A stretch of 64,000 nucleotides of DNA, taken from assembly GCA_031414535.1 (NCBI GenBank), contig JANNVQ010000008.1, positions 24,106-88,105 on the forward strand. The letters run 5' to 3'. Positions within the stretch are counted from its first letter, which is position 1, and each line of letters opens with the position of its first letter. Under the pieces are notes generated by a model that saw only the letters and a list, made by a program, of their open reading frames with translations, was not told the DNA's origin and did no database searches. Source of the stretch: Gemmatimonas sp. Lineage in GTDB: Bacteria; Gemmatimonadota; Gemmatimonadetes; Gemmatimonadales; Gemmatimonadaceae. The position numbers and the translations under genes are program-made. Below, piece after piece: positions 1-64,000 of this stretch.

Positions 1-170
1 TCGCTGCCGACCGCAACGAGACGATCACCACGAATGGCCACTGCCGACGCACTCGGGTTGGCAGTGTCGCCTGTCCAAATCACACCGTTGTGCAAAATGA
101 GTGTTGGCACAGACTCGCGGCCGCAGGCCGCGAGTCCAAGCGCCAGAAGCAATGCGACCGCGAACCTCAC
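1..170 (-). CDS. N-terminal part of an amidohydrolase-3 (YtcJ-like) lipoprotein, truncated by the window edge
   Basis: Manual translation from GTG at 170: MRFAVALLLALGLAACGRESVPTLILHNGVIWTGDTANPSASAVAIRGDRLVAVGS. Lipobox LAAC and typical 'NG.IWTGD...A.AVAIRGDR..AVGS' N-terminus. Overlaps the stop of the upstream gene. Confidence 0.75.
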   Translation of the reverse strand, partial: MRFAVALLLALGLAACGRESVPTLILHNGVIWTGDTANPSASAVAIRGDRLVAVGS

Positions 171-3100
171 ATGATTGGGGCAGGGCGCTTCGGTGCCGGC
201 ACAATCACGTGTGGCAGACCGTTGCGTTGCAAGAAGGCATTGAGGGCCGCCAGTTGCGTGGCCTCAAAGCTCTCGAGTTCCGCGCGAAGGGTAGACCAGA
301 GCACCTCCACATCGCCCAAACGTTCGCGCACCGGCTGTGTGAGCTCCGGATGTTCTTCCACCTGACCCAGCAAGAATCCGAACTGGCCATTGAGCCCGTT
401 GGCGAAATTAATGATGTCCTGTCCGTTCCCGGCCTTCGTCGTGAGTTCGGGTTCCAAGCGATCAGTGCCACTCGTCACGCGCCCGCCGAGCAGCTTCACC
501 GAATCCGCCTGCGCGTGGTCTGCCGTGCGTTGAACGATGCCGTTCACCTGCGTGCGGATGTCTCGCAGGCGTAGCACGTAGTCGTGCATCTCTCCAATGC
601 GCGTGTTCAACAAGCGGGCAATCGAGTCACGCTCGGCGAGCACCCGTGCATCCGTGGGCGCCAAGCGAGGATCGCGTGTCACGTCGAAGCTGGCGGTCTG
701 CACTTCGCTGCCCACCGTGAGTTTTGCGGTGTAGCGGCCAGGGAGCACCCGCGGACCACCGTTGCCCGGCGGTGCGCCGAAGAGCACCACGTTCTGCAGC
801 GTGGTGGGGCCCTCGTAACGCAGGTCCCAGACTACGCGATTGAGTCCCGTGCGCGTGGCAAGACGGCTACGACCCATTCCCATACTGGTGAAGCTGCGCA
901 CCACGTCGCCGCGCGCATTCATGATTTCCAGCGTGGCGCGCGTGCTCGAATCCGCACGGGCGAGACGGAAGTGAATGGTCGCGCCGTACTCAGGATTGCG
1001 TCCCACGCGATTCGCGCCCGCAGCGCCTCCGAATCCACCACCGGCGTTGGTGAGCACGGCGCCACGCGAGCCGAGCAACTGCACGCCGCTTGCTGGCATG
1101 GCTGTGCCCGCGGCCCGCAGCGGTGTGACATCATCGAGAATCCAGAAGGCGCGTCCCTCTGTGGACAGCACGAGGTCATCGTGCCGCACATCGATGTCCG
1201 TCACCGGGACCTTCGGGAATGTGGTGAACGCCTGCCAGCGCGCCCCGTTGTCCGTCGAGAAGTAGATACCCGTCTCCGTGCCTGCGTAGAGCAGTCCGCG
1301 ACGTACGGGATCTTCCCGCACCACACGCACCGGCTCGGTCGCTCGCAAGCCGTCCACGATTCGTGTCCATGTGCGGCCGGCGTCTGCGGAATGGAAGACG
1401 TGCGGCGTCGGGTCGCCCACGCGGTCTTTGCGGAACGCGAGGTACACCGTGTTCGCATCGTGCGGCGACACTTCAATTTCATTCACCAAACCATCGCCCA
1501 CGCCCGCTGGCGTCACGTTGGTCCAGCTCGCGCCGCCATCCGTGCTGCGTTGGATGAGTCCGTCGTCCGAACCCGTATAGATGGTGTTCTTGTCGTGCGG
1601 CGACTCGGCGATCACGACAATCGTGCCGTAGACCTCGCCTCCCGCGCCTTCATTGGTGATCGGTCCGCCACCCCAGCCCTGTCGTGCCCGGTCGTTGCGC
1701 GTGAGGTCTGGCGAAATCGCCGCCCAACTCGAGCCGCGGTCCGTGGTGCGAAACAGCGCGTTGCCGCCGTAGTAAATGACGCGCGCGTCGTGCTGCGACA
1801 CGCGAATGGGCGCCGTCCAGTTAAAGCGATACTTCGTGCTGTCGGTCCGCTCGGTGAGATTCATGGCCGGATACACCATGATGGCGCGCGTGAGTCCGGT
1901 CTCCTGGTCGAGTTCGTCGAGAATGCCCTGATAGCAGCCACCGTACACGTAGCGTGACTCGCGCGCACTCACGCCGATGTTGGCGCTCTCGCAGCCCGCC
2001 GTGTTATCCCAATCACGTATGCCGATGCTGCCGCCATCGCCGCGGCTCTTGATGACGACCGCCGAGTTGTCTTGCTGGCCCGAGTAGAGCCGGTAAGGGA
2101 AGGCGTCATCCACGGTCACGTGATAGAACTGCGCGGTGGGCTGATTGTCCTGCGAGCTCCAGCTCTTGCCCCCGTCGAGCGAGATGCTGGCGCCACCGTC
2201 ATTGCCGTTGATGAGGCGATGCGGAGCGTCCGGGTCCAGCCACAGCGCATGATTGTCACCGTGCGTGGCCGGCACCGTGGTGAAGTTCGCACCGCCGTCA
2301 ATGGAGCGCATGATGGGTGCATTCGTCACCCACACTTCATTTTCGTTCTTGGGATCGGCAAACACCTTCATGTAGTACCACGAGCGCGACTGGATGAGCC
2401 GATCGCTGGACAGGAGGCGCCAGCTGCGTCCCGCGTCATCGGAGCGATACAGTCCGCCCTTGTCCGCCTCGACGATGGCAAACACTCGCTCCGAGTTGGC
2501 GGGAGACACACTCACGCCAACCTTGCCCATCAGTGCGGGGAGTCCCTGCGTGAGTCGCGTCCAGGTGTCACCGCCGTCCATGGACTTCCAGATACCGCTG
2601 CCGGCGCCACCGGAGCGCACATACCACGGCTGACGCTGATGATCCCAGAATGACGCATAGAGGATGCGTGGATTGTTGGGATCCATCGAGAGGTCGCTCG
2701 CGCCGCTCGTCGGATTCTGGCCGCGCAAGATCAGCTGCCAGGTCGCTCCGCCGTCGCGCGAACGGTAGATGCCGCGGTCCGCGCTGCCCTGCCAGCGATC
2801 GCCCTGCGCGGCCACGTACACGGTGTTGGGGTCATCTGGGTGCACACGCACCGCGGAGATCTGACGCGTGGTCTGCAGGCCGACGTTCGTCCAGCTACGG
2901 CCAAAGTCCGTGCTCTTGTATACGCCATCGCCGTAGGAGGACGACTGCCCGCGAATCGCGTGCTCGCCCGTGCCCACGTAGATGACGTTGTAATCCGAAT
3001 TGGCCACGGCAATGGCGCCGATACTGCCCACGCGGAACTGGCCGTCGGAGATGTTCCGCCACGAAATGCCCGCATCATCGGTGCGCCAGAGCCCGCCGCC

Positions 3101-3361
3101 CGTGTAGCCCGCGAAGTAGGTGAGCGGCATACCGCGTACGCCGCTGACGGCCACGGAGCGCCCGCCCCGTGATGGGCCGATGTTGCGGAACGTGAGGGCC
3201 GCAAACTCCGTGAGCGTGGAGTCCGCCGCCGCGCTCAGCGACGGCCCACGGCCTCGCGTCTGCGCGGTGAGTGGATGAGGCTGGCAGACGAGTGCCGCGA
3301 AGGCGAGGAGCGCGAGGCGCTGGCGCATGAGATTGCAGTGGGTGAGGGTGACAACAGACAT
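167..3361 (-). CDS. Secreted BNR/Asp-box (VPS10/sortilin-like) beta-propeller protein, putative glycosyl hydrolase
   Basis: Many S/T-x-D-x-G-x-[ST]-W Asp-box repeats, FRNIGPSRGGR motif, signal peptide, C-terminal Ig-like and helical region. Start may be ATG at 3328. Confidence 0.85.
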   Translation of the reverse strand: MSVVTLTHCNLMRQRLALLAFAALVCQPHPLTAQTRGRGPSLSAAADSTLTEFAALTFRNIGPSRGGRSVAVSGVRGMPLTYFAGYTGGGLWRTDDAGISWRNISDGQFRVGSIGAIAVANSDYNVIYVGTGEHAIRGQSSSYGDGVYKSTDFGRSWTNVGLQTTRQISAVRVHPDDPNTVYVAAQGDRWQGSADRGIYRSRDGGATWQLILRGQNPTSGASDLSMDPNNPRILYASFWDHQRQPWYVRSGGAGSGIWKSMDGGDTWTRLTQGLPALMGKVGVSVSPANSERVFAIVEADKGGLYRSDDAGRSWRLLSSDRLIQSRSWYYMKVFADPKNENEVWVTNAPIMRSIDGGANFTTVPATHGDNHALWLDPDAPHRLINGNDGGASISLDGGKSWSSQDNQPTAQFYHVTVDDAFPYRLYSGQQDNSAVVIKSRGDGGSIGIRDWDNTAGCESANIGVSARESRYVYGGCYQGILDELDQETGLTRAIMVYPAMNLTERTDSTKYRFNWTAPIRVSQHDARVIYYGGNALFRTTDRGSSWAAISPDLTRNDRARQGWGGGPITNEGAGGEVYGTIVVIAESPHDKNTIYTGSDDGLIQRSTDGGASWTNVTPAGVGDGLVNEIEVSPHDANTVYLAFRKDRVGDPTPHVFHSADAGRTWTRIVDGLRATEPVRVVREDPVRRGLLYAGTETGIYFSTDNGARWQAFTTFPKVPVTDIDVRHDDLVLSTEGRAFWILDDVTPLRAAGTAMPASGVQLLGSRGAVLTNAGGGFGGAAGANRVGRNPEYGATIHFRLARADSSTRATLEIMNARGDVVRSFTSMGMGRSRLATRTGLNRVVWDLRYEGPTTLQNVVLFGAPPGNGGPRVLPGRYTAKLTVGSEVQTASFDVTRDPRLAPTDARVLAERDSIARLLNTRIGEMHDYVLRLRDIRTQVNGIVQRTADHAQADSVKLLGGRVTSGTDRLEPELTTKAGNGQDIINFANGLNGQFGFLLGQVEEHPELTQPVRERLGDVEVLWSTLRAELESFEATQLAALNAFLQRNGLPHVIVPAPKRPAPIM

Positions 3362-3424
3362 TCACCCCCACGCCCTCGAATCGCAAGGAACTAGCGCCGT
3401 TTTCCTGGCTCGACTACTTCGGAA

Positions 3425-4441
3425 TTATTGGCGTTCCAGCCGTACGCCGCCCGAGCCCGTGGACACGCGGAACCGTCCGCCCGTGCCGGCACCGATACGA
3501 CCGCGCAGTGCGTTGCGGCGCACCTGTTCCATCGTGACCGGAAAGTCCGTGGAGATGCCGCCTGAGCCCGTACGGATGTCGAGGTCGGCGTCGGTGTTGG
3601 CTGGCAGCCGCAAGGTGACGCCGCCCGAGCCGGTGCGGGCGCTCAAGTCAGTCGGGGTGGCTTGAAGATCGAGGCGTACGCTGCCGGAGCCCGTGCTCGC
3701 ATCGAGCCGATCCGCCTTGATGCTCCGGCCTTGGATGCTCCCCGACCCCGTGCTGACGCGCAGTTCGCCGCTCGTCACGGAATTGAGCTCGATGCTGCCG
3801 GAGCCTGTGGAGGCAGTCGTGCGCTCGGTGTTCACGTTGTCAAGGAAGATGCGGCCGGAGCCCGTGCGGCCGGTGAAGCGCCCCTGCAAGCCATGCCCGC
3901 GGATGCTCGAGGCGTTCGTGCGTAGCTCAATCTCGCCGTTCACATTGGTGGCTTCAATCTCACCCACCCCCACGTAAATGGCCACGCGCTGGCCCGGAGG
4001 AACCTGAATGCGCAGATCGGCGTGCGCCTCAAGGCCGCCGCCGCTCGAGCGGATGCGCACCGAGCGTCCGCTCCGGTCATCATCCCAGCCGCCGGTGAAC
4101 GTGCCGTCGTCGTCCACCCGCAGGCGCGCTTCCCAGCCGCGGGAGTCTGTACGTTCACGATACACGATATCGCGGCTCGGATACTTCACCACCATGCGTC
4201 CGGCGTTGGCCTCGACGGCAAGCCGAGATCCGTCGTCGCCTCCGCGTGTGAGCTCGACGATGACTTCGCTCCCGGAGCCCGCCACGAGCTCCGTGCGTCC
4301 GGCGAGATTCCAAATGGCCACGCGCTCCCCGCTGAGCACGTGACGCTCCGTGGAAGCCTGAGCGGAAGCCTGAGCGGAAGCCTGAGCGGTAGCCGCGCTC
4401 GAGGCGACTGCGATCAAGAGGGCAGGGAACAAGCGGCGCAT
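3425..4441 (-). CDS. Secreted DUF4097-like beta-strand repeat protein
   Basis: Signal peptide and repeated (S/R)TGSG(S/G)(I/V)xL units. Confidence 0.8.
   Translation of the reverse strand: MRRLFPALLIAVASSAATAQASAQASAQASTERHVLSGERVAIWNLAGRTELVAGSGSEVIVELTRGGDDGSRLAVEANAGRMVVKYPSRDIVYRERTDSRGWEARLRVDDDGTFTGGWDDDRSGRSVRIRSSGGGLEAHADLRIQVPPGQRVAIYVGVGEIEATNVNGEIELRTNASSIRGHGLQGRFTGRTGSGRIFLDNVNTERTTASTGSGSIELNSVTSGELRVSTGSGSIQGRSIKADRLDASTGSGSVRLDLQATPTDLSARTGSGGVTLRLPANTDADLDIRTGSGGISTDFPVTMEQVRRNALRGRIGAGTGGRFRVSTGSGGVRLERQ
4352..4387. repeat. 3 x 12-bp tandem repeat (GGAAGCCTGAGC) encoding AQAS x3
   Basis: Exact repeat at the end of the signal peptide of the DUF4097-like gene. Confidence 0.9.
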
Positions 4442-4625
4442 ACGGAGATCTCGGCGAGAGTGAGGCGAGGTGAGGCTAAGCCGACCTACGGGCGGGCCAG
4501 GGCGATGGTTGCAGTTCGATCCGATTTCTCAGACAGCGGTCGAGCCCGGTGGGTTTGAACCCGGGTCTCGGTGTAGATTCCCGCCCGCGTGGCGATGCCG
4601 TCCGCCATTCCTCCGCTCAAACACC

Positions 4626-5777
4626 ATGCTTCTCGCGTTTGCCGTCATCCAGGCCGCCCTTGCACTCGTGCTGCTCCAGCGATTGAGCGGCGGGCGCACG
4701 CGTCGGCCGCCTGAGGCGCCGCTCGAAGCGGGTCTTGAGGGAGACGGGCTCAGCATCGTGGTCGCTACGCTCAACGAAGCGCGGCGCATCGAGCCATGTC
4801 TGCGCGGACTGCGCGCACAAGGCCGCCCCGTTCGCGAAATTCTCGTCGTGGACTCAGGCTCCACCGATGGTACGCGTGAACTGGTGCAGGCCGCCTCTCA
4901 ACTCGATCCGCGTATTCGCCTGCTCACCGACCCGCCGCTGGCCGATGGCTGGATCGGTAAGGCGTGGGCGCTCCAGTACGCAACGGAACAGGCCAAGCAG
5001 CCCTGGGTGCTTGGCATGGATGCAGATACCGAGGCCAACCCCGGCTGCGCCGCGGCCGTCCTCGCCGCAGCCAAGCGAGAAGGATTTGATGTGGTGTCCT
5101 TCGCCCCACGCTTCGCCGCCCAAAGTGCCGCCGAACGATGGCTCCAGCCCGCACTGCTCGTCACACTCATCTACCGTAGTGGCGCTGCCGGCGATCCGCG
5201 CGTGAAGCCCGAGCGCGTTATCGCCAACGGTCAGTGCTTTCTCGCGCGTCGCGACGTCATCCTTGGCAACGGCGGCTATGAGCCGGTAAAGGATTCCTTC
5301 GCCGAGGACGTAAGTCTCGTCCGGCACTTGGCCAAGCGTGGCGTCCCGGTCGGCTTCCTCGATGGCTCTCGCCTGTACCGGGTGCGCTCGTACACCAGTA
5401 TCACGCAGATGTGGCGCGAATGGGGACGCTCGCTCGATTTGAAGGACGCCACGCATCCGCTACGGCAGGCTTGGGACACAGTGTTCGTCGTGCTCGCGCA
5501 GGGCGCGCAGTTGCCGGCGGCGCTGCTGCTCATGGGCATTTGGTCCTCGCTCGCGGTAGGCCCCGCACGCTCAGCCCTCGCAGTGAGCACGGGCATCCTC
5601 GTCGGCGTACGCTGGCTACTCCTCTTCGGCATCGCCCCCAGCTACGAGCGCCGCGGCATCACCTGGTGGCTCTCGCCGCTCGCGGATCCCGTTGCCGCTT
5701 TGCGCTTAGTCATCAGCAGTCTCAGCCGGCCGAAGCGCTGGCGCTCGCGCACGTATTCTGTCGCGAAGACAAACTGA
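4626..5777 (+). CDS. Family 2 glycosyltransferase with membrane helices, CruG/HpnB-like (possibly carotenoid glycosylation)
   Basis: VVDSGSTDGT, GWIGKAWAL, DAD, ANGQC, EDV motifs; hydrophobic C-terminus. ATG at 4626 preferred over the ORF-track start. Confidence 0.8.
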   Translation: MLLAFAVIQAALALVLLQRLSGGRTRRPPEAPLEAGLEGDGLSIVVATLNEARRIEPCLRGLRAQGRPVREILVVDSGSTDGTRELVQAASQLDPRIRLLTDPPLADGWIGKAWALQYATEQAKQPWVLGMDADTEANPGCAAAVLAAAKREGFDVVSFAPRFAAQSAAERWLQPALLVTLIYRSGAAGDPRVKPERVIANGQCFLARRDVILGNGGYEPVKDSFAEDVSLVRHLAKRGVPVGFLDGSRLYRVRSYTSITQMWREWGRSLDLKDATHPLRQAWDTVFVVLAQGAQLPAALLLMGIWSSLAVGPARSALAVSTGILVGVRWLLLFGIAPSYERRGITWWLSPLADPVAALRLVISSLSRPKRWRSRTYSVAKTN

Positions 5778-5785
5778 AGAACATT

Positions 5786-5903
5786 CACCACGAAGGCACG
5801 AAGGGCTCCCTGCAAACTGACGGCCCCGCGACTCCAAGAAGAAATGCTTCTTGGGGTTGCGGGGCCGAAAGATTGTTGCGGCTCCCTTCGTGCCTTCGTG
5901 GTG
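5786..5903. repeat. 118-bp palindromic MITE/REPIN-like element, copy 1
   Basis: Perfect 20-bp terminal inverted repeats CACCACGAAGGCACGAAGGG (5786-5805 / 5884-5903) and a 21-bp inner stem (5821-5841 / 5847-5867). Lies between convergent genes; related copy at 63761. Confidence 0.9.
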
Positions 5904-5910
5904 CGAGGCG

Positions 5911-7302
5911 TTACACCTGCTTCACCTCGGTCACCAGCTTCACGAGCGTATCCTTGGCATTGCCAAAGAGCATCTGTGTCTTCTCAGCGTAGAACAGTTC
6001 GTTCTCAATGCCCGCAAAGCCTGCGCTCATGCCGCGCTTCATCACGATGCATCGCTTGGCGTAGTCGGCGTTCAAAATGGGCATGCCAAAGATCGGCGAC
6101 GAAGCATCCGTGCGCGCTGCGGGATTCACCACGTCGTTGGCACCAATCACGAGGCACACATCCGTGCGCTCAAATTCGCCGTTGATATCATCCATGTCCA
6201 CGAGCTTGTCGTAGGGAATGTTCGCCTCGGCGAGTAGCACATTCATGTGACCAGGCATGCGCCCTGCCACCGGGTGAATGGCGAACTTCACCGTGCCGCC
6301 GCGCTTCTCCACCAACTCCATCAGTTCGCGTACTTGGTGCTGCGCCTGTGCGACGGCGAGGCCGTAGCCCGGCACCACAATCACGGACTGCGCGTAGGCC
6401 AACTGCAGTGCCGCTTCTTCCACGTTGGTCTCGCGCACCGTCAGCCCAGCCGAACTCTTGCCCGCGCCTGCGGTCGTCTGGCCAAATGCCCCGAAGAGCA
6501 CGTTTGTGAGTGAGCGGTTCATCGCCTTGCACATGATCTGCGAGAGGATGATTCCTGACGAGCCCACGAGCGCGCCGGCAATCACCAGCACTTCGCTCTT
6601 GATGGCGAAGCCCGTCATGGCCGCGGCAATGCCTGAATACGAATTCAGTAGCGAGATCACTACCGGCATATCCGCGCCACCAATCGGAATCACGAGCAGC
6701 ACGCCAAGTAGCAATGCGACCGCGATGAGCGCGAAGAACGCCCACATCGGCGCGTCTGGGGACGCCACCAACCAGCCGGTGAGGCCGACGATGATTGCAA
6801 ACAGCAAACCATTGAAAATCTTCTGGCCGCCGAAGGTGATCGGTTTGCCTGTCATGACTTCTTGTAACTTCGCCCAGGCAATCGCCGAGCCCGTAAGCGT
6901 CACAGCGCCGATAAGCACGCCGAGTTGTGTAGACAGCGACACGTCAATGGTTGGCGATGCACCAATTGCTTCCGCGTGGAGGTGCTCTGTGACTGCAACA
7001 AACAGCGACGACCCGCCGCCAAGTCCGTTGAGCAGTGCCACCATTTGCGGCATCGAGGTCATCTGTACCGCGCGCGCCATCCACAAGCCCAGCGCGCCAC
7101 CCACCAGCAGGCCAACCGTAATCGTGCCGTAGGTAATGGTCTTCGTGCTCAACAGCGTGACAATAATGGCCACGAGCATGCCGATGGAGCTCAGGCGATT
7201 ACCGCCGCGCGCCGTCTCCGGGCTACCCAACTGCTTGATGCCCATGATGAAGAGTACGGACGCCACGAGGTACAGCAGGCGTTCGATTGCAATCGATATC
7301 AC
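5911..7302 (-). CDS. pntB: NAD(P) transhydrogenase beta subunit
   Basis: PIGGADMPVVISLLNSYSG, HPVAGRMPGHMNVLLAEA, GANDVVNPAA. GTG start overlaps the upstream stop. Confidence 0.97.
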   Translation of the reverse strand: MISIAIERLLYLVASVLFIMGIKQLGSPETARGGNRLSSIGMLVAIIVTLLSTKTITYGTITVGLLVGGALGLWMARAVQMTSMPQMVALLNGLGGGSSLFVAVTEHLHAEAIGASPTIDVSLSTQLGVLIGAVTLTGSAIAWAKLQEVMTGKPITFGGQKIFNGLLFAIIVGLTGWLVASPDAPMWAFFALIAVALLLGVLLVIPIGGADMPVVISLLNSYSGIAAAMTGFAIKSEVLVIAGALVGSSGIILSQIMCKAMNRSLTNVLFGAFGQTTAGAGKSSAGLTVRETNVEEAALQLAYAQSVIVVPGYGLAVAQAQHQVRELMELVEKRGGTVKFAIHPVAGRMPGHMNVLLAEANIPYDKLVDMDDINGEFERTDVCLVIGANDVVNPAARTDASSPIFGMPILNADYAKRCIVMKRGMSAGFAGIENELFYAEKTQMLFGNAKDTLVKLVTEVKQV

Positions 7303-7595
7303 TTGCGTCCCTCCGTCGGCGACTTCTTGAACATTTCGAGCATGCGGTCGGTCACGGCATAGCCGCCCACCACGTTCATCATCGCGAACACGATGGCAAT
7401 GAAGCCGAGCACTCGGCCCAGCGTCCCGTAGTCGGTGTGGCCAGCGATGGCCATCGCACCGACGACCGTGATGCCGGAGACGGCATTGGCGCCGCTCATG
7501 AGCGGCGTGTGCAGCGTCGGCGGCACGCGTCCGATGAGTGATGCGCCGAGGTAGGTCGCCAGGATAAAGACGACGATAAATCCAATGAGATCCAT
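7299..7595 (-). CDS. pntA: NAD(P) transhydrogenase alpha subunit, membrane part (alpha-2)
   Basis: VPPTLHTPLMSGANAVSG and NVVGGYAVTDRMLEMF. Confidence 0.95.
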   Translation of the reverse strand: MDLIGFIVVFILATYLGASLIGRVPPTLHTPLMSGANAVSGITVVGAMAIAGHTDYGTLGRVLGFIAIVFAMMNVVGGYAVTDRMLEMFKKSPTEGRK

Positions 7596-8689
7596 TACGC
7601 CGTTCTCCCGGTGACAATCATCGCGCCCGTGATTTCGTCGGCGCGGTCAACTTTGAGTGAGCCGTCCTTCTGCAGCATGTGCTGCACGAAGGTAAGGATG
7701 TTGCGTGAGAGCATCTGCGAAGCGTGCGTGGGCATGGTGGCCGCGATGTTCACAGGGCCAATTACCTGCACGCCGTTCACTTCCACCGTCTCGCCGGCCT
7801 TGGTGGACTCGCAATTGCCGCCGCTCTCGGCGGCCAAGTCTACGATGACAGAACCCGGGGCCATGGTGCGCACGGTGTCAGCGGAGATGAGGCGTGGTGC
7901 CGCCCGTCCGGGAATCTGCGCCGTGGTGATGACGAGATCCATGCCTTTCAGATGATTGCGCAGCGCTTCCTGAATGGCGTCCTGCTGCTCCTTCGTTTGC
8001 TCCTTGGCGTAGCCGCCGGCGGTCTCGCTGTCGGCCGCGATGAGATCCTGCGCGACCACGGTGGCGCCGAGCGAGCGAATCTGCTCCGCCGCTGCGGCGC
8101 GAATGTCAAAGCCGCTCACGACGGCGCCGAGTCGGCGCGCAGTGGCGATGGCTTGCAGCCCCGCGACGCCGGCGCCGAGCACGCAGCACTTGGAGGGCGC
8201 GATGGTGCCGGCAGCCGTGGTGAGCATCGGCAAGAACTTCGGGGACGCCGATGCACCGATGAGCACGGCCTTGTAGCCGGCGACCGTGGCCTGCGAGGAG
8301 AGCACGTCCATTGATTGGGCGCGCGTGATACGCGGCACCAGCTCGAGCGCGAAGGCCGTGACGCCGCGCTGGTCAAGCGCTGAGATTGCGTCGGCACTCG
8401 TGGACGGAGCGAGCAGTGCAATGAGATGCGCGCCCGACTGCATTGCGCTGACCTCAGTGCCTGCGGGCTTCTGGACTTTACACACCAAATCCGCGGCCAG
8501 TGCGCCGCTTGCGTTGACGAGTTCGGCACCGGCGCCTTCATATGAAGCGTCGGTGATGCCTGCGGCGAGACCAGCGCCCCTCTCGACACGAACGGTGACG
8601 CCTGCCTTTACGAGGCGGGCAACACTTTCTGGGACGAGAGCGACGCGGAACTCACCGACGGCGGATTCCTTAGGAACGCCAAGAATCAC
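7595..8689 (-). CDS. pntA: NAD(P) transhydrogenase alpha subunit, NAD-binding part (alpha-1)
   Basis: GVPKE...RVALVP, RITRAQSMDVLSSQ, GAGVAGLQA, DLAAESGGNC. Start GTG at 8689. Confidence 0.95.
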   Translation of the reverse strand: MILGVPKESAVGEFRVALVPESVARLVKAGVTVRVERGAGLAAGITDASYEGAGAELVNASGALAADLVCKVQKPAGTEVSAMQSGAHLIALLAPSTSADAISALDQRGVTAFALELVPRITRAQSMDVLSSQATVAGYKAVLIGASASPKFLPMLTTAAGTIAPSKCCVLGAGVAGLQAIATARRLGAVVSGFDIRAAAAEQIRSLGATVVAQDLIAADSETAGGYAKEQTKEQQDAIQEALRNHLKGMDLVITTAQIPGRAAPRLISADTVRTMAPGSVIVDLAAESGGNCESTKAGETVEVNGVQVIGPVNIAATMPTHASQMLSRNILTFVQHMLQKDGSLKVDRADEITGAMIVTGRTA

Positions 8690-8703
8690 GGGACAAATCC
8701 GAG

Positions 8704-8750
8704 GTGGATGGAATGTGGATGGCACGTGGATGGCACGTGGTGGCACGTGG
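8704..8750. repeat. Imperfect ~11-bp tandem repeat (GTGGATGGCAC) x ~4 in the pnt leader
   Basis: gtggatggaat-gtggatggcac-gtggatggcac-gtggtggcac-gtgg. Confidence 0.8.
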
Positions 8751-9113
8751 GTGTGATCAAGCGGGGCAGGGCGATGCCCCGAAGTGTAACCGGGGCGAGG
8801 CGATGAACGAATCGAGGAATGTCGCGGTGCCAGGATCTCGTGTTCTCGTCCCACAAATCATGGCGGAACGACCCGGGTCGTCTTGGTGTTGCAATGGTCA
8901 TGGCGCAATGCGAGGCGCTCGTTCCGACCCGGGCCGATTCGGAGTGCCTTCGGCCATCACGCTGTGATAGCGCTAATGCGTTTGTTTTCAATGACTTACG
9001 ATTTTACAGTGCGGCTAAGTGGCTTAAGTGTATGCATTGTCGTGATTTAAGACATAAGCATGTGTGCTAGCCCAAAAGTGTGACCTAAGTCATTATGATT
9101 AAAAGACATACAC

Positions 9114-9129
9114 TGGCATAACACTTGCA
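9114..9129 (+). promoter_or_regulatory. Putative sigma54 (-24/-12) promoter of the fimbria-like operon
   Basis: TGGCAT-AACAC-TTGCA matches TGGCAC-N5-TTGCW with exact GG-N10-GC spacing, in an AT-rich intergenic region with an IHF-like site at 8986-8998. Confidence 0.7.
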
Positions 9130-9328
9130 AATGAGCGATATTGTCACGGCAAGACTCCGGTTCGTGACTGTCGCTTGGAAGCCTCGTCTTGACCCGGGCG
9201 GCAAAGCATAAGCAAGGAAGGCGAGAAGATCGCCGATACAGTGTGATAGTGTCGCTTTGTAATTCGCTGTTGTGTTTGTAGTCTACTCGCAGAGTTCGAC
9301 CCCCATTACCCACTTTAGGAGAGTTCAG

Positions 9329-9910
9329 ATGTCCCGTACGATCACCCGTTTCTTTGCTGGCTTCGCGCTGGTGGCTGCGGCCGCCACGGTGTCAGAGGCA
9401 CAGCTCACGTGCACGCGCATCGCTGGCGTCAACGGCGCTGGCTGCCCGATTGCGGTGAATGCCAACCTCGTCATTCCGAACATCGCGTTCTTGCAGGTCG
9501 CGTCCGGTACCCTGTCGCTCGACGTCATTGCTGACTGGAGCGCGTTCTTCACGGCCGCCGTGGTGGACTCGACGTACACCGCGCTTCCGCTCACCATCCG
9601 CTCCAATGTTGGCAACGTTGCCATCAACGTGACCGCCTCGGCGCTCACCGGCACCGCGACCGCAGTGGCCGGCAACACCCGCGCAATTGCGGATTACGGC
9701 TTCAAGGTGTTGGCGGCCGGCTCGTGCACCGCTGACGGCTACACCGTGTTCAGCGGCGCCGCTCAGGCGCTCAGCAGCATCCCGACTGGTCCACTGAACG
9801 CGCCGACGCTCTCGCTCTGCGTCGCCTCGGTCTTCGATCCTTCGGACCTCACCAAGTTGCGCGCCGGCACGTACACCTTGCCGCTCGCGCTTACGCTCAC
9901 CGCGCCGTAA
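9329..9910 (+). CDS. Secreted pilin-like subunit, putative major subunit
   Basis: Strong RBS (AGGAGAG), signal peptide ending SEA-Q, Cys pairs, beta-rich, C-terminus AGTYTLPLALTLTAP. Confidence 0.7.
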   Translation: MSRTITRFFAGFALVAAAATVSEAQLTCTRIAGVNGAGCPIAVNANLVIPNIAFLQVASGTLSLDVIADWSAFFTAAVVDSTYTALPLTIRSNVGNVAINVTASALTGTATAVAGNTRAIADYGFKVLAAGSCTADGYTVFSGAAQALSSIPTGPLNAPTLSLCVASVFDPSDLTKLRAGTYTLPLALTLTAP

Positions 9911-9934
9911 TTAGACGCAAGGGTAACGGGGACG

Positions 9935-10795
9935 ATGTCGATGCAGCAGTGCTTCGGCTCGTGGCGAGTAGTTCGTCGGTCGCTTTGCCTTTTGGCAGCG
10001 ACCGCCGGGCTGCTCGCGCTCCCGGCCTCCTCGGCACGGGCGCAGATCGCCGTGGACGAGTTGGAAACGCACCTCAAGCTTGGGCGTGATTCACTCGCCC
10101 GTGCTATCGCAATCCGGAACGAGAGCGATTCGGTGCAGCAGGTTCGCGTCACCGTGAAGGATTGGTTCCGCGATTCCTCGGGCACCAATGTATTTGTTGA
10201 CTTGGGTACGCATCCCTCGAGTTGTGCCGATCGTCTCCAGGTGTTTCCGCTGACCTTGCAGCTACCCCCTCGCGCGACCGAGTTCGTGCGCCTCAACTAC
10301 ACGAGCAAGGGGCAGGCCGACGAAGGGTGTTGGAGCATTGTGCTCATTGAGCCGGTGCGCCCGCCCATCACCATCGCTGGCGCTCAAGCCACGGCTGAAC
10401 TCACCATTCTCAATGGCGTGAAGGTCTATGTGCACCGCGCCGAAGAAATGGCGAGTGCTGAGGTTGTCTACGCGGACGTCGAGGTGTACTTCGAGCCCGT
10501 GCAGCAAGGGAACCCGCAGAGTGACTCGATTCGCGTCCGCGATGTCGCGGTGCGCCTCGAGAACACCGGCACCTCGCACCTCATCGTCAGCTCGGTCGTG
10601 GAGATTCGCGACGAGACGACGCAGCTGATTCGCCGCATCGAAGGCCCCACCGGCTACATCACACCCGCGGCGTTCCGCGACTTTCTCGTGCGCGTTCCCC
10701 AGGACCTGCCGCGCGGGCGCTACGCCGCCATCATCCTGCTCGACTTCGGCGCCGATGAGGTTCAAGCGGCGCAGGTCGAATTCGAGATCCCGTGA
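9935..10795 (+). CDS. Periplasmic fimbrial chaperone-like protein (PapD-like)
   Basis: Signal peptide; 'VFPLTLQLPPRATEFVRL' and 'RLENTGTSH' resemble motifs of two-Ig-domain pilus chaperones. Confidence 0.65.
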   Translation: MSMQQCFGSWRVVRRSLCLLAATAGLLALPASSARAQIAVDELETHLKLGRDSLARAIAIRNESDSVQQVRVTVKDWFRDSSGTNVFVDLGTHPSSCADRLQVFPLTLQLPPRATEFVRLNYTSKGQADEGCWSIVLIEPVRPPITIAGAQATAELTILNGVKVYVHRAEEMASAEVVYADVEVYFEPVQQGNPQSDSIRVRDVAVRLENTGTSHLIVSSVVEIRDETTQLIRRIEGPTGYITPAAFRDFLVRVPQDLPRGRYAAIILLDFGADEVQAAQVEFEIP

Positions 10796-11292
10796 CCGCC
10801 CGCGCAATGAGTCTCTGCGGGCGCGGATTCATTATCGCGGTCGCCATCCTGTGGACTAGCTCCGCGGCCGAGGCGCAGGGCCGCCGGACCGTTCTGTCGG
10901 TCACCGGTCTGCCGCTCTCGCTGACGACCACCTCGACGACGGATTTCGACGCCGGCAGCGCCACCGTCGGCACCGTGAATTTTTCCGTCGAACTGACGAC
11001 CAACAGCGGCGGTGGCTTCTCGCCTCGCGTCACTGCGGTGCAAGTGCGCTGCGGCGCGATTTGCACCGGCGCCTTCGATCGCCTGCAGTGGCGCCGCAAT
11101 GACCTCGCGGTATGGAACACGCTGAGCACGACCTTTGCGACGATCGAGACGCGCACGGCGACGTTTGGCGGGACGAACGACCCCTGGAGCAACTCGATCA
11201 TCTTCCGCCACCTGCTCGACTACGTCACTGATGCGCCGAGCGGCCCAACGGCGTACACGTTGGAGTTCCAGCTCGTGGTCACCGCGCCCTGA
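10792..11292 (+). CDS. Secreted pilin-like minor subunit
   Basis: Signal peptide ending AEA-Q, Thr/Ser-rich beta protein, C-terminus AYTLEFQLVVTAP. Confidence 0.6.
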   Translation: MTARAMSLCGRGFIIAVAILWTSSAAEAQGRRTVLSVTGLPLSLTTTSTTDFDAGSATVGTVNFSVELTTNSGGGFSPRVTAVQVRCGAICTGAFDRLQWRRNDLAVWNTLSTTFATIETRTATFGGTNDPWSNSIIFRHLLDYVTDAPSGPTAYTLEFQLVVTAP

Positions 11293-14096
11293 TGCGGCTC
11301 CGCCGCGCACTTCTTGCGTTTGCGCTCGTCGGCGCGAGTTCGCTGCCGGCGACTGCGCACGCGCACGCGCGTCCCGATGCTGCGGCCGCGGTGCGCCGCT
11401 TGCCGCCGGTGTCCATCGCCGGCGCGCCGCGTTCGCTCGTGACCTTCTCCGTCGCGCTGCCCGCTGAGCTCGAAGACGCGGGAGTGGTGCAGTTCTCCGT
11501 TGAGATGCGCGGCAGCACTGAAGTGCTGGGTCGCCTCGATGGCGAAGTCGGCGGTGTCGGACGCCGTCAGGTGCTGCTGACTCTGCGCGTCCCATCGGAT
11601 GCGCGCGTCGGCCTGCTCGATGTCGCGGATGTGTTGTTTCGCACAGCCGACGGCCGAAACGTAATCGTACCGATCATCCTGCGCGTGCCTTCCGTACGCG
11701 TGATTCGCGTCATCGCGCCGCCGATGTTTCAGCAATTGCGTCAAGGCGACCGCCTTGAAGTCACCTACCGTGTGCAGAATCTCGGCAACGCGGTGGAGCG
11801 CGTGAAGGTAATCGTCGATCCGCCCTCGGGCTGGGTGCTTCGCTCTTCCCGCAGCACGACAATTTCCGTTGAGCCGTTCACCACGCAGGACGTGACCTTC
11901 CGCGTCGCGATTCCCGCGATTGCCGATGGTGGCGAGTACCTCGTGGGGACCACCGCGCTCCGTGCAGGCGAGGGAGATAGCACGGTGCTTGCCACGGCAT
12001 CGGCGCGTTTGCAGGTCGAGCCGCGCGAACTGACGGGTCCCGGCCTCGAACTGCGCCCCTTCATCGCGGCGGCCGCGACGCGTGGCGCCCAAGGCGTCGC
12101 GACCGGCTTCTCCATGTCGGGCCCGATTGCCGATAGCACTTCGCTCTTTCTCACGGTGATGCCCATCTCCACGCAGAACGGTGGTGCGGGACTTGGTCTC
12201 GCCGGTATCGGCGCGGCGGGCGTGCCGGTGCAGGCGTCCATCACGGGGCGCGGATGGAACACCAACCTCGGCACGACCTCCGCGAGCATCAGTGATCTCA
12301 CGGGACTTTATGTGGTAGGCGTCGGTGCTCAGGCTTCGTACAACCGCGATGGCCGCGAGGCTCGCTTGCTGGTGTCGAAGCCTTTCGGCGCAGACGACCG
12401 CGGCGGCAGTCACCTCGCCGGCGGTTACTGGATGCGCACCGCGTACGGCAAGGTGGGCGGATCCATTTCTAGCCTCCGCGAGACGGATATGGGCCGTACG
12501 CTTCGTGATCTCACCGCCGTCGGCGTCGACTGGCAGTCCAACGAGTGGAAGTCCTGGGTGTTTGATGCCGGTGTCGCCGCACGGTCGGCCTTCGGTGAGT
12601 CCGGCTTGGGCGTGCGCGGTCAGGTCATGCGCGAGACCGAGAGGGATTTCGTTCGGGTGCGCTACGCGCATGCGCCGGGCGGCGGCCGCGCGTTCGCGAA
12701 TGGCACCAACAACATCGAAGCCGAAGCGAGCCGCGACCTCACGGACCGCCTGAGCCTGAACGGCAATCTGTTCGCAACGCAGGACGAGAGCCCTGCCATC
12801 GGCGACAATCGCAATTTTTCGGCCTCGCTCGCGCAGCAGTTCCGCCTGAACGACGTGACCTTGCTGCGGGCCCAAGTCCAGTCCTTCTCGTTCAGCACGC
12901 GCCCACCGGGCGCCTTGCTGGGTGCGTTTGGTTCATCGCAAACGACGTTCGGCGTCGGAGCGGGGTATCCGCTGCGCAACTGGACCATGACCTCCGACGC
13001 GCGCATTGGCGTTCTGTCCCGCGAAGCCGAACTCTTCAGCGGCGCGGTGGACAAGCAGAGCGTCTTGCAGCAGGAACTCGAGGTTAGTGGTTCTCGCGGC
13101 GTGCTCGGCGTGGCCCAGCTCTCCATCGGCGGCACGCTCTCGCTGACGGGCGCGGGTCTGGGTATTCCGCAGCAGTCGCGCAACGGATTTGTCTCGCTGG
13201 GTGGCATACGGGTGCCAATGGGCGCCGAACGCTCCATCGCGCTCTTTGGGCGCGTGGGCTATTCGTCGAGCGAATTGCAGACCTCGCTCATCTCGTCCTT
13301 GGTGTCGGCCAGCACGAGGCTCCCCGGCGGCTTCGACCTTATCGCGACGGTCGAGCGCAATCCGTTCTTCCGGGATCGCGAGGGCCGCCCGCAGGTGATT
13401 GCGGCACTGCGCCTGAGCACCTCCACCACCGTGTTCGTGCCGCAACGCCTGCAGCGTGTGGCCGGCGTGGTGTTTGAAGACATGAATGGCAACGGCAAGC
13501 GCGACGAAGGCGAGCGCGGCGTGCCTGGCGTGGTGTTGCGCCAAGCTGGCATCCGTCTCGTGACGGAAGCGGACGGCGTGTACCGGGTGCCCGCCAATGT
13601 GCGCGGTCGCCTCAGTGTGGACCCGCTTGGATTGCCCAGCGGCTTCGTGGCAAGCCCCCGCGCCACCCAGAACCTCGCCGAGATCCGAGACATTCCTCTC
13701 GTGCAGACGGGAACGCTTCGCGTGAGCCTGGCGCTCGCTGCGGATGCCGATGGGCGCGTGCCGGATGTGGTGCTCTCGCGCACGAGCGTGTGGCTGGTGG
13801 ATGCCGAAGGCTTGGAGTGGGTTGGCCGCGTTGGTGACGACAACGTGGTGCACTTTGAGAATGTGCCGACGGGTCGCTATGGCTTCCGCTTCGATTTCTC
13901 GAGGCTCAGCGAGCCCCTGCGTCCCGAGGAAGGCGTCCTGGTCGAGGTTGCTCCACGTACCGTGCGCGAGGTTACGGTGACCCTCAGGGGCCGCAACGTG
14001 CGCCTGATTGCGCCGCCCAATCGCAATGAAGGTGGGCGCGGGAATGGTCGTGGTGGGGCTGGTGGACGCGGTGGTCTGGGCGGGGTAAGCGAGTGA
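11292..14096 (+). CDS. Large exported protein, putative usher-like outer-membrane assembly protein
   Basis: Signal peptide; N-terminal Ig-like (NEW3/CARDB-like) domains (VQNLGNAVE...PPSGW); long amphipathic beta-strand region; SdrD-B-like motif VFEDMNGNGKRDEGERGVPGV; Gly/Arg-rich tail. Confidence 0.6.
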   Translation: MRLRRALLAFALVGASSLPATAHAHARPDAAAAVRRLPPVSIAGAPRSLVTFSVALPAELEDAGVVQFSVEMRGSTEVLGRLDGEVGGVGRRQVLLTLRVPSDARVGLLDVADVLFRTADGRNVIVPIILRVPSVRVIRVIAPPMFQQLRQGDRLEVTYRVQNLGNAVERVKVIVDPPSGWVLRSSRSTTISVEPFTTQDVTFRVAIPAIADGGEYLVGTTALRAGEGDSTVLATASARLQVEPRELTGPGLELRPFIAAAATRGAQGVATGFSMSGPIADSTSLFLTVMPISTQNGGAGLGLAGIGAAGVPVQASITGRGWNTNLGTTSASISDLTGLYVVGVGAQASYNRDGREARLLVSKPFGADDRGGSHLAGGYWMRTAYGKVGGSISSLRETDMGRTLRDLTAVGVDWQSNEWKSWVFDAGVAARSAFGESGLGVRGQVMRETERDFVRVRYAHAPGGGRAFANGTNNIEAEASRDLTDRLSLNGNLFATQDESPAIGDNRNFSASLAQQFRLNDVTLLRAQVQSFSFSTRPPGALLGAFGSSQTTFGVGAGYPLRNWTMTSDARIGVLSREAELFSGAVDKQSVLQQELEVSGSRGVLGVAQLSIGGTLSLTGAGLGIPQQSRNGFVSLGGIRVPMGAERSIALFGRVGYSSSELQTSLISSLVSASTRLPGGFDLIATVERNPFFRDREGRPQVIAALRLSTSTTVFVPQRLQRVAGVVFEDMNGNGKRDEGERGVPGVVLRQAGIRLVTEADGVYRVPANVRGRLSVDPLGLPSGFVASPRATQNLAEIRDIPLVQTGTLRVSLALAADADGRVPDVVLSRTSVWLVDAEGLEWVGRVGDDNVVHFENVPTGRYGFRFDFSRLSEPLRPEEGVLVEVAPRTVREVTVTLRGRNVRLIAPPNRNEGGRGNGRGGAGGRGGLGGVSE

Positions 14097-14512
14097 TACC
14101 TGCGCCTAGACGGTTCGCTGGAGCCGTGTGCTCGGTCCTCTTGCTTGGCGCCTGCGAGCTTGGCTCCCCTGACCGCGATGCCGCCAACGTGCGAGGCACC
14201 TGGGCGTTCACGGGCAGCCAAACGGCGCCTGACATAGACCTCGACGGTACCTTCGTGATCTCGACGCAAGACGGCCAGTCTATCGCGGGCACGGCCACTT
14301 GGGAGGAGACCGGAGTGGGGGGCATCGTGATTGTCGGTGGCGCCTTGGCGGGCCGTGCGATTGGACAGGTGGACGTGGATTTTGACGTGACGCTGGCCGC
14401 CGGTACGCGGCGCTTCGTGGCGCGGCTTGCGGCCGATACTATGTCCGGGGCCTGGGTGCAGGTGTCCAACAGCACCAACGGAACCTTTCGCGCGGTACGG
14501 TCCACTCCATGA
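14093..14512 (+). CDS. Small beta-rich lipoprotein of unknown function
   Basis: Lipobox LLLGAC; overlaps both neighbours by 4 bp. Confidence 0.7.
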   Translation: MIPAPRRFAGAVCSVLLLGACELGSPDRDAANVRGTWAFTGSQTAPDIDLDGTFVISTQDGQSIAGTATWEETGVGGIVIVGGALAGRAIGQVDVDFDVTLAAGTRRFVARLAADTMSGAWVQVSNSTNGTFRAVRSTP

Positions 14513-15057
14513 CTTTCCGACACTCATTCTGGTTGGCTGCGACTGCGGTCGCGCTGTGCTGCCTCCCCGCTCGCCGAATTGGGGCCCAGCTCAGTTGCAC
14601 GGTCAACGGCGTGGCTACCTGCCTCGTGGGCGGGACGGCTAGCGCGGCGCTCAACATCACCATCCAGCAGGCCACGCGCGTCACCGTGGCCTCCAGCACG
14701 GTCACGATTCCCCAGCCCACGGACGCCTCCTACACGGCGGGCTTCGGTTCCCCAGGCACGGTAGCCTTCGAGGTTCGGTCCAACGCTGCTTGGCGTGTCT
14801 CGATCTCGTCCAGCTCTACGACGTGGTCATTTAGCCCGCCCACCGCGCGTACGGACAAGCCTCGGGCCGACCTCCAGTGGGCACTCGCACCCGCGGGTCC
14901 TTACACGGATTTAAGCGCGGCCATTACGTCCATCTTGACGGGAACGGCGACGAACTCGACCATCCAGACACTCTACTTGCGGTCCAAGTATGACTGGACG
15001 CTCGACCGGCCGGGTACGTACTCAATCCCCGTGCAAGTGACGCTTACGGCCCCATAG
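14509..15057 (+). CDS. Secreted pilin-like minor subunit
   Basis: Signal peptide ending IGA-Q; QLSCTVNGVATC resembles the first subunit's QLTCT...VNGAGC; C-terminus PGTYSIPVQVTLTAP. Confidence 0.7.
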   Translation: MTFRHSFWLAATAVALCCLPARRIGAQLSCTVNGVATCLVGGTASAALNITIQQATRVTVASSTVTIPQPTDASYTAGFGSPGTVAFEVRSNAAWRVSISSSSTTWSFSPPTARTDKPRADLQWALAPAGPYTDLSAAITSILTGTATNSTIQTLYLRSKYDWTLDRPGTYSIPVQVTLTAP

Positions 15058-15714
15058 GGTCGGCCGTCAACTCCGCGGAGTTGCGCGGGATCTCGCCCTT
15101 GAGAATCTGGGGCCGCTGTCCAAACCTGAATGCACTCAGCCGACATTGATGCCATTAAGGCGGATATTGTCCGATGGCTATCTTGTGCTTTCGCCCGGAC
15201 AGGGTAGGGCCCCATGGCCCCTCCCGAGTCGCGGCGAAAAGCGAAGAGCATCCCACAACACTTGCACGCATACCGAGGCGTCAGATGCAGACGGCTGCTG
15301 GCTATATATTGGCCTCGTTCTGCAGACTACCCACAACAATCGCGAGAAATGTGGAAAAAGCAGCGAAACGGACGAAGTGTATTACATTTTAAATTATATC
15401 AAACATCTTAAAGTCTTATAAAATGGGAATTTATAAGCAATATATAAAGCAAAACCTAAATTGCATAACATGTCAATTCTATGCATCGGCGGATGCATAC
15501 TCTTAGGTGGCGGTATTTGGAAGTCGGCATAATCACAATTCTCATAATCCACAGGCGGGCCGCTTCGGGATCCACACAGTGCCGTCAATCCCCCGGGAGG
15601 CACCCCGCGTCAGTGCTGGCAACCAGGATTCCTCAGGATTCGGCGTTCCGCTCGCACCGCTGCCGCTTCAGTATCAAGAAGACGCGCAAATCCAACTTCT
15701 GTCAAAATGTCGCG

Positions 15715-16734
15715 CTAAGAGCCATCGCGCTTGGAGGCCTGAAAAGCCATCGCCCGCAGGCGCGACACCCGGATGGCCATCGGCGGGTGCGTCGCAAAAA
15801 TGTCCGACCAGCGCCCCTGTCGCTCGTTCGCGATCCGCCCGGTTGGGTCCACGATGCACAGGTGGGCGACCCCATTCGAGATCGAGGTGGTGGGCGCGTG
15901 GTGGGACTCGATCTTGGCGAGGGCGTCGGCCAAAGCAGCCGGGTTCCTCGTGAACTGGGCGGCCATGGCGTCCGCCAAATATTCCCGCCCTCGGCTCACC
16001 GCCATCGCCATCAGCCGGATGATGACGGGCGCTAAAATCCAGGACAGAACCCAGACAACCAGGACAATGACCACAAGCGGGTTGCCGCCCTTTCCCTCCC
16101 GCCGGGATCCCCCGCGGCGGTGGAACGTGGTGCGAATCATCAGGTCCCTGACCAGCAAAATGGCTCCGCCGAGCCCCGCGATAATGGTCATCAGGCGGGT
16201 GTCTTCGTTCTTCACATGACCCATTTCGTGGGCCACGACGGCCTGTAATTCGTCGCGGTTGAGGACTTCAAGGAGGCCCGTGGTCACCGCCAAATGGGCC
16301 TCGCCCGGCTTGGTGCCGGTCACGAAGGCGTTGGGGTCCGCCTCGGGCACCACATACACGGTGGGCATGGGCAGGCCCGCCGCAATGCTCATCTCCTCCA
16401 CCACGTTCAGGAGTTGGCGCTCCTGATCCGTCTGCGGATTGATCAGGGGCTCCGCCCCCACCTGCTTCACCACACGTCGCCCGCCGTTGCGCAGGACGTC
16501 CATCGTCAAGAAAAAAGCCGCGAGCCCCAGCACGGTCCCGCCCCAAGGAAAGCTGTGCCGGTACACAGCCTCCCCAGCGGGAGCGACCATGTCCTTGGTG
16601 GCCAGCCAGAGCGCGAGGTCGCCTCCTAAGCCCAGCCACAGGAAAAACAGGAGAAAGCCCGCCACCAACCACCAAGTTTTGCGGCGGTTAGCAGCTTGCT
16701 GTTCAAACAGGTTGAGCGTGGGTTTTGAAGTCAT
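15715..16734 (-). CDS. htpX: M48 family zinc metalloprotease (HtpX-like)
   Basis: PNAF, HEMGH, SRGREYLADA, ATHPP motifs; TM helices; directly downstream of lemA. ATG at 16734. Confidence 0.9.
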   Translation of the reverse strand: MTSKPTLNLFEQQAANRRKTWWLVAGFLLFFLWLGLGGDLALWLATKDMVAPAGEAVYRHSFPWGGTVLGLAAFFLTMDVLRNGGRRVVKQVGAEPLINPQTDQERQLLNVVEEMSIAAGLPMPTVYVVPEADPNAFVTGTKPGEAHLAVTTGLLEVLNRDELQAVVAHEMGHVKNEDTRLMTIIAGLGGAILLVRDLMIRTTFHRRGGSRREGKGGNPLVVIVLVVWVLSWILAPVIIRLMAMAVSRGREYLADAMAAQFTRNPAALADALAKIESHHAPTTSISNGVAHLCIVDPTGRIANERQGRWSDIFATHPPMAIRVSRLRAMAFQASKRDGS

Positions 16735-16740
16735 AGTCGG

Positions 16741-16785
16741 GACGGATGACGGATGACGGACGCGGTGCGCATCCGTCATCCGTCC
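16741..16785. repeat. Heptamer-based hairpin element (GACGGAT)n / (ATCCGTC)n, intergenic copy
   Basis: GACGGATGACGGATGACGGA - 11 nt - TCCGTCATCCGTCC. Same left arm as the two copies inside ileS. Confidence 0.9.
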
Positions 16786-16794
16786 AGTCCGCTG

Positions 16795-17370
16795 CTACGC
16801 TCCTCGCCGAAATTCCACTTTCGGCACCGCCCGCTCCGCCGCGTCCTCAATCTCCCAAAGCTCAGCGATCGACGCCCCCGCCATTCCCGCCACGAGATTG
16901 GTGGGGAACTGCTGCTGCTTGGTGTTGTAAAGGGTGGCCGTGTCGTTGTAGAGCTGGCGTGCGAAGCCCACCTTGTTCTCGGTGGACGAGAGCTCTTCCT
17001 GCAGACTCTTCACGTTGGCCGTGGCCTTGAGGTCCGGGTACGCCTCGACGACCGCCATGAACTTGCCAAGTGCGCCCGTGAGCTGTGTCTCGGCGGCGGC
17101 CACCTGCTTCACGTGCTGCGGGTCAAACCCGGCCGAGGCCTGAATGGCGCTGTTGCGCGCGGCAATCACGGCCTGCAGGGTGTCCTTTTCGAAATCCATC
17201 GCCGCCTGAACGGAGCTGATCAGGTTCGGGATGAGGTCGTGACGGCGCTTGAGCTGCACATCAATCTGCTTGAGCGCGTTGGCGGCCTGGTTCCGTAGGG
17301 CGATGAGCCCGTTGTACGCGGACATGAGCCATACGCCGACGACGACCAGGATGATGGCGGGAACAATCAC
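16795..17370 (-). CDS. lemA: LemA family protein
   Basis: YNGL...IDVQLKRRHDLIPNL, EAYPDLKA, ENKVGFARQLYN. GTG start with GGAG RBS. Confidence 0.95.
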   Translation of the reverse strand: MIVPAIILVVVGVWLMSAYNGLIALRNQAANALKQIDVQLKRRHDLIPNLISSVQAAMDFEKDTLQAVIAARNSAIQASAGFDPQHVKQVAAAETQLTGALGKFMAVVEAYPDLKATANVKSLQEELSSTENKVGFARQLYNDTATLYNTKQQQFPTNLVAGMAGASIAELWEIEDAAERAVPKVEFRRGA

Positions 17371-17463
17371 TGCATTCTCCGGATGGGGGACAGTGAAAAG
17401 GTACGGGGGGCGACGCCAATCGGCATCGCCCCCCATTCACTACGCCCAAGTGGGGCGTCCGTG

Positions 17464-17640
17464 TCAGTTTCCGGCCTTCTTTTTGGCCAAGTGGTCCTGC
17501 ACCCAAGTGACCGGGACGAGGAACAGCGGAGTGAGGAAGAAGCCGAGTAGGATGTTAATCCACGTCAGGCCCAAGTAGTACGCGCCCATTCCGAGTCCAG
17601 CCCAGAGGGTGCCAAGGGGTCCGCCAAATGCCTGTTCCAC
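17464..17640 (-). CDS. Putative small membrane protein (58 aa)
   Basis: GTG at 17640 with GGAG 7 nt upstream; MEQAFGGPLGTLWAGLGMGAYYLGLTWINILLGFFLTPLFLVPVTWVQDHLAKKKAGN is hydrophobic with a basic tail. Confidence 0.45.
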   Translation of the reverse strand: MEQAFGGPLGTLWAGLGMGAYYLGLTWINILLGFFLTPLFLVPVTWVQDHLAKKKAGN

Positions 17641-17700
17641 GTCGTCGCTCCGAAAATCAGAAACGGGGTGAAGACCATCGTCGGCGAGTATGTTAGCAAG

Positions 17701-18681
17701 GTGCCGACGCAAAGTGAAGCGGTAGAACAAGTTCAGGGTTCCATCGGGCGCCTGCCTGCGGGGCGGTGGTTGCTGGCGGTGAGCGGGGGGCGCGACTCTA
17801 TGGTATTGCTCGAGGCATTCGCGAGCGTACGCCCACGCGAGATTGCCGCGGTGGGGACCTTCAATCACGGCACGGGGGCCGCAGCGACGAAGGCGGCCAA
17901 ACTGGTTGAGCGCCGCGCACTCCAGCTGGCGCTCCCGGTAGTGTCCGGCAGTCTGCCTCCAGGCACAGCCAACGATGAGGCGGCTTGGCGTGCAGCGCGC
18001 TGGAAGTTTCTGCGCGGCTGGGCCGCCGAGTTGAATGCGCAGGTAGTGACGGCGCATACCTGGAACGATCAAGTGGAGACGGTGCTGCTGCGTCTGCTGC
18101 GGGACGCGGGTGCGCGCGGTCTCGCGGGGATGCTCGCGGATGTGCACCCGAGCGCGGCGCCGGTCGTCGTGCGGCCATTCCTTGGGCTCGAGCGCGCGAG
18201 CATCGAGGGCTACGCCAGCGGTGGGCGCGTGAAGTTCATCGAGGACCCGAGCAATCAATCGCTCGAGTTCGCGCGCAACCGCGTCCGGCACGAAATCCTC
18301 CCGGCGCTGGAGCGGGCCTCACCGGGGTTCGCCGCGTGGAGCTACGCGCTCTCGCGGCGCGCGGCGGGCCTGCGACGCGACCTCGCGGATTGGGTGGATG
18401 CGGTGCTCACGCCAAGCGTGTCCGGTGGGGGTGATGTGTCCCTTGGCCGCCAGCGGAGTGTTGGCGTGCGCGCCGAACCGCTCGCCGCGCTTGATCCGCC
18501 GGCTGCGAGCGTCGTCTGGCCGGAGGTCGCGTCCCGCGTGGGGATCGTCATGGACCGCCGCGGAATCGCTCGCGTGACGGAGTGGGCGCCTGGTTCCCTC
18601 GCCGGCAGTCGGATCCAGCTTTCCGGTGGCGCAGAAATTCTTCGCACCCACAGCGCATTTGTACTGCGTCTCTTATATTGA
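17701..18681 (+). CDS. tilS: tRNA(Ile)-lysidine synthetase (short form)
   Basis: AVSGGRDS PP-loop, TAHTWNDQVET, EDPSN...RNRVR; tilS-hpt-ftsH synteny. Start uncertain (17668 or 17701). Confidence 0.92.
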   Translation: MPTQSEAVEQVQGSIGRLPAGRWLLAVSGGRDSMVLLEAFASVRPREIAAVGTFNHGTGAAATKAAKLVERRALQLALPVVSGSLPPGTANDEAAWRAARWKFLRGWAAELNAQVVTAHTWNDQVETVLLRLLRDAGARGLAGMLADVHPSAAPVVVRPFLGLERASIEGYASGGRVKFIEDPSNQSLEFARNRVRHEILPALERASPGFAAWSYALSRRAAGLRRDLADWVDAVLTPSVSGGGDVSLGRQRSVGVRAEPLAALDPPAASVVWPEVASRVGIVMDRRGIARVTEWAPGSLAGSRIQLSGGAEILRTHSAFVLRLLY

Positions 18682-18686
18682 AGAGA

Positions 18687-19244
18687 ATGACCAGTATCCC
18701 CGTCACTGGCGATCCGCGCCTCCGCGGCCGCGCCGTCAAGCGCATCGCCTTCGATGAGCAGACCATCGCCACCCGCGTACGGGAACTCGGCGCCGAAATC
18801 ACTGCTTCCTATCCAGAAGGCGAGTTGCTCGTGCTCGGCTTGCTGAAGGGCAGCTTCGTATTTCTCGCCGACCTTGTTCGGGAAATCAAACGCCCGCTGC
18901 ACGTGGACTTCTTGGTCGCCTCGTCCTACGGGGCAGGGACCATCTCGTCCGGGAACGTGCAGATGGTGTATGACCCGAAGACGGAACTGGAAGGCAAGCA
19001 CATTCTGTTAGTAGAAGACATCGTGGACTCCGGCCGCACGCTGCAGGTGCTGATGGACCTGTTGGCGGAGCGGAAACCGAAGTCAATCGAAATTTGCGCC
19101 CTGTTGCATAAGCACATCGCGGAGCACCTGCATCATCCGGTGCAGTTTGTCGGTTTCGATGCTCCGCATGAATTCCTTGTCGGCTACGGACTGGACCATG
19201 CGGAGGATTTCCGCCACGTCCCGTACGTTGCGAGTCTGGAGTAG
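18687..19244 (+). CDS. hpt: Hypoxanthine phosphoribosyltransferase
   Basis: LLKGSFVFLADL, VEDIVDSGRTL, FLVGYGLD. Confidence 0.96.
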   Translation: MTSIPVTGDPRLRGRAVKRIAFDEQTIATRVRELGAEITASYPEGELLVLGLLKGSFVFLADLVREIKRPLHVDFLVASSYGAGTISSGNVQMVYDPKTELEGKHILLVEDIVDSGRTLQVLMDLLAERKPKSIEICALLHKHIAEHLHHPVQFVGFDAPHEFLVGYGLDHAEDFRHVPYVASLE

Positions 19245-19246
19245 AA

Positions 19247-21226
<1,980 letters not shown>

Positions 21227-21234
21227 CAAGGGGA

Positions 21235-21408
21235 GAGGAGCGAGGAGCGAAAAGCGACAACGGAAGAGCGAAGTATTGAAGAGTGAAGGGTGAAGGGACG
21301 AAGGTTGGAGGGAGAGGATTGAACCTTCTCCTTCGGCCCTTCGTCCCTTTTCCCTTTCCCCTCACTACTTCGATTTTCAACCTCGCTCTTCGCTCCTCGC
21401 TCTTCCTC
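21235..21408. repeat. Nested heptamer-based hairpin (purine-rich arm then pyrimidine-rich arm); may also act as the ftsH terminator
   Basis: Outer arms GAGCGAGGAGCGAAAAGCGA / TCGCTCTTCGCTCCTCGCTC (1 mismatch); inner arms AAGGGTGAAGGGACGAAGG / CCTTCGTCCCTTTTCCCTT (2 mismatches). Confidence 0.8.
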
Positions 21409-21448
21409 ACTACCGCCTCTCTGTAAACCCCAGTATTTTCATAAGGTT

Positions 21449-22144
21449 ATGGAATTTCTGGGCTTAGGCGAGCGGGTGGCATCAATTCGCGACGAAATCG
21501 CGGAGGCCGTCCGACGCGGTGGGCATGGGCAGGCGGTGCGGCTCGTTGCCGTCACCAAGATGCACGGCCCAGAAGTGGTGACGGCGGCGTGGGATGCCGG
21601 CATCACCGATGTGGGCGAGAACAAGGTCCAGGAAGCTCTTCGGAAGCAGGAGGCGCTGTCGAGCGCTGGCGTGTTGCCACCCGTGCGGTGGCATCTGATT
21701 GGTCACCTGCAAACCAATAAGGTGAAGGCCCTGCCGCATTTCGGTCTGTTTCACGCGTTGGATCGTGAAAAGTTGGCGGACGAGGCGGCGGCGATGGCGG
21801 CGGGGCGGGGCATCACGCTCGACGTTCTGCTGCAAGTGAACGTGGCAGAAGAAGCATCGAAGGGCGGGTACGCGCTCGACGCGGTGGCGGCGGAAGCGGA
21901 ACGTCTGCGTGGGATGCCGTCCTTACGGGTGACCGGTGTGATGACGATGGCGCCGTTCGATGCGGACGAGCGGGTGTTGCGGACGGTGTTTGCTGGGGCG
22001 CGGAACGCGAGGGAGCAGTTGCGGGCGGCTGGGCATCCCGCGCAGGAACTGTCGATGGGGATGAGCGGGGACTTTTTGATCGCCGTTGAGGAAGGGGCCA
22101 CCTTGGTCCGCCTTGGCACGATCCTCTTCGGAGCGAGGGGCTGA
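21449..22144 (+). CDS. yggS: YggS family PLP-binding protein
   Basis: LVAVTK, GENKVQE, WHLIGHLQTNK, LSMGMSGD...AVEEGAT.VRLGT. Confidence 0.96.
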   Translation: MEFLGLGERVASIRDEIAEAVRRGGHGQAVRLVAVTKMHGPEVVTAAWDAGITDVGENKVQEALRKQEALSSAGVLPPVRWHLIGHLQTNKVKALPHFGLFHALDREKLADEAAAMAAGRGITLDVLLQVNVAEEASKGGYALDAVAAEAERLRGMPSLRVTGVMTMAPFDADERVLRTVFAGARNAREQLRAAGHPAQELSMGMSGDFLIAVEEGATLVRLGTILFGARG

Positions 22145-22641
22145 TGACGGAGCATCTCGAGGGTGGCGACGACATTTTCCACCTGACACCGGTGGATGTA
22201 CGCCGCTACGACTTTGGCAGCGCCATGCGCGGCTACGACAGGGCGCGCGTGGATCAGTTCCGTACGCAGGTGGCGGAAGAGTTGGAGCGCCTGACGCGCC
22301 AGAACGCCGAATTCGAGTCCAAGGCCCGTAACTTCCACGAGCAGCTCAAACACTATCGCGAGCGTGACAAGGCAATCAACGAGGCCTTGATCTCGGCGCA
22401 GCAGTTGCGTGAAGACGTGAAGGAACAGGCCGCGCGCGAAGCGGACTTGATGCGCCGCGAGGCGGAGTCCGCCGCGCAGCATCTCGTGGAAGGCGCTCGT
22501 CAGCAGGTGCAGTCGCTGCAGGCCGAAATCGAAGGTCTTGATCGCACGCGTCGCGCCTACCTCGCGCAGCTAAAGGCGATTGCCGAGCGGCACATCGCTG
22601 AGGCCGACGCCTTGTTGCAGTATCCTGCCACGCAGGGCTGA
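22144..22641 (+). CDS. divIVA: DivIVA domain coiled-coil protein
   Basis: [17 protein letters not shown]...VD.F followed by a coiled coil. Confidence 0.88.
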
Positions 22642-22699
22642 GCCACAGGTGCCCGCCGCAGCCGCAGACGCAGCGTCGCGTGAGCGCGAGGGCAGAGCC

Positions 22700-23536
22700 G
22701 TGAGCACGGCGGCCGTTCAGCCGACGCCGGCGGATGTGGCGCGCGCGGTAGCGGCCCTGCGTGCGCGCACATCCGTAACGCCCGAGGTCGCCATCATCCT
22801 CGGCACCGGCCTTGGAGGACTCGCTGCTGCCCTCGAGGTGAGCGCCTCGATTCCTTACGAGGAGATTCCGGGCTTCCCCGTCTCCACGGTGGAATCGCAC
22901 AGCGGGCGGCTGCTCCTCGGAACGCTTGGCGGTAAGCGCGTGCTCGCCATGCAGGGGCGGTTTCACCGCTACGAGGGATACTCGCTGCAACAGGTGACCT
23001 TGCCTGTGCGCGTCTTGCAGGCCCTGGGTGCGCACACGCTGGTGGTCTCCAACGCTTGCGGCGGCATTCGTGCGGACTGGGCGCCCGGGGACCTGATGGC
23101 GATCGCCGACCACATCAATCTGCTGGGTGACAATCCACTCGTAGGGCCGCACCACGCGGAGTGGGGCGCGCGTTTCCCTGATATGTCGGCACCTTATGAT
23201 GCGGGGCTGCGCGCGCTGGCCGGAGAGATTGCTGCGGCTCAGGGCACGACGCTACGCGAGGGTGTGTACGCGGCGGTGACGGGGCCAAACCTCGAGACGC
23301 GCGCCGAGTATGCGATGCTGCGCACACTGGGCGCTGATGTGGTAGGCATGAGCACCGTGCCTGAGGTGATTGTGGCACGACAACTGCAAATGCGGGTGCT
23401 GGGTCTGTCCATCATCACGGATGCCTGCGTGCCCGAGACATTGGAAGAAGCGTCACTCGAGAAGATTCTCGCTGTGGCGGCCATCGCCGAGCCTAAGCTC
23501 ACCTCGCTGGTGCGCGGGCTGGTGGAGCGCCTCTGA
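22700..23536 (+). CDS. punA: Purine-nucleoside phosphorylase (trimeric type)
   Basis: [41 protein letters not shown] start at 22700. Confidence 0.95.
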
Positions 23537-23538
23537 CT

Positions 23539-26500
23539 GTGACAACGAGCGGAATGAACTTTAGAACGATGCCGGCGGACCTGACCGCTGACGCACTGGA
23601 GCAGGAAGTGATGGCCCGCTGGACCCGTGACGGTGTGTTTGCCGCCTCGCAGGCCGCGCGCGCCGATGCTCCGGCTTGGGTTTTTTACGAAGGCCCTCCT
23701 ACCGCGAACGGGAAGCCGGGCATTCATCACGTATTCGCGCGCACGGTGAAGGATCTGTTCTGCCGTCATCGCGCCATGCTGGGGCACCATGTGCCGCGGA
23801 AGGCCGGCTGGGACACGCACGGCCTCCCGGTCGAGATTGAAGTCGAAAAACAGCTCGGTCTCAGCGGCAAGCAGGACATCGAGCGCATCGGTGTGGCGGA
23901 GTTCAATCGCCGGTGCCGCGAGAGCGTGTGGACGTACAAGGGTGATTGGGAGGAGGTCAGCGCCCGCATGGGCTACTGGCTCGACTACGACGACCCGTAC
24001 GTGACCTACACGAATGAGTATGTGGAAAGCGTGTGGTGGGCGCTGAAGACGCTGCACACGAAGAATCTGCTGTATCAAGGGCACAAGATTTTGCCGTACT
24101 GTGCGAGGTGTGGGACGGCACTGTCGTCGCACGAACTGGCGCAGGGGTACGAGGATGTTGAGGATCCGAGCGTGTATGTGGCGCTCGATTTGGAGACGGG
24201 ACGGATGACGGATGACGGAAGCTTGAAGCATCCGTCATCCGTCATCCGTCGAAGAATTATCGTGTGGACCACCACCCCGTGGACCCTCGTCTCCAACGTC
24301 GCCCTCGCAGTGAATCCCGAGCTCAGCTACGTGGAGCTGCGGAAGAAGAGCGTTTCCGATTGGACCATCATTCTCGCTGAGGCGCGGGCGTCGGCGGTGT
24401 TGGGCGCCGACTATCGTGATCGTTGGGATGAGGTGGCGCTCGTGAAGGGCACTGCGCTCGTTGGCATGAAGTACAAGCGACCCTTGGATTGGGTGGAGTA
24501 TCCCGACGAGGGCAACACCGAGTTGATCGTGGGCGAGGAGTTCGTCTCGGCTGACGATGGCTCGGGTGTCGTACATATGGCACCGGCCTTCGGTGCTGAT
24601 GACTACGCGGCGGGGCAGCGGCACAAGCTGGCGTTCGTAAATCCGGTAAACGCGCGCGGCGAGTTCCCCGCGGCGATGCCGTTGGTGGGCGGACTGTTCG
24701 TGAAGAAGGCCGACCCGCTCATCATCGAAGAGCTCGAGCGGCGCGACCAGCTCTGGAAGTCGCAGCAGTTCGTGCACTCGTATCCGCACTGCTGGCGCTG
24801 CCGCACGCCGCTCCTGTACTACGCGCGTGGCTCGTGGTTCGTGCGCACCACGGCGTACAAGGACCGGATGATGGCGCGCAACGCCGCCGTCAATTGGAAT
24901 CCGCCGGAAGTGGGTGCGGGTCGCTTTGGTTCTTGGCTCGAGAACAACATTGACTGGGCCATCTCGCGCGATCGCTACTGGGGCACGCCATTGCCCGTGT
25001 GGGTGAACGACGAAGACACCGATGAGATTGAAGTCATCGGATCATTCGCCGAGCTCGCCGCAAAGGTGGGGCGCGCGTTGCCGGACGACTTTGATCCGCA
25101 CAAGCCGCACATCGATACGTACACGTGGCCTGCGCCAAGTGGGAAGGGCACGATGCGTCGTGTGCCGGAAGTCATTGATACGTGGTTCGATTCGGGCTCG
25201 ATGCCGTTTGCCCAGTGGGGATATCCCCACCAGGCGGGCAGCGCGGAGAAGGTGGCGCGCTACTTTCCGGCGGATTTTATCGCCGAAGGCGTGGACCAGA
25301 CGCGAGGGTGGTTTTACTCGTTGCTCGCCATCGCAACTGGTTTGGGTGATGCCTTGCCCGGAAATGCGGCGGACACTGGACGGATGACGGATGACGGAAG
25401 CGGACCAGCGTCCGTCATCCGTCATCCGTCCCCGTTGGCGTCCCCCTACCGCGCCGTGGTCGTCAACGATTTGGTGTTGGACGCCAACGGGCAAAAGATG
25501 TCCAAGTCGCGTGGCAATACCGTGGATCCGCGGCAAGTGATGTCGCGACACGGGGCTGATGCCGTGCGGCTATTCCTGATGGCGAGTTCGCAGGTGTGGG
25601 TGCCGCGCCGCTTTGATGAGTCGGTGATTCGCGAGACGGCGGGGCGCTTCCTCGTGACGTTGCGGAACGTGTACTCGGGCATTTTTGCCCAGTACGCCAA
25701 CTTTGGGTGGACGCCGAGTGCCGAGGATCCGGCGCCGAGTGCGCGTCCGGTGTTGGATCGCTGGGTGCTGTCGCGTCTCGCCTCGGTAGAGCATGAAGTC
25801 GATGCGGCGTTGCTGCGCTTCGACGCGACAGCCGCGTCGCGGCTGCTCATGGAGTTTGTCACGGAAGACGTCGCCAATTGGTACGTGCGTCTGTCACGCT
25901 CACGCTTTTACGACGTGACGAGCGAGGACAATCGGGCCGCCTTCGCGACGCTGCACGAGGTGCTCGTGGTAGTGTCGCGCTTGCTGGCGCCCTTCGCGCC
26001 GTTTGTGTCGGATTGGATGCACGTGGAGCTCACGGGGCAATCCGTACACTTGGCCGATTTTCGTCGTCACGCGGCGTCTGCCTCCGTGCTGCCGCGCGAC
26101 GAAGGGCTCGAGCGCGCGATGTCTGCCGCGCGCACGCTCTCCACGCTCGGCCGTGCCGCGCGAGAGTCGGCGGGCATCAAGGTGCGGCAGCCGCTCGGCA
26201 CGCTCACCTGTGTCACGCCGGGTATTGAGGCGACATGGCACGCGATGATTGCGCCGCTCGTTGCGGCGGAACTGAACATCAAGTCCGTGCGCTTTGAGGA
26301 TTCCGCCGCGGACTGGGTGCGCCTCGAAGGCAAGGCGAACTTTCCTGTGTTGGGGAAGGTTGTCGGCGCCGCGATGAAGGCGACGAAGCCGGTGGTGGAG
26401 AATCTCGACCAAGCGCAGTTGAGGACTATCGAAGGCGGCGGTATGGTGACGGTAGACGTGCCGGGCCACGGACCACTCGAGTTGGATGCGACGCGGGTGA

Positions 26501-26862
26501 CGATTGCTGCCAAGGCCTCAACGACGTTAGTCGTGCAGCAGGGCGAGGGCATGTCCGTCGCATTGGATCCGGCGTTGACGCCGGAGTTGCGCGCGGAGGG
26601 TATGGCCCGTGAAGTGGTGAGCCGTGTGCAGCGCCTGCGAAAGGAAAGCGGGCTCGCCGTCAGTGATCGGATTCGCCTGGTGGTGGCGGCGACGATTGAG
26701 GTGCAGCAAGCCCTGCGTGTGCACGCGCAGTGGGTTGCATCAGAAGTGTTGGCCCGGGACTGCGTCATCGCCGATGCGCTCCCGACCCCCGCGTGGCCCG
26801 CGACCGCCGAGCTTGAACTCGACGGTACGATGGCGCGCATCGCCCTTTGCAAGGACAGTTGA
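23539..26862 (+). CDS. ileS: Isoleucine--tRNA ligase, type 2
   Basis: EGPPTANGKPGIHH, GWDTHGLP, WTTTPWTL, DWAISRDRYWG, KMSKS, type-2 C-terminus (EGMAREVVSRVQRLRK). Start at 23539 or 23554. Confidence 0.97.
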   Translation: MTTSGMNFRTMPADLTADALEQEVMARWTRDGVFAASQAARADAPAWVFYEGPPTANGKPGIHHVFARTVKDLFCRHRAMLGHHVPRKAGWDTHGLPVEIEVEKQLGLSGKQDIERIGVAEFNRRCRESVWTYKGDWEEVSARMGYWLDYDDPYVTYTNEYVESVWWALKTLHTKNLLYQGHKILPYCARCGTALSSHELAQGYEDVEDPSVYVALDLETGRMTDDGSLKHPSSVIRRRIIVWTTTPWTLVSNVALAVNPELSYVELRKKSVSDWTIILAEARASAVLGADYRDRWDEVALVKGTALVGMKYKRPLDWVEYPDEGNTELIVGEEFVSADDGSGVVHMAPAFGADDYAAGQRHKLAFVNPVNARGEFPAAMPLVGGLFVKKADPLIIEELERRDQLWKSQQFVHSYPHCWRCRTPLLYYARGSWFVRTTAYKDRMMARNAAVNWNPPEVGAGRFGSWLENNIDWAISRDRYWGTPLPVWVNDEDTDEIEVIGSFAELAAKVGRALPDDFDPHKPHIDTYTWPAPSGKGTMRRVPEVIDTWFDSGSMPFAQWGYPHQAGSAEKVARYFPADFIAEGVDQTRGWFYSLLAIATGLGDALPGNAADTGRMTDDGSGPASVIRHPSPLASPYRAVVVNDLVLDANGQKMSKSRGNTVDPRQVMSRHGADAVRLFLMASSQVWVPRRFDESVIRETAGRFLVTLRNVYSGIFAQYANFGWTPSAEDPAPSARPVLDRWVLSRLASVEHEVDAALLRFDATAASRLLMEFVTEDVANWYVRLSRSRFYDVTSEDNRAAFATLHEVLVVVSRLLAPFAPFVSDWMHVELTGQSVHLADFRRHAASASVLPRDEGLERAMSAARTLSTLGRAARESAGIKVRQPLGTLTCVTPGIEATWHAMIAPLVAAELNIKSVRFEDSAADWVRLEGKANFPVLGKVVGAAMKATKPVVENLDQAQLRTIEGGGMVTVDVPGHGPLELDATRVTIAAKASTTLVVQQGEGMSVALDPALTPELRAEGMAREVVSRVQRLRKESGLAVSDRIRLVVAATIEVQQALRVHAQWVASEVLARDCVIADALPTPAWPATAELELDGTMARIALCKDS
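24200..24250. repeat. Heptamer hairpin element inserted in frame in ileS, copy A
   Basis: Perfect 20-bp arms 24200-24219 / 24231-24250; 51 nt in total; region reads GRMTDDGSLKHPSSVIR. Confidence 0.92.
25378..25431. repeat. Heptamer hairpin element inserted in frame in ileS, copy B
   Basis: Perfect 21-bp arms 25378-25398 / 25411-25431; 54 nt in total; reads GRMTDDGSGPASVIRHPS. Confidence 0.92.
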
Positions 26863-26864
26863 TT

Positions 26865-27287
26865 ATGGCGACCCCGGCTCCTAGCGGTGAGAAGAAGTAC
26901 AAGCCGTTTCCGAAGAAGCAGATCCAGTACTTCGAGAAGCGTTTGCTCGACGAGCGTAAGCGCGTGCTCAAGGAGCTCGGTCACTACGACGAAACCTTCG
27001 GCAACACGCCGCAGGGCGCGGACGGCGACCTGAGCGCCTATTCGTTCCATATGGCGGATCAAGGCACCGACGCGATGGAGCGCGAGAAAGCCTTCCTGTT
27101 CGCCTCTAAAGAAGGGCGCTTCCTCTGGCACGTAGATCAGGCGCTGCGCCGCTTGTACCGCACGCCCGATGAGTTCGGGAAGTGCCACAACTGCGGTGGC
27201 GAAGTGGGCTTTGACCGACTCGATGCACTACCGCACGCGCGGTATTGCATTGACTGCAAGCAGCGTGAGGAAGATGGCAAGAAGTGA
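26865..27287 (+). CDS. TraR/DksA family C4 zinc-finger protein
   Basis: Coiled coil with HMADQGTD tip; CHNC...RLDALP.ARYCIDC. Confidence 0.92.
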   Translation: MATPAPSGEKKYKPFPKKQIQYFEKRLLDERKRVLKELGHYDETFGNTPQGADGDLSAYSFHMADQGTDAMEREKAFLFASKEGRFLWHVDQALRRLYRTPDEFGKCHNCGGEVGFDRLDALPHARYCIDCKQREEDGKK

Positions 27288-27855
27288 GCCCGGGGGCTTC
27301 GGCCCCGCGTCAGTGTTGGGCATCGTCGGTGGAATTGTTCTCGCCGACGCGTTCACCAAATTGCTGGCCGTCGATCGGCTGATGCCCATCCATACGCCGC
27401 ACCCGGTGATTGGGGAGTGGCTGCGCTGGACGCTGGTCTACAATCCCGGTGCGGCCTTTGGGTTGCATTTGGGCCCTTGGTCGCGGTGGATTTTCGTGGT
27501 GCTCACCTTCGTGGCACTCGGCGTGCTGTGGAACATGTATCGCACCAGTGTGCCGGACGCGCGCATCAAAGTGTTGGCGCTGTCCAGCATCGCCGGTGGC
27601 GCGATTGGCAATCTCGTAGATCGCCTTCGCTCGTCGCGCGGTGTGGTGGATTTCATTGACGTTGGCGTGCGCGACTGGCGCTGGCCCACGTTCAACATTG
27701 CGGATATCGCGGTGAGCTGCGGGGCGATTGCGCTGGCAATCGTGCTGTGGCGCGAGGACGCCGAGATGGCGCGCCAGCACAAGGCGCATAGTGAGCGAGC
27801 GTCGGGCGATCCCGACGCGGCGAACGGCAGTACGTCCCGCACGACGCAGAGATGA
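27274..27855 (+). CDS. lspA: Lipoprotein signal peptidase II
   Basis: YNPGAAFG, GGAIGNLVDR, VVDFI, FNIAD. Confidence 0.96.
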   Translation: MARSEPGGFGPASVLGIVGGIVLADAFTKLLAVDRLMPIHTPHPVIGEWLRWTLVYNPGAAFGLHLGPWSRWIFVVLTFVALGVLWNMYRTSVPDARIKVLALSSIAGGAIGNLVDRLRSSRGVVDFIDVGVRDWRWPTFNIADIAVSCGAIALAIVLWREDAEMARQHKAHSERASGDPDAANGSTSRTTQR

Positions 27856-27856
27856 T

Positions 27857-28855
27857 ATGACGGAGCCGCTTGGACCTGGGCGGCACAGCTTCAGCATCGC
27901 CGACGAGGACGTCGGCGAACGGCTGGACTTGGTGATTGCGCGCCGCGCGGGCTGTTCGCGTACGCAGGCCGCCACGCACATCGCGACGGGGCGCGCGACG
28001 GTGGATGGTGTGGTTGAGCGCGCGTCGTTCCGGCCGGAAGGGGGCGAGACCATCGAATTGGAGATCCCCGCGCCGCAGGGCCGCGCGGTGGTGCCGGAGC
28101 AGATTCCCATCAGCGTGGTCTTTGAGGACGAAGACCTCGTGGTGGTGGATAAGCCGGCGGGTATGGTGGTGCATCCGGCGCCCGGCAACTGGACTGGTAC
28201 CTTGGTGAACGCGTTGCTTGGGCGCGGTCAGGAGCTCGCGGACGGTGGCGGTCCCGAGCGCGCCGGCCTCGTGCATCGCCTCGACAAGGAAACGAGCGGA
28301 TTGTTGGTCGTCGCCAAGACCGACCGCGCGCTCAAGTCGCTGTCGGGGCAAATTGCGGCGCGCACGGTGAAGCGACGCTACGCCGCGCTCTCATGGGGGC
28401 ATCTGGACGCCGACAAAATGACGGTGGACAAGCCCATCGGCCGCGATCCCAACGACCGCACGCGGATGTCCATTCAGACGGACGGGCGGCAAGCGCGCAC
28501 GGATTTTACCCGTTTGGGACGCTTCGATTCGGTGGATTTGCTCCGTGCGGAGCTCCATACCGGACGGACGCACCAGATTCGCGTGCATTTGGCCAGTATC
28601 GGGCACCCGGTGGTCGGCGACGACACCTACGGGGGTGGCGGGGGACGCCGTCTGGTGGAATTGCCTCCCAAACGGCATTTCCTTCATGCCGCCTGGCTCG
28701 TCTTTACTCACCCGGTGTCGGGGGCGCGGATGGAAATGCGCTCCCCGTTGCCAGAGGACCTCCGGCGCTCGTTGGCGAGAGTGGCAGGGGACCAGGCTTT
28801 GATTGCTCACCCCGACGCCCTGGAGTACTTTGGCTACTATAGAGCGTCCGAGTGA
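27857..28855 (+). CDS. rluD: RluA/RluD family pseudouridine synthase
   Basis: S4 domain, KPAGMVVHP, VHRLDKETSG, TGRTHQIRVH. Confidence 0.93.
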   Translation: MTEPLGPGRHSFSIADEDVGERLDLVIARRAGCSRTQAATHIATGRATVDGVVERASFRPEGGETIELEIPAPQGRAVVPEQIPISVVFEDEDLVVVDKPAGMVVHPAPGNWTGTLVNALLGRGQELADGGGPERAGLVHRLDKETSGLLVVAKTDRALKSLSGQIAARTVKRRYAALSWGHLDADKMTVDKPIGRDPNDRTRMSIQTDGRQARTDFTRLGRFDSVDLLRAELHTGRTHQIRVHLASIGHPVVGDDTYGGGGGRRLVELPPKRHFLHAAWLVFTHPVSGARMEMRSPLPEDLRRSLARVAGDQALIAHPDALEYFGYYRASE

Positions 28856-29312
28856 CCTGACCGGCTTACCGACCCTCGAGGGGGGTGAGGCGGCTGGCGA
28901 TGAGCATCGGTACTTGGTGGCGAAGGCCGCTGGCCAACGGCTGGCGATTCCCTTGCTGTCATGTCGTGAGATACTGACGGTCCGTGTCGTGACGCGCCTC
29001 CCAGGCGCACCGTCTTGGATTGCCGGGCTCGTGAATGTGCGGGGAGCGGTGCTGACGGTTCTGGATCTGAGTGCGCGCTTAGGATCAGCGGCTGCCGCGG
29101 GGCCGGTGGTGATTGTGGATGTGGATGGCCGTCGTCTTGGAATTCGCGTGGACGCGGTGGATGGGGTCGAGCGTGCCGCAGGTGTGGAGGAGTCGGTGGA
29201 TGCAGCGCGGTCGGCGGCGGGAGCCTTGAAAGGGCTCGCAGTCCTGCCGCTCGGTGCCGCGTTGGTGGTGGATGTGGTGGCCCTGCAGCGCGCGGCAATC
29301 GCCGACGTGTGA
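28803..29312 (+). CDS. cheW: Chemotaxis coupling protein CheW (1); start uncertain
   Basis: TRLPGAPSWIAGLVNVRGAVLTVLDL...GIRVDAV. Confidence 0.88.
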   Translation: MLTPTPWSTLATIERPSDLTGLPTLEGGEAAGDEHRYLVAKAAGQRLAIPLLSCREILTVRVVTRLPGAPSWIAGLVNVRGAVLTVLDLSARLGSAAAAGPVVIVDVDGRRLGIRVDAVDGVERAAGVEESVDAARSAAGALKGLAVLPLGAALVVDVVALQRAAIADV

Positions 29313-29355
29313 GCGCGGGGCCCGACAGGCCTAACTGGATTGGGGAGGGGAACGC

Positions 29356-29718
29356 GTGGCTCCGACGGTACTCATCTGCGACGATGCGATTTTCATGCGG
29401 ACGATGGTTGGCGACATCCTGACGCAGGCGGGCTTCGAGATCGTGGGCGAAGCCGAGACGGGTACACAGGCTGTGGAGCGCTATAAGGCGCTCCGCCCTG
29501 ATCTCGTCACCATGGACATCGTGAGGCCCGATATGGGCGGCATTGACGCCGTCCGCGAGATTACAAAGTTCGATCCGAACGCCAAGGTGCTGATGTGCAG
29601 CGCAATGGGACAGCAGTCGCTGGTGGTGGAAGCGATCCAGGCCGGGGCCAAGGACTTCGTGGTGAAGCCCTTCCAGCCGAGCCGCGTGCTGGAGGCGGTG
29701 CAGCGCGTCCTGGGCTAA
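29356..29718 (+). CDS. cheY: Single-domain response regulator CheY
   Basis: DDAIFMR, PDLVTMDI, CSAMGQ, FVVKPF; resembles the Bacillus/Thermotoga type. Confidence 0.93.
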   Translation: MAPTVLICDDAIFMRTMVGDILTQAGFEIVGEAETGTQAVERYKALRPDLVTMDIVRPDMGGIDAVREITKFDPNAKVLMCSAMGQQSLVVEAIQAGAKDFVVKPFQPSRVLEAVQRVLG

Positions 29719-29748
29719 GGGCCCGCTCGCGCCCCGTCGTCTCGCCAC

Positions 29749-31746
29749 GTGGATCCCTCGCGCTACGCTGACCTGTTTCGCACCGAGAGCCGTGAACAGC
29801 TCTCGACGGTGAATCGCGCCCTGCTCTCCATCGAGCAGGGGGACGATCCCGCGGAGCCGGTGGCGGCGATTTTTCGCGGTGTTCACACCATTAAGGGCAT
29901 GAGCGCCACGATGGGGTACACGGCTGTTGCGGAGTTCTCGCACGAGCTGGAGTCGTTGCTCTCGAAGGTGCGTGATGGCGACCAAACTGTCAGCGCGGAG
30001 TTGATGGACGCGCTGTTCGCTGCGGCCGACGCGCTCGAGGACGGGGTGGAGCACTCGCGCGAAGGCAGCACGCTGACCCCAGGCATGCAGCAAGCGCTTG
30101 AGCGCTTGCACGACATTGCCGGTGGGCGCTCCACCGCGGAGTTCCGCGTGGTGCGGCCGAGTGGCGTGGTGAAGATGCCCGCTGAGGACCTCGATCCGCT
30201 TGATGGAGAAGGCACGCTGGTGCACGTGGTGCAGGAGCCCACAGTGGTCCTGCCCGGCGTGCGCGCTTTCATGGCGGTGCAGCGACTGGGGGACTTGGGC
30301 GAGATTCTCGCCTGCGTCCCTTCGGTGGAGAAACTGCAGGCTGCGACGACGCCGCAAACTTTCAGTGTGCGTCTGCGCACCGCGGCCGGTGAGGCGGAGT
30401 TGGCACACGCGGTGCGGAGCGCGGGCGATGTGGCCGGCGTGCGCGTCGAAGAGCGCGCGGCAGTGTCGGTGATTGCGCCCGCATCCGCTACCATCGCAAT
30501 CGCGTCCTCAACGCTTGATGAAGTCACTAACGCCGCGCATCCCTTGCGTCGCGCCAGTGATGCCTTTGGCGTTGCCGACACACTCGGGCCCGCAGAGCGC
30601 GGCAGCAGCCCGCGCGCCCGGCACGTGCGCATCGAACTCTCGCGCTTGGACGCCTTGCTCGACCTCGTGGGCGAGTTGGTCATTGTGCGCGGCCGCCTGC
30701 GGGCGCTCACCCGCGCCAAGGCCGACGCGCCGCTGCAAGACGCGATGGACGACGCGACACGGCTCATCTCCGACTTGCAGGCGGAGATCATGACGAGCCG
30801 CCTTGTCCCAGTGGGACAGGTGTTCGATCGCTTCCCGCGCTTGGTGCGCGACGTGGCGCGTGCGCTGGGCAAGGATGTGCTGTTCAGCATCGAAGGAAAG
30901 GACATCGAGATGGACCGCTCGGTGCTCGACGAGATCGGCGAGCCGGTGGTGCATCTGCTGCGCAACGCGGTGGACCACGGACTGGAGATGCCGGCGGTAC
31001 GCGAGGCGGCGGGCAAGGCGCGAGCGGGTCGGCTCGTGCTCTCTGCACAGCGAGACCGCAACTCCGTTGTGATCACGGTCAAGGACGACGGCAAAGGCAT
31101 CGATCGCGCGCGGGTGATGGCGCGCGCGGTGGCCAGTGGACTGCTGCCGGCCGGCACCGAGCGCCTCGACGATGATGATTTGCTGCGCTGCATCGCGCAG
31201 CCGGGATTCTCGACGTCGGAGCGGGTGACAGAGGTGTCTGGCCGCGGCGTGGGCGTGGACGCGGTGATTTCGCGCGTGCGCGCACTCGGTGGATCGGTGG
31301 AGTTGCAGACCCAGCCCGGCCGCGGTACCAGCGTGACGCTACGCTTGCCGGTGACGCTGGCCATTGTGCGCGCGCTGCTGGCGCGCATCGGCGCCGAGCG
31401 CTACGCGCTGCCGCTCACGCATGTACGCGAGACGCTTGAGCGGGGGACGGCCGTACTGCGCCAGGTACAGGGGCGCGAGATGCTCATCCTGCGCGATGAG
31501 GTGCTGCCCGTCTTGCGCCTGCGCGACGTGGTACTTCTGCCGGGGCAGGTGGCGGGTGAGGAGATTGTCGTGATTGAACGTGGCGAGCGGCGGGCGGCCT
31601 TGGTGGTGGACGAGCTCACCGCGCAGGAAGACATCGTAGTGAAGTCCTTCGACGGAGCTCGGGACGGGCTCGCGCTGTTCAGTGGCGCGACCATCCTTGC
31701 GGACGGGGCGCCGGCACTCATCGTGGACGTGGGGAGCTTGCTATGA
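29749..31746 (+). CDS. cheA: Chemotaxis histidine kinase CheA
   Basis: Hpt FRGVHTIKGMSATMG, HLLRNAVDHG, DDGKGID, SGRGVGVD, C-terminal CheW-like P5 domain. Confidence 0.96.
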   Translation: MDPSRYADLFRTESREQLSTVNRALLSIEQGDDPAEPVAAIFRGVHTIKGMSATMGYTAVAEFSHELESLLSKVRDGDQTVSAELMDALFAAADALEDGVEHSREGSTLTPGMQQALERLHDIAGGRSTAEFRVVRPSGVVKMPAEDLDPLDGEGTLVHVVQEPTVVLPGVRAFMAVQRLGDLGEILACVPSVEKLQAATTPQTFSVRLRTAAGEAELAHAVRSAGDVAGVRVEERAAVSVIAPASATIAIASSTLDEVTNAAHPLRRASDAFGVADTLGPAERGSSPRARHVRIELSRLDALLDLVGELVIVRGRLRALTRAKADAPLQDAMDDATRLISDLQAEIMTSRLVPVGQVFDRFPRLVRDVARALGKDVLFSIEGKDIEMDRSVLDEIGEPVVHLLRNAVDHGLEMPAVREAAGKARAGRLVLSAQRDRNSVVITVKDDGKGIDRARVMARAVASGLLPAGTERLDDDDLLRCIAQPGFSTSERVTEVSGRGVGVDAVISRVRALGGSVELQTQPGRGTSVTLRLPVTLAIVRALLARIGAERYALPLTHVRETLERGTAVLRQVQGREMLILRDEVLPVLRLRDVVLLPGQVAGEEIVVIERGERRAALVVDELTAQEDIVVKSFDGARDGLALFSGATILADGAPALIVDVGSLL

Positions 31747-32369
31747 CGATTCCATTGGACGACGTCCGGAACCTTTCGCGCGCTGCGCTCGACGCACTGC
31801 GTGAAGTGGCCAACATCGGCGCGGGGCACGCTGCGACGGCGCTCTCGCAGATTACCGGGCAGCGCATCATGATCTCGGTGCCGCAAATCAATGTGGCGGC
31901 TATCGAGGATGTGCCGAATCAGATCGCCTCGGGCGAGGAACCAGTGGCCGGCATCGCCATCAAAGTCGAGGGCGATCTCACGGGCCTCACGCTACTCGTG
32001 TTCCCGAAGCCGATCGCCTATCGCATCGCGAGCCTGATGATGGGCGGCCGGCCGGTGACGCAGCTCGGGGCCATCGAGGAAAGCGCACTCAAGGAGGCGG
32101 GGAACATTCTCTCGGCGGCGTATCTCAATGCGCTGGCGGAGTTTCTTGGCATGCGCATTCTCAACTCACCGCCTCTGCTTGCGGTGGACATGAGCGATGC
32201 CATTCTGAGCTCCACCTATGTGGAGACCTCGCAAGGTGCCTCGCACGTGTTCTGCGTGGAGAGCGAGTTCCAGCTCGCCAACGATACGCTTCCGTTGCGA
32301 GGTTTCTTCCTGCTGCTGCCTGACCCGCCATCGCTGCGGGCCATGCTCACGGCCATCAAGGTTTCGTGA
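31743..32369 (+). CDS. cheC: CheY-P phosphatase CheC
   Basis: Two ExxN motifs: DALREVANIGAGHAATALS and SALKEAGNIL. Confidence 0.93.
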   Translation: MTIPLDDVRNLSRAALDALREVANIGAGHAATALSQITGQRIMISVPQINVAAIEDVPNQIASGEEPVAGIAIKVEGDLTGLTLLVFPKPIAYRIASLMMGGRPVTQLGAIEESALKEAGNILSAAYLNALAEFLGMRILNSPPLLAVDMSDAILSSTYVETSQGASHVFCVESEFQLANDTLPLRGFFLLLPDPPSLRAMLTAIKVS

Positions 32370-35074
32370 CCCGTCCGTCCATCGCCGTGTCAACGCGGGA
32401 CCGCGAGGTCCTGCGTGGCTTTGCGCGCCGCATTGATGCGGCGGACGCCGGCGCGCACAATAACCTGGGTGTGTTGTATTACACGAAGGGATTGTACGAA
32501 GAAGCGGTAGAGGCCTTCACGAAGGCGCTCGACCTGGACCCCAAGATGCAGGTGGCGCAGCGCAATCTCGAAGTCGCCTACTTCAACACGGGCTACTACG
32601 ATTCGCGCGTCGCGGAGCTGCGTGAGCGCTTGCGCCACAAGCCCGATGATCGCGATGCTCGTTGGGAGCTCGGCCGCGCCTTCGCCTTGCTCGGTCAGCC
32701 AGAAGACGCCATCCCGGAATTTCAGGCGCTCCTCGCGCTGCGTCCGGGCGACGTGGGCACGATGATCCAGCTGGGACTCGCCGAGAAGGCGGCGGGGCGC
32801 CTGGGCGTGGGACTGAGTTGGTTCCGCACCGCCTTGGGTCGCGATCCGCAGAGTGGATTGCTGCATTTCTACGTGGGCGAGGTGCTGTACAATCAAGGCG
32901 CGTTCGATGATGCGCTGAGCTCCTTGCATCGCGCCATCCAGTTGAATCCTGATCATCCGGACTCGCATTTCCTGCTCTCCTTCGTACTCGGCGACATGGG
33001 CCGCCACGATGAAGCGCAGGCCGCCTCCAAGCGCGCCATCCAGTTGAACCCGGCGCTTTCGCGGGCCCAAGCCAACCTCTCGCTCGACGAGTATGACCAA
33101 AAGAAGTACGAGCAGTTGGTGCCGGGACGTCAGGCAAGAAAGTCGCAGGCGCAAATGCGCATTGCCGAAGGCGAGCCCTTGGCGCACTACACGCTAGGGC
33201 AGGCGTTCCGCCAGCAGGGATTGCTTTCCGAGGCAAGTCGCGAGTACGACACCGCGCTGCTGCGGGGTGAGGATCGTGCGCTGGTGGTGCAGGCGATGGC
33301 CGAACTGCACTTGCTGCGCAAGGAACCGCAGCCGGCCATCGCGTTGTACGACGAGTTGCTGGCGCAGCAGTCTGATTCACCCAAGCTGTGGAACGAACGC
33401 GGCGTGGCCTTGCATCAAACTGGTGACCATGCGGCGGCGGCAGAGAGTTATGGCAAGGCGCTGCAGGTGGACCCGACCTACGTCATCGCGCGGAACAATC
33501 TCGCGGTGGCACTGTTCCACGACAATTCGCCCGAAGACTCGATTGACGAGTTCCGCGAGGCATTGCGTTCGAACCCGATGTTCATCAAGGCGCGGCTCAA
33601 TCTCGCGCTCTTGCTCGTGCGCGGGAAGCGTTTTCAGCTTGCGCTTGAGGCGTATCGGCAGGTGTTGGAGCACGACGCCGAAGCCCCGTTGGCCTGGAAT
33701 GGCGTGGGCTTGGTGCTCAGTGAGATGCGCCGGTTCGACGAGGCGCGCACGGCCTACGCCCGCGCCATTCAGTCCAAGCCGGATTTCGCCGAAGCGCATT
33801 ACAACTTGAGCTTCACGCTCTCCAATCTTGGCGACTACGCTGGGGCGCTGCGCGAAACCAAGCGTGCGCTGGAGATGGATCCGTACTACACGCCTCAGAC
33901 CTTCCAACTCGCCATTGACCTCGAGTTTGAGGACGTAGACCTAACGGTTGTGCCGGATTTGGGCGGCGAGAAGCGGATAAGCGGCGGGGTGGAGACCTTC
34001 AGCTTCGATAACTCGATCCTCGACTCCATCTTCAAGCAGCTTGATCCCGTGGTGGCGCCAGAACAGGCGCCAGCGGAGGAAGGTGATCCCTACGCCCTCG
34101 CGGAGGACTTCCTCTCAAAGGGGTTGGTCGATCGTGCGATGGCGGAGGTGAGGCGTGCTCTGGGGCGCGGCGCGGAACCAGCGCGGGGCGATGCTTTGCT
34201 CGGAGAGGCGTTTGGACGTCAGGGTGCCTGGGGCGATGCGCTCGAGCGCTTTGAAGCCGCTCGCCGAGTGGACGCGCGCAACACCGAGGCGCTACGCGGC
34301 GAGACCCAAGCCTTGCTCATGCTGGGGCGCGGCGCGGAAGCTGCGGCGCCCGCGGCCATCTTGCTTGAACTGCTTCCAACCGACGTGGATGCCTTGTTAC
34401 TCGTGGCGACGGCGCGCTTTGAGAGCGGTGACGCCCAAGGTGCGCTCGCAGTACTCGACGACGCACGGCGCGCCGATCCCACGCGCGCCGAGGTGCTGCG
34501 TGGCGTGGGCAACGTCCTGCGCGCGATGGAGAACATTGACGCCGCCATCTCCGCGTATCGTCATGCGCTTACGATTGACGGCGACTTTGCGGCCGTGCGC
34601 TACGACTTGGCGCAGTTGCTGATCACGCGTGGCGATTTCTCCGAGGCCGAGCGCGAGTTGCTGCTCGCGCTCGACGCCGTGCCCACCTACGCCGATGCAA
34701 CGCTGTCGCTGGCATCCTTGCACCGGCAGCGCGAGGAAACGGGGAAGGCACTGGCCTTGCTCGTGGACTTCCTCGAGCGCGATCCGTACTCGTTTGACGG
34801 GCTCGTGGCGCTGGGTGAACTGCTCCTCGACATGGGCCGCAATGAGGATGCTGCCTTTGCCTTCCAACGCGTGCTGCGCTTTGATCCCGCGCACGTGGGT
34901 GCCGTGTTCCATCAGGGTTTGCTCCTCTCACGCCAGCAGCGCTTTCGTGAGGCGGTAGCCTGCTTCCGACGCGTGGCCGAATTGGAGCCGCAGGGTGAGT
35001 TCGCCCGCCGAGCCTTCCGCGAAGCGCGCGCAATCGCGCAGCGCGTGGATGGCTTGGACGAGGAGGCGGGCTAA
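32366..35074 (+). CDS. Large cytoplasmic TPR protein (902 aa)
   Basis: Many TPR units (AHNNLGVLY...A.EAF.KAL.LDP) in arrays separated by linkers; no signal peptide. Confidence 0.9.
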   Translation: MTRPSIAVSTRDREVLRGFARRIDAADAGAHNNLGVLYYTKGLYEEAVEAFTKALDLDPKMQVAQRNLEVAYFNTGYYDSRVAELRERLRHKPDDRDARWELGRAFALLGQPEDAIPEFQALLALRPGDVGTMIQLGLAEKAAGRLGVGLSWFRTALGRDPQSGLLHFYVGEVLYNQGAFDDALSSLHRAIQLNPDHPDSHFLLSFVLGDMGRHDEAQAASKRAIQLNPALSRAQANLSLDEYDQKKYEQLVPGRQARKSQAQMRIAEGEPLAHYTLGQAFRQQGLLSEASREYDTALLRGEDRALVVQAMAELHLLRKEPQPAIALYDELLAQQSDSPKLWNERGVALHQTGDHAAAAESYGKALQVDPTYVIARNNLAVALFHDNSPEDSIDEFREALRSNPMFIKARLNLALLLVRGKRFQLALEAYRQVLEHDAEAPLAWNGVGLVLSEMRRFDEARTAYARAIQSKPDFAEAHYNLSFTLSNLGDYAGALRETKRALEMDPYYTPQTFQLAIDLEFEDVDLTVVPDLGGEKRISGGVETFSFDNSILDSIFKQLDPVVAPEQAPAEEGDPYALAEDFLSKGLVDRAMAEVRRALGRGAEPARGDALLGEAFGRQGAWGDALERFEAARRVDARNTEALRGETQALLMLGRGAEAAAPAAILLELLPTDVDALLLVATARFESGDAQGALAVLDDARRADPTRAEVLRGVGNVLRAMENIDAAISAYRHALTIDGDFAAVRYDLAQLLITRGDFSEAERELLLALDAVPTYADATLSLASLHRQREETGKALALLVDFLERDPYSFDGLVALGELLLDMGRNEDAAFAFQRVLRFDPAHVGAVFHQGLLLSRQQRFREAVACFRRVAELEPQGEFARRAFREARAIAQRVDGLDEEAG

Positions 35075-36054
35075 TGGCCATTGAAGGCCCGCTGAAGGAG
35101 CTCGGCATCCACGACGTCTTCCAACTGCTCGATCTGAGCCGGAAGACGGGGGTGCTCATCGTCACCTCGCAGCTTCGTGACAACGAAGGCGAGGTGCTGT
35201 TCGAGAATGGCAAGGTCATTTCGGCGAGCATCAAGTCCAATCCGCACCGCATCGGCGACCTACTCGTGCGCACAGGGCGGCTGACGGATGCGGATCTCGC
35301 ACGCGTGCGCGATTCGCAGGCTGCTGGCGACAAGCGCCGCTTCGGGGAAATCCTTATCGCCCTCGGCTTGGTCACGGCGCGCGAGATTGAGCGGCAGATG
35401 CGCTTGCAGATTGAAGCTGTGGTGTTTGAATTGATGGCGTGGTCCGAAGGAAACTTCCGGTTCACCGAAGGACTGGATGATGACGCCTTTCGCGATGCTT
35501 CGGCGCCCTTGGGCACAGAGTCGCTCCTGATGGAAGGCGCGCGGCGCATTGACGAATGGTCACGCATCGCGGATCGCGTACCCAACCTGTCGGTGATTCC
35601 TGACCTCGCGCCCGGCGACGCTGATCATCCAGCGCTGCTCGATCTGTTGCCGCAGGAGTGGAAGGTGTTGGCCATGATTGACGGCGCAACAGATCTGCGC
35701 ACCATCGCCGCGACGGTCTCGATGAGCGAGTTCGATGTGGCGCGCGTCATGTACGGACTCGTGAGCACGGGCGTCGTGATATTGCGGCAACCGACGCGCA
35801 ACAGTTCCACCATCGCGCTGCCGAGTGAACTCCGGAAGGCCTCGAAGCTCACGCCGCACGGTGTGGTGCCTTCGGCGCTGGTGCGTGGGGCGGAGTATTT
35901 CCGTCGCGGCGCACTCTCCGATGGAATCGCCACCTGGTCTGCGTTCATCGAGAGCACGCCGAAGTATCCGTCGGCTACAGACCTCCGCGACGCCGTGCGG
36001 GGCGCGACGAAGCTCGTGGAAGTGCTCGACCGGGAGGTGCCGCGTGAGCGGTGA
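35074..36054 (+). CDS. DUF4388 (PatA-N) protein with degenerate MshEN-like motifs
   Basis: MAIEGPLKELGIHDVFQLL...KTG.L, W.EG.F.F, LLMEGARRIDEW; RIGDLLVRTG...RFGEILIALG. Confidence 0.85.
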   Translation: MAIEGPLKELGIHDVFQLLDLSRKTGVLIVTSQLRDNEGEVLFENGKVISASIKSNPHRIGDLLVRTGRLTDADLARVRDSQAAGDKRRFGEILIALGLVTAREIERQMRLQIEAVVFELMAWSEGNFRFTEGLDDDAFRDASAPLGTESLLMEGARRIDEWSRIADRVPNLSVIPDLAPGDADHPALLDLLPQEWKVLAMIDGATDLRTIAATVSMSEFDVARVMYGLVSTGVVILRQPTRNSSTIALPSELRKASKLTPHGVVPSALVRGAEYFRRGALSDGIATWSAFIESTPKYPSATDLRDAVRGATKLVEVLDREVPRER

Positions 36055-36856
36055 CATTCGGTCCATGAGCGAGCAGCTCGCCGCGGATCCGGCGAGCTTG
36101 GTGTTCTTGCCGCTCGCCGAGCAGCTGCTCGGACGCGGGGAGCTGGCGCACGCATCACGTGTGGCGCGGAAGGGTGCCGAGCGGCACGCGCATCGCGCTG
36201 ATGTGCACGACTTGGTGGCGCGCATCGCGCTCGCGCAGGGCGAGGAGACCGCGGCCGAGCGCGCCTGGATTTCGTCACTGGCCATTGCGCCGGACTTTGG
36301 CGCCGCGCATCGTGGACTGGGCTTCCTCTGCTATCGTCAGGGGCGCTGGGACGACGCGCAGACGCACCTGGCCAAGGCGCGCACGATGACGCCCGGTGAT
36401 CCGGCGCTCGAGGCCGCGTGGGAAGCGCTCCACGTGGCGCGCACGGAAGACTTACGTACGGCACAGGCCGCTCCCGAACTTTCCGCCGCCGAGTCAGCTG
36501 GTGCGTTGTTTGCGGGACAGATCGGCGAGACGGGACAGGTGGCGCTTTTGCTCGACTCCGATGGTTTGGTGGTGGCAGGGCAGTACATGACAGCTCAGGG
36601 CGAGGATCTGGGCGCCATCATCGGCGCGCACTTGTCTGGCGTCAGTGACGAAGCGGCGCGCGCTATGCGGCACTTTGGGCTTGGCACCTGGACGCGCATC
36701 GCGATTGAAACGGAAGCCGCCACCGTAGTGATGGCGCCCACGGGAGAGAGCGTCACTCTCGTGGCGGCGCCGCGCGATGTTCCCTTGGGCTTGGTGCGAC
36801 GGACGCTTGATCACTGCGTGCAGGCCGCCGCCGCGTGGTTGGGAGGTGGCGTATGA
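36044..36856 (+). CDS. TPR + Roadblock/LC7 domain protein
   Basis: N-terminal TPRs (DPASLVFLPLAE); C-terminal ALLLDSDGLVVAG...LGLVR Roadblock pattern. GTG start at 36044. Confidence 0.8.
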   Translation: MSGDIRSMSEQLAADPASLVFLPLAEQLLGRGELAHASRVARKGAERHAHRADVHDLVARIALAQGEETAAERAWISSLAIAPDFGAAHRGLGFLCYRQGRWDDAQTHLAKARTMTPGDPALEAAWEALHVARTEDLRTAQAAPELSAAESAGALFAGQIGETGQVALLLDSDGLVVAGQYMTAQGEDLGAIIGAHLSGVSDEAARAMRHFGLGTWTRIAIETEAATVVMAPTGESVTLVAAPRDVPLGLVRRTLDHCVQAAAAWLGGGV

Positions 36857-37194
36857 GTAGCTTTGCCCCGCTACTCGCCACCGTGACGCGGCACCGCGGC
36901 GTGATGGCCTGTCTGGTTGTGGCCGAGGAAGATGGCATCGTCGTGGAGGGCACGGCGCAGATGGGCGTGGACACTGCGGCGTTCGCCGCGCTCACGGCTT
37001 CGCTCTACCGGAAGGCCGCACGGGCCGCGGCGAGTGCTGGATTCGGCGGCACCAGCTTCTGCGATTTGGAGGCCCAACAGGGTCGGGTGCTCGCAGCGGG
37101 CCGCAACGGTCTCGTGCTGGTGGCAGTGGCTGAGCCGCGGGCGAATCTCGGTTTGCTGCGCGTGGAACTGCTGAAGGCGGCGGCGGCCCTGTGA
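36853..37194 (+). CDS. Roadblock/LC7 domain protein
   Basis: GVMACLVVAEEDGIVV...FAALTASL...ANLGLLR. Confidence 0.85.
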   Translation: MSSFAPLLATVTRHRGVMACLVVAEEDGIVVEGTAQMGVDTAAFAALTASLYRKAARAAASAGFGGTSFCDLEAQQGRVLAAGRNGLVLVAVAEPRANLGLLRVELLKAAAAL

Positions 37195-37664
37195 TTCGTC
37201 ACTCCATCACTATTGGTTGGGCCGATGCGCCACTCAAGCGCTTTGTGGATGACGCGCGTTTGGAACACGCCATCTTGATGCACACGAGTGGCCAAGTGCT
37301 CGCACAGGTTGGATTTCAACGCTCGATTGACGTGCAGACCGCCTGCGCGCTCTCGGCGGCCATCAACGCGTCGGCCGATCACTTGGGGAAGATGGTGGAC
37401 GGGCGCCCGTTCACCGGTCTGCATTATGGTGGGAAGGCGCGACAGATTTATCTTGGCTTACTGCAGACATCGAGCGGTCCGCTGCTGCTGCTGGCCGTGT
37501 TCGACACCGAAAGTTCGCTGGGCATCGTGCAGCTCTATCTCAAGGAGCTGCAGGCGCACGTAGCGGCAGCCGCTCCGGCGGCGGAAGACGAATCGCCGGC
37601 CTTGGCTGAGAACTTTGAGTCGGATCTCAACCGCAACCTCGCCCAACTCTTCGGGAGGGGCTGA
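37191..37664 (+). CDS. mglB: MglB-like Roadblock protein (putative GAP)
   Basis: SGQVLAQ.GF, ALSAA, FDTESSLGIVQL, acidic C-terminal helix ending QLF; directly upstream of mglA. Confidence 0.8.
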   Translation: MIRHSITIGWADAPLKRFVDDARLEHAILMHTSGQVLAQVGFQRSIDVQTACALSAAINASADHLGKMVDGRPFTGLHYGGKARQIYLGLLQTSSGPLLLLAVFDTESSLGIVQLYLKELQAHVAAAAPAAEDESPALAENFESDLNRNLAQLFGRG

Positions 37665-37698
37665 TGCGAGACTCCATCCATCACCGCGAGACCGTCCA

Positions 37699-38298
37699 GT
37701 GAGCCTCGTTAACTACGCCACGCGCGAGATCACCTGCAAGATTGTCTACTACGGACCAGGTCGGTCCGGCAAGACGACCAATCTGCATTACATCCACGGT
37801 CAGGTGCCGACGGATCGTAAGGGGCAGATGGTGTCGCTCGCCACGCAGACCGACCGCACGCTGTTCTTTGACTTCCTGCCGATTGATCTCGGAACCATCT
37901 CCGGCTTCTCGACGAGATTCCAGCTGTACACGGTGCCCGGGCAGGTCTACTACCAGACCACGCGCAAGCTTGTGCTGCAAGGCGCGGACGGGGTGGTGTT
38001 TGTGGCGGATTCGCAGTCGCGGCAGCTGCAGGAGAACATCGAAAGTTTTCAGGACCTGCACGAGAATTTGGCGGAGCAGGGCGTGGACGCGCGCAGCATG
38101 CCGCTGGTGGTGCAGTACAACAAAATTGATTTGCCCGACGAATTACGCACGCCGGTGCCCGAGCTCGAGGACGCCATCAATTTCCGCGGCGTCCCATCGT
38201 TCTCCGCGGACGCGCTGCACGGCCCGGGGGTGTTTGAGACGCTACGCGGCATCTCGGAACAGGTGTTGCGTAAGCTGAGCGCTGGGCGGAACGGCTAG
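37699..38298 (+). CDS. mglA: MglA family small GTPase
   Basis: REITCKIVYYGPGRSGKTTN, DRTLFFDFLP, YTVPGQ, YNKID. GTG start at 37699. Confidence 0.96.
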   Translation: MSLVNYATREITCKIVYYGPGRSGKTTNLHYIHGQVPTDRKGQMVSLATQTDRTLFFDFLPIDLGTISGFSTRFQLYTVPGQVYYQTTRKLVLQGADGVVFVADSQSRQLQENIESFQDLHENLAEQGVDARSMPLVVQYNKIDLPDELRTPVPELEDAINFRGVPSFSADALHGPGVFETLRGISEQVLRKLSAGRNG

Positions 38299-38299
38299 G

Positions 38300-40201
38300 A
38301 TGCGTCTCGACCCTCGCTTCACCTTTGAACGCTTGGTGGTCGGCGCGGCGAATCGTCTCGCGGCCGCGGCGGCGCGGGCCGTGGCCGAAGCGCCGGGCAC
38401 GACCTACAACCCGCTCTTCATCTACGGCGGCTCCGGGCTCGGGAAGACGCATCTGCTCACCGCCACGGCGCATCTGCTTCAGCACCTGCAGCCGAAGGCC
38501 GAAGTGCTCGCGCTTTCGCTGGACGAGTTCTCGGAGCAGTATCACGCCGCCGTGAGCGCGGGCGAGACATCGGCCTTTGGGCATCGCATTGCCGGGGTGG
38601 ACCTGCTGCTGCTCGACGATTTGCAGTTTGTGACTGGGCGGCGGGAGATGCAGGCGGAATTGTTGCGCCTCTTCTCCGTGATGCAGGACAGCAATCGGCA
38701 AATTGTCTGCGCCAGCGACCGTCCACCGTCAGAGATTGCCGACGTGGATGAGCGTTTGATTTCGCGGATGGCGGGTGGCCTCGTGGTGGATGTGGGGCTG
38801 CCGGAGTATGAGGCTCGCGTGGCCATTCTTCGCTCGGCCATCGCTGAGCGCGAGATTAGTGTGCCCGATGGCGCGGTGGAGCGCCTCGCCGAGCGCGGCA
38901 TCTCCAGTGTGCGCGAGTTGCAGGGCTTGCTGAATCAGTGGATTGCACAGGAGTCCATGGGCGCCAGTGCTCGCAAGATGCCAACGCCGATGCCCGGCGG
39001 TGTGGATGCGTTACGGCCCTCCGGCGAGTTCCTCTCCTTTCTCTCCGATGTGGCCGCTGTGGTGCAGGAGCAGGTGGAGACATGGCAGGTGCGTCTGCGC
39101 GAGGTGATTGCGTACTGGAAGGGCGAGGGCTATCGCACGGCGGTGCTCGAGCGCGCCCTCGCCCTGCCAAGCGAACCCGATGTGCAGGGACTGCTTGCCA
39201 TTTATGTGCAGGCGGTGGATCACTTGCGGGTGCTGGAGCGCGAGGCCACGGCGGTGGACGGATCCCTTGGCGGTCACGAACTGTTTCGCGATCCCGAGCG
39301 CCTACAAGAAGCCGAAGAGTTCGTGGACAAGGCACTCGCTGGTGAGTTCCCCCCGGGTGGGCCCAATCCGTCGTTTACGCGCGAAGGCTTTGACGTTGGC
39401 TCGGCAAATCAGCTCGCCGTGCACGCTGCCGACGCCGTGATTGCCCAGCCGGGTACCCGCTACAACCCCTTGCTCATCACGGGGCCGAGCGGCGTGGGCA
39501 AGACGCACCTCGTGCACGCTATCGGTAACGCCATTGCCGCGCGCAGCGAGGGGCAGGTGCTGGCGGCCTGCGTGCATGCGCAGGCGCTGGTGGATGAATT
39601 GATCGCGGCCATTCAACAGGGCACGGTGGAGCGGTGGAGAGCGCGCTACCGTGCGGCCGGTATCCTGGTGATTGACGACATCCAGTTCCTCGCGGGTAAG
39701 GAGCGCACGCAGGACGAGTTCTTCTTCGTATTCAATGCGCTCATCGAGGACGGCAAACAGATTATCCTCTCGTCGGATCGCGTGCCGTCCGAGATACCCG
39801 ACCTTGCCGCGCGCCTGCGGTCGCGCTTCGAGGGCGGACTCATAGCGGAGATTCAGTCGCCGGACCGTCCGTTGCGCGAGAAGCTTGCGGCGCGATTCCT
39901 CGCGGGATTGGGCCGTGCCGCACCGCCCGAACTGCTCGATGTGATCTGCGATCCCACCGTGCGTAGTGTGCGCGAACTCATTGGCGTGGTGAACCGCTTG
40001 GCGGCGGCGGCGGAAGCCTTGGGCGTTCCGCTCGATGCGGCGCTTGCGCGTCAGGAGCTTGGTCTGGGCGCCGCAGCGAGCGCGACCATCGCGCCGCCGG
40101 CCGCGGCCGCGAGCGCTGGCGATCGTACGTTCTTGGACCGTGAGCGCGTGGTCTGGGAATGGGCTGATCTGAGCGGGCGCCTCATCGAGGAGCTTCGCTA
40201 A
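38300..40201 (+). CDS. Protein with two tandem DnaA-type AAA+ modules, lacking DnaA domains I and IV
   Basis: Two copies of F..F/L.VG.AN.LA, YNPL.I.G.SG.GKTHL, hhhDDhQF, SDR.PSEI, L.SR..GG, SVREL.G; no C-terminal HTH. Confidence 0.88.
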   Translation: MRLDPRFTFERLVVGAANRLAAAAARAVAEAPGTTYNPLFIYGGSGLGKTHLLTATAHLLQHLQPKAEVLALSLDEFSEQYHAAVSAGETSAFGHRIAGVDLLLLDDLQFVTGRREMQAELLRLFSVMQDSNRQIVCASDRPPSEIADVDERLISRMAGGLVVDVGLPEYEARVAILRSAIAEREISVPDGAVERLAERGISSVRELQGLLNQWIAQESMGASARKMPTPMPGGVDALRPSGEFLSFLSDVAAVVQEQVETWQVRLREVIAYWKGEGYRTAVLERALALPSEPDVQGLLAIYVQAVDHLRVLEREATAVDGSLGGHELFRDPERLQEAEEFVDKALAGEFPPGGPNPSFTREGFDVGSANQLAVHAADAVIAQPGTRYNPLLITGPSGVGKTHLVHAIGNAIAARSEGQVLAACVHAQALVDELIAAIQQGTVERWRARYRAAGILVIDDIQFLAGKERTQDEFFFVFNALIEDGKQIILSSDRVPSEIPDLAARLRSRFEGGLIAEIQSPDRPLREKLAARFLAGLGRAAPPELLDVICDPTVRSVRELIGVVNRLAAAAEALGVPLDAALARQELGLGAAASATIAPPAAAASAGDRTFLDRERVVWEWADLSGRLIEELR

Positions 40202-41818
40202 ATGGCCATCAAGGGCTCACTCAAGGAAGCGTCGCTGCCGGACGTGTTGCAGTTGCTCGCCATGGGCAAGAAGAGCGGCTGTTTGTCGGTGACGCATCGT
40301 AGCAACTTTGGCTCGATCTACTTTGACAAAGGGAAGATCAGCTACGCGAGCATCGTGAACCGTCGCGACCGGTTGGGCGACATTCTCGTCAAGGCTGGCG
40401 TGCTCGCGCAGGAGCAACTTGACGAAGCCATTGCGCTGCAGGCCAAGGCCCGTGGTCAGCGACTCGGCGATCTGCTCGTGGCGCATGGCATGATGACGCG
40501 CGAGCAACTGCACGCGCAGATTCGTATTCAGATTGAGGAAGCGGTCTACTTCTTGTTCACGTGGGCCGAGGGCACGTTCAACTTCGAGTCGGACATCAGG
40601 CCCGATGAGCAGGACTTCTTGGTGGCCATCAATCCGGAGTCGCTGCTGCTGGAAGGCGCGCGGCGCGTGGATGAGTGGAGTCTGATTGAGAAGAAGATTC
40701 CGTCATTCGATGTGGTGTTTGAAGTTGATCGACGTCGTGTGGCGGAAAGTTCGCCGAAACTCACCACCGAGCAGCAGACCCTGCTGCCCTTGATTGACGG
40801 TCGCGCCGATGTGACCGCACTCGTGGACGCCAGTGGCTTGGTGGAGTTTGATGTGGGGAAGGCGCTTTTCGGCCTGGCCACGGCGGGCTTCCTGCATCGG
40901 GTGGGGCGGTCGAAGGCGCCGGAGGAAGTGGCGACGGATGTGCGCGTGGAGGAGCATCGCAACCTCGGCGTGGCCTTCTTCCGTGCCGGGATGCTCGATG
41001 AAGCGGTGCGCGAGTTCCGTCGCGTGACCGAGTTGCGTCCGGAAGATTTGGGGGCGCGCTTTCAGCTGGGCGTGGCGCATCTGCGTCTGGGCAAGTGGGC
41101 TGAAGCGCTCACGCATCTCGAGGCGGCCGCGCGGCAGCGGGGTGCCAAGGCGGCCGTGCACCACAATCTCGCATTGGCCCTCGAGCGACTGGGGCGCGAA
41201 GATGAAGCAAAGGCCGCATTGGAGACGGCGCTCAGCCGTGGTGGGGACGAGGAGCCGCGCATCCATCTCTCGCTGGGTGTGCTCGCCCTGCGGGCCGGGG
41301 ACTTCGCCGCGGCCGACGAGCATTTTATGCGCGCTCGCCCGCTCTACGGGAATCGGCTACCGACGGCGGTGTGGTTTCATTCGTCGGCGCTGGCGGCGGC
41401 CTTGGCGGGACAACTCGAGAAGACGGTGGCGTTGCTAACCGAGGGCGTGGAGGCGCACCCGCACGCGGCGGCGCTGCACAACAATCTTGCCGTGGCCTTG
41501 ATCGCGCTCGGGCGAGGGGACGATGCGTTGAAGGCGGTGCTGCGCGGCTTGCAGGAAGATCCTGGACTCTCGCCGCTGCATCGCAATCATGGCGATCTCC
41601 TGCTCGCGCAAGGCAATCACCAAGGCGCGCTCGAGGCCTACACGCAGGCCGTGCGGCATCACGAGACATTAGGCCCCGAGGTCTGGGCCCGGCTCGGCGC
41701 ATTGCGTTTGGAAGGCGGTGATCCGGACGCGGCGCGCAAGGCGTATGAGCAGGCCTTGGTGCTCGACCCTGGGCATGTGGCGGCCAACGAGGGTCTCACG
41801 ACCCTGCGCTTGGGATGA
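40202..41818 (+). CDS. DUF4388 + MshEN-like + TPR protein
   Basis: MAIKGSLKEASLPDVLQLL, tandem RLGDxLVxxG motifs, LLLEGARRVDEW, C-terminal TPRs. Confidence 0.87.
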   Translation: MAIKGSLKEASLPDVLQLLAMGKKSGCLSVTHRSNFGSIYFDKGKISYASIVNRRDRLGDILVKAGVLAQEQLDEAIALQAKARGQRLGDLLVAHGMMTREQLHAQIRIQIEEAVYFLFTWAEGTFNFESDIRPDEQDFLVAINPESLLLEGARRVDEWSLIEKKIPSFDVVFEVDRRRVAESSPKLTTEQQTLLPLIDGRADVTALVDASGLVEFDVGKALFGLATAGFLHRVGRSKAPEEVATDVRVEEHRNLGVAFFRAGMLDEAVREFRRVTELRPEDLGARFQLGVAHLRLGKWAEALTHLEAAARQRGAKAAVHHNLALALERLGREDEAKAALETALSRGGDEEPRIHLSLGVLALRAGDFAAADEHFMRARPLYGNRLPTAVWFHSSALAAALAGQLEKTVALLTEGVEAHPHAAALHNNLAVALIALGRGDDALKAVLRGLQEDPGLSPLHRNHGDLLLAQGNHQGALEAYTQAVRHHETLGPEVWARLGALRLEGGDPDAARKAYEQALVLDPGHVAANEGLTTLRLG

Positions 41819-42660
41819 TGGCGGCGGCCGAGGGTGACGAGGCCGCCTTCCGCGCCCTTCTCGAGCAGGTGGCGCGAGATAAGGGCTTTGCCTGCGGCAA
41901 CTATAAAGACGGTTGCCTGCGCCGCCGCGTGAGTGTGCGGATGCGCGCGCGCGGTCTGAGCGACTACGGCGCCTATGCCACGCTCTTGCGTCAGGACGAT
42001 GCGGAGTACGAGCGGCTGATGGACACATTGACCATCAATGTGACGCGATTGTATCGCGATGCTGATGTGTGGGACAGCTTCGCGGCCGAGATTCTGCCCG
42101 AGCTCTGGAGTCGCACGGAGTCCGGGCTCAACGTGTGGAGCGCGGGCTGCTCGTCTGGCGAGGAACTCTACACGCTCGCCGCAATCATTGACCATCATGC
42201 GGTGGCGAGTGGATCGGAGCGGCGGCTGAAGTCCACGCGCATCGTGGGCACGGACATTGATGCCACATCGCTACGTGCGGCTCGCATTGGTAGCTACGCG
42301 GAAGCGGCCTTCAAAGAGATGCCAGCGGCCTTACGCGATCGTTATTTCATTGTGGACGGTGCGCCCGCTTCACCCGGGACGCGCACGGCCGCAGCTGAGT
42401 TGCGTGCGCTCGTGCGTGTGGAACGTCGCGACGTGATCCTCGAGGATTCACCAGGGCAGGGATTCGATCTCATCACCTGCCGCAACCTGCTGATTTATCT
42501 TGACCGCACCGCGCAGGAAGCAATCTTTCGCCGCTTCCACTCGGCGCTGGCGCCGCACGGGATTCTGATGTTGGGCAAGGTGGAAACCATGCTGGGGCCG
42601 GCGCGGCAGCTCTTTGCGTCGCGTCATCAGCGTAGCCGCATCTTTCGGAAGGCCTCGTGA
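41815..42660 (+). CDS. cheR: Chemoreceptor methyltransferase CheR
   Basis: LTINVT.LYRD, WSAGCSSGEE.Y, GTDID, DLITCRNLLIY. Confidence 0.94.
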   Translation: MMAAAEGDEAAFRALLEQVARDKGFACGNYKDGCLRRRVSVRMRARGLSDYGAYATLLRQDDAEYERLMDTLTINVTRLYRDADVWDSFAAEILPELWSRTESGLNVWSAGCSSGEELYTLAAIIDHHAVASGSERRLKSTRIVGTDIDATSLRAARIGSYAEAAFKEMPAALRDRYFIVDGAPASPGTRTAAAELRALVRVERRDVILEDSPGQGFDLITCRNLLIYLDRTAQEAIFRRFHSALAPHGILMLGKVETMLGPARQLFASRHQRSRIFRKAS

Positions 42661-43136
42661 GCGTGCAGCACGTGCGCATCGCACACATTGCGGTGGCCAA
42701 GGAGGGCGGGCGGCTCGTCGCCGTGGGTCTTGGATCATGCGTGGCGCTGACGCTCTACGACCGCGTGAAAGGCATTGGGGGAATGGCGCACATCCTGCTG
42801 CCTGACCCGAGCGCGGCGCGCGACGCTTCTAATCCCGGGCGTTTTGCTTCCACCGCCGTGCCCTTGCTTCGTGAGGCCCTGATGGCGGCGGGAGCGCGCG
42901 GGCCGTTCGAGGCCAAGCTGGTGGGCGGCGCGGCGCTCTTTGGCAGCATGCTCGGGAGCGGGGGCCAGCAGATGGGCGAGCGGAACGTCGAGGCAGCCCG
43001 GAAGGCGCTCGTGACCCTGTGCATTCCGATTGCAGCGAGTGAAACGGGCGGTGTCAGCGGACGCACGGTGTCCTTTGACGTGAGCGATGGCCAGCTTGAG
43101 GTGCGGAGTGTGCGCGGCGGGATTCGTGTGCTCTAG
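42657..43136 (+). CDS. cheD: Chemoreceptor deamidase CheD
   Basis: GLGSCV, GGMAHILLP, AKLVGGA, GERNV, ETGG..GRTV. Confidence 0.94.
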   Translation: MSVQHVRIAHIAVAKEGGRLVAVGLGSCVALTLYDRVKGIGGMAHILLPDPSAARDASNPGRFASTAVPLLREALMAAGARGPFEAKLVGGAALFGSMLGSGGQQMGERNVEAARKALVTLCIPIAASETGGVSGRTVSFDVSDGQLEVRSVRGGIRVL

Positions 43137-43159
43137 CTTGGCGCGAAGAGGGGACTGCC

Positions 43160-44230
43160 GTGTCCAGTGAAGCGCGCACCGTACTCGTCGTGGACGACTC
43201 GGCGCTGCTTGGTGCCGTCGTCCGCGAACTCATTGAGGGGTTTGGCGGATTTCGCGTGGTGGGCGTGGCGCGCGACGGAGAAGAGGCGCTGCGCATGGTG
43301 CATGCGCTAAATCCCGATCTGGTCACGCTGGACATCGAGATGCCCGGTGTGGATGGGCTGCACGCCCTGGGCTACATCATGAGTGAGTGCCCGCGACCCG
43401 TCATCATGGTGAGCGGCGCGACCCTTCGCGGCAACGTGGACCTGACGATCCGCGCCTTTGAGTTGGGCGCAGTGGAGTTCGTGCGTAAGCCCGATCAACT
43501 CAGCCCGAGTGCTTGGGCGACGGTGGCCCCGCGTCTGCACGATGCGCTGCGCGCCGCGTCTGGTGCGAACTACGGGGTGCCGTTGCTGGCGCGACCGCAG
43601 GAGCGTACCCGTGTGACCGCGCGCCCGCTGCGTGGCGCCACGGAAGTGGTGGCCATCGCCGCGTCCACCGGTGGACCACGTGCCTTGGCAGAAGTGATTC
43701 CCGGATTGAGTGCGCAGTGCGAGGCTGGCGTGGTGATTGCGCAGCACATGCCGCCAGGCTTTACCGCGGGACTCGCGCGGCGGCTTGACCAGCTCTCGCA
43801 CCTACCGGTGCGTGAGGCGCAGAGTGGCGAACCGCTCCTCGCGGGGCAGGTCTACATCGCCCCGGGCGGGCGGCACCTCACCGTAATTGCCGAGGGCGAG
43901 GGCGCACGATTGCACTTGAGTGATGCCCCGGCGGAGCATGGTGTGCGCCCGGCGGCGGATCCGCTTTTTCGAAGCGTGGCCAAAGCATTCGGTGCGCGTG
44001 CGCTTGGTGTGGTGCTGACGGGGATGGGACGCGATGGAAGCGCGGGCCTGCGTGACCTGCTGGGCGCTGGCGGCCGCGCCTTGGTGCAAGACCGAGCGTC
44101 GAGCGCCGTCTATGGGATGCCCGGCCAAGCGCGCGCGCTCGTGAACGAAGCCGACGAGCACGCCCTCGGCGCGATGGCCGCGGCGATCGAGCATCGCCTG
44201 GCGGACATCCGTCGCCGAGTGTCGCGGTGA
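43160..44230 (+). CDS. cheB: Chemotaxis methylesterase CheB
   Basis: Receiver domain (DDSA, LDIEMP) plus ASTGGP, QHMP, LTGMGRDG catalytic motifs. Confidence 0.96.
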   Translation: MSSEARTVLVVDDSALLGAVVRELIEGFGGFRVVGVARDGEEALRMVHALNPDLVTLDIEMPGVDGLHALGYIMSECPRPVIMVSGATLRGNVDLTIRAFELGAVEFVRKPDQLSPSAWATVAPRLHDALRAASGANYGVPLLARPQERTRVTARPLRGATEVVAIAASTGGPRALAEVIPGLSAQCEAGVVIAQHMPPGFTAGLARRLDQLSHLPVREAQSGEPLLAGQVYIAPGGRHLTVIAEGEGARLHLSDAPAEHGVRPAADPLFRSVAKAFGARALGVVLTGMGRDGSAGLRDLLGAGGRALVQDRASSAVYGMPGQARALVNEADEHALGAMAAAIEHRLADIRRRVSR

Positions 44231-44667
44231 CGGGGCACGAGCGCGTTTTCATTGGTCGCGTGGGTGACGAGTTGGTCGCCTTCGCGCTCAACTCCGTGCG
44301 TGAAGTGCTAGACACTCCCATCATTCAGCCTCTGCCGTTGACGCCCGAGGCCCTGCTCGGACATCTCACGCTGCGCGAGGCCCACTTATCGGTCCTTGAC
44401 GCCGGGGTCCTGCTGGGTATCCAGTCCAACCTGAGCGCCGACGGCATTGCACTCGTGTTCGCCGAGGGTTTTGCGCTGCGGCTCGACGACGCCGTGGATG
44501 TGTGGGAGCGCGATGCGGCGGCCTTGTTACCCGTGCCGGCGGGGACGGACCGCGTAGGCCTGTTGCGGGGCCTGCTACGACAGGGCCACAATGTGGCGGC
44601 ATTTGTTGATGCGGCGGCGCTCAGCGCCCGTGCACTCGCTACTTTACGAGAACACCTCCACGCATGA
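44227..44667 (+). CDS. cheW: CheW-like protein (2), divergent
   Basis: VREVL...PLPLTPEALLG.LTLR..HLSVLD. Confidence 0.75.
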   Translation: MTGHERVFIGRVGDELVAFALNSVREVLDTPIIQPLPLTPEALLGHLTLREAHLSVLDAGVLLGIQSNLSADGIALVFAEGFALRLDDAVDVWERDAAALLPVPAGTDRVGLLRGLLRQGHNVAAFVDAAALSARALATLREHLHA

Positions 44668-45149
44668 CTACCGCCACCGACACTCGCCGTTCACTCGTCA
44701 CCTGCGCCGCCGCCGGCGAGCTCTTTGCGCTCGACGTGGCCAGGGTGGAGCGCGTGCTGCGCTACACTCCGCCGCGCCGTGTGCCCAACGCGGCGGCATG
44801 GATGGCGGGCGTGATTGCGGTGGGCGATCGTTTGGTGCCCGTGCTGGATTTGCGCGAGCGCATGGGACTTGAGGCCGCCGAGCCGACGGCTGCGTCGCGC
44901 ATCGTGGTGCTTACGCTCAGCGATGGTGCCGTCGGCTTCATTGTTGATGCGGTAGACGAAGTGGTGGCCGTGGATGCCAATGCGGTGGAGGAGGCCCCGG
45001 CCGTGTATCGCGGCTTGGCGCGGGCATTCGTGCAGGGGATCGTGCGGCGCGGGGAGAAGCTGTACATCCTCCTCGCCGCTGACCCACTCGTGACATCACA
45101 GGAGCGGCTCGTCTTGCGGGCCGCTGTGGAGGAGCATACGGATGGCTGA
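44664..45149 (+). CDS. cheW: CheW (3)
   Basis: FALDVARVERV...VPNA..WMAGVI...PVLDLRER...GFIVDAVDEV. Confidence 0.9.
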   Translation: MTTATDTRRSLVTCAAAGELFALDVARVERVLRYTPPRRVPNAAAWMAGVIAVGDRLVPVLDLRERMGLEAAEPTAASRIVVLTLSDGAVGFIVDAVDEVVAVDANAVEEAPAVYRGLARAFVQGIVRRGEKLYILLAADPLVTSQERLVLRAAVEEHTDG

Positions 45150-46002
45150 TGAAACGCTTGCGACCTACAAGGCGCAGTACAGCGCGATTGATGCGCAGCT
45201 CGAGGCCGGCGTTGTGCCAGCGGAGCGCGCCAAGGTGAAGAGCGACATCGTCGGACTCTTCAAGTCCGTCGAGGCGCAGATTGCCGAACTCACGCAGCTG
45301 AAAGACGACATCAAGCAGCTGGTGGACAAGTGGAAGGGTCAGCAGACGGTGAGCGGCGTGGCCGCCCCTGAGTTCCAAGGGGAGAAGCCCGTGGTGCACG
45401 CTGATCATATTGGCGCGAGCACCTTCATCGAGAAGGGTTGGAGTCGCTTGTCACTCGGCGACTACGAAGGGGCGGAGAAGGCGCTGAGCCGCGCAATCGA
45501 GCTCTCACCCGGCGATCCGCAAAGCGAAGCGCTGCTGGGCTGGGCGCAGATGCTGCAGGAGAAGCATGACGACGCCCTCATGAACTTTCAAAAGGTGTTG
45601 ATGCGCGAGCCGGCTAATGCCTTGGCTCGCATCAACGTCGGATACATCTGCCTCAAGAAGAAGATCTTCGGAGAGGCCATCGAGCATCTGTCTAAGGCCA
45701 TTCGTCTCGACAACGACCGCAAAGCCACGCTCTACGCGCACTTTTATTTAGGGCTCGTGTATTTGGAGCGCGAGATGTACGAGGATGCGCAGACCTTCTT
45801 CCAGAAGACGCTTGTGCTCGGCCCCAACCTGATTGAGGCCTATTACGAACTCGGACGCGCGCATTGGTTCAACGATGAGCAGGACCTTGCGCGCACGACC
45901 TGGCAGAAGGGACACAGCACGAACAAGTTCAATCCTTGGGGCAAGAAGTGCGCGGAGACGTTGGCGCTCGTGGATGCTGGTGGCGAGCTGACTCGGGCGT
46001 GA
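45142..46002 (+). CDS. Coiled-coil + TPR protein
   Basis: N-terminal heptad-like helix followed by about five TPRs; overlaps cheW. Confidence 0.85.
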   Translation: MADETLATYKAQYSAIDAQLEAGVVPAERAKVKSDIVGLFKSVEAQIAELTQLKDDIKQLVDKWKGQQTVSGVAAPEFQGEKPVVHADHIGASTFIEKGWSRLSLGDYEGAEKALSRAIELSPGDPQSEALLGWAQMLQEKHDDALMNFQKVLMREPANALARINVGYICLKKKIFGEAIEHLSKAIRLDNDRKATLYAHFYLGLVYLEREMYEDAQTFFQKTLVLGPNLIEAYYELGRAHWFNDEQDLARTTWQKGHSTNKFNPWGKKCAETLALVDAGGELTRA

Positions 46003-46997
46003 GCCTGAGGGTAGCGCTGCGGCGCGTGCTGGCCGCGGCGCTCTTTGCCGCGACACTGTTCGTGGGGACATTGTCCGCCGTGCAGCTGGTACCGAGCACG
46101 AGTGATTCGCTGCCCCCGAGCGCGAGCATCATTGCGGCGGGCCGATTTTCCATCGTGCACTTTGCGAGCGACTTGCGGCTAGCCCGCAGCTTCGCGGATG
46201 CGGCGCTCGCCAGCGACACATTTCCTGGGCTCGCGCGCCCTACGGCACCGGTACTGATTCTCGTGGCGCCGGATGATGAGACCTTTCGGTCGTGGGTGGG
46301 GGCGGGTGCCCCCGAGTGGGGCGACGCCATTGCGTTTCCGGCGCTGCGGCGGATTGTCATGCGCGGACGGGACGCTGCGGGCTCCGGGGGCGACCCCCGC
46401 ATCACGCTTCGGCATGAGTTGGCACATCTGGCACTCCACGAGGCGTTGGGGCCAGGCATTCCGCGATGGTTTGACGAGGGGTACGCCTCATACGCGGCTG
46501 GCGAGTGGGGACGCGACGAAGTGCTGGCGACGAGCTTCGGTTTGGTGTGGCGCGGGATCCCGACGCTGGCGGGCTTGGATTCCGGCTTTTTTGAGGGTGC
46601 CGAACGAGCCCAGCGCTCGTACGCCCTCGCGCACCGGGCGGTCGCGGAACTCGCGGTCATGGATCGGGAGCGCGGCCTCGCCTTGCTCCTTGGGCATTGG
46701 CGCAGCGAAGGGAGTTTCGAGCGGGCCCTCAGGCGGGCTCACGGCATGAGTTCCCTGGACTTTGAGCGGCATTGGAAGGCCCGCATTCGGCGGCAGTTCG
46801 GTGCGCTCGCCTTGGCAGCCGACCTGACGGTGCTCACGCTGGCCCTCACCATTTTCCTCGGTCCGATGTGGTGGCAGCGTAGGAAGCGGATGAAGGATCG
46901 GCTGGAACGGATGCGCGAGGCCGACCGTCTGCAGGAGGAGCGGGAGCGGGCGAGCGCGCTAGCCACCCTTTTGGGTGAGGCGCCCCCGCGGCCCTAG
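45999..46997 (+). CDS. Membrane-anchored HEXXH zinc metallopeptidase-like protein (peptidase MA-like)
   Basis: Hydrophobic N-terminus, LRHELAH, PRWFDEGYA, C-terminal TM helix and charged tail. GTG start at 45999. Confidence 0.8.
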   Translation: MSLRVALRRVLAAALFAATLFVGTLSAVQLVPSTSDSLPPSASIIAAGRFSIVHFASDLRLARSFADAALASDTFPGLARPTAPVLILVAPDDETFRSWVGAGAPEWGDAIAFPALRRIVMRGRDAAGSGGDPRITLRHELAHLALHEALGPGIPRWFDEGYASYAAGEWGRDEVLATSFGLVWRGIPTLAGLDSGFFEGAERAQRSYALAHRAVAELAVMDRERGLALLLGHWRSEGSFERALRRAHGMSSLDFERHWKARIRRQFGALALAADLTVLTLALTIFLGPMWWQRRKRMKDRLERMREADRLQEERERASALATLLGEAPPRP

Positions 46998-47049
46998 GGT
47001 GTTAAAATGAGAGTCGGATTAAGGCTTAATGAACAAGTCCGAACCTTGG

Positions 47050-47078
47050 TTGACTCTCATTACAGGCACCCCTAGACT
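47050..47078 (+). promoter_or_regulatory. Putative sigma70 promoter for the small ORF and tRNA-Val
   Basis: TTGACT-N17-TAGACT, 9 nt upstream of ATG 47088. Confidence 0.6.
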
Positions 47079-47087
47079 CCCCCCCCT

Positions 47088-47267
47088 ATGTCAGAGCGCG
47101 CAAATGCATCCGCTGGGGCTTTGTCCCGGCCGCTGGTCTGGTGGGGCTTGTCAGCCGCAAGTCTCGTCGTGGGGTACGCTGATTTATGGCGTGGGGGGGA
47201 GACGGTGGCCCCGCTCCTGCTCGTGCTCGGCTACTGCGTCCTGATTCCGATAGCCATTCTGAAGTAA
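47088..47267 (+). CDS. Small two-TM membrane protein (59 aa, DUF3098-like)
   Basis: Manual translation MSERANASAGALSRPLVWWGLSAASLVVGYADLWRGGETVAPLLLVLGYCVLIPIAILK; below the ORF-track cut-off. Confidence 0.7.
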   Translation: MSERANASAGALSRPLVWWGLSAASLVVGYADLWRGGETVAPLLLVLGYCVLIPIAILK

Positions 47268-47298
47268 CGCGCCATGGCGCGGTGGGAACTGTATCACC

Positions 47299-47372
47299 GG
47301 GCGAATAGCTCAGTTGGTTAGAGCACCTGCCTTACACGCAGGGTGTCGGGGGTTCGAGTCCCTCTTCGCCCA
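47299..47372 (+). tRNA. tRNA-Val (anticodon TAC); CCA not encoded
   Basis: Acceptor stem GGGCGAA/TTCGCCC, D arm AGCTCAGTTGGTTAGAGC, anticodon arm CCTGC-CTTACAC-GCAGG, T loop TTCGAGT. Confidence 0.97.
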
Positions 47373-47453
47373 TTTTAAGTCCCGGTTGGGAACCGACGGA
47401 ACTGTGGTCCCGCTCCTGGGATAAGAAGTCCAACACCTTGTGAGGATTTAACT

Positions 47454-49340
47454 GTGACGGTTCGGCTCCAATTCCGTCCCCTTGCTGCTGCGGCGGCTCT
47501 TCTTGTGGTTGCGGCCGGTTCGGCCGATGCCCAGCGTCGTCCTCCGCGTCCGGACACTCCGTTTTTGACGGTGCAGGTGTTCCGTTCCGCGGACAAGCTC
47601 GCCGGACCGGCCGCCTCGGACGCGCTGCGCGACGAGCTCATCCGCACCTATCCTGGCCCGGTGCTCTGGGTCATCGAAAAGGAGCGACTAACCGAGCTCC
47701 TTGAACAGTCTGGTTACCCGTCCAATGAGCAGCTCGCCCGCTCGGACGAGAACGCCTTGGCGAAGTTCCAGCGCGCCGACGAGTACATTCGCGGCGCCGT
47801 GTTGCAAGAAGCCGACGGCCAGTGGCGCTTGGACGCTCAACTCGTATTGACGCGTGATCTGACCTTGGTCCAGCCGCTGCCCACCGTTCGCGGTCCGCGT
47901 CCGGACCGTGCCGCTCGCGCCCTGCTGCGTGGGCTGAACGATGCCCGCGACCAGCTGCCTTCCGAAAAGCGTTGCATGGATCACGCGCGCAACCAGCGCT
48001 ACGCGCAGGCTATCGCCGAAGCGGATAAGGCGATTGCCACCTACCCGCAGGCCACGCTGGTCCGCTATTGCAAGCTCGAAGTGCTGCGCGCCCAGAATGC
48101 TCCGGCCGACGCACAGACCGCGTTGTCTGAAGAGATCCTTGCAATCGATCCCAACTCCCGGAAGGCGCTGGCCGTTGCGGCCGATGCCTACCAGGCCGCA
48201 GGGAATACGGAAAAAGCTAACGAATACCTCGTGCGTCTCTTGGCCGCCGAGCCGAACAACGCCGCGCTGGCTCAGCGCGTGGTGGACGCCCTCGCGGCGA
48301 GTCGTCAGTACGACGTAGCCGAGCGCATCGTGCAGCAGGCCGTGACCGATAACCCCGGCGACATTGGACTGCTGAAGCTGCGGTTCCTGATTTTGGCATC
48401 TGCCGGCGCCTATCTGCCCGCCATTGCGGCGGGTGAAGAGTTGGTGCAGCTCGACACCGCCGTTGCTGATGTGCAGTTCTTTACGCGGCTCTCGGCGCTC
48501 TATTTGGCAACGGCCGGCGCAGAAGCGGCGAAGGCCGAACCGAGCGAGCGTTTGGCGGATTCGCTCATGCGTGCCACGCCGCCGGATTCGGCCACGGCGA
48601 TGACCACGCGTGCGGCCTCACGTCCGGCCCGTTTGGCGGCGGATAGCCTCTACCGTTTGGCCGCTGGCACGGCTCGCCGCGGGACCACGAAGTTCCCGCG
48701 TGAAGCCTCGCTCTGGCAGTTCCAGGCGCAGGCGCTGCGTAGCGCCGGTGACTTGCCCGGTTCTATTGCCGCGGCCAAGATGGCGCTCGAGATCAATCCC
48801 TTGCAGCCGAACGGCTGGTTGCAGGTCGCGCAGGCTTACATCAGTCTCCAGCAGAACGACAGCGCTGTTTTGGCGCTTCGCAACTCTGTGACGGCCGGTG
48901 ACAACGCCGACATCATCGCCGCCGTGCTCTCGGGTATCGGCAACCAGATGCGTGTGCAGGGTGGCAACGAGAAGAACATCCCAATGCTTGAGGGAGCGGT
49001 CTCGCTGCTGTCGTACGCAGATACTGTGGCCATGCTCACGGACTCGGTTGGCCCGGCAGATGCGCGTAGGGCTCGCCTGCGCGGGACGCCAGAGACCAAG
49101 GCTCGCGTGAAGTTCATCTTGGGTGCGACGGCGGTGACACTGGCGCGCGAACTCGCCACCGCGGCTGCCGCGGGGCGCAACTGTGAAATGGCTCGCAAGG
49201 CCGACGCAGCGCTCATCACGGCGCAGATTGCATTGCCCGGCGGTGCCGCCTTCAACCAAGCCTCGACGGTGCAGTTGATGCAGTCCATCCCTGAGTTCCA
49301 GGCCTACATCACGCAGCTGTCGGCGCAGATCTGCCGCTAA
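47454..49340 (+). CDS. Secreted TPR-repeat protein
   Basis: Signal peptide ending ADA-Q, N-terminal alpha/beta domain, TPR-like helical repeats. Confidence 0.8.
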   Translation: MTVRLQFRPLAAAAALLVVAAGSADAQRRPPRPDTPFLTVQVFRSADKLAGPAASDALRDELIRTYPGPVLWVIEKERLTELLEQSGYPSNEQLARSDENALAKFQRADEYIRGAVLQEADGQWRLDAQLVLTRDLTLVQPLPTVRGPRPDRAARALLRGLNDARDQLPSEKRCMDHARNQRYAQAIAEADKAIATYPQATLVRYCKLEVLRAQNAPADAQTALSEEILAIDPNSRKALAVAADAYQAAGNTEKANEYLVRLLAAEPNNAALAQRVVDALAASRQYDVAERIVQQAVTDNPGDIGLLKLRFLILASAGAYLPAIAAGEELVQLDTAVADVQFFTRLSALYLATAGAEAAKAEPSERLADSLMRATPPDSATAMTTRAASRPARLAADSLYRLAAGTARRGTTKFPREASLWQFQAQALRSAGDLPGSIAAAKMALEINPLQPNGWLQVAQAYISLQQNDSAVLALRNSVTAGDNADIIAAVLSGIGNQMRVQGGNEKNIPMLEGAVSLLSYADTVAMLTDSVGPADARRARLRGTPETKARVKFILGATAVTLARELATAAAAGRNCEMARKADAALITAQIALPGGAAFNQASTVQLMQSIPEFQAYITQLSAQICR

Positions 49341-49355
49341 ACTGAGTTCAGATGT

Positions 49356-49395
49356 ACGAAGCCCGCCGTCGCCACCGAGCGACGGCGGGCTTCGT
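49356..49395 (+). terminator. Strong hairpin, probable intrinsic terminator
   Basis: Perfect 17-bp stem ACGAAGCCCGCCGTCGC / GCGACGGCGGGCTTCGT with a 6-nt loop, 15 nt after a stop codon; U-tract is weak. Confidence 0.7.
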
Positions 49396-49437
49396 CGTTG
49401 TAGTGATTTCCACCTCACAGCGTGTCATCTTTCACTG

Positions 49438-50424
49438 GTGACGCAATCCAATCCCACGCTCGGTGCCCACGACAGCGCTTGGCATGCTCCGGTGCTCGTC
49501 GCCGAAGTCTGCGAGGCGCTGGAAGCGTGCCCGCGCGTGCTCGACGGCACGCTCGGTGGCGGCGGACACGCCGAAGCCTTGCTCGCGCGCGGCCATCACG
49601 TGACCGGGCTGGATCGCGATGCGCAAGCGTTAGAGATTGCCTCCGCGCGATTGGCTCCGCAGGCGGCGTCAGGAAAGTTTGCGGCGGTGCAGGGAAATCA
49701 CGACGCGATTGCTGACGTGGTCGCGCTCGAGGGCGTGCAGTGGGATGGCATCCTCCTCGACTTGGGCGTGAGTTCGCGCCAGCTTGACGATGACGCGCGC
49801 GGATTTTCGTTCAGGCCCAGTGTCGCGCTCGACATGCGCATGGACGAATCCGCTGAACACACGGCGGCGGACTGGCTCAATACCGCAGACGAAGCCACGC
49901 TGACGCGCACCTTCAAGGAAGCCGGCGACGAGCCCAAGGCGCGGCGGCTCGCGCGCGAGATTTTGCATCGTCGTGATCGAAAGCCGTTTGAGATCAGCGA
50001 TGACCTAGTGGGCGCTATTCGCGCCGTGCTCGGCCCACGTTCTGGACCCGGAGACTTTGCCCGCTTGTTTCAAGCGGTGCGCATCGCGGTAAACGACGAG
50101 TTGGCCGGGCTCTCGCGTGGGCTCGTCGCGCTGCGTGAACGGTTGGTGCCGGGTGGCGTGCTCGCGGTGATTGCCTACCACTCCGGCGAAGATCGGGTGG
50201 TGAAGCACCTCTTCCGCGAGTGGAGTGCGGACTGCATCTGCCCACCGCGGCAGCCGATGTGTACCTGCGCGGGCGTGGCCTTCGGAGAGACAATCACGCG
50301 CAAGCCGATTCTGGCCGCGGATGCGGAAACAGCGGTCAACGGCCGCGCGCGTTCGGCGCATCTGCGTGTCTGGCGGAAGGCGGGTGGTGAAGGGGAATCG
50401 GTGCCTAAGCTGAGGGGCCGCTAA
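49438..50424 (+). CDS. rsmH: 16S rRNA m4C1402 methyltransferase
   Basis: HAPVL, DGTLGGGGH, DLGVSS.QLD...RGFSF, LDMRMD, YHSGEDR, RARSA.LR. Confidence 0.96.
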   Translation: MTQSNPTLGAHDSAWHAPVLVAEVCEALEACPRVLDGTLGGGGHAEALLARGHHVTGLDRDAQALEIASARLAPQAASGKFAAVQGNHDAIADVVALEGVQWDGILLDLGVSSRQLDDDARGFSFRPSVALDMRMDESAEHTAADWLNTADEATLTRTFKEAGDEPKARRLAREILHRRDRKPFEISDDLVGAIRAVLGPRSGPGDFARLFQAVRIAVNDELAGLSRGLVALRERLVPGGVLAVIAYHSGEDRVVKHLFREWSADCICPPRQPMCTCAGVAFGETITRKPILAADAETAVNGRARSAHLRVWRKAGGEGESVPKLRGR

Positions 50425-50426
50425 AC

Positions 50427-50717
50427 ATGCGTGGACGCTCGGTGATTTTCCTCGCCCTGCTCGGTTTCTTTGTGCTGGCCACAGGCGTCATATGGAGGAG
50501 AAGTCTGGGCATCGCCCAAGCCAGCCAAATCCAAGAACTCGAAAACCGTCGGTCCGCACTGGAAGCACAGGAGGCCGCCCTCGAAGGCGCCATCCGCGAT
50601 GCCTCAAGCCGCGCCCGACTTGCTCCCATTGCCGAAGAGAAGTTGGGGATGCGCATTCCGCCTGAGAGCCTGGTAATCATCATTCCGCGCCCCGAGCGGG
50701 CGACGTCGCGCCCGTGA
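50427..50717 (+). CDS. ftsL: Cell division protein FtsL-like
   Basis: TM helix, coiled coil and AEEKLGM..P; lies between rsmH and ftsI. Confidence 0.8.
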   Translation: MRGRSVIFLALLGFFVLATGVIWRRSLGIAQASQIQELENRRSALEAQEAALEGAIRDASSRARLAPIAEEKLGMRIPPESLVIIIPRPERATSRP

Positions 50718-52690
50718 TTAAGGTCAGCCGCGTGGGCGTCGTGCAGGGCGCCTTCGTGTGCTTTGCGGTGGCGCTCGTCGGTCGCGCCGCCTGGGTGCAG
50801 CTCGGACAAACGGAGCGCTGGCGTACGGCCGCGCGCGGACAGCAAGTGGCCGCCGCTGCGGTGCCCGCAACGCGCGGCTCCATCCTCGATGCCTCCGGCA
50901 ACGTGCTCGTGCAGAGCCGCACTGTCGTGCGCCTCGCCGTAGCACCTACTGAAGTGCGTAAGCCGGATGAACTCGCACGTGCGTTGCGCAACGCGCGCGT
51001 GCCCGAGGAGTTCGTGCGCCGCGCCACCGACCGCAATCGCAAGTGGGTGGAAATTCCGGGGCGCTACCTGAGCAGCGATGTGGCAGAAGCCATGGCGATG
51101 CGCGGCGTGCATCCCACCGAAGCCATCGAGCGCGTGGCGCCTCCCACCGACGGACTACGCCGCTTGCTTGGCAGCATTGATGCCAAGGGCAACGGCGTTG
51201 GAGGCGTAGAGGCTTCACTTGATTCGGTGCTGCGTGGCCAGGCGGGCACGCGCGCCTTGCTGCGCGATGGTCGTGGTCGCCGCTTGGACTCTCCCGAGGA
51301 GCAGGGCGCTGCACCGGTGACGGGACATTCGGTCATGCTCACGCTCAACGAGGGCCTACAGGATATCGCGGAACGTGCGCTGGCTGATGCCGTATCGGAG
51401 ATGGACGCCAGCGGTGGCGACATCGTGATTCTGGATCCGCACACGGGTGAGATTCGCGCACTGGCCAGCCGCCGCCGCGGTGCAGCAACCACAGGCGCGA
51501 CGGCGCTCACCGAGCCGTATGAGCCAGGCTCCACGGTGAAGCCCTTCATTGCCGCCGCCTTGCTTGAGCGCGGGCGCGTGCGGCTGCAGGATTCCGTGCC
51601 CACGTACAACGGGGAATGGCGCAACAACGGCCGCACCATACGCGATGTGCATCGCGCCCGCGCGATGAGCTTCGCCGAAGTGATTCAGCAGTCGTCCAAT
51701 ATTGGCATCGTGCAATTCAACGAACGGCTCTCGGCGCGCGAGCAGTACGAAGCGCTCCGCGATGCGGGTTTCGGTATGAGCACGGGATTGCCGTACCCGA
51801 GCGAATCGCCGGGCCGCTTGTATCCCGTGAGCCGATGGTCGGGAACATCGCGGGCCTCGCTGGCGATGGGCTACGAACTGAGCGTGACGCCCGTGCAACT
51901 GGCCTCGGCGTATGCGGCCTTCGCCAATGGCGGCCTGCTCGTTGAACCGCAGCTCATCCAGGAAGTGCGTGATCCCGAAGGCAAGACCGTGTGGCGCGCC
52001 GAGCGTCGGGTGGTGCGCCGCATGATGAGTGCGCACACGGCAACGGTGATGCGCTCGCTACTTCGCGATGTGGTGAGCGGCGGTACCGCGACTGGGGCCA
52101 ATCTCTCCACCTTTGAGGTGGCAGGAAAATCCGGAACGGCGCGTCGCGTGAGTACGGACGGACGCGGCTACGCCGAAGGTTCGTACACGGCGAGCTTTGT
52201 GGGCCTGTTTCCCGCCGACGATCCGCAGTACGTGATTCTTGTGAAGCTCGACAATCCCAACGGCGCCTCGTACTACGGCGGCCGCGTGGCGGCGCCGGTG
52301 AGCAAGGTGGTGCTGGAGGCGGCCATTGCGGCACGCGATGCGGCGCTCAATCGCACGCAGTTGGCTGACGCGCCAAAGCGGCGCGCCACCGCGGTGGATC
52401 AGCGCGCGGACAGCGTGCAGGCTGCCGCGGCGGTGGCCGAGGTCGAGTCAGAACAGGCGACACCGGCCTATGTCGTGGAGTTGGGGAATCCCGTGACGGT
52501 CACGACGCCTGTGGTGACGGAGCGCGCGGTGCCGAATGTGCGAGGTCTGCCCACGCGACTCGCGGTGCGCGAACTCCACAAAGCAGGGTTCCGGGTGCAG
52601 CTCGTGAGCGCACCCGCTGGCGAGGTGCAACCTGCAGCGGGGACGCTGTTGCGCTCGGGATCTGTGGTCCGCTTGGGGAACGAGCGATGA
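50714..52690 (+). CDS. ftsI: Class B penicillin-binding protein with PASTA domain
   Basis: RGSILD, EPGSTVK (SxxK), SSN (SxN), KSGTA; C-terminal VPNVRGL. Confidence 0.93.
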   Translation: MIKVSRVGVVQGAFVCFAVALVGRAAWVQLGQTERWRTAARGQQVAAAAVPATRGSILDASGNVLVQSRTVVRLAVAPTEVRKPDELARALRNARVPEEFVRRATDRNRKWVEIPGRYLSSDVAEAMAMRGVHPTEAIERVAPPTDGLRRLLGSIDAKGNGVGGVEASLDSVLRGQAGTRALLRDGRGRRLDSPEEQGAAPVTGHSVMLTLNEGLQDIAERALADAVSEMDASGGDIVILDPHTGEIRALASRRRGAATTGATALTEPYEPGSTVKPFIAAALLERGRVRLQDSVPTYNGEWRNNGRTIRDVHRARAMSFAEVIQQSSNIGIVQFNERLSAREQYEALRDAGFGMSTGLPYPSESPGRLYPVSRWSGTSRASLAMGYELSVTPVQLASAYAAFANGGLLVEPQLIQEVRDPEGKTVWRAERRVVRRMMSAHTATVMRSLLRDVVSGGTATGANLSTFEVAGKSGTARRVSTDGRGYAEGSYTASFVGLFPADDPQYVILVKLDNPNGASYYGGRVAAPVSKVVLEAAIAARDAALNRTQLADAPKRRATAVDQRADSVQAAAAVAEVESEQATPAYVVELGNPVTVTTPVVTERAVPNVRGLPTRLAVRELHKAGFRVQLVSAPAGEVQPAAGTLLRSGSVVRLGNER

Positions 52691-54177
52691 GCGGCGCGTC
52701 CACACTGGTGGCGACGGCGCTGCTGCGTGACGCGCTCCACCAGGCGGGCCTGCTCGTCGAGGTGCGCGGCTCGTTGCCCGAGAGCATTGCTGCCATCACT
52801 GAGGACAGTCGCAAGGCGAACGCGGGTAGCTGCTTTGTGGCAGTCCGTGGTGCGGCCCGAGACGGGCACGCGTTCTTGCCACAAGTCGAAGCCGCGGGCG
52901 CGGCCATGGCCATCATCGCGGCGGACGCTACGACATCGCTGCCGGCTCTGGTCGTGCGCGAGACGCGGGCGGCAGTGGCGGTTGCGGCGGCAGCCTTCTA
53001 CGCGGAGCCGGCGCGCGCGCTGCAGATGGTGGCCGTCACCGGAACCAATGGGAAAACCACGACGGTTGGATTGCTGCGCCATTTGCTTCATTCCGCCGAT
53101 GCACCCGCCGCAAGCATCGGTACGCTGGGTGTGCTGCTCGGCGACGGCTCGCCGTTTCCCGGTGGCTCTGGCTTGACCACGCCAGGTCCAATCGAGCTGC
53201 AACGCCTGCTGCGCGATCTCGTGGAGGTCGGCGTACGCCGCGTGGCGATGGAAGTCAGCTCGCACGCATTGGACCAACAACGCGTTGGCGGCCTGAGCTT
53301 TGCGGCCGGGGTGTTCACCAATCTCACGCGCGACCACCTGGATTATCACGGCACGATGGACGCCTACTTCGCCGCCAAGGCCAAGTTGGTGGACCTGATT
53401 GCCACGGATGGAACGATTGTGAGCAACGCAGACGACGCGTGGTGGAAGGGGCTGCCGTCCACGCGTCGCACGTTGCGCTTTGGCTTGAATACTGGCGCCG
53501 ATGTGCGCGCTGAGGATGTGCGGTACACGCCGCGAGGATCTGCCTGGTTGCTCAAGCAGGGCGATCAGTCGCGGCCGGTGGTGCTGCCGCTCATCGGGGA
53601 TTTCAATGTGGCCAACGCGCTGGCCGCTGCGGCTGCGGCCCGCGTGCTCGGCGTGCCCTTCGATGCAGTGGCTACGCGGCTTACCACCTCGCCGCAGGTG
53701 CCGGGTCGCCTCGAGCTGTTGAGCGAGGAGCCGACGGTGCTGAGAGACTATGCCCATACGCCCGATGCGCTCGCGCGCGCGCTTGCCGCGCTCCGGCCCT
53801 TCACGCCGGGCCGCTTGATCGTGCTGTTTGGTTGCGGTGGCGACCGTGACCGCGGCAAGCGGCCGTTGATGGCCGTGGCGGCGCGTGATGGCGCCGATCA
53901 TCTCGTGGTGACCAGCGACAATCCTCGCACGGAAGATCCCGAGCGCATTCTTGATGACGTCTGCGCGCCGTTGGAAGCGGGGAGCTACGACCGCATCGAA
54001 GACCGCCGCGCCGCCATCGCGCACGCCATCACGCTTGCCGATCCACAGCGCGACGTGGTGCTGCTCGCGGGGAAGGGGCACGAGACCTATCAGATTCGCG
54101 GCAGCACCTCGTATCCATTTGACGAAGCCGCTATCGTGCGAGAGATAATCGCACCGCTTCGCCGCACTCCACTCTGA
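52687..54177 (+). CDS. murE: UDP-MurNAc-tripeptide synthetase (meso-DAP type)
   Basis: TGTNGKTT, MEVSSH, DYAHTPD, DNPR, AGKGHE. Confidence 0.96.
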   Translation: MSGASTLVATALLRDALHQAGLLVEVRGSLPESIAAITEDSRKANAGSCFVAVRGAARDGHAFLPQVEAAGAAMAIIAADATTSLPALVVRETRAAVAVAAAAFYAEPARALQMVAVTGTNGKTTTVGLLRHLLHSADAPAASIGTLGVLLGDGSPFPGGSGLTTPGPIELQRLLRDLVEVGVRRVAMEVSSHALDQQRVGGLSFAAGVFTNLTRDHLDYHGTMDAYFAAKAKLVDLIATDGTIVSNADDAWWKGLPSTRRTLRFGLNTGADVRAEDVRYTPRGSAWLLKQGDQSRPVVLPLIGDFNVANALAAAAAARVLGVPFDAVATRLTTSPQVPGRLELLSEEPTVLRDYAHTPDALARALAALRPFTPGRLIVLFGCGGDRDRGKRPLMAVAARDGADHLVVTSDNPRTEDPERILDDVCAPLEAGSYDRIEDRRAAIAHAITLADPQRDVVLLAGKGHETYQIRGSTSYPFDEAAIVREIIAPLRRTPL

Positions 54178-55532
54178 TGACATTCTGGACACTCGCGCGC
54201 GTCGCACGCGCCGTCGGCCTCGAAGGCCAATACGATGAGCGGCCGATCGCTGGCATTTCTACCGATACGCGCAGCCTCGCAACGGGCGACTGCTTCGTAG
54301 CCCTGCGCGGCGAGCGCTTTGACGGCCATGATCATCTTGAGGCCGCGATTGCAGCCGGCGCCGCCGCACTGGTCGTGCAGGACGTGCGGCAGGCTCCACT
54401 CGTTGGCGTCCCGGTGTTTGAAGTGCCAGATACGCTCGTGGCCCTCGGGCAACTGGCGCGCTACCGCCGCGATGCCTGGAGCAAGCCGGTGATCGCCGTG
54501 GGCGGCAGCAACGGGAAGACGAGCACCAAGGAGCTGCTGAAGGCGGCCTTGGGCTCCACGTACACCGTGCACGCCACGACGGGTAATCTCAACAATCGCA
54601 TCGGGGTGCCGCTCACGCTGCTCGCGCTCGATGATGCAGCGGACCTCGCCGTGATTGAGGCCGGCACCAACGAGCCCGGCGAGATTGCCTTGCTGCGCGA
54701 GATTATCCGCCCCGACGTGGCCGTGGTGACCACCGTACAGGAGGAGCACCTCGAAGGCTTCGGCGATCTCGCTGGCGTGCTGGCTGAAGAGCTGTCGCTC
54801 TGCGATGACGTGCCGATTGCGGTGGTGCCCGTCGATGAAGCGGATGTGGTGCGGGAAGCCAAGATCCGCGCGGGTCGCACGGTACGTGCCGGCCTTGATG
54901 CCGGTGAACGGCACGCGACTTCGCACGGAATGAATCCCAACGGCACGGGCTGGTGCTACTGGGAGGGCGCTCGGGTGGAGGTGCCGCTGCCGGGTGCCCA
55001 CAACCTGCGGAACGCCACGCTCGCGCTGGCCGTGGCCTCGGAGTTCGGCGTCGCGCCCGAGCGCGCGGCCGCCGCAATTGCCGCGATGCCACAGCCACCC
55101 ATGCGCTCGGCCGTCGGCCCACTGGGCCGTGCCCTCTTGGTGAACGACTGCTACAACTCCAATCCTGGCTCGGCGCGCGCCGCCATCGCGCTGTTGCGCG
55201 ATGTCGGGGCGGGGCGTCAACGGGTGGCAGTGCTTGGCACGATGCGAGAACTTGGCGCGGCAAGCGAGCGGGCCCACCGTGAGGTGGCAGAAGCGGCGTT
55301 GGCGAGCGGGGCGGAGCTGGTCGCCGGCATCGGCGAATTCGCCGCGCCGCTGAAGGCATTGGGAGAAGCGCAGCGCGTGCTTCAGCGCGTGCTGGTGGCG
55401 GAGGACGTGGATGATCTCTGGTCGCTGTTGCAATCCCGTCTCGCGCCCGATGCCGTCATCCTGCTCAAGGCCTCGCGCGGCGTAAGGCTCGAACGTCTGC
55501 TGCCACTCCTCACCACTTGGGCGACGACCTGA
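54177..55532 (+). CDS. murF: UDP-MurNAc-pentapeptide synthetase
   Basis: GSNGKTSTK, NLNNRIGVP, DCYNSNP, MRELG, KASRG. Confidence 0.96.
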   Translation: MTFWTLARVARAVGLEGQYDERPIAGISTDTRSLATGDCFVALRGERFDGHDHLEAAIAAGAAALVVQDVRQAPLVGVPVFEVPDTLVALGQLARYRRDAWSKPVIAVGGSNGKTSTKELLKAALGSTYTVHATTGNLNNRIGVPLTLLALDDAADLAVIEAGTNEPGEIALLREIIRPDVAVVTTVQEEHLEGFGDLAGVLAEELSLCDDVPIAVVPVDEADVVREAKIRAGRTVRAGLDAGERHATSHGMNPNGTGWCYWEGARVEVPLPGAHNLRNATLALAVASEFGVAPERAAAAIAAMPQPPMRSAVGPLGRALLVNDCYNSNPGSARAAIALLRDVGAGRQRVAVLGTMRELGAASERAHREVAEAALASGAELVAGIGEFAAPLKALGEAQRVLQRVLVAEDVDDLWSLLQSRLAPDAVILLKASRGVRLERLLPLLTTWATT

Positions 55533-56665
55533 TGCTGTACGAGTTTCTACTCCCGCTCACCCAGTTTGAGAGTGGGTTCAACATCTTCCGCTACATCTCG
55601 TTTCGCGCCGCCGGCGCGTCCATCACCTCGCTCTTGGTGTGCTTCATCGTTGGGCCGTGGATTCTTGCTCGGCTCCGGCACATGCAGGTGCACCAGGTGG
55701 TGCGTGCAGGCACGCCGGACTCGCATGCCGGCAAAGGCAAGACGCCGACGATGGGTGGCCTCATCATCCTGAGCGCGGTGTTCATCTCCACGCTGCTCTG
55801 GATGCAATTGCGCAGCAAGTACGTGTGGCTGGCGCTGGTCGCCACGCTACTCATGGGCGCGATTGGTTTTCTTGACGACTATCTCAAGCTCAAGCAGAAG
55901 CGCGAAGGCAAGGAGAATCGCGGCCTCGTTGAGCGCTACAAGCTGGCGGGGCAGGTGACCATCGGCCTCGCGCTCGGCATCTACCTCTGGCAGTTCCCCA
56001 TCAACAACTTGCCGGGCGCGAGCACTACGCTCCCGTTCTATAAGTATGTGTTGATTGTCCCGGCCATCGCGTGGCTCTACGTGCCCTTTGTCACTTTTGT
56101 GATGACGGGCTTCAGCAACGCCGTGAACCTCACGGATGGGCTCGACGGACTCGCCACGGGACTGATGGCCATCGCTATGCTCACTATGGCAATCTTTGCG
56201 TATGTGATGGGCCGTGTGGACGCGACGGAGTACCTAGGCCTTATCTACCTGCGCGGCGCCGGTGAACTCACGGTGTTCTGCTCGGCGGTATTCGGCGCGG
56301 CGGTGGGTTTCCTCTGGTACAACGCGCACCCCGCCGACGTCTTCATGGGCGACACGGGCTCCCTCGCACTCGGCGGCTCGCTGGGAGCGGTAGCCATTCT
56401 GCTCAAGAGCGAGTTCCTCCTCGTTATCGTGGGCGGCGTGTTTGTGGCCGAGACCTTTTCGGTGGTGATTCAGCGCTCGGCGTTCAAATGGCGCAAGCGG
56501 AGGTTCGGCGTGGAGTACGCGCAGAAGAACCGTGTGTTCCTTCGTGCACCCATCCATCATCACTTTGAGTTGAAGGGTTGGCCGGAGACGCAGGTGGTGG
56601 TGCGCTTTTGGATTCTCGGCATTCTCTGCGCCTTCTTGGCACTTTCCACGCTGAAGATCCGGTGA
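55532..56665 (+). CDS. mraY: Phospho-MurNAc-pentapeptide transferase
   Basis: TPTMGG, GFLDDY, NAVNLTDGLDGL, FMGDTGS, APIHHHFE. Confidence 0.97.
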   Translation: MLYEFLLPLTQFESGFNIFRYISFRAAGASITSLLVCFIVGPWILARLRHMQVHQVVRAGTPDSHAGKGKTPTMGGLIILSAVFISTLLWMQLRSKYVWLALVATLLMGAIGFLDDYLKLKQKREGKENRGLVERYKLAGQVTIGLALGIYLWQFPINNLPGASTTLPFYKYVLIVPAIAWLYVPFVTFVMTGFSNAVNLTDGLDGLATGLMAIAMLTMAIFAYVMGRVDATEYLGLIYLRGAGELTVFCSAVFGAAVGFLWYNAHPADVFMGDTGSLALGGSLGAVAILLKSEFLLVIVGGVFVAETFSVVIQRSAFKWRKRRFGVEYAQKNRVFLRAPIHHHFELKGWPETQVVVRFWILGILCAFLALSTLKIR

Positions 56666-58023
56666 GTGGTGAAGTCGCGGTCATCGGGCTCGGCCGCAGT
56701 GGTGGCGCGGCGGTGCGCCTGCTACGGGCTCAGCATTTGTCAGTCTACGCGTCCGATGCCGGCCGCGGACAGGCTGTGGAAGAACTCGCAGCCGAGTTGC
56801 GCGCCATTGGCGCTTCTGTAGATGTCGGCTCGCATGACCTCGCGCGCATCGCCAAGTCGGCGCGTGTTGTTGTCAGTCCTGGCGTTCCACCGGATGCGCC
56901 GCCACTGAAGGCGGCGCGTGAGGCCGGCCTGCCTATCGAGAGCGAGATTGAACTCGCGCTTAGCGCAATTGGCGGCACCCGCTACATCGCGACCACCGGC
57001 ACAAACGGCAAGACCACCGTCACCGCGCTCATCGCGCATCTGCTACGCGCCGTTGGGGTTGACGCCGACGAGGCGGGCAACATTGGCACGCCGCTCGCAG
57101 AAATGGTATTGCGTGCAAAGCGCCCGGATTGGGTGGCGCTCGAGCTGAGCTCGTTTCAGCTGCACGACACGCCGAGCGTGAATCCCGCGGTGGCGTTGCT
57201 CACGAACCTCGCGCCCGATCATCTAGACCGGTATCCGGACCTTGAGAGCTATTACGCGGATAAGGATTTGCTCTTCCGTAACGCCCACGCGGCGTCCGTG
57301 CGAGTGGTCAACGCCGATGACGCTGAGGTCTTGCGGCGTACGGCGAAAGTCGCGGGGCAGGCGAGGACCTTCTCTGTGTCTCGGGCGGACGCCGATGCTT
57401 GGTATGACGGCCAGAGCCGCCGCTTGATGCTCGCTGGCGCCGCGCTACTTGAGCGCGACGCGCTGCCGTTGCTCGGGGTGCACAACGTGGCCAACGCACT
57501 CGCCGCTTCGCTTGCCGTGCATGAGGCCGTTCCCGAGGCACGCGGCCCTGCCGGCCGCGCCAAACTCGCCGAGGGCCTCAAGACGTTCGTGGCCCCGCCT
57601 CACCGTTTGGAGAAGGTGGGTGAGTTCGGGGGCATTCTGTGGGTGAATGACTCCAAGGCGACGAACGTCGGCGCGGCGCGCGTCGCCATTGAGGCTATGG
57701 AGCGACCCACCGTGCTTTTACTCGGCGGTCGGCACAAGGGTGAGCCCTATTCCAACCTGCTATCGGCAATGCGGGGGCGCGTGAAGGCCGTCATCGCCTA
57801 CGGTGAGGCCGAAGCCATCATCGTACAGGATATCAGCGGACACGTGCCCGTGGAGCGTGGCGGATCGTCATTTGACGAGGTCATCGCCCGTGCCCGCGCG
57901 CTTGCTGTGCGGGGCGATGCGGTTCTGCTCGCTCCCGCCTGCTCCAGCTACGACATGTTCAAGAACTACAACGAACGTGGCGCCGCGTTCCGCGCCAAAG
58001 CTCGCGAGCAGGGCAACACATGA
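56662..58023 (+). CDS. murD: UDP-MurNAc-L-Ala--D-Glu ligase
   Basis: GLGRSG, SPGVP, GTNGKTT, ELSSFQL, NDSKATN, PACSSYD. GTG start at 56662. Confidence 0.96.
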   Translation: MSGEVAVIGLGRSGGAAVRLLRAQHLSVYASDAGRGQAVEELAAELRAIGASVDVGSHDLARIAKSARVVVSPGVPPDAPPLKAAREAGLPIESEIELALSAIGGTRYIATTGTNGKTTVTALIAHLLRAVGVDADEAGNIGTPLAEMVLRAKRPDWVALELSSFQLHDTPSVNPAVALLTNLAPDHLDRYPDLESYYADKDLLFRNAHAASVRVVNADDAEVLRRTAKVAGQARTFSVSRADADAWYDGQSRRLMLAGAALLERDALPLLGVHNVANALAASLAVHEAVPEARGPAGRAKLAEGLKTFVAPPHRLEKVGEFGGILWVNDSKATNVGAARVAIEAMERPTVLLLGGRHKGEPYSNLLSAMRGRVKAVIAYGEAEAIIVQDISGHVPVERGGSSFDEVIARARALAVRGDAVLLAPACSSYDMFKNYNERGAAFRAKAREQGNT

Positions 58024-59258
58024 CCGCAATTGGTGGGATGTTCGCGCCGGGAACCGGTGCGTCCAGCACGCCCTCGCGCGGCTCACGGTCGGTGAGCCAC
58101 GAACGCCTCCGTTGGCGCATGACAATCGAGGCGCGCATTCTCGTGGTGCTGACGGCCACCATTCTCGTGTTTGGGCTCACCACGCTGTATTCCGCGAGTT
58201 CGATTGTCGCGGTGCAGGACGGCCGCCCGAGCTGGTTCTTTTTGTATCGCCAGCTGACTGGCGTTGGCGTAGGCCTCGTTGCCGTTGCGATTCTCGCCAA
58301 GTGGGACGCCGACAATTGGCGTCAGTACGCGTGGCCCATCATGGGACTCGCCATCTTCGCGATGCTGCTCACCGTGATGCCGGGGCTCGAGCGCATCGCG
58401 CCGCGCATCAACGGTTCGCGTCGATTCTTGATGGGCGGTTCTATTCAGCCCTCGGAGTTCGCCAAGCTCGCCGTTGTGCTGTGGACGGCTATGCTGATTG
58501 TGAAGAAGGGCGGCGAGGAAGGCCTCAAGCGTCTCACCAAAGGCTTGATGCCCTTCGGATTGATACTCGGCATTCTGAGCGTGCTCTGCGCGCTGCAGCC
58601 AGACTTGTCCGTCATTCTGTTCTACGCGCTGGTCATGGGCTCCATGCTCTTCGCTGCGGGCGCGCGCATTGGGCACTTCGTATTCCTTGGCGTGCTCGCG
58701 ATGCCCGTCCTCTGGAGCGAGATCAACCGCCTCGAGTACGTCATGCGCCGTCTCTTGGGATTTGCTGGCGCTGCCGGTGCGCAGGCCGAGGTGAACTACC
58801 AGCTCACGCAGTCCTTGATTGCCGTGGGTTCAGGCGGACTCTTTGGCGTGGGCTTCGGGCAGGGACGTCAGCAATACGGATTTCTACCGCTCCCGTACAA
58901 CGACTTCATCGGCAGCAACATTGGTGAGGAGTGGGGCTTCGTTGGCATGGCCGGCCTCATCTTTCTCTTTGCGCTCTGGGGTTGGCTCGGCTTCCGCATT
59001 GCCAAGCAGGCACGCTCACCGTTCACGCAGTTGGTGGCGCTTGGTATCACCATCACGACGGTGGTGACCGCCTACTTGCACATTGGTGTCGTGATTGGCT
59101 TGTTGCCCACCACCGGCCTGACGTTGCCTTTTGTGTCGTATGGCCGATCCAACATCCTGCTTTCACTGCTGACCACGGGCATTCTGCTCAACATCGGCAG
59201 TACGGCCGAGCGCGTCGTCGGTGATCGCGCGACGGATCCCTTCGCTGGTGGGCGATGA
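58020..59258 (+). CDS. ftsW: SEDS peptidoglycan polymerase FtsW
   Basis: NGSRR, IQPSEFAK, QPDL, YQL.QS..A.GSGG, LPTTGLTLPFVSYG. Confidence 0.95.
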   Translation: MTAIGGMFAPGTGASSTPSRGSRSVSHERLRWRMTIEARILVVLTATILVFGLTTLYSASSIVAVQDGRPSWFFLYRQLTGVGVGLVAVAILAKWDADNWRQYAWPIMGLAIFAMLLTVMPGLERIAPRINGSRRFLMGGSIQPSEFAKLAVVLWTAMLIVKKGGEEGLKRLTKGLMPFGLILGILSVLCALQPDLSVILFYALVMGSMLFAAGARIGHFVFLGVLAMPVLWSEINRLEYVMRRLLGFAGAAGAQAEVNYQLTQSLIAVGSGGLFGVGFGQGRQQYGFLPLPYNDFIGSNIGEEWGFVGMAGLIFLFALWGWLGFRIAKQARSPFTQLVALGITITTVVTAYLHIGVVIGLLPTTGLTLPFVSYGRSNILLSLLTTGILLNIGSTAERVVGDRATDPFAGGR

Positions 59259-60337
59259 ACGTTTGGTTTAGCGGCGGCGGCACAGGCGGGCATCTGTACC
59301 CTGGCCTCGCCATTGCGCGTGCGCTGGTGCGCCAGCACCCGCACGTGGAGCCATTCTTCGTAGGCGCGCTGCGTGGCATCGAGCGTGATGTGCTCCCGAC
59401 CACTGAGTTTCCGCATCTCCTGCTGGACCTACATCCGTTGTATCGGCCGCAGATGTGGAAGAACTGGCGTACGCTCAAGGGCGCCGTGGCCTCGTGGGCC
59501 AAGCTCGATGCCGCCGCTCGTGAGCGTCCGCCAAAGCTCGTGGTTGGCACTGGAGGTTACGCCGCAGGCCTCGCGCTGCTGTGGGCTTGGCGCCGTGGCA
59601 TCCCAGCGGTGCAGCATATTGGCGACGCCATTCCCGGCATCACCGCGCGCTGGGGCGCACGATTCACGCGCGAGGCTTATCTCGGTTTCCCCGAGGCGGC
59701 GCAGTACCTGCCACGCGGTCGCGGCGTCACGCGTGACACGGGCAATCCGATTGAACCGCCGTCTGACATTCGTCCGGCCATAGGCGAGGCGCGCGCACGC
59801 TGGGGCTTCCCCGCATCCGCGAAGGTGCTGCTGGTCTTCGGTGGCTCGCAGGGAGCTCGTGCCATCAATCAGGCGGTGGCCAGCTGGGTGGAGCAGGGGA
59901 TTCCCCAAGGTCTCTGCGTGCTCTGGGCCACTGGCAAGGCGCAGTTTGACGCATTTAGGCAACTCGACCGAGCGGACGTGCGCGTGGTGCCGTATCTGAA
60001 TCCGATCGCCGAGGCCTACGCGACGGCGGACATCGCGCTCGTGCGAGGCGGTATGATGGGCACGAGCGAACTCTGCGCCTGGGGAATCCCGAGCGTGATT
60101 GTGCCCTTGCCCTCGGCGGCCAACGATCACCAGACCGCCAACGCCAAGGTGCTCGAGGCCGCCGGAGCCGCCGTCTGCTTGCCGCAGTCACAGATGAATG
60201 CTCAGCGCCTCGAAGCGGAGATTGCAACTCTCCTCGCTGACCCTGTTCGGCTCGCGAAAATGTCCGCCGCCGCCAAGAACCGGGGCCGCCCCCAGGCCGC
60301 CGATGAGATCGCGCGGCACGTCGCCGCATATCTTTGA
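59255..60337 (+). CDS. murG: Lipid II GlcNAc transferase
   Basis: GGGTGGHLYP, GTGGY, GGSQGA, HQTANA. Confidence 0.96.
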   Translation: MNVWFSGGGTGGHLYPGLAIARALVRQHPHVEPFFVGALRGIERDVLPTTEFPHLLLDLHPLYRPQMWKNWRTLKGAVASWAKLDAAARERPPKLVVGTGGYAAGLALLWAWRRGIPAVQHIGDAIPGITARWGARFTREAYLGFPEAAQYLPRGRGVTRDTGNPIEPPSDIRPAIGEARARWGFPASAKVLLVFGGSQGARAINQAVASWVEQGIPQGLCVLWATGKAQFDAFRQLDRADVRVVPYLNPIAEAYATADIALVRGGMMGTSELCAWGIPSVIVPLPSAANDHQTANAKVLEAAGAAVCLPQSQMNAQRLEAEIATLLADPVRLAKMSAAAKNRGRPQAADEIARHVAAYL

Positions 60338-60340
60338 GTC

Positions 60341-61735
60341 ATGCCACTGCTCGATGCCGCGGATGAGCGGCCCGTCCACTTCATGGGAATCGCTGGCGCG
60401 GGGATGTCTGCCCTCGCCGAATTGTGTTACCGTCGCGGCGCGCTAGTCACGGGTTGCGATCAGAACATTGCTGGCGCCGCGGATGTGGCCGCGCTTGGTA
60501 TCGCAATGCAGCAGGGCCACGATGCCGCGCATGTGGGGGGGCATCGTGCTCTCGTGGTCACCAGCGCTGTGCCCAAGGATCATCCTGAGCTTGCGGCCGC
60601 GCACGCGGCTGGCATCCCCGTCATTCGCCGGGCCGAAGCTTTAGCCGAGGCCACTGCGGGCGGAATGCTGATTGGCATCGCAGGCACGCACGGCAAGAGC
60701 ACCACCACGGTAATGACCACCGAGGCGCTTGCTGCCGCGGGGAAGAATCCCACTGGTGTTGTCGGCGCACGCGTGCGGAGCTGGGGCGGGAATTTGTCTA
60801 CTGGAGGCCACGATTTGTTCGTCGTGGAAGCGGACGAGTACGATCGCTCATTTCTGGCGCTTTGGCCCACGGTCGCGGTGGTCACGAACGTGGAAGCCGA
60901 CCACCTCGACATCTACGCGGATCTCGCCGACATCACGGCGACGTTCAGCGAGTATGTGCGTCGTGCACGGTACGTGGTGCTCTGCGCCGATGATGCGGGT
61001 GCCAACGCGCTGCCGAGCCCGGCCACGGCAGAAGTCATTCGCTACGGCGTGGAGACCTCGGACGGTCAGCGCAGCAAGGACGCCCGCCTTATCGCGCACG
61101 ATGTGCGCAGCGAGAATGGTGGCACGGTGTTCCGCGTGAGTTATGATGGCAAGCCGTTGGGCAACGTGCGACTTAAGGTCCCGGGTTTGCACAATGTGCG
61201 CAACGCGCTCGCTGCCCTCGCCTGCGGCATCGGCCCCTGGGGGCTGAGCGTCGAGCAAATGGCCCCTGGCCTCGCGAGCTTTGTTGGTGCCGAGCGTCGC
61301 TTTGAGCGCCTGGGCAAGGTCGCCGGCGTTGAGGTGGTGGACGACTACGCGCATCACCCCACGGAACTGCGCGCCACGCTCACGGCTGCGCGCGAAGCCT
61401 TCCCCAACCGTCGCATCCTCGCCGCCTTCCAGCCGCATCTGTTTTCGCGCACACGCGATTTCGCATCAGACTTCGGTGACGCGCTCGCCGCCGCCGATCA
61501 CACGTTCCTGGCCGACATCTACCCGGCCCGCGAGAAGCCCATCGACGGTGTGACGAGCCAGCTGATTGCGGATGCCATGACGCGCCGCGGTTTGCCGCCG
61601 CGCTGGATGGGACCGCGCAACTCGCTAGCCGCGGCCCTCAAAGCCCACGCCCAAGATGGGGATATTGTGCTGACCATCGGAGCGGGCGACATCACCAAGA
61701 CCGGCCCCGAGCTCATCGCTTTGCTGCAGAGCTAA
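60341..61735 (+). CDS. murC: UDP-MurNAc--L-Ala ligase
   Basis: HFMGIAGAGMS, GTHGKSTT, EADEYD, DDYAHHPTE, FQPH. Confidence 0.97.
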   Translation: MPLLDAADERPVHFMGIAGAGMSALAELCYRRGALVTGCDQNIAGAADVAALGIAMQQGHDAAHVGGHRALVVTSAVPKDHPELAAAHAAGIPVIRRAEALAEATAGGMLIGIAGTHGKSTTTVMTTEALAAAGKNPTGVVGARVRSWGGNLSTGGHDLFVVEADEYDRSFLALWPTVAVVTNVEADHLDIYADLADITATFSEYVRRARYVVLCADDAGANALPSPATAEVIRYGVETSDGQRSKDARLIAHDVRSENGGTVFRVSYDGKPLGNVRLKVPGLHNVRNALAALACGIGPWGLSVEQMAPGLASFVGAERRFERLGKVAGVEVVDDYAHHPTELRATLTAAREAFPNRRILAAFQPHLFSRTRDFASDFGDALAAADHTFLADIYPAREKPIDGVTSQLIADAMTRRGLPPRWMGPRNSLAAALKAHAQDGDIVLTIGAGDITKTGPELIALLQS

Positions 61736-61737
61736 GC

Positions 61738-62487
61738 TTGGACGACGCGCGTGGCCCCACGAGCCCCAGCGGCCCGCAACAGACCGCCGAGTTACCCAAG
61801 TGGCGGCGCGTCCTGCGGCGTATTTCGCGCATCACAATTCTTCTCGCAGTCGTTTCTTCCCCATTCTGGGGACGGCACATACTGCGCTCGATGGATTTCT
61901 TCCGCGTTCGCCGCGTCGAGATTGAAGGACTGCGTTACGCCGCCCCTGATGCAATCGTTTCTCGGTTGAGGGTAGATACGCTCGCGTCCATTTGGGACGA
62001 CGTGTCGGTCCTCGAAGCACGGGTGGCGGAGCACAGCCAAGTGCGCGCGGTGCGCATTAAGCGAAAGCTCCCGGGCACCCTCGTGATCGTGGTGACGGAG
62101 AATCCTCCCGTGGCGCTCGTCAGCACGGCACGAGGCCTCATCGTCACCGACGCCAACGGGGATTCGCTCCCGGTGGATCCCACCACGATGGATGTGGATC
62201 TGCCGGTGCTCATGCGGAAGGACTCGCTGCTCCTCCGCCTTCTTGGGGAAACGCAGGCCGAGGAACCGGCGCTCTTTGCTCGAGTGAGCGAGGCGCGACG
62301 GTTGGAACGAGGCGGAGTGCTGTTTGTACTTCGCGAGTTCCGCATTTTGGCTGAATCGACGGTCACCACCGCACGACTCGCCGAAGTGGTCCCCGTGGAG
62401 CTCGATGCGGCGCGCCGTAACTGGCAACCGATTGAACTCGACCTGCGTTTTCGTGATCAGGTGATCGTCCGACTCCAGAGAAAATGA
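61738..62487 (+). CDS. ftsQ: Cell division protein FtsQ/DivIB
   Basis: TM helix, POTRA-like region (RKLPGTL.I.V.E..P), C-terminal DLRFRDQVIVR. Confidence 0.88.
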   Translation: MDDARGPTSPSGPQQTAELPKWRRVLRRISRITILLAVVSSPFWGRHILRSMDFFRVRRVEIEGLRYAAPDAIVSRLRVDTLASIWDDVSVLEARVAEHSQVRAVRIKRKLPGTLVIVVTENPPVALVSTARGLIVTDANGDSLPVDPTTMDVDLPVLMRKDSLLLRLLGETQAEEPALFARVSEARRLERGGVLFVLREFRILAESTVTTARLAEVVPVELDAARRNWQPIELDLRFRDQVIVRLQRK

Positions 62488-63752
62488 ATCTCGACCGACT
62501 AGTCGCTGGCCTCGATATTGGATCCGCCAAGACCACTGCCGTCATCGCAGAGGTTGTGGGGGATTTGCCCAAGCATCCCACCGTGAACATCCTCGGTGTC
62601 GGCCAGGCCCGTACGACCGGCCTCCGCAAAGGCGTCGTCGCGGACATCGAAGAAACGCAGCGCAGCATCACCAAGGCCATGCAGGACGCCGAGCGGATGG
62701 CGGGTGCGCGCGTGGAAACGGTGTACGCCGGCATCGCGGGCGAGCACGTACAGGCCATGACTTCCAAAGGCATTGCCTCGGTCACGGGCCACGAGATTAC
62801 TCGGGCTGATGTAGACCGCGCCAACGCCGTCGCGCGGGCACAGGCCATCCCGCAGGACCGTGAGCTTATTCACGCGATCCCGCAGGAATACACGGTGGAT
62901 AAAAATCAGGGTGTACGCGATCCCGTAGGCATGATCGGTACGCGCCTAGAGACGGAGATGTATCTCGTCACCATTGGCTCCTCGCCGGCGATGAACCTGC
63001 GCAAGGCCGTCGAGCGTGCAGGCTACCGGGTGGGCGAGCTTGTGCTCGAGCCGCTCGCGAGCGCGCTCAGCGTGCTCACCGAAGAAGAAAAGGAACTCGG
63101 CGTCGCGCTCGTGGAGATTGGTGCAGGCACCACGGACCTCGCGGTGTTCCACGAAGGCAAGATTCGCCACTTGGGCACCATCGCGTTTGGTGGACTGAAC
63201 GTCACGAGCGACATCGTGCACGGCTTGGGCGTTACCGCACTCGACGCCGAGCGCCTGAAGGAGCAATACGGCGCCGCGTACGAGCCCCTGGTGAAAGTGA
63301 CAGGCGAAATCATCAAGTTGCCGAGCACCGGCGCGCAGGGTGAGCGTGAGATTCCGCGTGAGCTGCTGGCGCACATCATTCACCAGCGCACGCAGGAAAT
63401 CTTTGAGATGGTGCTGCGCGACCTCGAGTCGCATCACCTGATTTCCAAAATGGCGGCCGGCGTGGTGGTAACAGGCGGCGCCGCGGCGCAGCCGGGCACC
63501 GATCTGTTGGCCAACGACGTGTTCGGGATTGGTGCGCGCATCGGCGTGCCCGGGGACATGCTTGGCGGACTGGCCGACTCCATTCAGAGCCCGCGCTTCA
63601 GTACGGTTACGGGGCTGGTGCAATATGGTGCGCACCGCGTGGCGCTGAATGGCAGCCAGGGGAAGGGGCGTAGGCTCTCGCTCAGCTCGGCGGCGCCGAG
63701 CATGGACGGAATGGCGCAGCGGTTCAAGACTTGGTTGCAGGACTGGTTTTAG
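62484..63752 (+). CDS. ftsA: Cell division protein FtsA
   Basis: GLDIGSAK, GLRKGVV, EIGAGTT, VTGG, C-terminal amphipathic helix FKTWLQDWF. Confidence 0.97.
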   Translation: MNLDRLVAGLDIGSAKTTAVIAEVVGDLPKHPTVNILGVGQARTTGLRKGVVADIEETQRSITKAMQDAERMAGARVETVYAGIAGEHVQAMTSKGIASVTGHEITRADVDRANAVARAQAIPQDRELIHAIPQEYTVDKNQGVRDPVGMIGTRLETEMYLVTIGSSPAMNLRKAVERAGYRVGELVLEPLASALSVLTEEEKELGVALVEIGAGTTDLAVFHEGKIRHLGTIAFGGLNVTSDIVHGLGVTALDAERLKEQYGAAYEPLVKVTGEIIKLPSTGAQGEREIPRELLAHIIHQRTQEIFEMVLRDLESHHLISKMAAGVVVTGGAAAQPGTDLLANDVFGIGARIGVPGDMLGGLADSIQSPRFSTVTGLVQYGAHRVALNGSQGKGRRLSLSSAAPSMDGMAQRFKTWLQDWF

Positions 63753-63760
63753 AACTGCTT

Positions 63761-63872
63761 CACCACGAAGGCACGAAGGGCTCCCTGCCAACTTTCGGCC
63801 CCGCGACGCCAAAGAAGAAATGCTTCTTGGGATCGCGGGGCCGTGAGATTATTGCGGTTCCCTTCGTGCCTT
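63761..63872. repeat. Palindromic MITE/REPIN-like element, copy 2 (right end eroded)
   Basis: Identical left TIR CACCACGAAGGCACGAAGGG and similar inner hairpin to 5786-5903; right TIR reduced to CCCTTCGTGCCTT. Confidence 0.9.
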
Positions 63873-64000
63873 GTATGTCTCCTAGTGCTCGTAGTAAGTC
63901 TTCGGGGCGGCGGCAGCTCGATCAAGGTGCCACGGGGCGCGTGAGCCCGACACGAAGTGGGAGCGCCGTCGAACCGATCGCGGGAAGCCCGAACAGCCAC

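Follow-up and report, generated by a model that had tools for sequence, protein, structure and literature searches.

A tandem DnaA-type ATPase with a predicted TPR-docking tail in an MglA/Che operon of Gemmatimonadota

Background

To our knowledge, descriptions of the AAA+ module of DnaA are confined to replication initiation and its direct regulators, and relatives from the DnaA clade load helicases or help transposases. DnaA-type AAA+ modules form open spirals, and Hda carries an N-terminal clamp-binding motif. HdaB (PMC7049699) is, like the DnaA-related inactivators Hda and HdaA, derived from DnaA and devoid of DNA-binding domains. In the excerpts available on the Myxococcus xanthus polarity system, the chemosensory Frz genes occur together with MglA/MglB and the TPR effector SgmX, and no mention of a DnaA-type ATPase was found in them. 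PATAN domains bind PilB1 and PilC and PATAN genes neighbour mglA/mglB, according to the accessible part of a preprint (bioRxiv 10.1101/2021.06.11.447907), and PATAN genes near some mglA genes are also noted in PMC4316618, whose passages on the subject do not mention a DnaA-like gene. In our literature search, no paper was found that links a DnaA-like ATPase to MglA, PATAN or the chemosensory genes of Gemmatimonadota.

Here we describe dDnaA, a protein with two DnaA-type modules that is encoded between mglA and a PATAN-TPR gene in Gemmatimonas sp. The window, i.e., the whole stretch of 64,000 nucleotides that was analysed, includes the array in which this gene lies. Like DnaA, dDnaA has domain III with Walker A and B motifs, sensor I, box VII arginines and sensor II in each of its modules, but it is devoid of domains I-II and of the domain IV HTH, has two modules with an extra helical domain and a tail, and sits in a Che/Mgl/PATAN operon, the complete dnaA being located separately. 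It resembles Hda, HdaA and HdaB, which act through AAA+ contacts, in being DnaA-derived and in having no DNA-binding domains, whereas Hda has a single module and dDnaA has two, without an N-terminal extension or a replisome context. With DnaC and IstB it has the initiator/helicase-loader AAA+ clade in common, but it scores far under their cut-offs and has no helicase or transposase partner. The M. xanthus system, as far as covered by the same excerpts, shares with this locus the Che-type genes, MglA, a Roadblock GAP and TPR proteins; it differs in that here about 19 genes form one array that includes PATAN proteins and a DnaA-type ATPase.

Results and discussion

Architecture of dDnaA

The gene and the regions of its product are as follows:

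38300..40201, + strand: dDnaA gene, 633 aa, ATG start, two DnaA domain-III modules, without domain I or IV
38300..38965, + strand: module 1 (aa 1-222), Walker A K49, Walker B D106/D107, box VII R152/R156, sensor II R205
38966..39073, + strand: disordered spacer (aa 223-258), pLDDT <50, low conservation
39074..39337, + strand: conserved helical domain (aa 259-346), motifs EFxxFLSDV, WxGEGYRT and FRDPxR, no known family
39365..40033, + strand: module 2 (aa 356-578), Walker A K401, Walker B D459/D460, box VII ARLRSR, sensor II R558
40091..40198, + strand: C-terminal tail (aa 598-633), conserved core aa 614-633 (rEKvvWxWPd...rliEElr), predicted TPR-docking peptide

The initial annotation had recognized a 633-aa ORF with two DnaA domain-III modules, and Pfam Bac_DnaA (PF00308) indeed matches the protein in two stretches (summed 339.2 bits), with borders at aa 1-222 and 356-578 according to a module HMM built for this analysis. 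An alignment of module 1 with module 2 gives 35% identity (78/221, E 3e-39). All the motifs quoted at that stage are present in the translation: Walker A (GGSGLGKT in module 1, GPSGVGKT in module 2), Walker B (LLLDD and LVIDD), box VII (ERLISR and ARLRSR), sensor 1 SDR and sensor 2 VREL in both modules, and the C-terminal tail FLDRERVVWEWADLSGRLIEELR. The initiator-clade set (Walker A Lys, Walker B Asp-Asp, sensor I, arginine finger, sensor II) is complete in both, so that by their motifs both modules class as initiator-clade AAA+ ATPases, with catalysis as a prediction. The N-terminus reads MRLDPRFTFERL and the AAA+ alignment begins at residue 2-4, without an N-terminal extension. The close packing of the gene also stands as annotated, with a spacer of 1 nt between the end of the mglA ORF (38298) and the dDnaA start (38300), and the next ORF starting at 40202, immediately after the dDnaA end at 40201.

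The AF2 model has a mean pLDDT of 87.9 and, as a monomer, a pTM of 0.51, at which the relative placement of the modules is not fixed. Its top Foldseek match is domain III of Bacillus subtilis DnaA (8bv3, TM 0.90, rmsd 1.5). The whole model was also aligned to p97/NSF/Rix7-type proteins (TM about 0.25-0.30), tandem type II AAA+ proteins that likewise carry two AAA+ modules per polypeptide but belong to another clade (classic, ring-forming and substrate-threading), while the dDnaA modules are DnaA-type with a 130-residue insert between them. This insert had been described as a helical linker of about 130 aa, which holds for the compact domain at aa 259-346 but not for about 36 disordered residues (223-258). 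The helical domain is conserved across 20 loci and reaches a pLDDT of 84.1 when folded alone; neither it nor the regions after each module had a Pfam match, its structural search peaked at Z 5.7 (the noise range for helical bundles), and an Atlas search with the linker alone returned no usable match. A decayed domain IV was considered for the linker and found to be unsupported, as BLAST against the genome's own DnaA gave only a gapped, weak extension, with no Pfam match and no DnaA chain among the structural matches listed.

According to the alignments, the initiator-specific insertion is full-length in both modules, and I435 and K467 of module 2 align with I190 and K222 of B. subtilis DnaA, which we take to be ssDNA contacts. 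Such features would be expected if the modules kept ATP-dependent ssDNA binding and tethered the chemosensory/polarity complex to the nucleoid. However, both positions are poorly conserved (about 40% of the family share K467, and module 1 has His in place of I435), dDnaA has no domain IV and the operon contains no DNA-related gene, and we hold an anchoring role on nucleic acids to be very improbable.

Relation to the genome's own DnaA, Hda and IstB

A full-length canonical dnaA is located on another contig, C57 (TIGR00362 positions 1-436 of 437, 506.1 bits), which also holds the only match to Bac_DnaA_C (PF08299) in the genome; the same genome-wide profile search found no such domain in the dDnaA ORF. 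As each dDnaA module aligns only to positions ~103-322 of the 437 in TIGR00362 (residue 2 corresponding to position 103), domains I-II (1-102) and IV (323-437) are left unmatched. This agrees with the absence of domain I and of the domain IV HTH noted in the initial annotation, whose proposed profile scan (two Bac_DnaA stretches, no Bac_DnaA_C) and search for a canonical dnaA elsewhere both turned out as anticipated. Its reading as to origin is supported: dDnaA is a repurposed initiator-clade ATPase and not the replication initiator of its genome. The predicted mislabelling as dnaA does occur, since the two modules sum to a TIGR00362 score of 467.9 bits, which exceeds the DnaA equivalog cut-off of 343.9, and public sources name the protein 'chromosomal replication initiator protein DnaA'. 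Against the other models of the clade the scores were lower than the respective cut-offs, i.e., 148.8 bits in two stretches vs. 194.8 for Hda (TIGR03420), 95.2 vs. 200 for IstB (NF038214) and 24 vs. 357 for DnaC (NF005931); IstB_IS21 gave secondary matches.

These relations bear on a possible link to replication, in which dDnaA would employ arginine fingers and oligomerisation surfaces of the DnaA type to cap, co-assemble with or inactivate DnaA in the manner of Hda and initiation would be gated by chemosensory/MglA signals. Both modules are about 40% identical to domain III of the genome's own DnaA (module 2: 95/234), the box VII arginines and sensor II are retained here and in most relatives, and PF00308 matched genome-wide only DnaA, the two dDnaA modules and one IstB (C25), with no Hda homologue. 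On the other hand, module 1 begins at residue 2, which leaves no N-terminal room for a clamp-binding motif, and the Hda model is not reached. Together with the distribution and phylogeny presented below, this makes a replication link improbable in our view.

The operon and its likely output

The array around dDnaA comprises:

29356..32369, + strand: cheY, cheA and cheC/cheX (Pfam)
32366..35074, + strand: TPR protein, 902 aa (Pfam)
35074..36054, + strand: PATAN (DUF4388) protein (Pfam PF14332, 105.1 bits)
36110..36856 (start approximate), + strand: TPR-Roadblock protein (Pfam TPR and Robl_LC7)
36835..37194, + strand: Roadblock/LC7 protein (Pfam PF03259, 23.5 bits vs. cut-off 23)
37191..37664, + strand: mglB-like Roadblock protein (E 5.8e-8 to M. 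xanthus MglB)
37615..38298, + strand: mglA (E 3.1e-71 to M. xanthus MglA over aa 5-199)
40202..41818, + strand: PATAN(DUF4388)-TPR gene, 538 aa, MshEN-like c-di-GMP motif (Pfam), predicted tail-docking partner
41815..45149, + strand: cheR, cheD, cheB, cheW and cheW (Pfam)
45142..49340, + strand: TPR protein, Peptidase_MA-like protein and second TPR protein (Pfam), array end, before mraW

The order of the array of about 19 genes is cheYAC–TPR–PATAN–Roadblock–mglBA–dDnaA–PATAN-TPR–cheRDBWW, with four TPR proteins in the operon besides the docking partner, which itself scores 51.7 bits against NF053729 (cut-off 38). The identities of MglA and MglB were confirmed against the solved Myxococcus proteins, and the real mglA start probably lies downstream of 37615. 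Seven T2SSE-type ATPase matches over the cut-off were found in the genome, and a search of the same genome (98.4% completeness) gave no match to flagellin. The likely output, in common with Frz/MglA, is type IV pilus polarity, and the dDnaA system is probably an MglA/Che polarity system steering type IV pili. In the window, the division (dcw) cluster follows shortly after the array, as it does in 7/20 loci and in 3/3 further loci, an arrangement that would be compatible with the replication link considered above.

Distribution, fixed position and integrity of the locus

At a cut-off of E ≤ 1e-60 (canonical DnaA reaches at best about 1e-54), dDnaA was detected in 73/121 sampled Gemmatimonadota genomes, a count that includes two unpublished genomes, G057 and G097, without which it is 71/119. 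At the same cut-off it was found in 0/19 genomes of other classes (f10-f12). Beyond the phylum, limits were judged from the names of matches and from Atlas clusters: all 10 of the 10 organism-bearing names are Gemmatimonadota, with which further names and the Atlas clusters agree. Full-length orthologues reach down to about 32% identity, while that of the culturable Pseudogemmatithrix spongiicola is 92% identical.

Among 20 fetched loci, hand-picked across seven family-level groups, the PATAN-TPR gene lies directly downstream of dDnaA in all 20 and mglA directly upstream in 19. Three further operons carry divergent DnaA-like genes in the same slot. Both the phyletic pattern and the position of dDnaA track the Mgl/PATAN operon and not dnaA, and three genomes that still hold DnaA show a clean deletion of dDnaA, which speaks against the replication link.

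The 1-nt spacing after mglA, the almost constant adjacency of the two genes and the conserved, unexplained helical domain could instead point to a direct regulator or effector of MglA, whose modules or helical domain would bind MglA-GTP or intervene in the nucleotide cycle of MglA, the TPR contact being secondary. Yet at one locus (G116) the dDnaA and PATAN-TPR pair persists with no Che/Mgl genes nearby, and mglBA is retained in operons that have lost dDnaA; we regard direct regulation of MglA as possible, although unlikely. The neighbour conserved most strictly, and the predicted physical partner of dDnaA, is not MglA but the PATAN-TPR protein encoded downstream.

Some lineages show decay of module 2, and the gene has been lost from three operons, as might be seen in a functionless decaying duplicate or in an annotation or assembly artefact. 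This explanation, hardly credible in our view, is already contradicted by the conservation data: orthologues as distant as those above keep invariant Walker A/B motifs in module 1, the codon-position GC of the gene resembles that of the neighbouring genes, and the trees of the two modules are for the most part congruent with each other and with the genome groups. In addition, contigs from a second sample bridge module 1, linker and module 2 (38726-39839) as well as both gene junctions with 0 differences. An HTH, a status as sole dnaA or an artefactual fusion, named in the initial annotation as counter-evidence, were accordingly not encountered, the fusion being conserved in relatives and bridged in the second sample. 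Apparent 'joints' linking the first Walker A region to the second in the second-sample data were rejected as deletions (sides <30 letters, 90% likeness) and are read here as cross-matches of DnaA-like genes of other organisms. A search for RNA runs covering the locus listed none.

Predicted docking of the tail in the PATAN-TPR protein

The TPR clamp domains of Hop or CHIP bind C-terminal EEVD-type peptides of Hsp70/Hsp90. A comparable contact is predicted here, with the acidic C-terminal tail of dDnaA in a TPR groove, and the tail of one orthologue ends literally in EEVD; in contrast to these peptides, the dDnaA tail measures about 35 residues and, through its WxWP core and terminal helix, is predicted to span the whole solenoid. 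The complex of dDnaA and PATAN-TPR was predicted with an ipSAE of 0.72 (three runs 0.72, 0.72 and 0.52; controls, best of 3, 0.00). In the calibration of the tool, 116/157 solved complexes and 2/215 mismatched pairs reached the pass mark, although ipSAE is a model confidence that a cousin of the true partner can pass too, and this pass may reflect likeness as TPR-peptide complexes are common among solved structures. The runs share at least 68% of the contacts, with a partner pLDDT of at least 83, and all confident contacts fall within aa 598-633 of dDnaA and aa 260-494 of PATAN-TPR. Sequence entropy at the predicted TPR interface was 1.40 vs. 1.60 for the rest of the domain (688/10,000 random subsets as low), suggesting conservation only marginally above background.

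Further support for tail docking comes from co-loss: in the operons without the dDnaA gene (G036, G047 and G114), PATAN-TPR is short of its last ~75 residues (two TPRs), which are present in 21/21 gene-bearing rows. The genomes concerned are related (genera g4 and g17), and a single loss or two losses, instead of three independent ones, may explain the pattern. As the operon survives in these lineages, the dDnaA gene is accessory to it.

Family core and variation of module 2

The covalent pseudo-dimer suggested in the initial annotation is not what the family conserves, as module 2 is lidless, Walker-dead or absent in several lineages. The Walker A Lys and the first Walker B Asp of module 1 are intact in 92/92 non-redundant double-module members, compared with 70/92 that have an intact nucleotide site in module 2 and 78/92 that keep its arginine finger; the lid of module 2 is missing in 38/237 family members. 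Single-module forms (G049, G106 and G084) retain module 1, the helical domain and the tail, and the tail is conserved in double- and single-module forms alike. Judging from these alignments, the family core is module 1, the helical domain and the C-terminal tail (EKvvWxWP…liEEl), and not the tandem. Both arginine fingers are missing in 7/92 non-redundant doubles, which fits ATP binding better than regulated hydrolysis. Where the module 2 site is dead, the module 1 finger is kept in 22/22 proteins, and where it is live, the module 1 finger is missing in 22/70, a covariation from a small set of kin that includes fragments and from which no mechanism is drawn.

The proposed tree of the modules was computed and recovered module 1 together with the single-module forms as one clade (SH-aLRT 97) and module 2 as a separate clade on the DnaA side (SH-aLRT 96). 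A constraint uniting all family modules costs only 0.40 log-likelihood units (p-AU 0.468), so that module 2 may have arisen by duplication within the gene or from DnaA domain III captured a second time. The dispensable module is the one nearer to DnaA in the tree, a further point against a replication link.

Proposed role

We propose, with a probability of roughly one half, that dDnaA is an ATP-binding initiator-clade switch or scaffold tethered to the PATAN-TPR adaptor within an MglA/Che, probably pilus, polarity system. This proposal draws directly on the architecture, motif integrity, conservation, gene position, co-loss of the TPR end and predicted interface. The TPR solenoid of the downstream protein is predicted to take up the tail (aa ~598-633) in its concave groove, and the PATAN domain of that protein, with the MshEN-like c-di-GMP motif, would, by extension from published PATAN work, provide the link to the pilus motor and MglA/MglB. 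Module 1, with its invariant nucleotide site, would bind ATP, and its box VII arginine might engage module 2 in cis or further copies of dDnaA in trans, so that switching of dDnaA between assembled and free states would cluster or release the tethered adaptor. Module 2 would be an accessory, either as a second site or as a mere arginine-finger donor, trimmed repeatedly in evolution. We infer from this scheme that assembly would be ATP-dependent, that the output would concern pili or polarity, and that control may be exerted by MglA-GTP or c-di-GMP.

Conclusions

A DnaA-type module is here a conserved, order-wide part of a polarity/chemosensory operon, with an added domain of its own and a predicted docking peptide. 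A systematic annotation error is flagged by the same protein, which passes the DnaA equivalog cut-off and is publicly named a replication initiator. The tail and the TPR domain constitute a concrete, testable partner pair. Gemmatimonadota are known for budding division, and the locus opens up an uncharacterised MglA system in this phylum. We know of no bacterium in which polarity signalling is wired directly to initiation. That the dDnaA modules recognise DnaA or origin ssDNA and wire the origin or initiator to the MglA/Che/type IV pilus apparatus seems quite improbable; if true, chemosensory and c-di-GMP signals could gate replication, or the positioning of the origin, in a budding, polar bacterium. 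If the proposed tethered switch is correct, an initiator-type ATP switch would have been redeployed for the assembly of a protein complex unrelated to DNA.

Domain architecture and relation to the replication initiator

The gene considered here, dDnaA, and its downstream neighbour, PATAN-TPR, lie in the window as follows:
38300..40201, + strand: dDnaA, a 633-aa ORF with two DnaA domain-III AAA+ modules; the mglA ORF ends at 38298
40202..41818, + strand: PATAN-TPR, a 538-aa PATAN(DUF4388)-TPR protein; ORF start at 40202

Pfam searches gave two Bac_DnaA matches in dDnaA (summed 339.2 bits) and no DnaA C-terminal domain, exactly as the initial annotation had expected, and every motif it quoted was found in the translation. 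Each module covers positions ~103–322 of the 437-position DnaA model (NCBIfam), and an HMM built from both halves, which are 35% identical (78/221), placed module 1 at aa 1–222 and module 2 at aa 356–578. Domain III of B. subtilis DnaA (8bv3) superposes on the modules (TM 0.90, rmsd 1.5). In the AlphaFold2 model (58 homologues, mean pLDDT 87.9, pTM only 0.51), aa 223–258 and 591–599 are disordered, aa 259–346 form a helical domain, and the tail has middling confidence. No Pfam family exists for the helical domain or the tail; the former was modelled confidently in isolation (pLDDT 84.1), and its best structural match (Z 5.7) is at the noise level for helical bundles.

The source genome (3.70 Mb, 98.4% complete) holds four PF00308 matches: a 558-aa frame on contig C57, the two dDnaA modules, and a weak one on contig C25. 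Its sole Bac_DnaA_C lies on C57, where the frame spans TIGR00362 end to end (506.1 bits), so a full-length canonical dnaA is present elsewhere in the genome, and dDnaA, going by domain content, is not the replication initiator. The only further initiator-clade match beyond DnaA and dDnaA is the following:
G000:C25:662-1414, - strand: IS21-type IstB helper ATPase (283.1 bits vs. cut-off 200)

The source genome shows no Hda, which would suit a DnaA-directed, Hda-like role of dDnaA, a reading we consider quite improbable. On TIGR00362, dDnaA totals 467.9 bits and exceeds the cut-off (343.9) because its two modules add up, a single-module relative reaching only 243.4 bits. The earlier warning about mislabelling was borne out: entries of this family appear in public sources as "chromosomal replication initiator protein DnaA", next to NCBI's label "DnaA/Hda family protein".

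Distribution of the family

The best 120 clusters (90% identity) matching dDnaA are 59–96% identical to it and 576–673 aa long, and 10/10 of the organism-bearing names among them are Gemmatimonadota. When the 50%-identity representatives were searched exhaustively, many more two-module clusters emerged, down to ~32% identity, one of them carrying the name Gemmatimonadales. Gemmatimonadota is the commonest taxon of the Atlas clusters of 321–663 aa. Using a match at E ≤ 1e−60 as the presence criterion, dDnaA was found in 73/121 sampled Gemmatimonadota genomes (71/119 excluding the unpublished G057 and G097), i.e., in 19/29, 50/53, and 1/1 genomes of the family-level groups f1, f2, and f3, one each in f4, f7, and f8, and 0/19 of f10–f12 (other classes of the phylum). 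As far as these searches reach, the family is likely confined to Gemmatimonadota. A second sample from the same study has contigs that bridge module 1, linker, and module 2 (38726–39839), as well as both gene junctions of dDnaA, with 0 differences. No RNA run was found to cover the locus. We found no account in the literature of this family or of any DnaA-like gene in Mgl/PATAN contexts.

Gene array and synteny

The genes of the window array are tightly packed in one direction from cheY to TPR, followed by mraW and the division cluster.
Array order, first half (5' to 3'): cheY, cheA, cheC/X, TPR (902 aa), PATAN, TPR-Roadblock, Roadblock, mglB-like, mglA
Array order, second half (5' to 3'): dDnaA, PATAN-TPR, cheR, cheD, cheB, cheW, cheW, TPR, Peptidase_MA-like, TPR

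The mglA product matches M. xanthus MglA (E 3.1e−71) and the Roadblock protein upstream of mglA matches M. xanthus MglB (E 5.8e−8). Among 20 loci chosen to cover seven family-level groups, PATAN-TPR is directly downstream of the DnaA-like gene in 20/20 and mglA directly upstream in 19/20, the exception being genome G116 (IleRS, unassigned ORF, dDnaA, PATAN-TPR, Peptidase_MA), which has no Che or Mgl genes near dDnaA. That dDnaA acts directly on MglA, its usual upstream neighbour, seems unlikely to us. Divergent DnaA-like genes occupy the same site in three more operons, and three others (G036, G047, G114) show clean loss of dDnaA; mraW lies inside the fetched 20 kb in 7/20 dDnaA loci and 3/3 dDnaA-less loci.

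The array end immediately precedes mraW, ftsI, and murE (dcw cluster, 49438–54177). The Che-type array (29356–49340) has cheR, cheB, and cheD and no receptor gene, and the three MCP-signal matches of the source genome are all on other contigs (C37, C38, C55). The dDnaA stop TGA (40199–40201) abuts the PATAN-TPR ATG in the same frame (40199–40204), so losing one stop would fuse both proteins; P0274 (694 aa, metagenome contig) is a fusion of a DnaA module with DUF4388.

Most genomes carry a second MglA paralogue, ~60% identical over aa 4–164, which is the only one in several dDnaA-less genomes:
G000:C54:75748-76224: second MglA paralogue, with equivalents in most f1/f2 genomes

In five genomes that span different family groups (G027:C34, G116:C2, G106:C4, G061:C1, and the unpublished G097:C10), the match to an MglA paralogue (53–59% identity) runs through a single in-frame TGA. 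In genus g27 (locus L015 of G107 and others), the MglA-like gene of the operon has diverged strongly (35% identity), yet dDnaA and PATAN-TPR are retained.

Conservation within the family

In a 58-protein alignment, the Walker residues K49, D106 (module 1), K401, and D459 (module 2) are invariant, sensor II R205 and R558 are near-invariant, and the helical-domain motifs EF..FLSDV, W.GEGYRT, and FRDP.R are strongly conserved, as is the tail (rEKvvWxWPd…rliEElr, W621 near-invariant). Across 92 non-redundant two-module proteins, some of them fragments, the nucleotide site is intact in 92/92 first and 70/92 second modules, and the arginine finger is present in 70/92 and 78/92, respectively (both missing in 7/92). 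A role of dDnaA as ssDNA anchor appears very improbable.

Judged from sequence, the tandem arrangement itself is not the family's invariant. Proteins in G049 and G106 consist of a single module, helical domain, and tail, and the G084 form of a single lidless module, helical domain, acidic spacer, and tail. Module 2 is lidless in G027, G116, and G067; in G116 it has lost both Walker motifs and retains box VII (RLRSRFEGGL), and the tail terminates in EEVD. A tree of 71 module sequences groups module 1 with the single-module forms (SH-aLRT 97) and puts module 2 in a clade of its own (SH-aLRT 96). Both clades largely mirror the genome groups, and a single common origin of all family modules is compatible with the data (p-AU 0.468).

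Two giant proteins, P0169 (1990 aa) and P0180 (1876 aa), carry two DnaA-type modules each, in the order N-terminal MshEN c-di-GMP-receptor domain, module, ~1300 Ala/Glu/Leu-rich residues, second module, and EEERL-rich end. Unlike dDnaA, they lack the WxWP tail. They are a further case, independent of the first, in which DnaA modules are paired with c-di-GMP sensing.

Predicted docking of the tail and proposed role

dDnaA ends in a conserved, acidic tail peptide, the operon encodes many TPR proteins, PATAN-TPR being the one universal neighbour, and PATAN-TPR lacks its final ~75 residues, present in 21/21 gene-bearing rows, in the dDnaA-less operons of G036, G047, and G114. A TPR partner was therefore modelled by pairing the complete dDnaA chain with the TPR domain (aa 240–538) of PATAN-TPR. 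The complex reached an ipSAE of 0.72 (runs 0.72, 0.72, 0.52), and the highest of three controls scored 0.00; ipSAE is a model confidence, TPR-peptide complexes are plentiful among solved structures, and PATAN-TPR was the one TPR protein modelled. In calibration, the mark was reached by 116/157 solved complexes vs. 2/215 mismatched pairs. At least 68% of contacts agree between runs, with partner pLDDT of at least 83. All confident dDnaA-side contacts come from aa 598–633: V617/V618/W619 are predicted to touch TPR residues ~393–462 and the terminal helix R627–I629 residues ~291–353, so the predicted tail threads the entire TPR groove. Conservation at the predicted TPR interface is just marginally above that of the remaining domain.

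PATAN-TPR also has an MshEN-like c-di-GMP motif at aa 57–105 (NF053729, 51.7 bits vs. cut-off 38). The same segment is deleted in PATAN-TPR of the dDnaA-less G036 and G047 (L044, L046; alignment columns 55–108). PATAN domains are reported to bind PilC and PilB1, the pilus extension ATPase (bioRxiv 10.1101/2021.06.11.447907), and PATAN genes often to adjoin mglA/mglB (bioRxiv 10.1101/2021.06.11.447907; PMC4316618). Seven T2SSE-type ATPase matches exceed the cut-off in the source genome, which at 98.4% completeness gave no flagellin match. The c-di-GMP motif, the pilus reports, and these matches lead us to read dDnaA as a switch or scaffold. Contacts of the DnaA type (box VII arginines, sensor II) would allow ATP-dependent association between its modules or copies, and MglA or c-di-GMP may exert control. 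We give roughly even odds (about 0.5) to dDnaA being an ATP-binding switch or scaffold whose tail tethers it to PATAN-TPR as adaptor of a Che/MglA system, one that would probably steer type IV pili or cell polarity.
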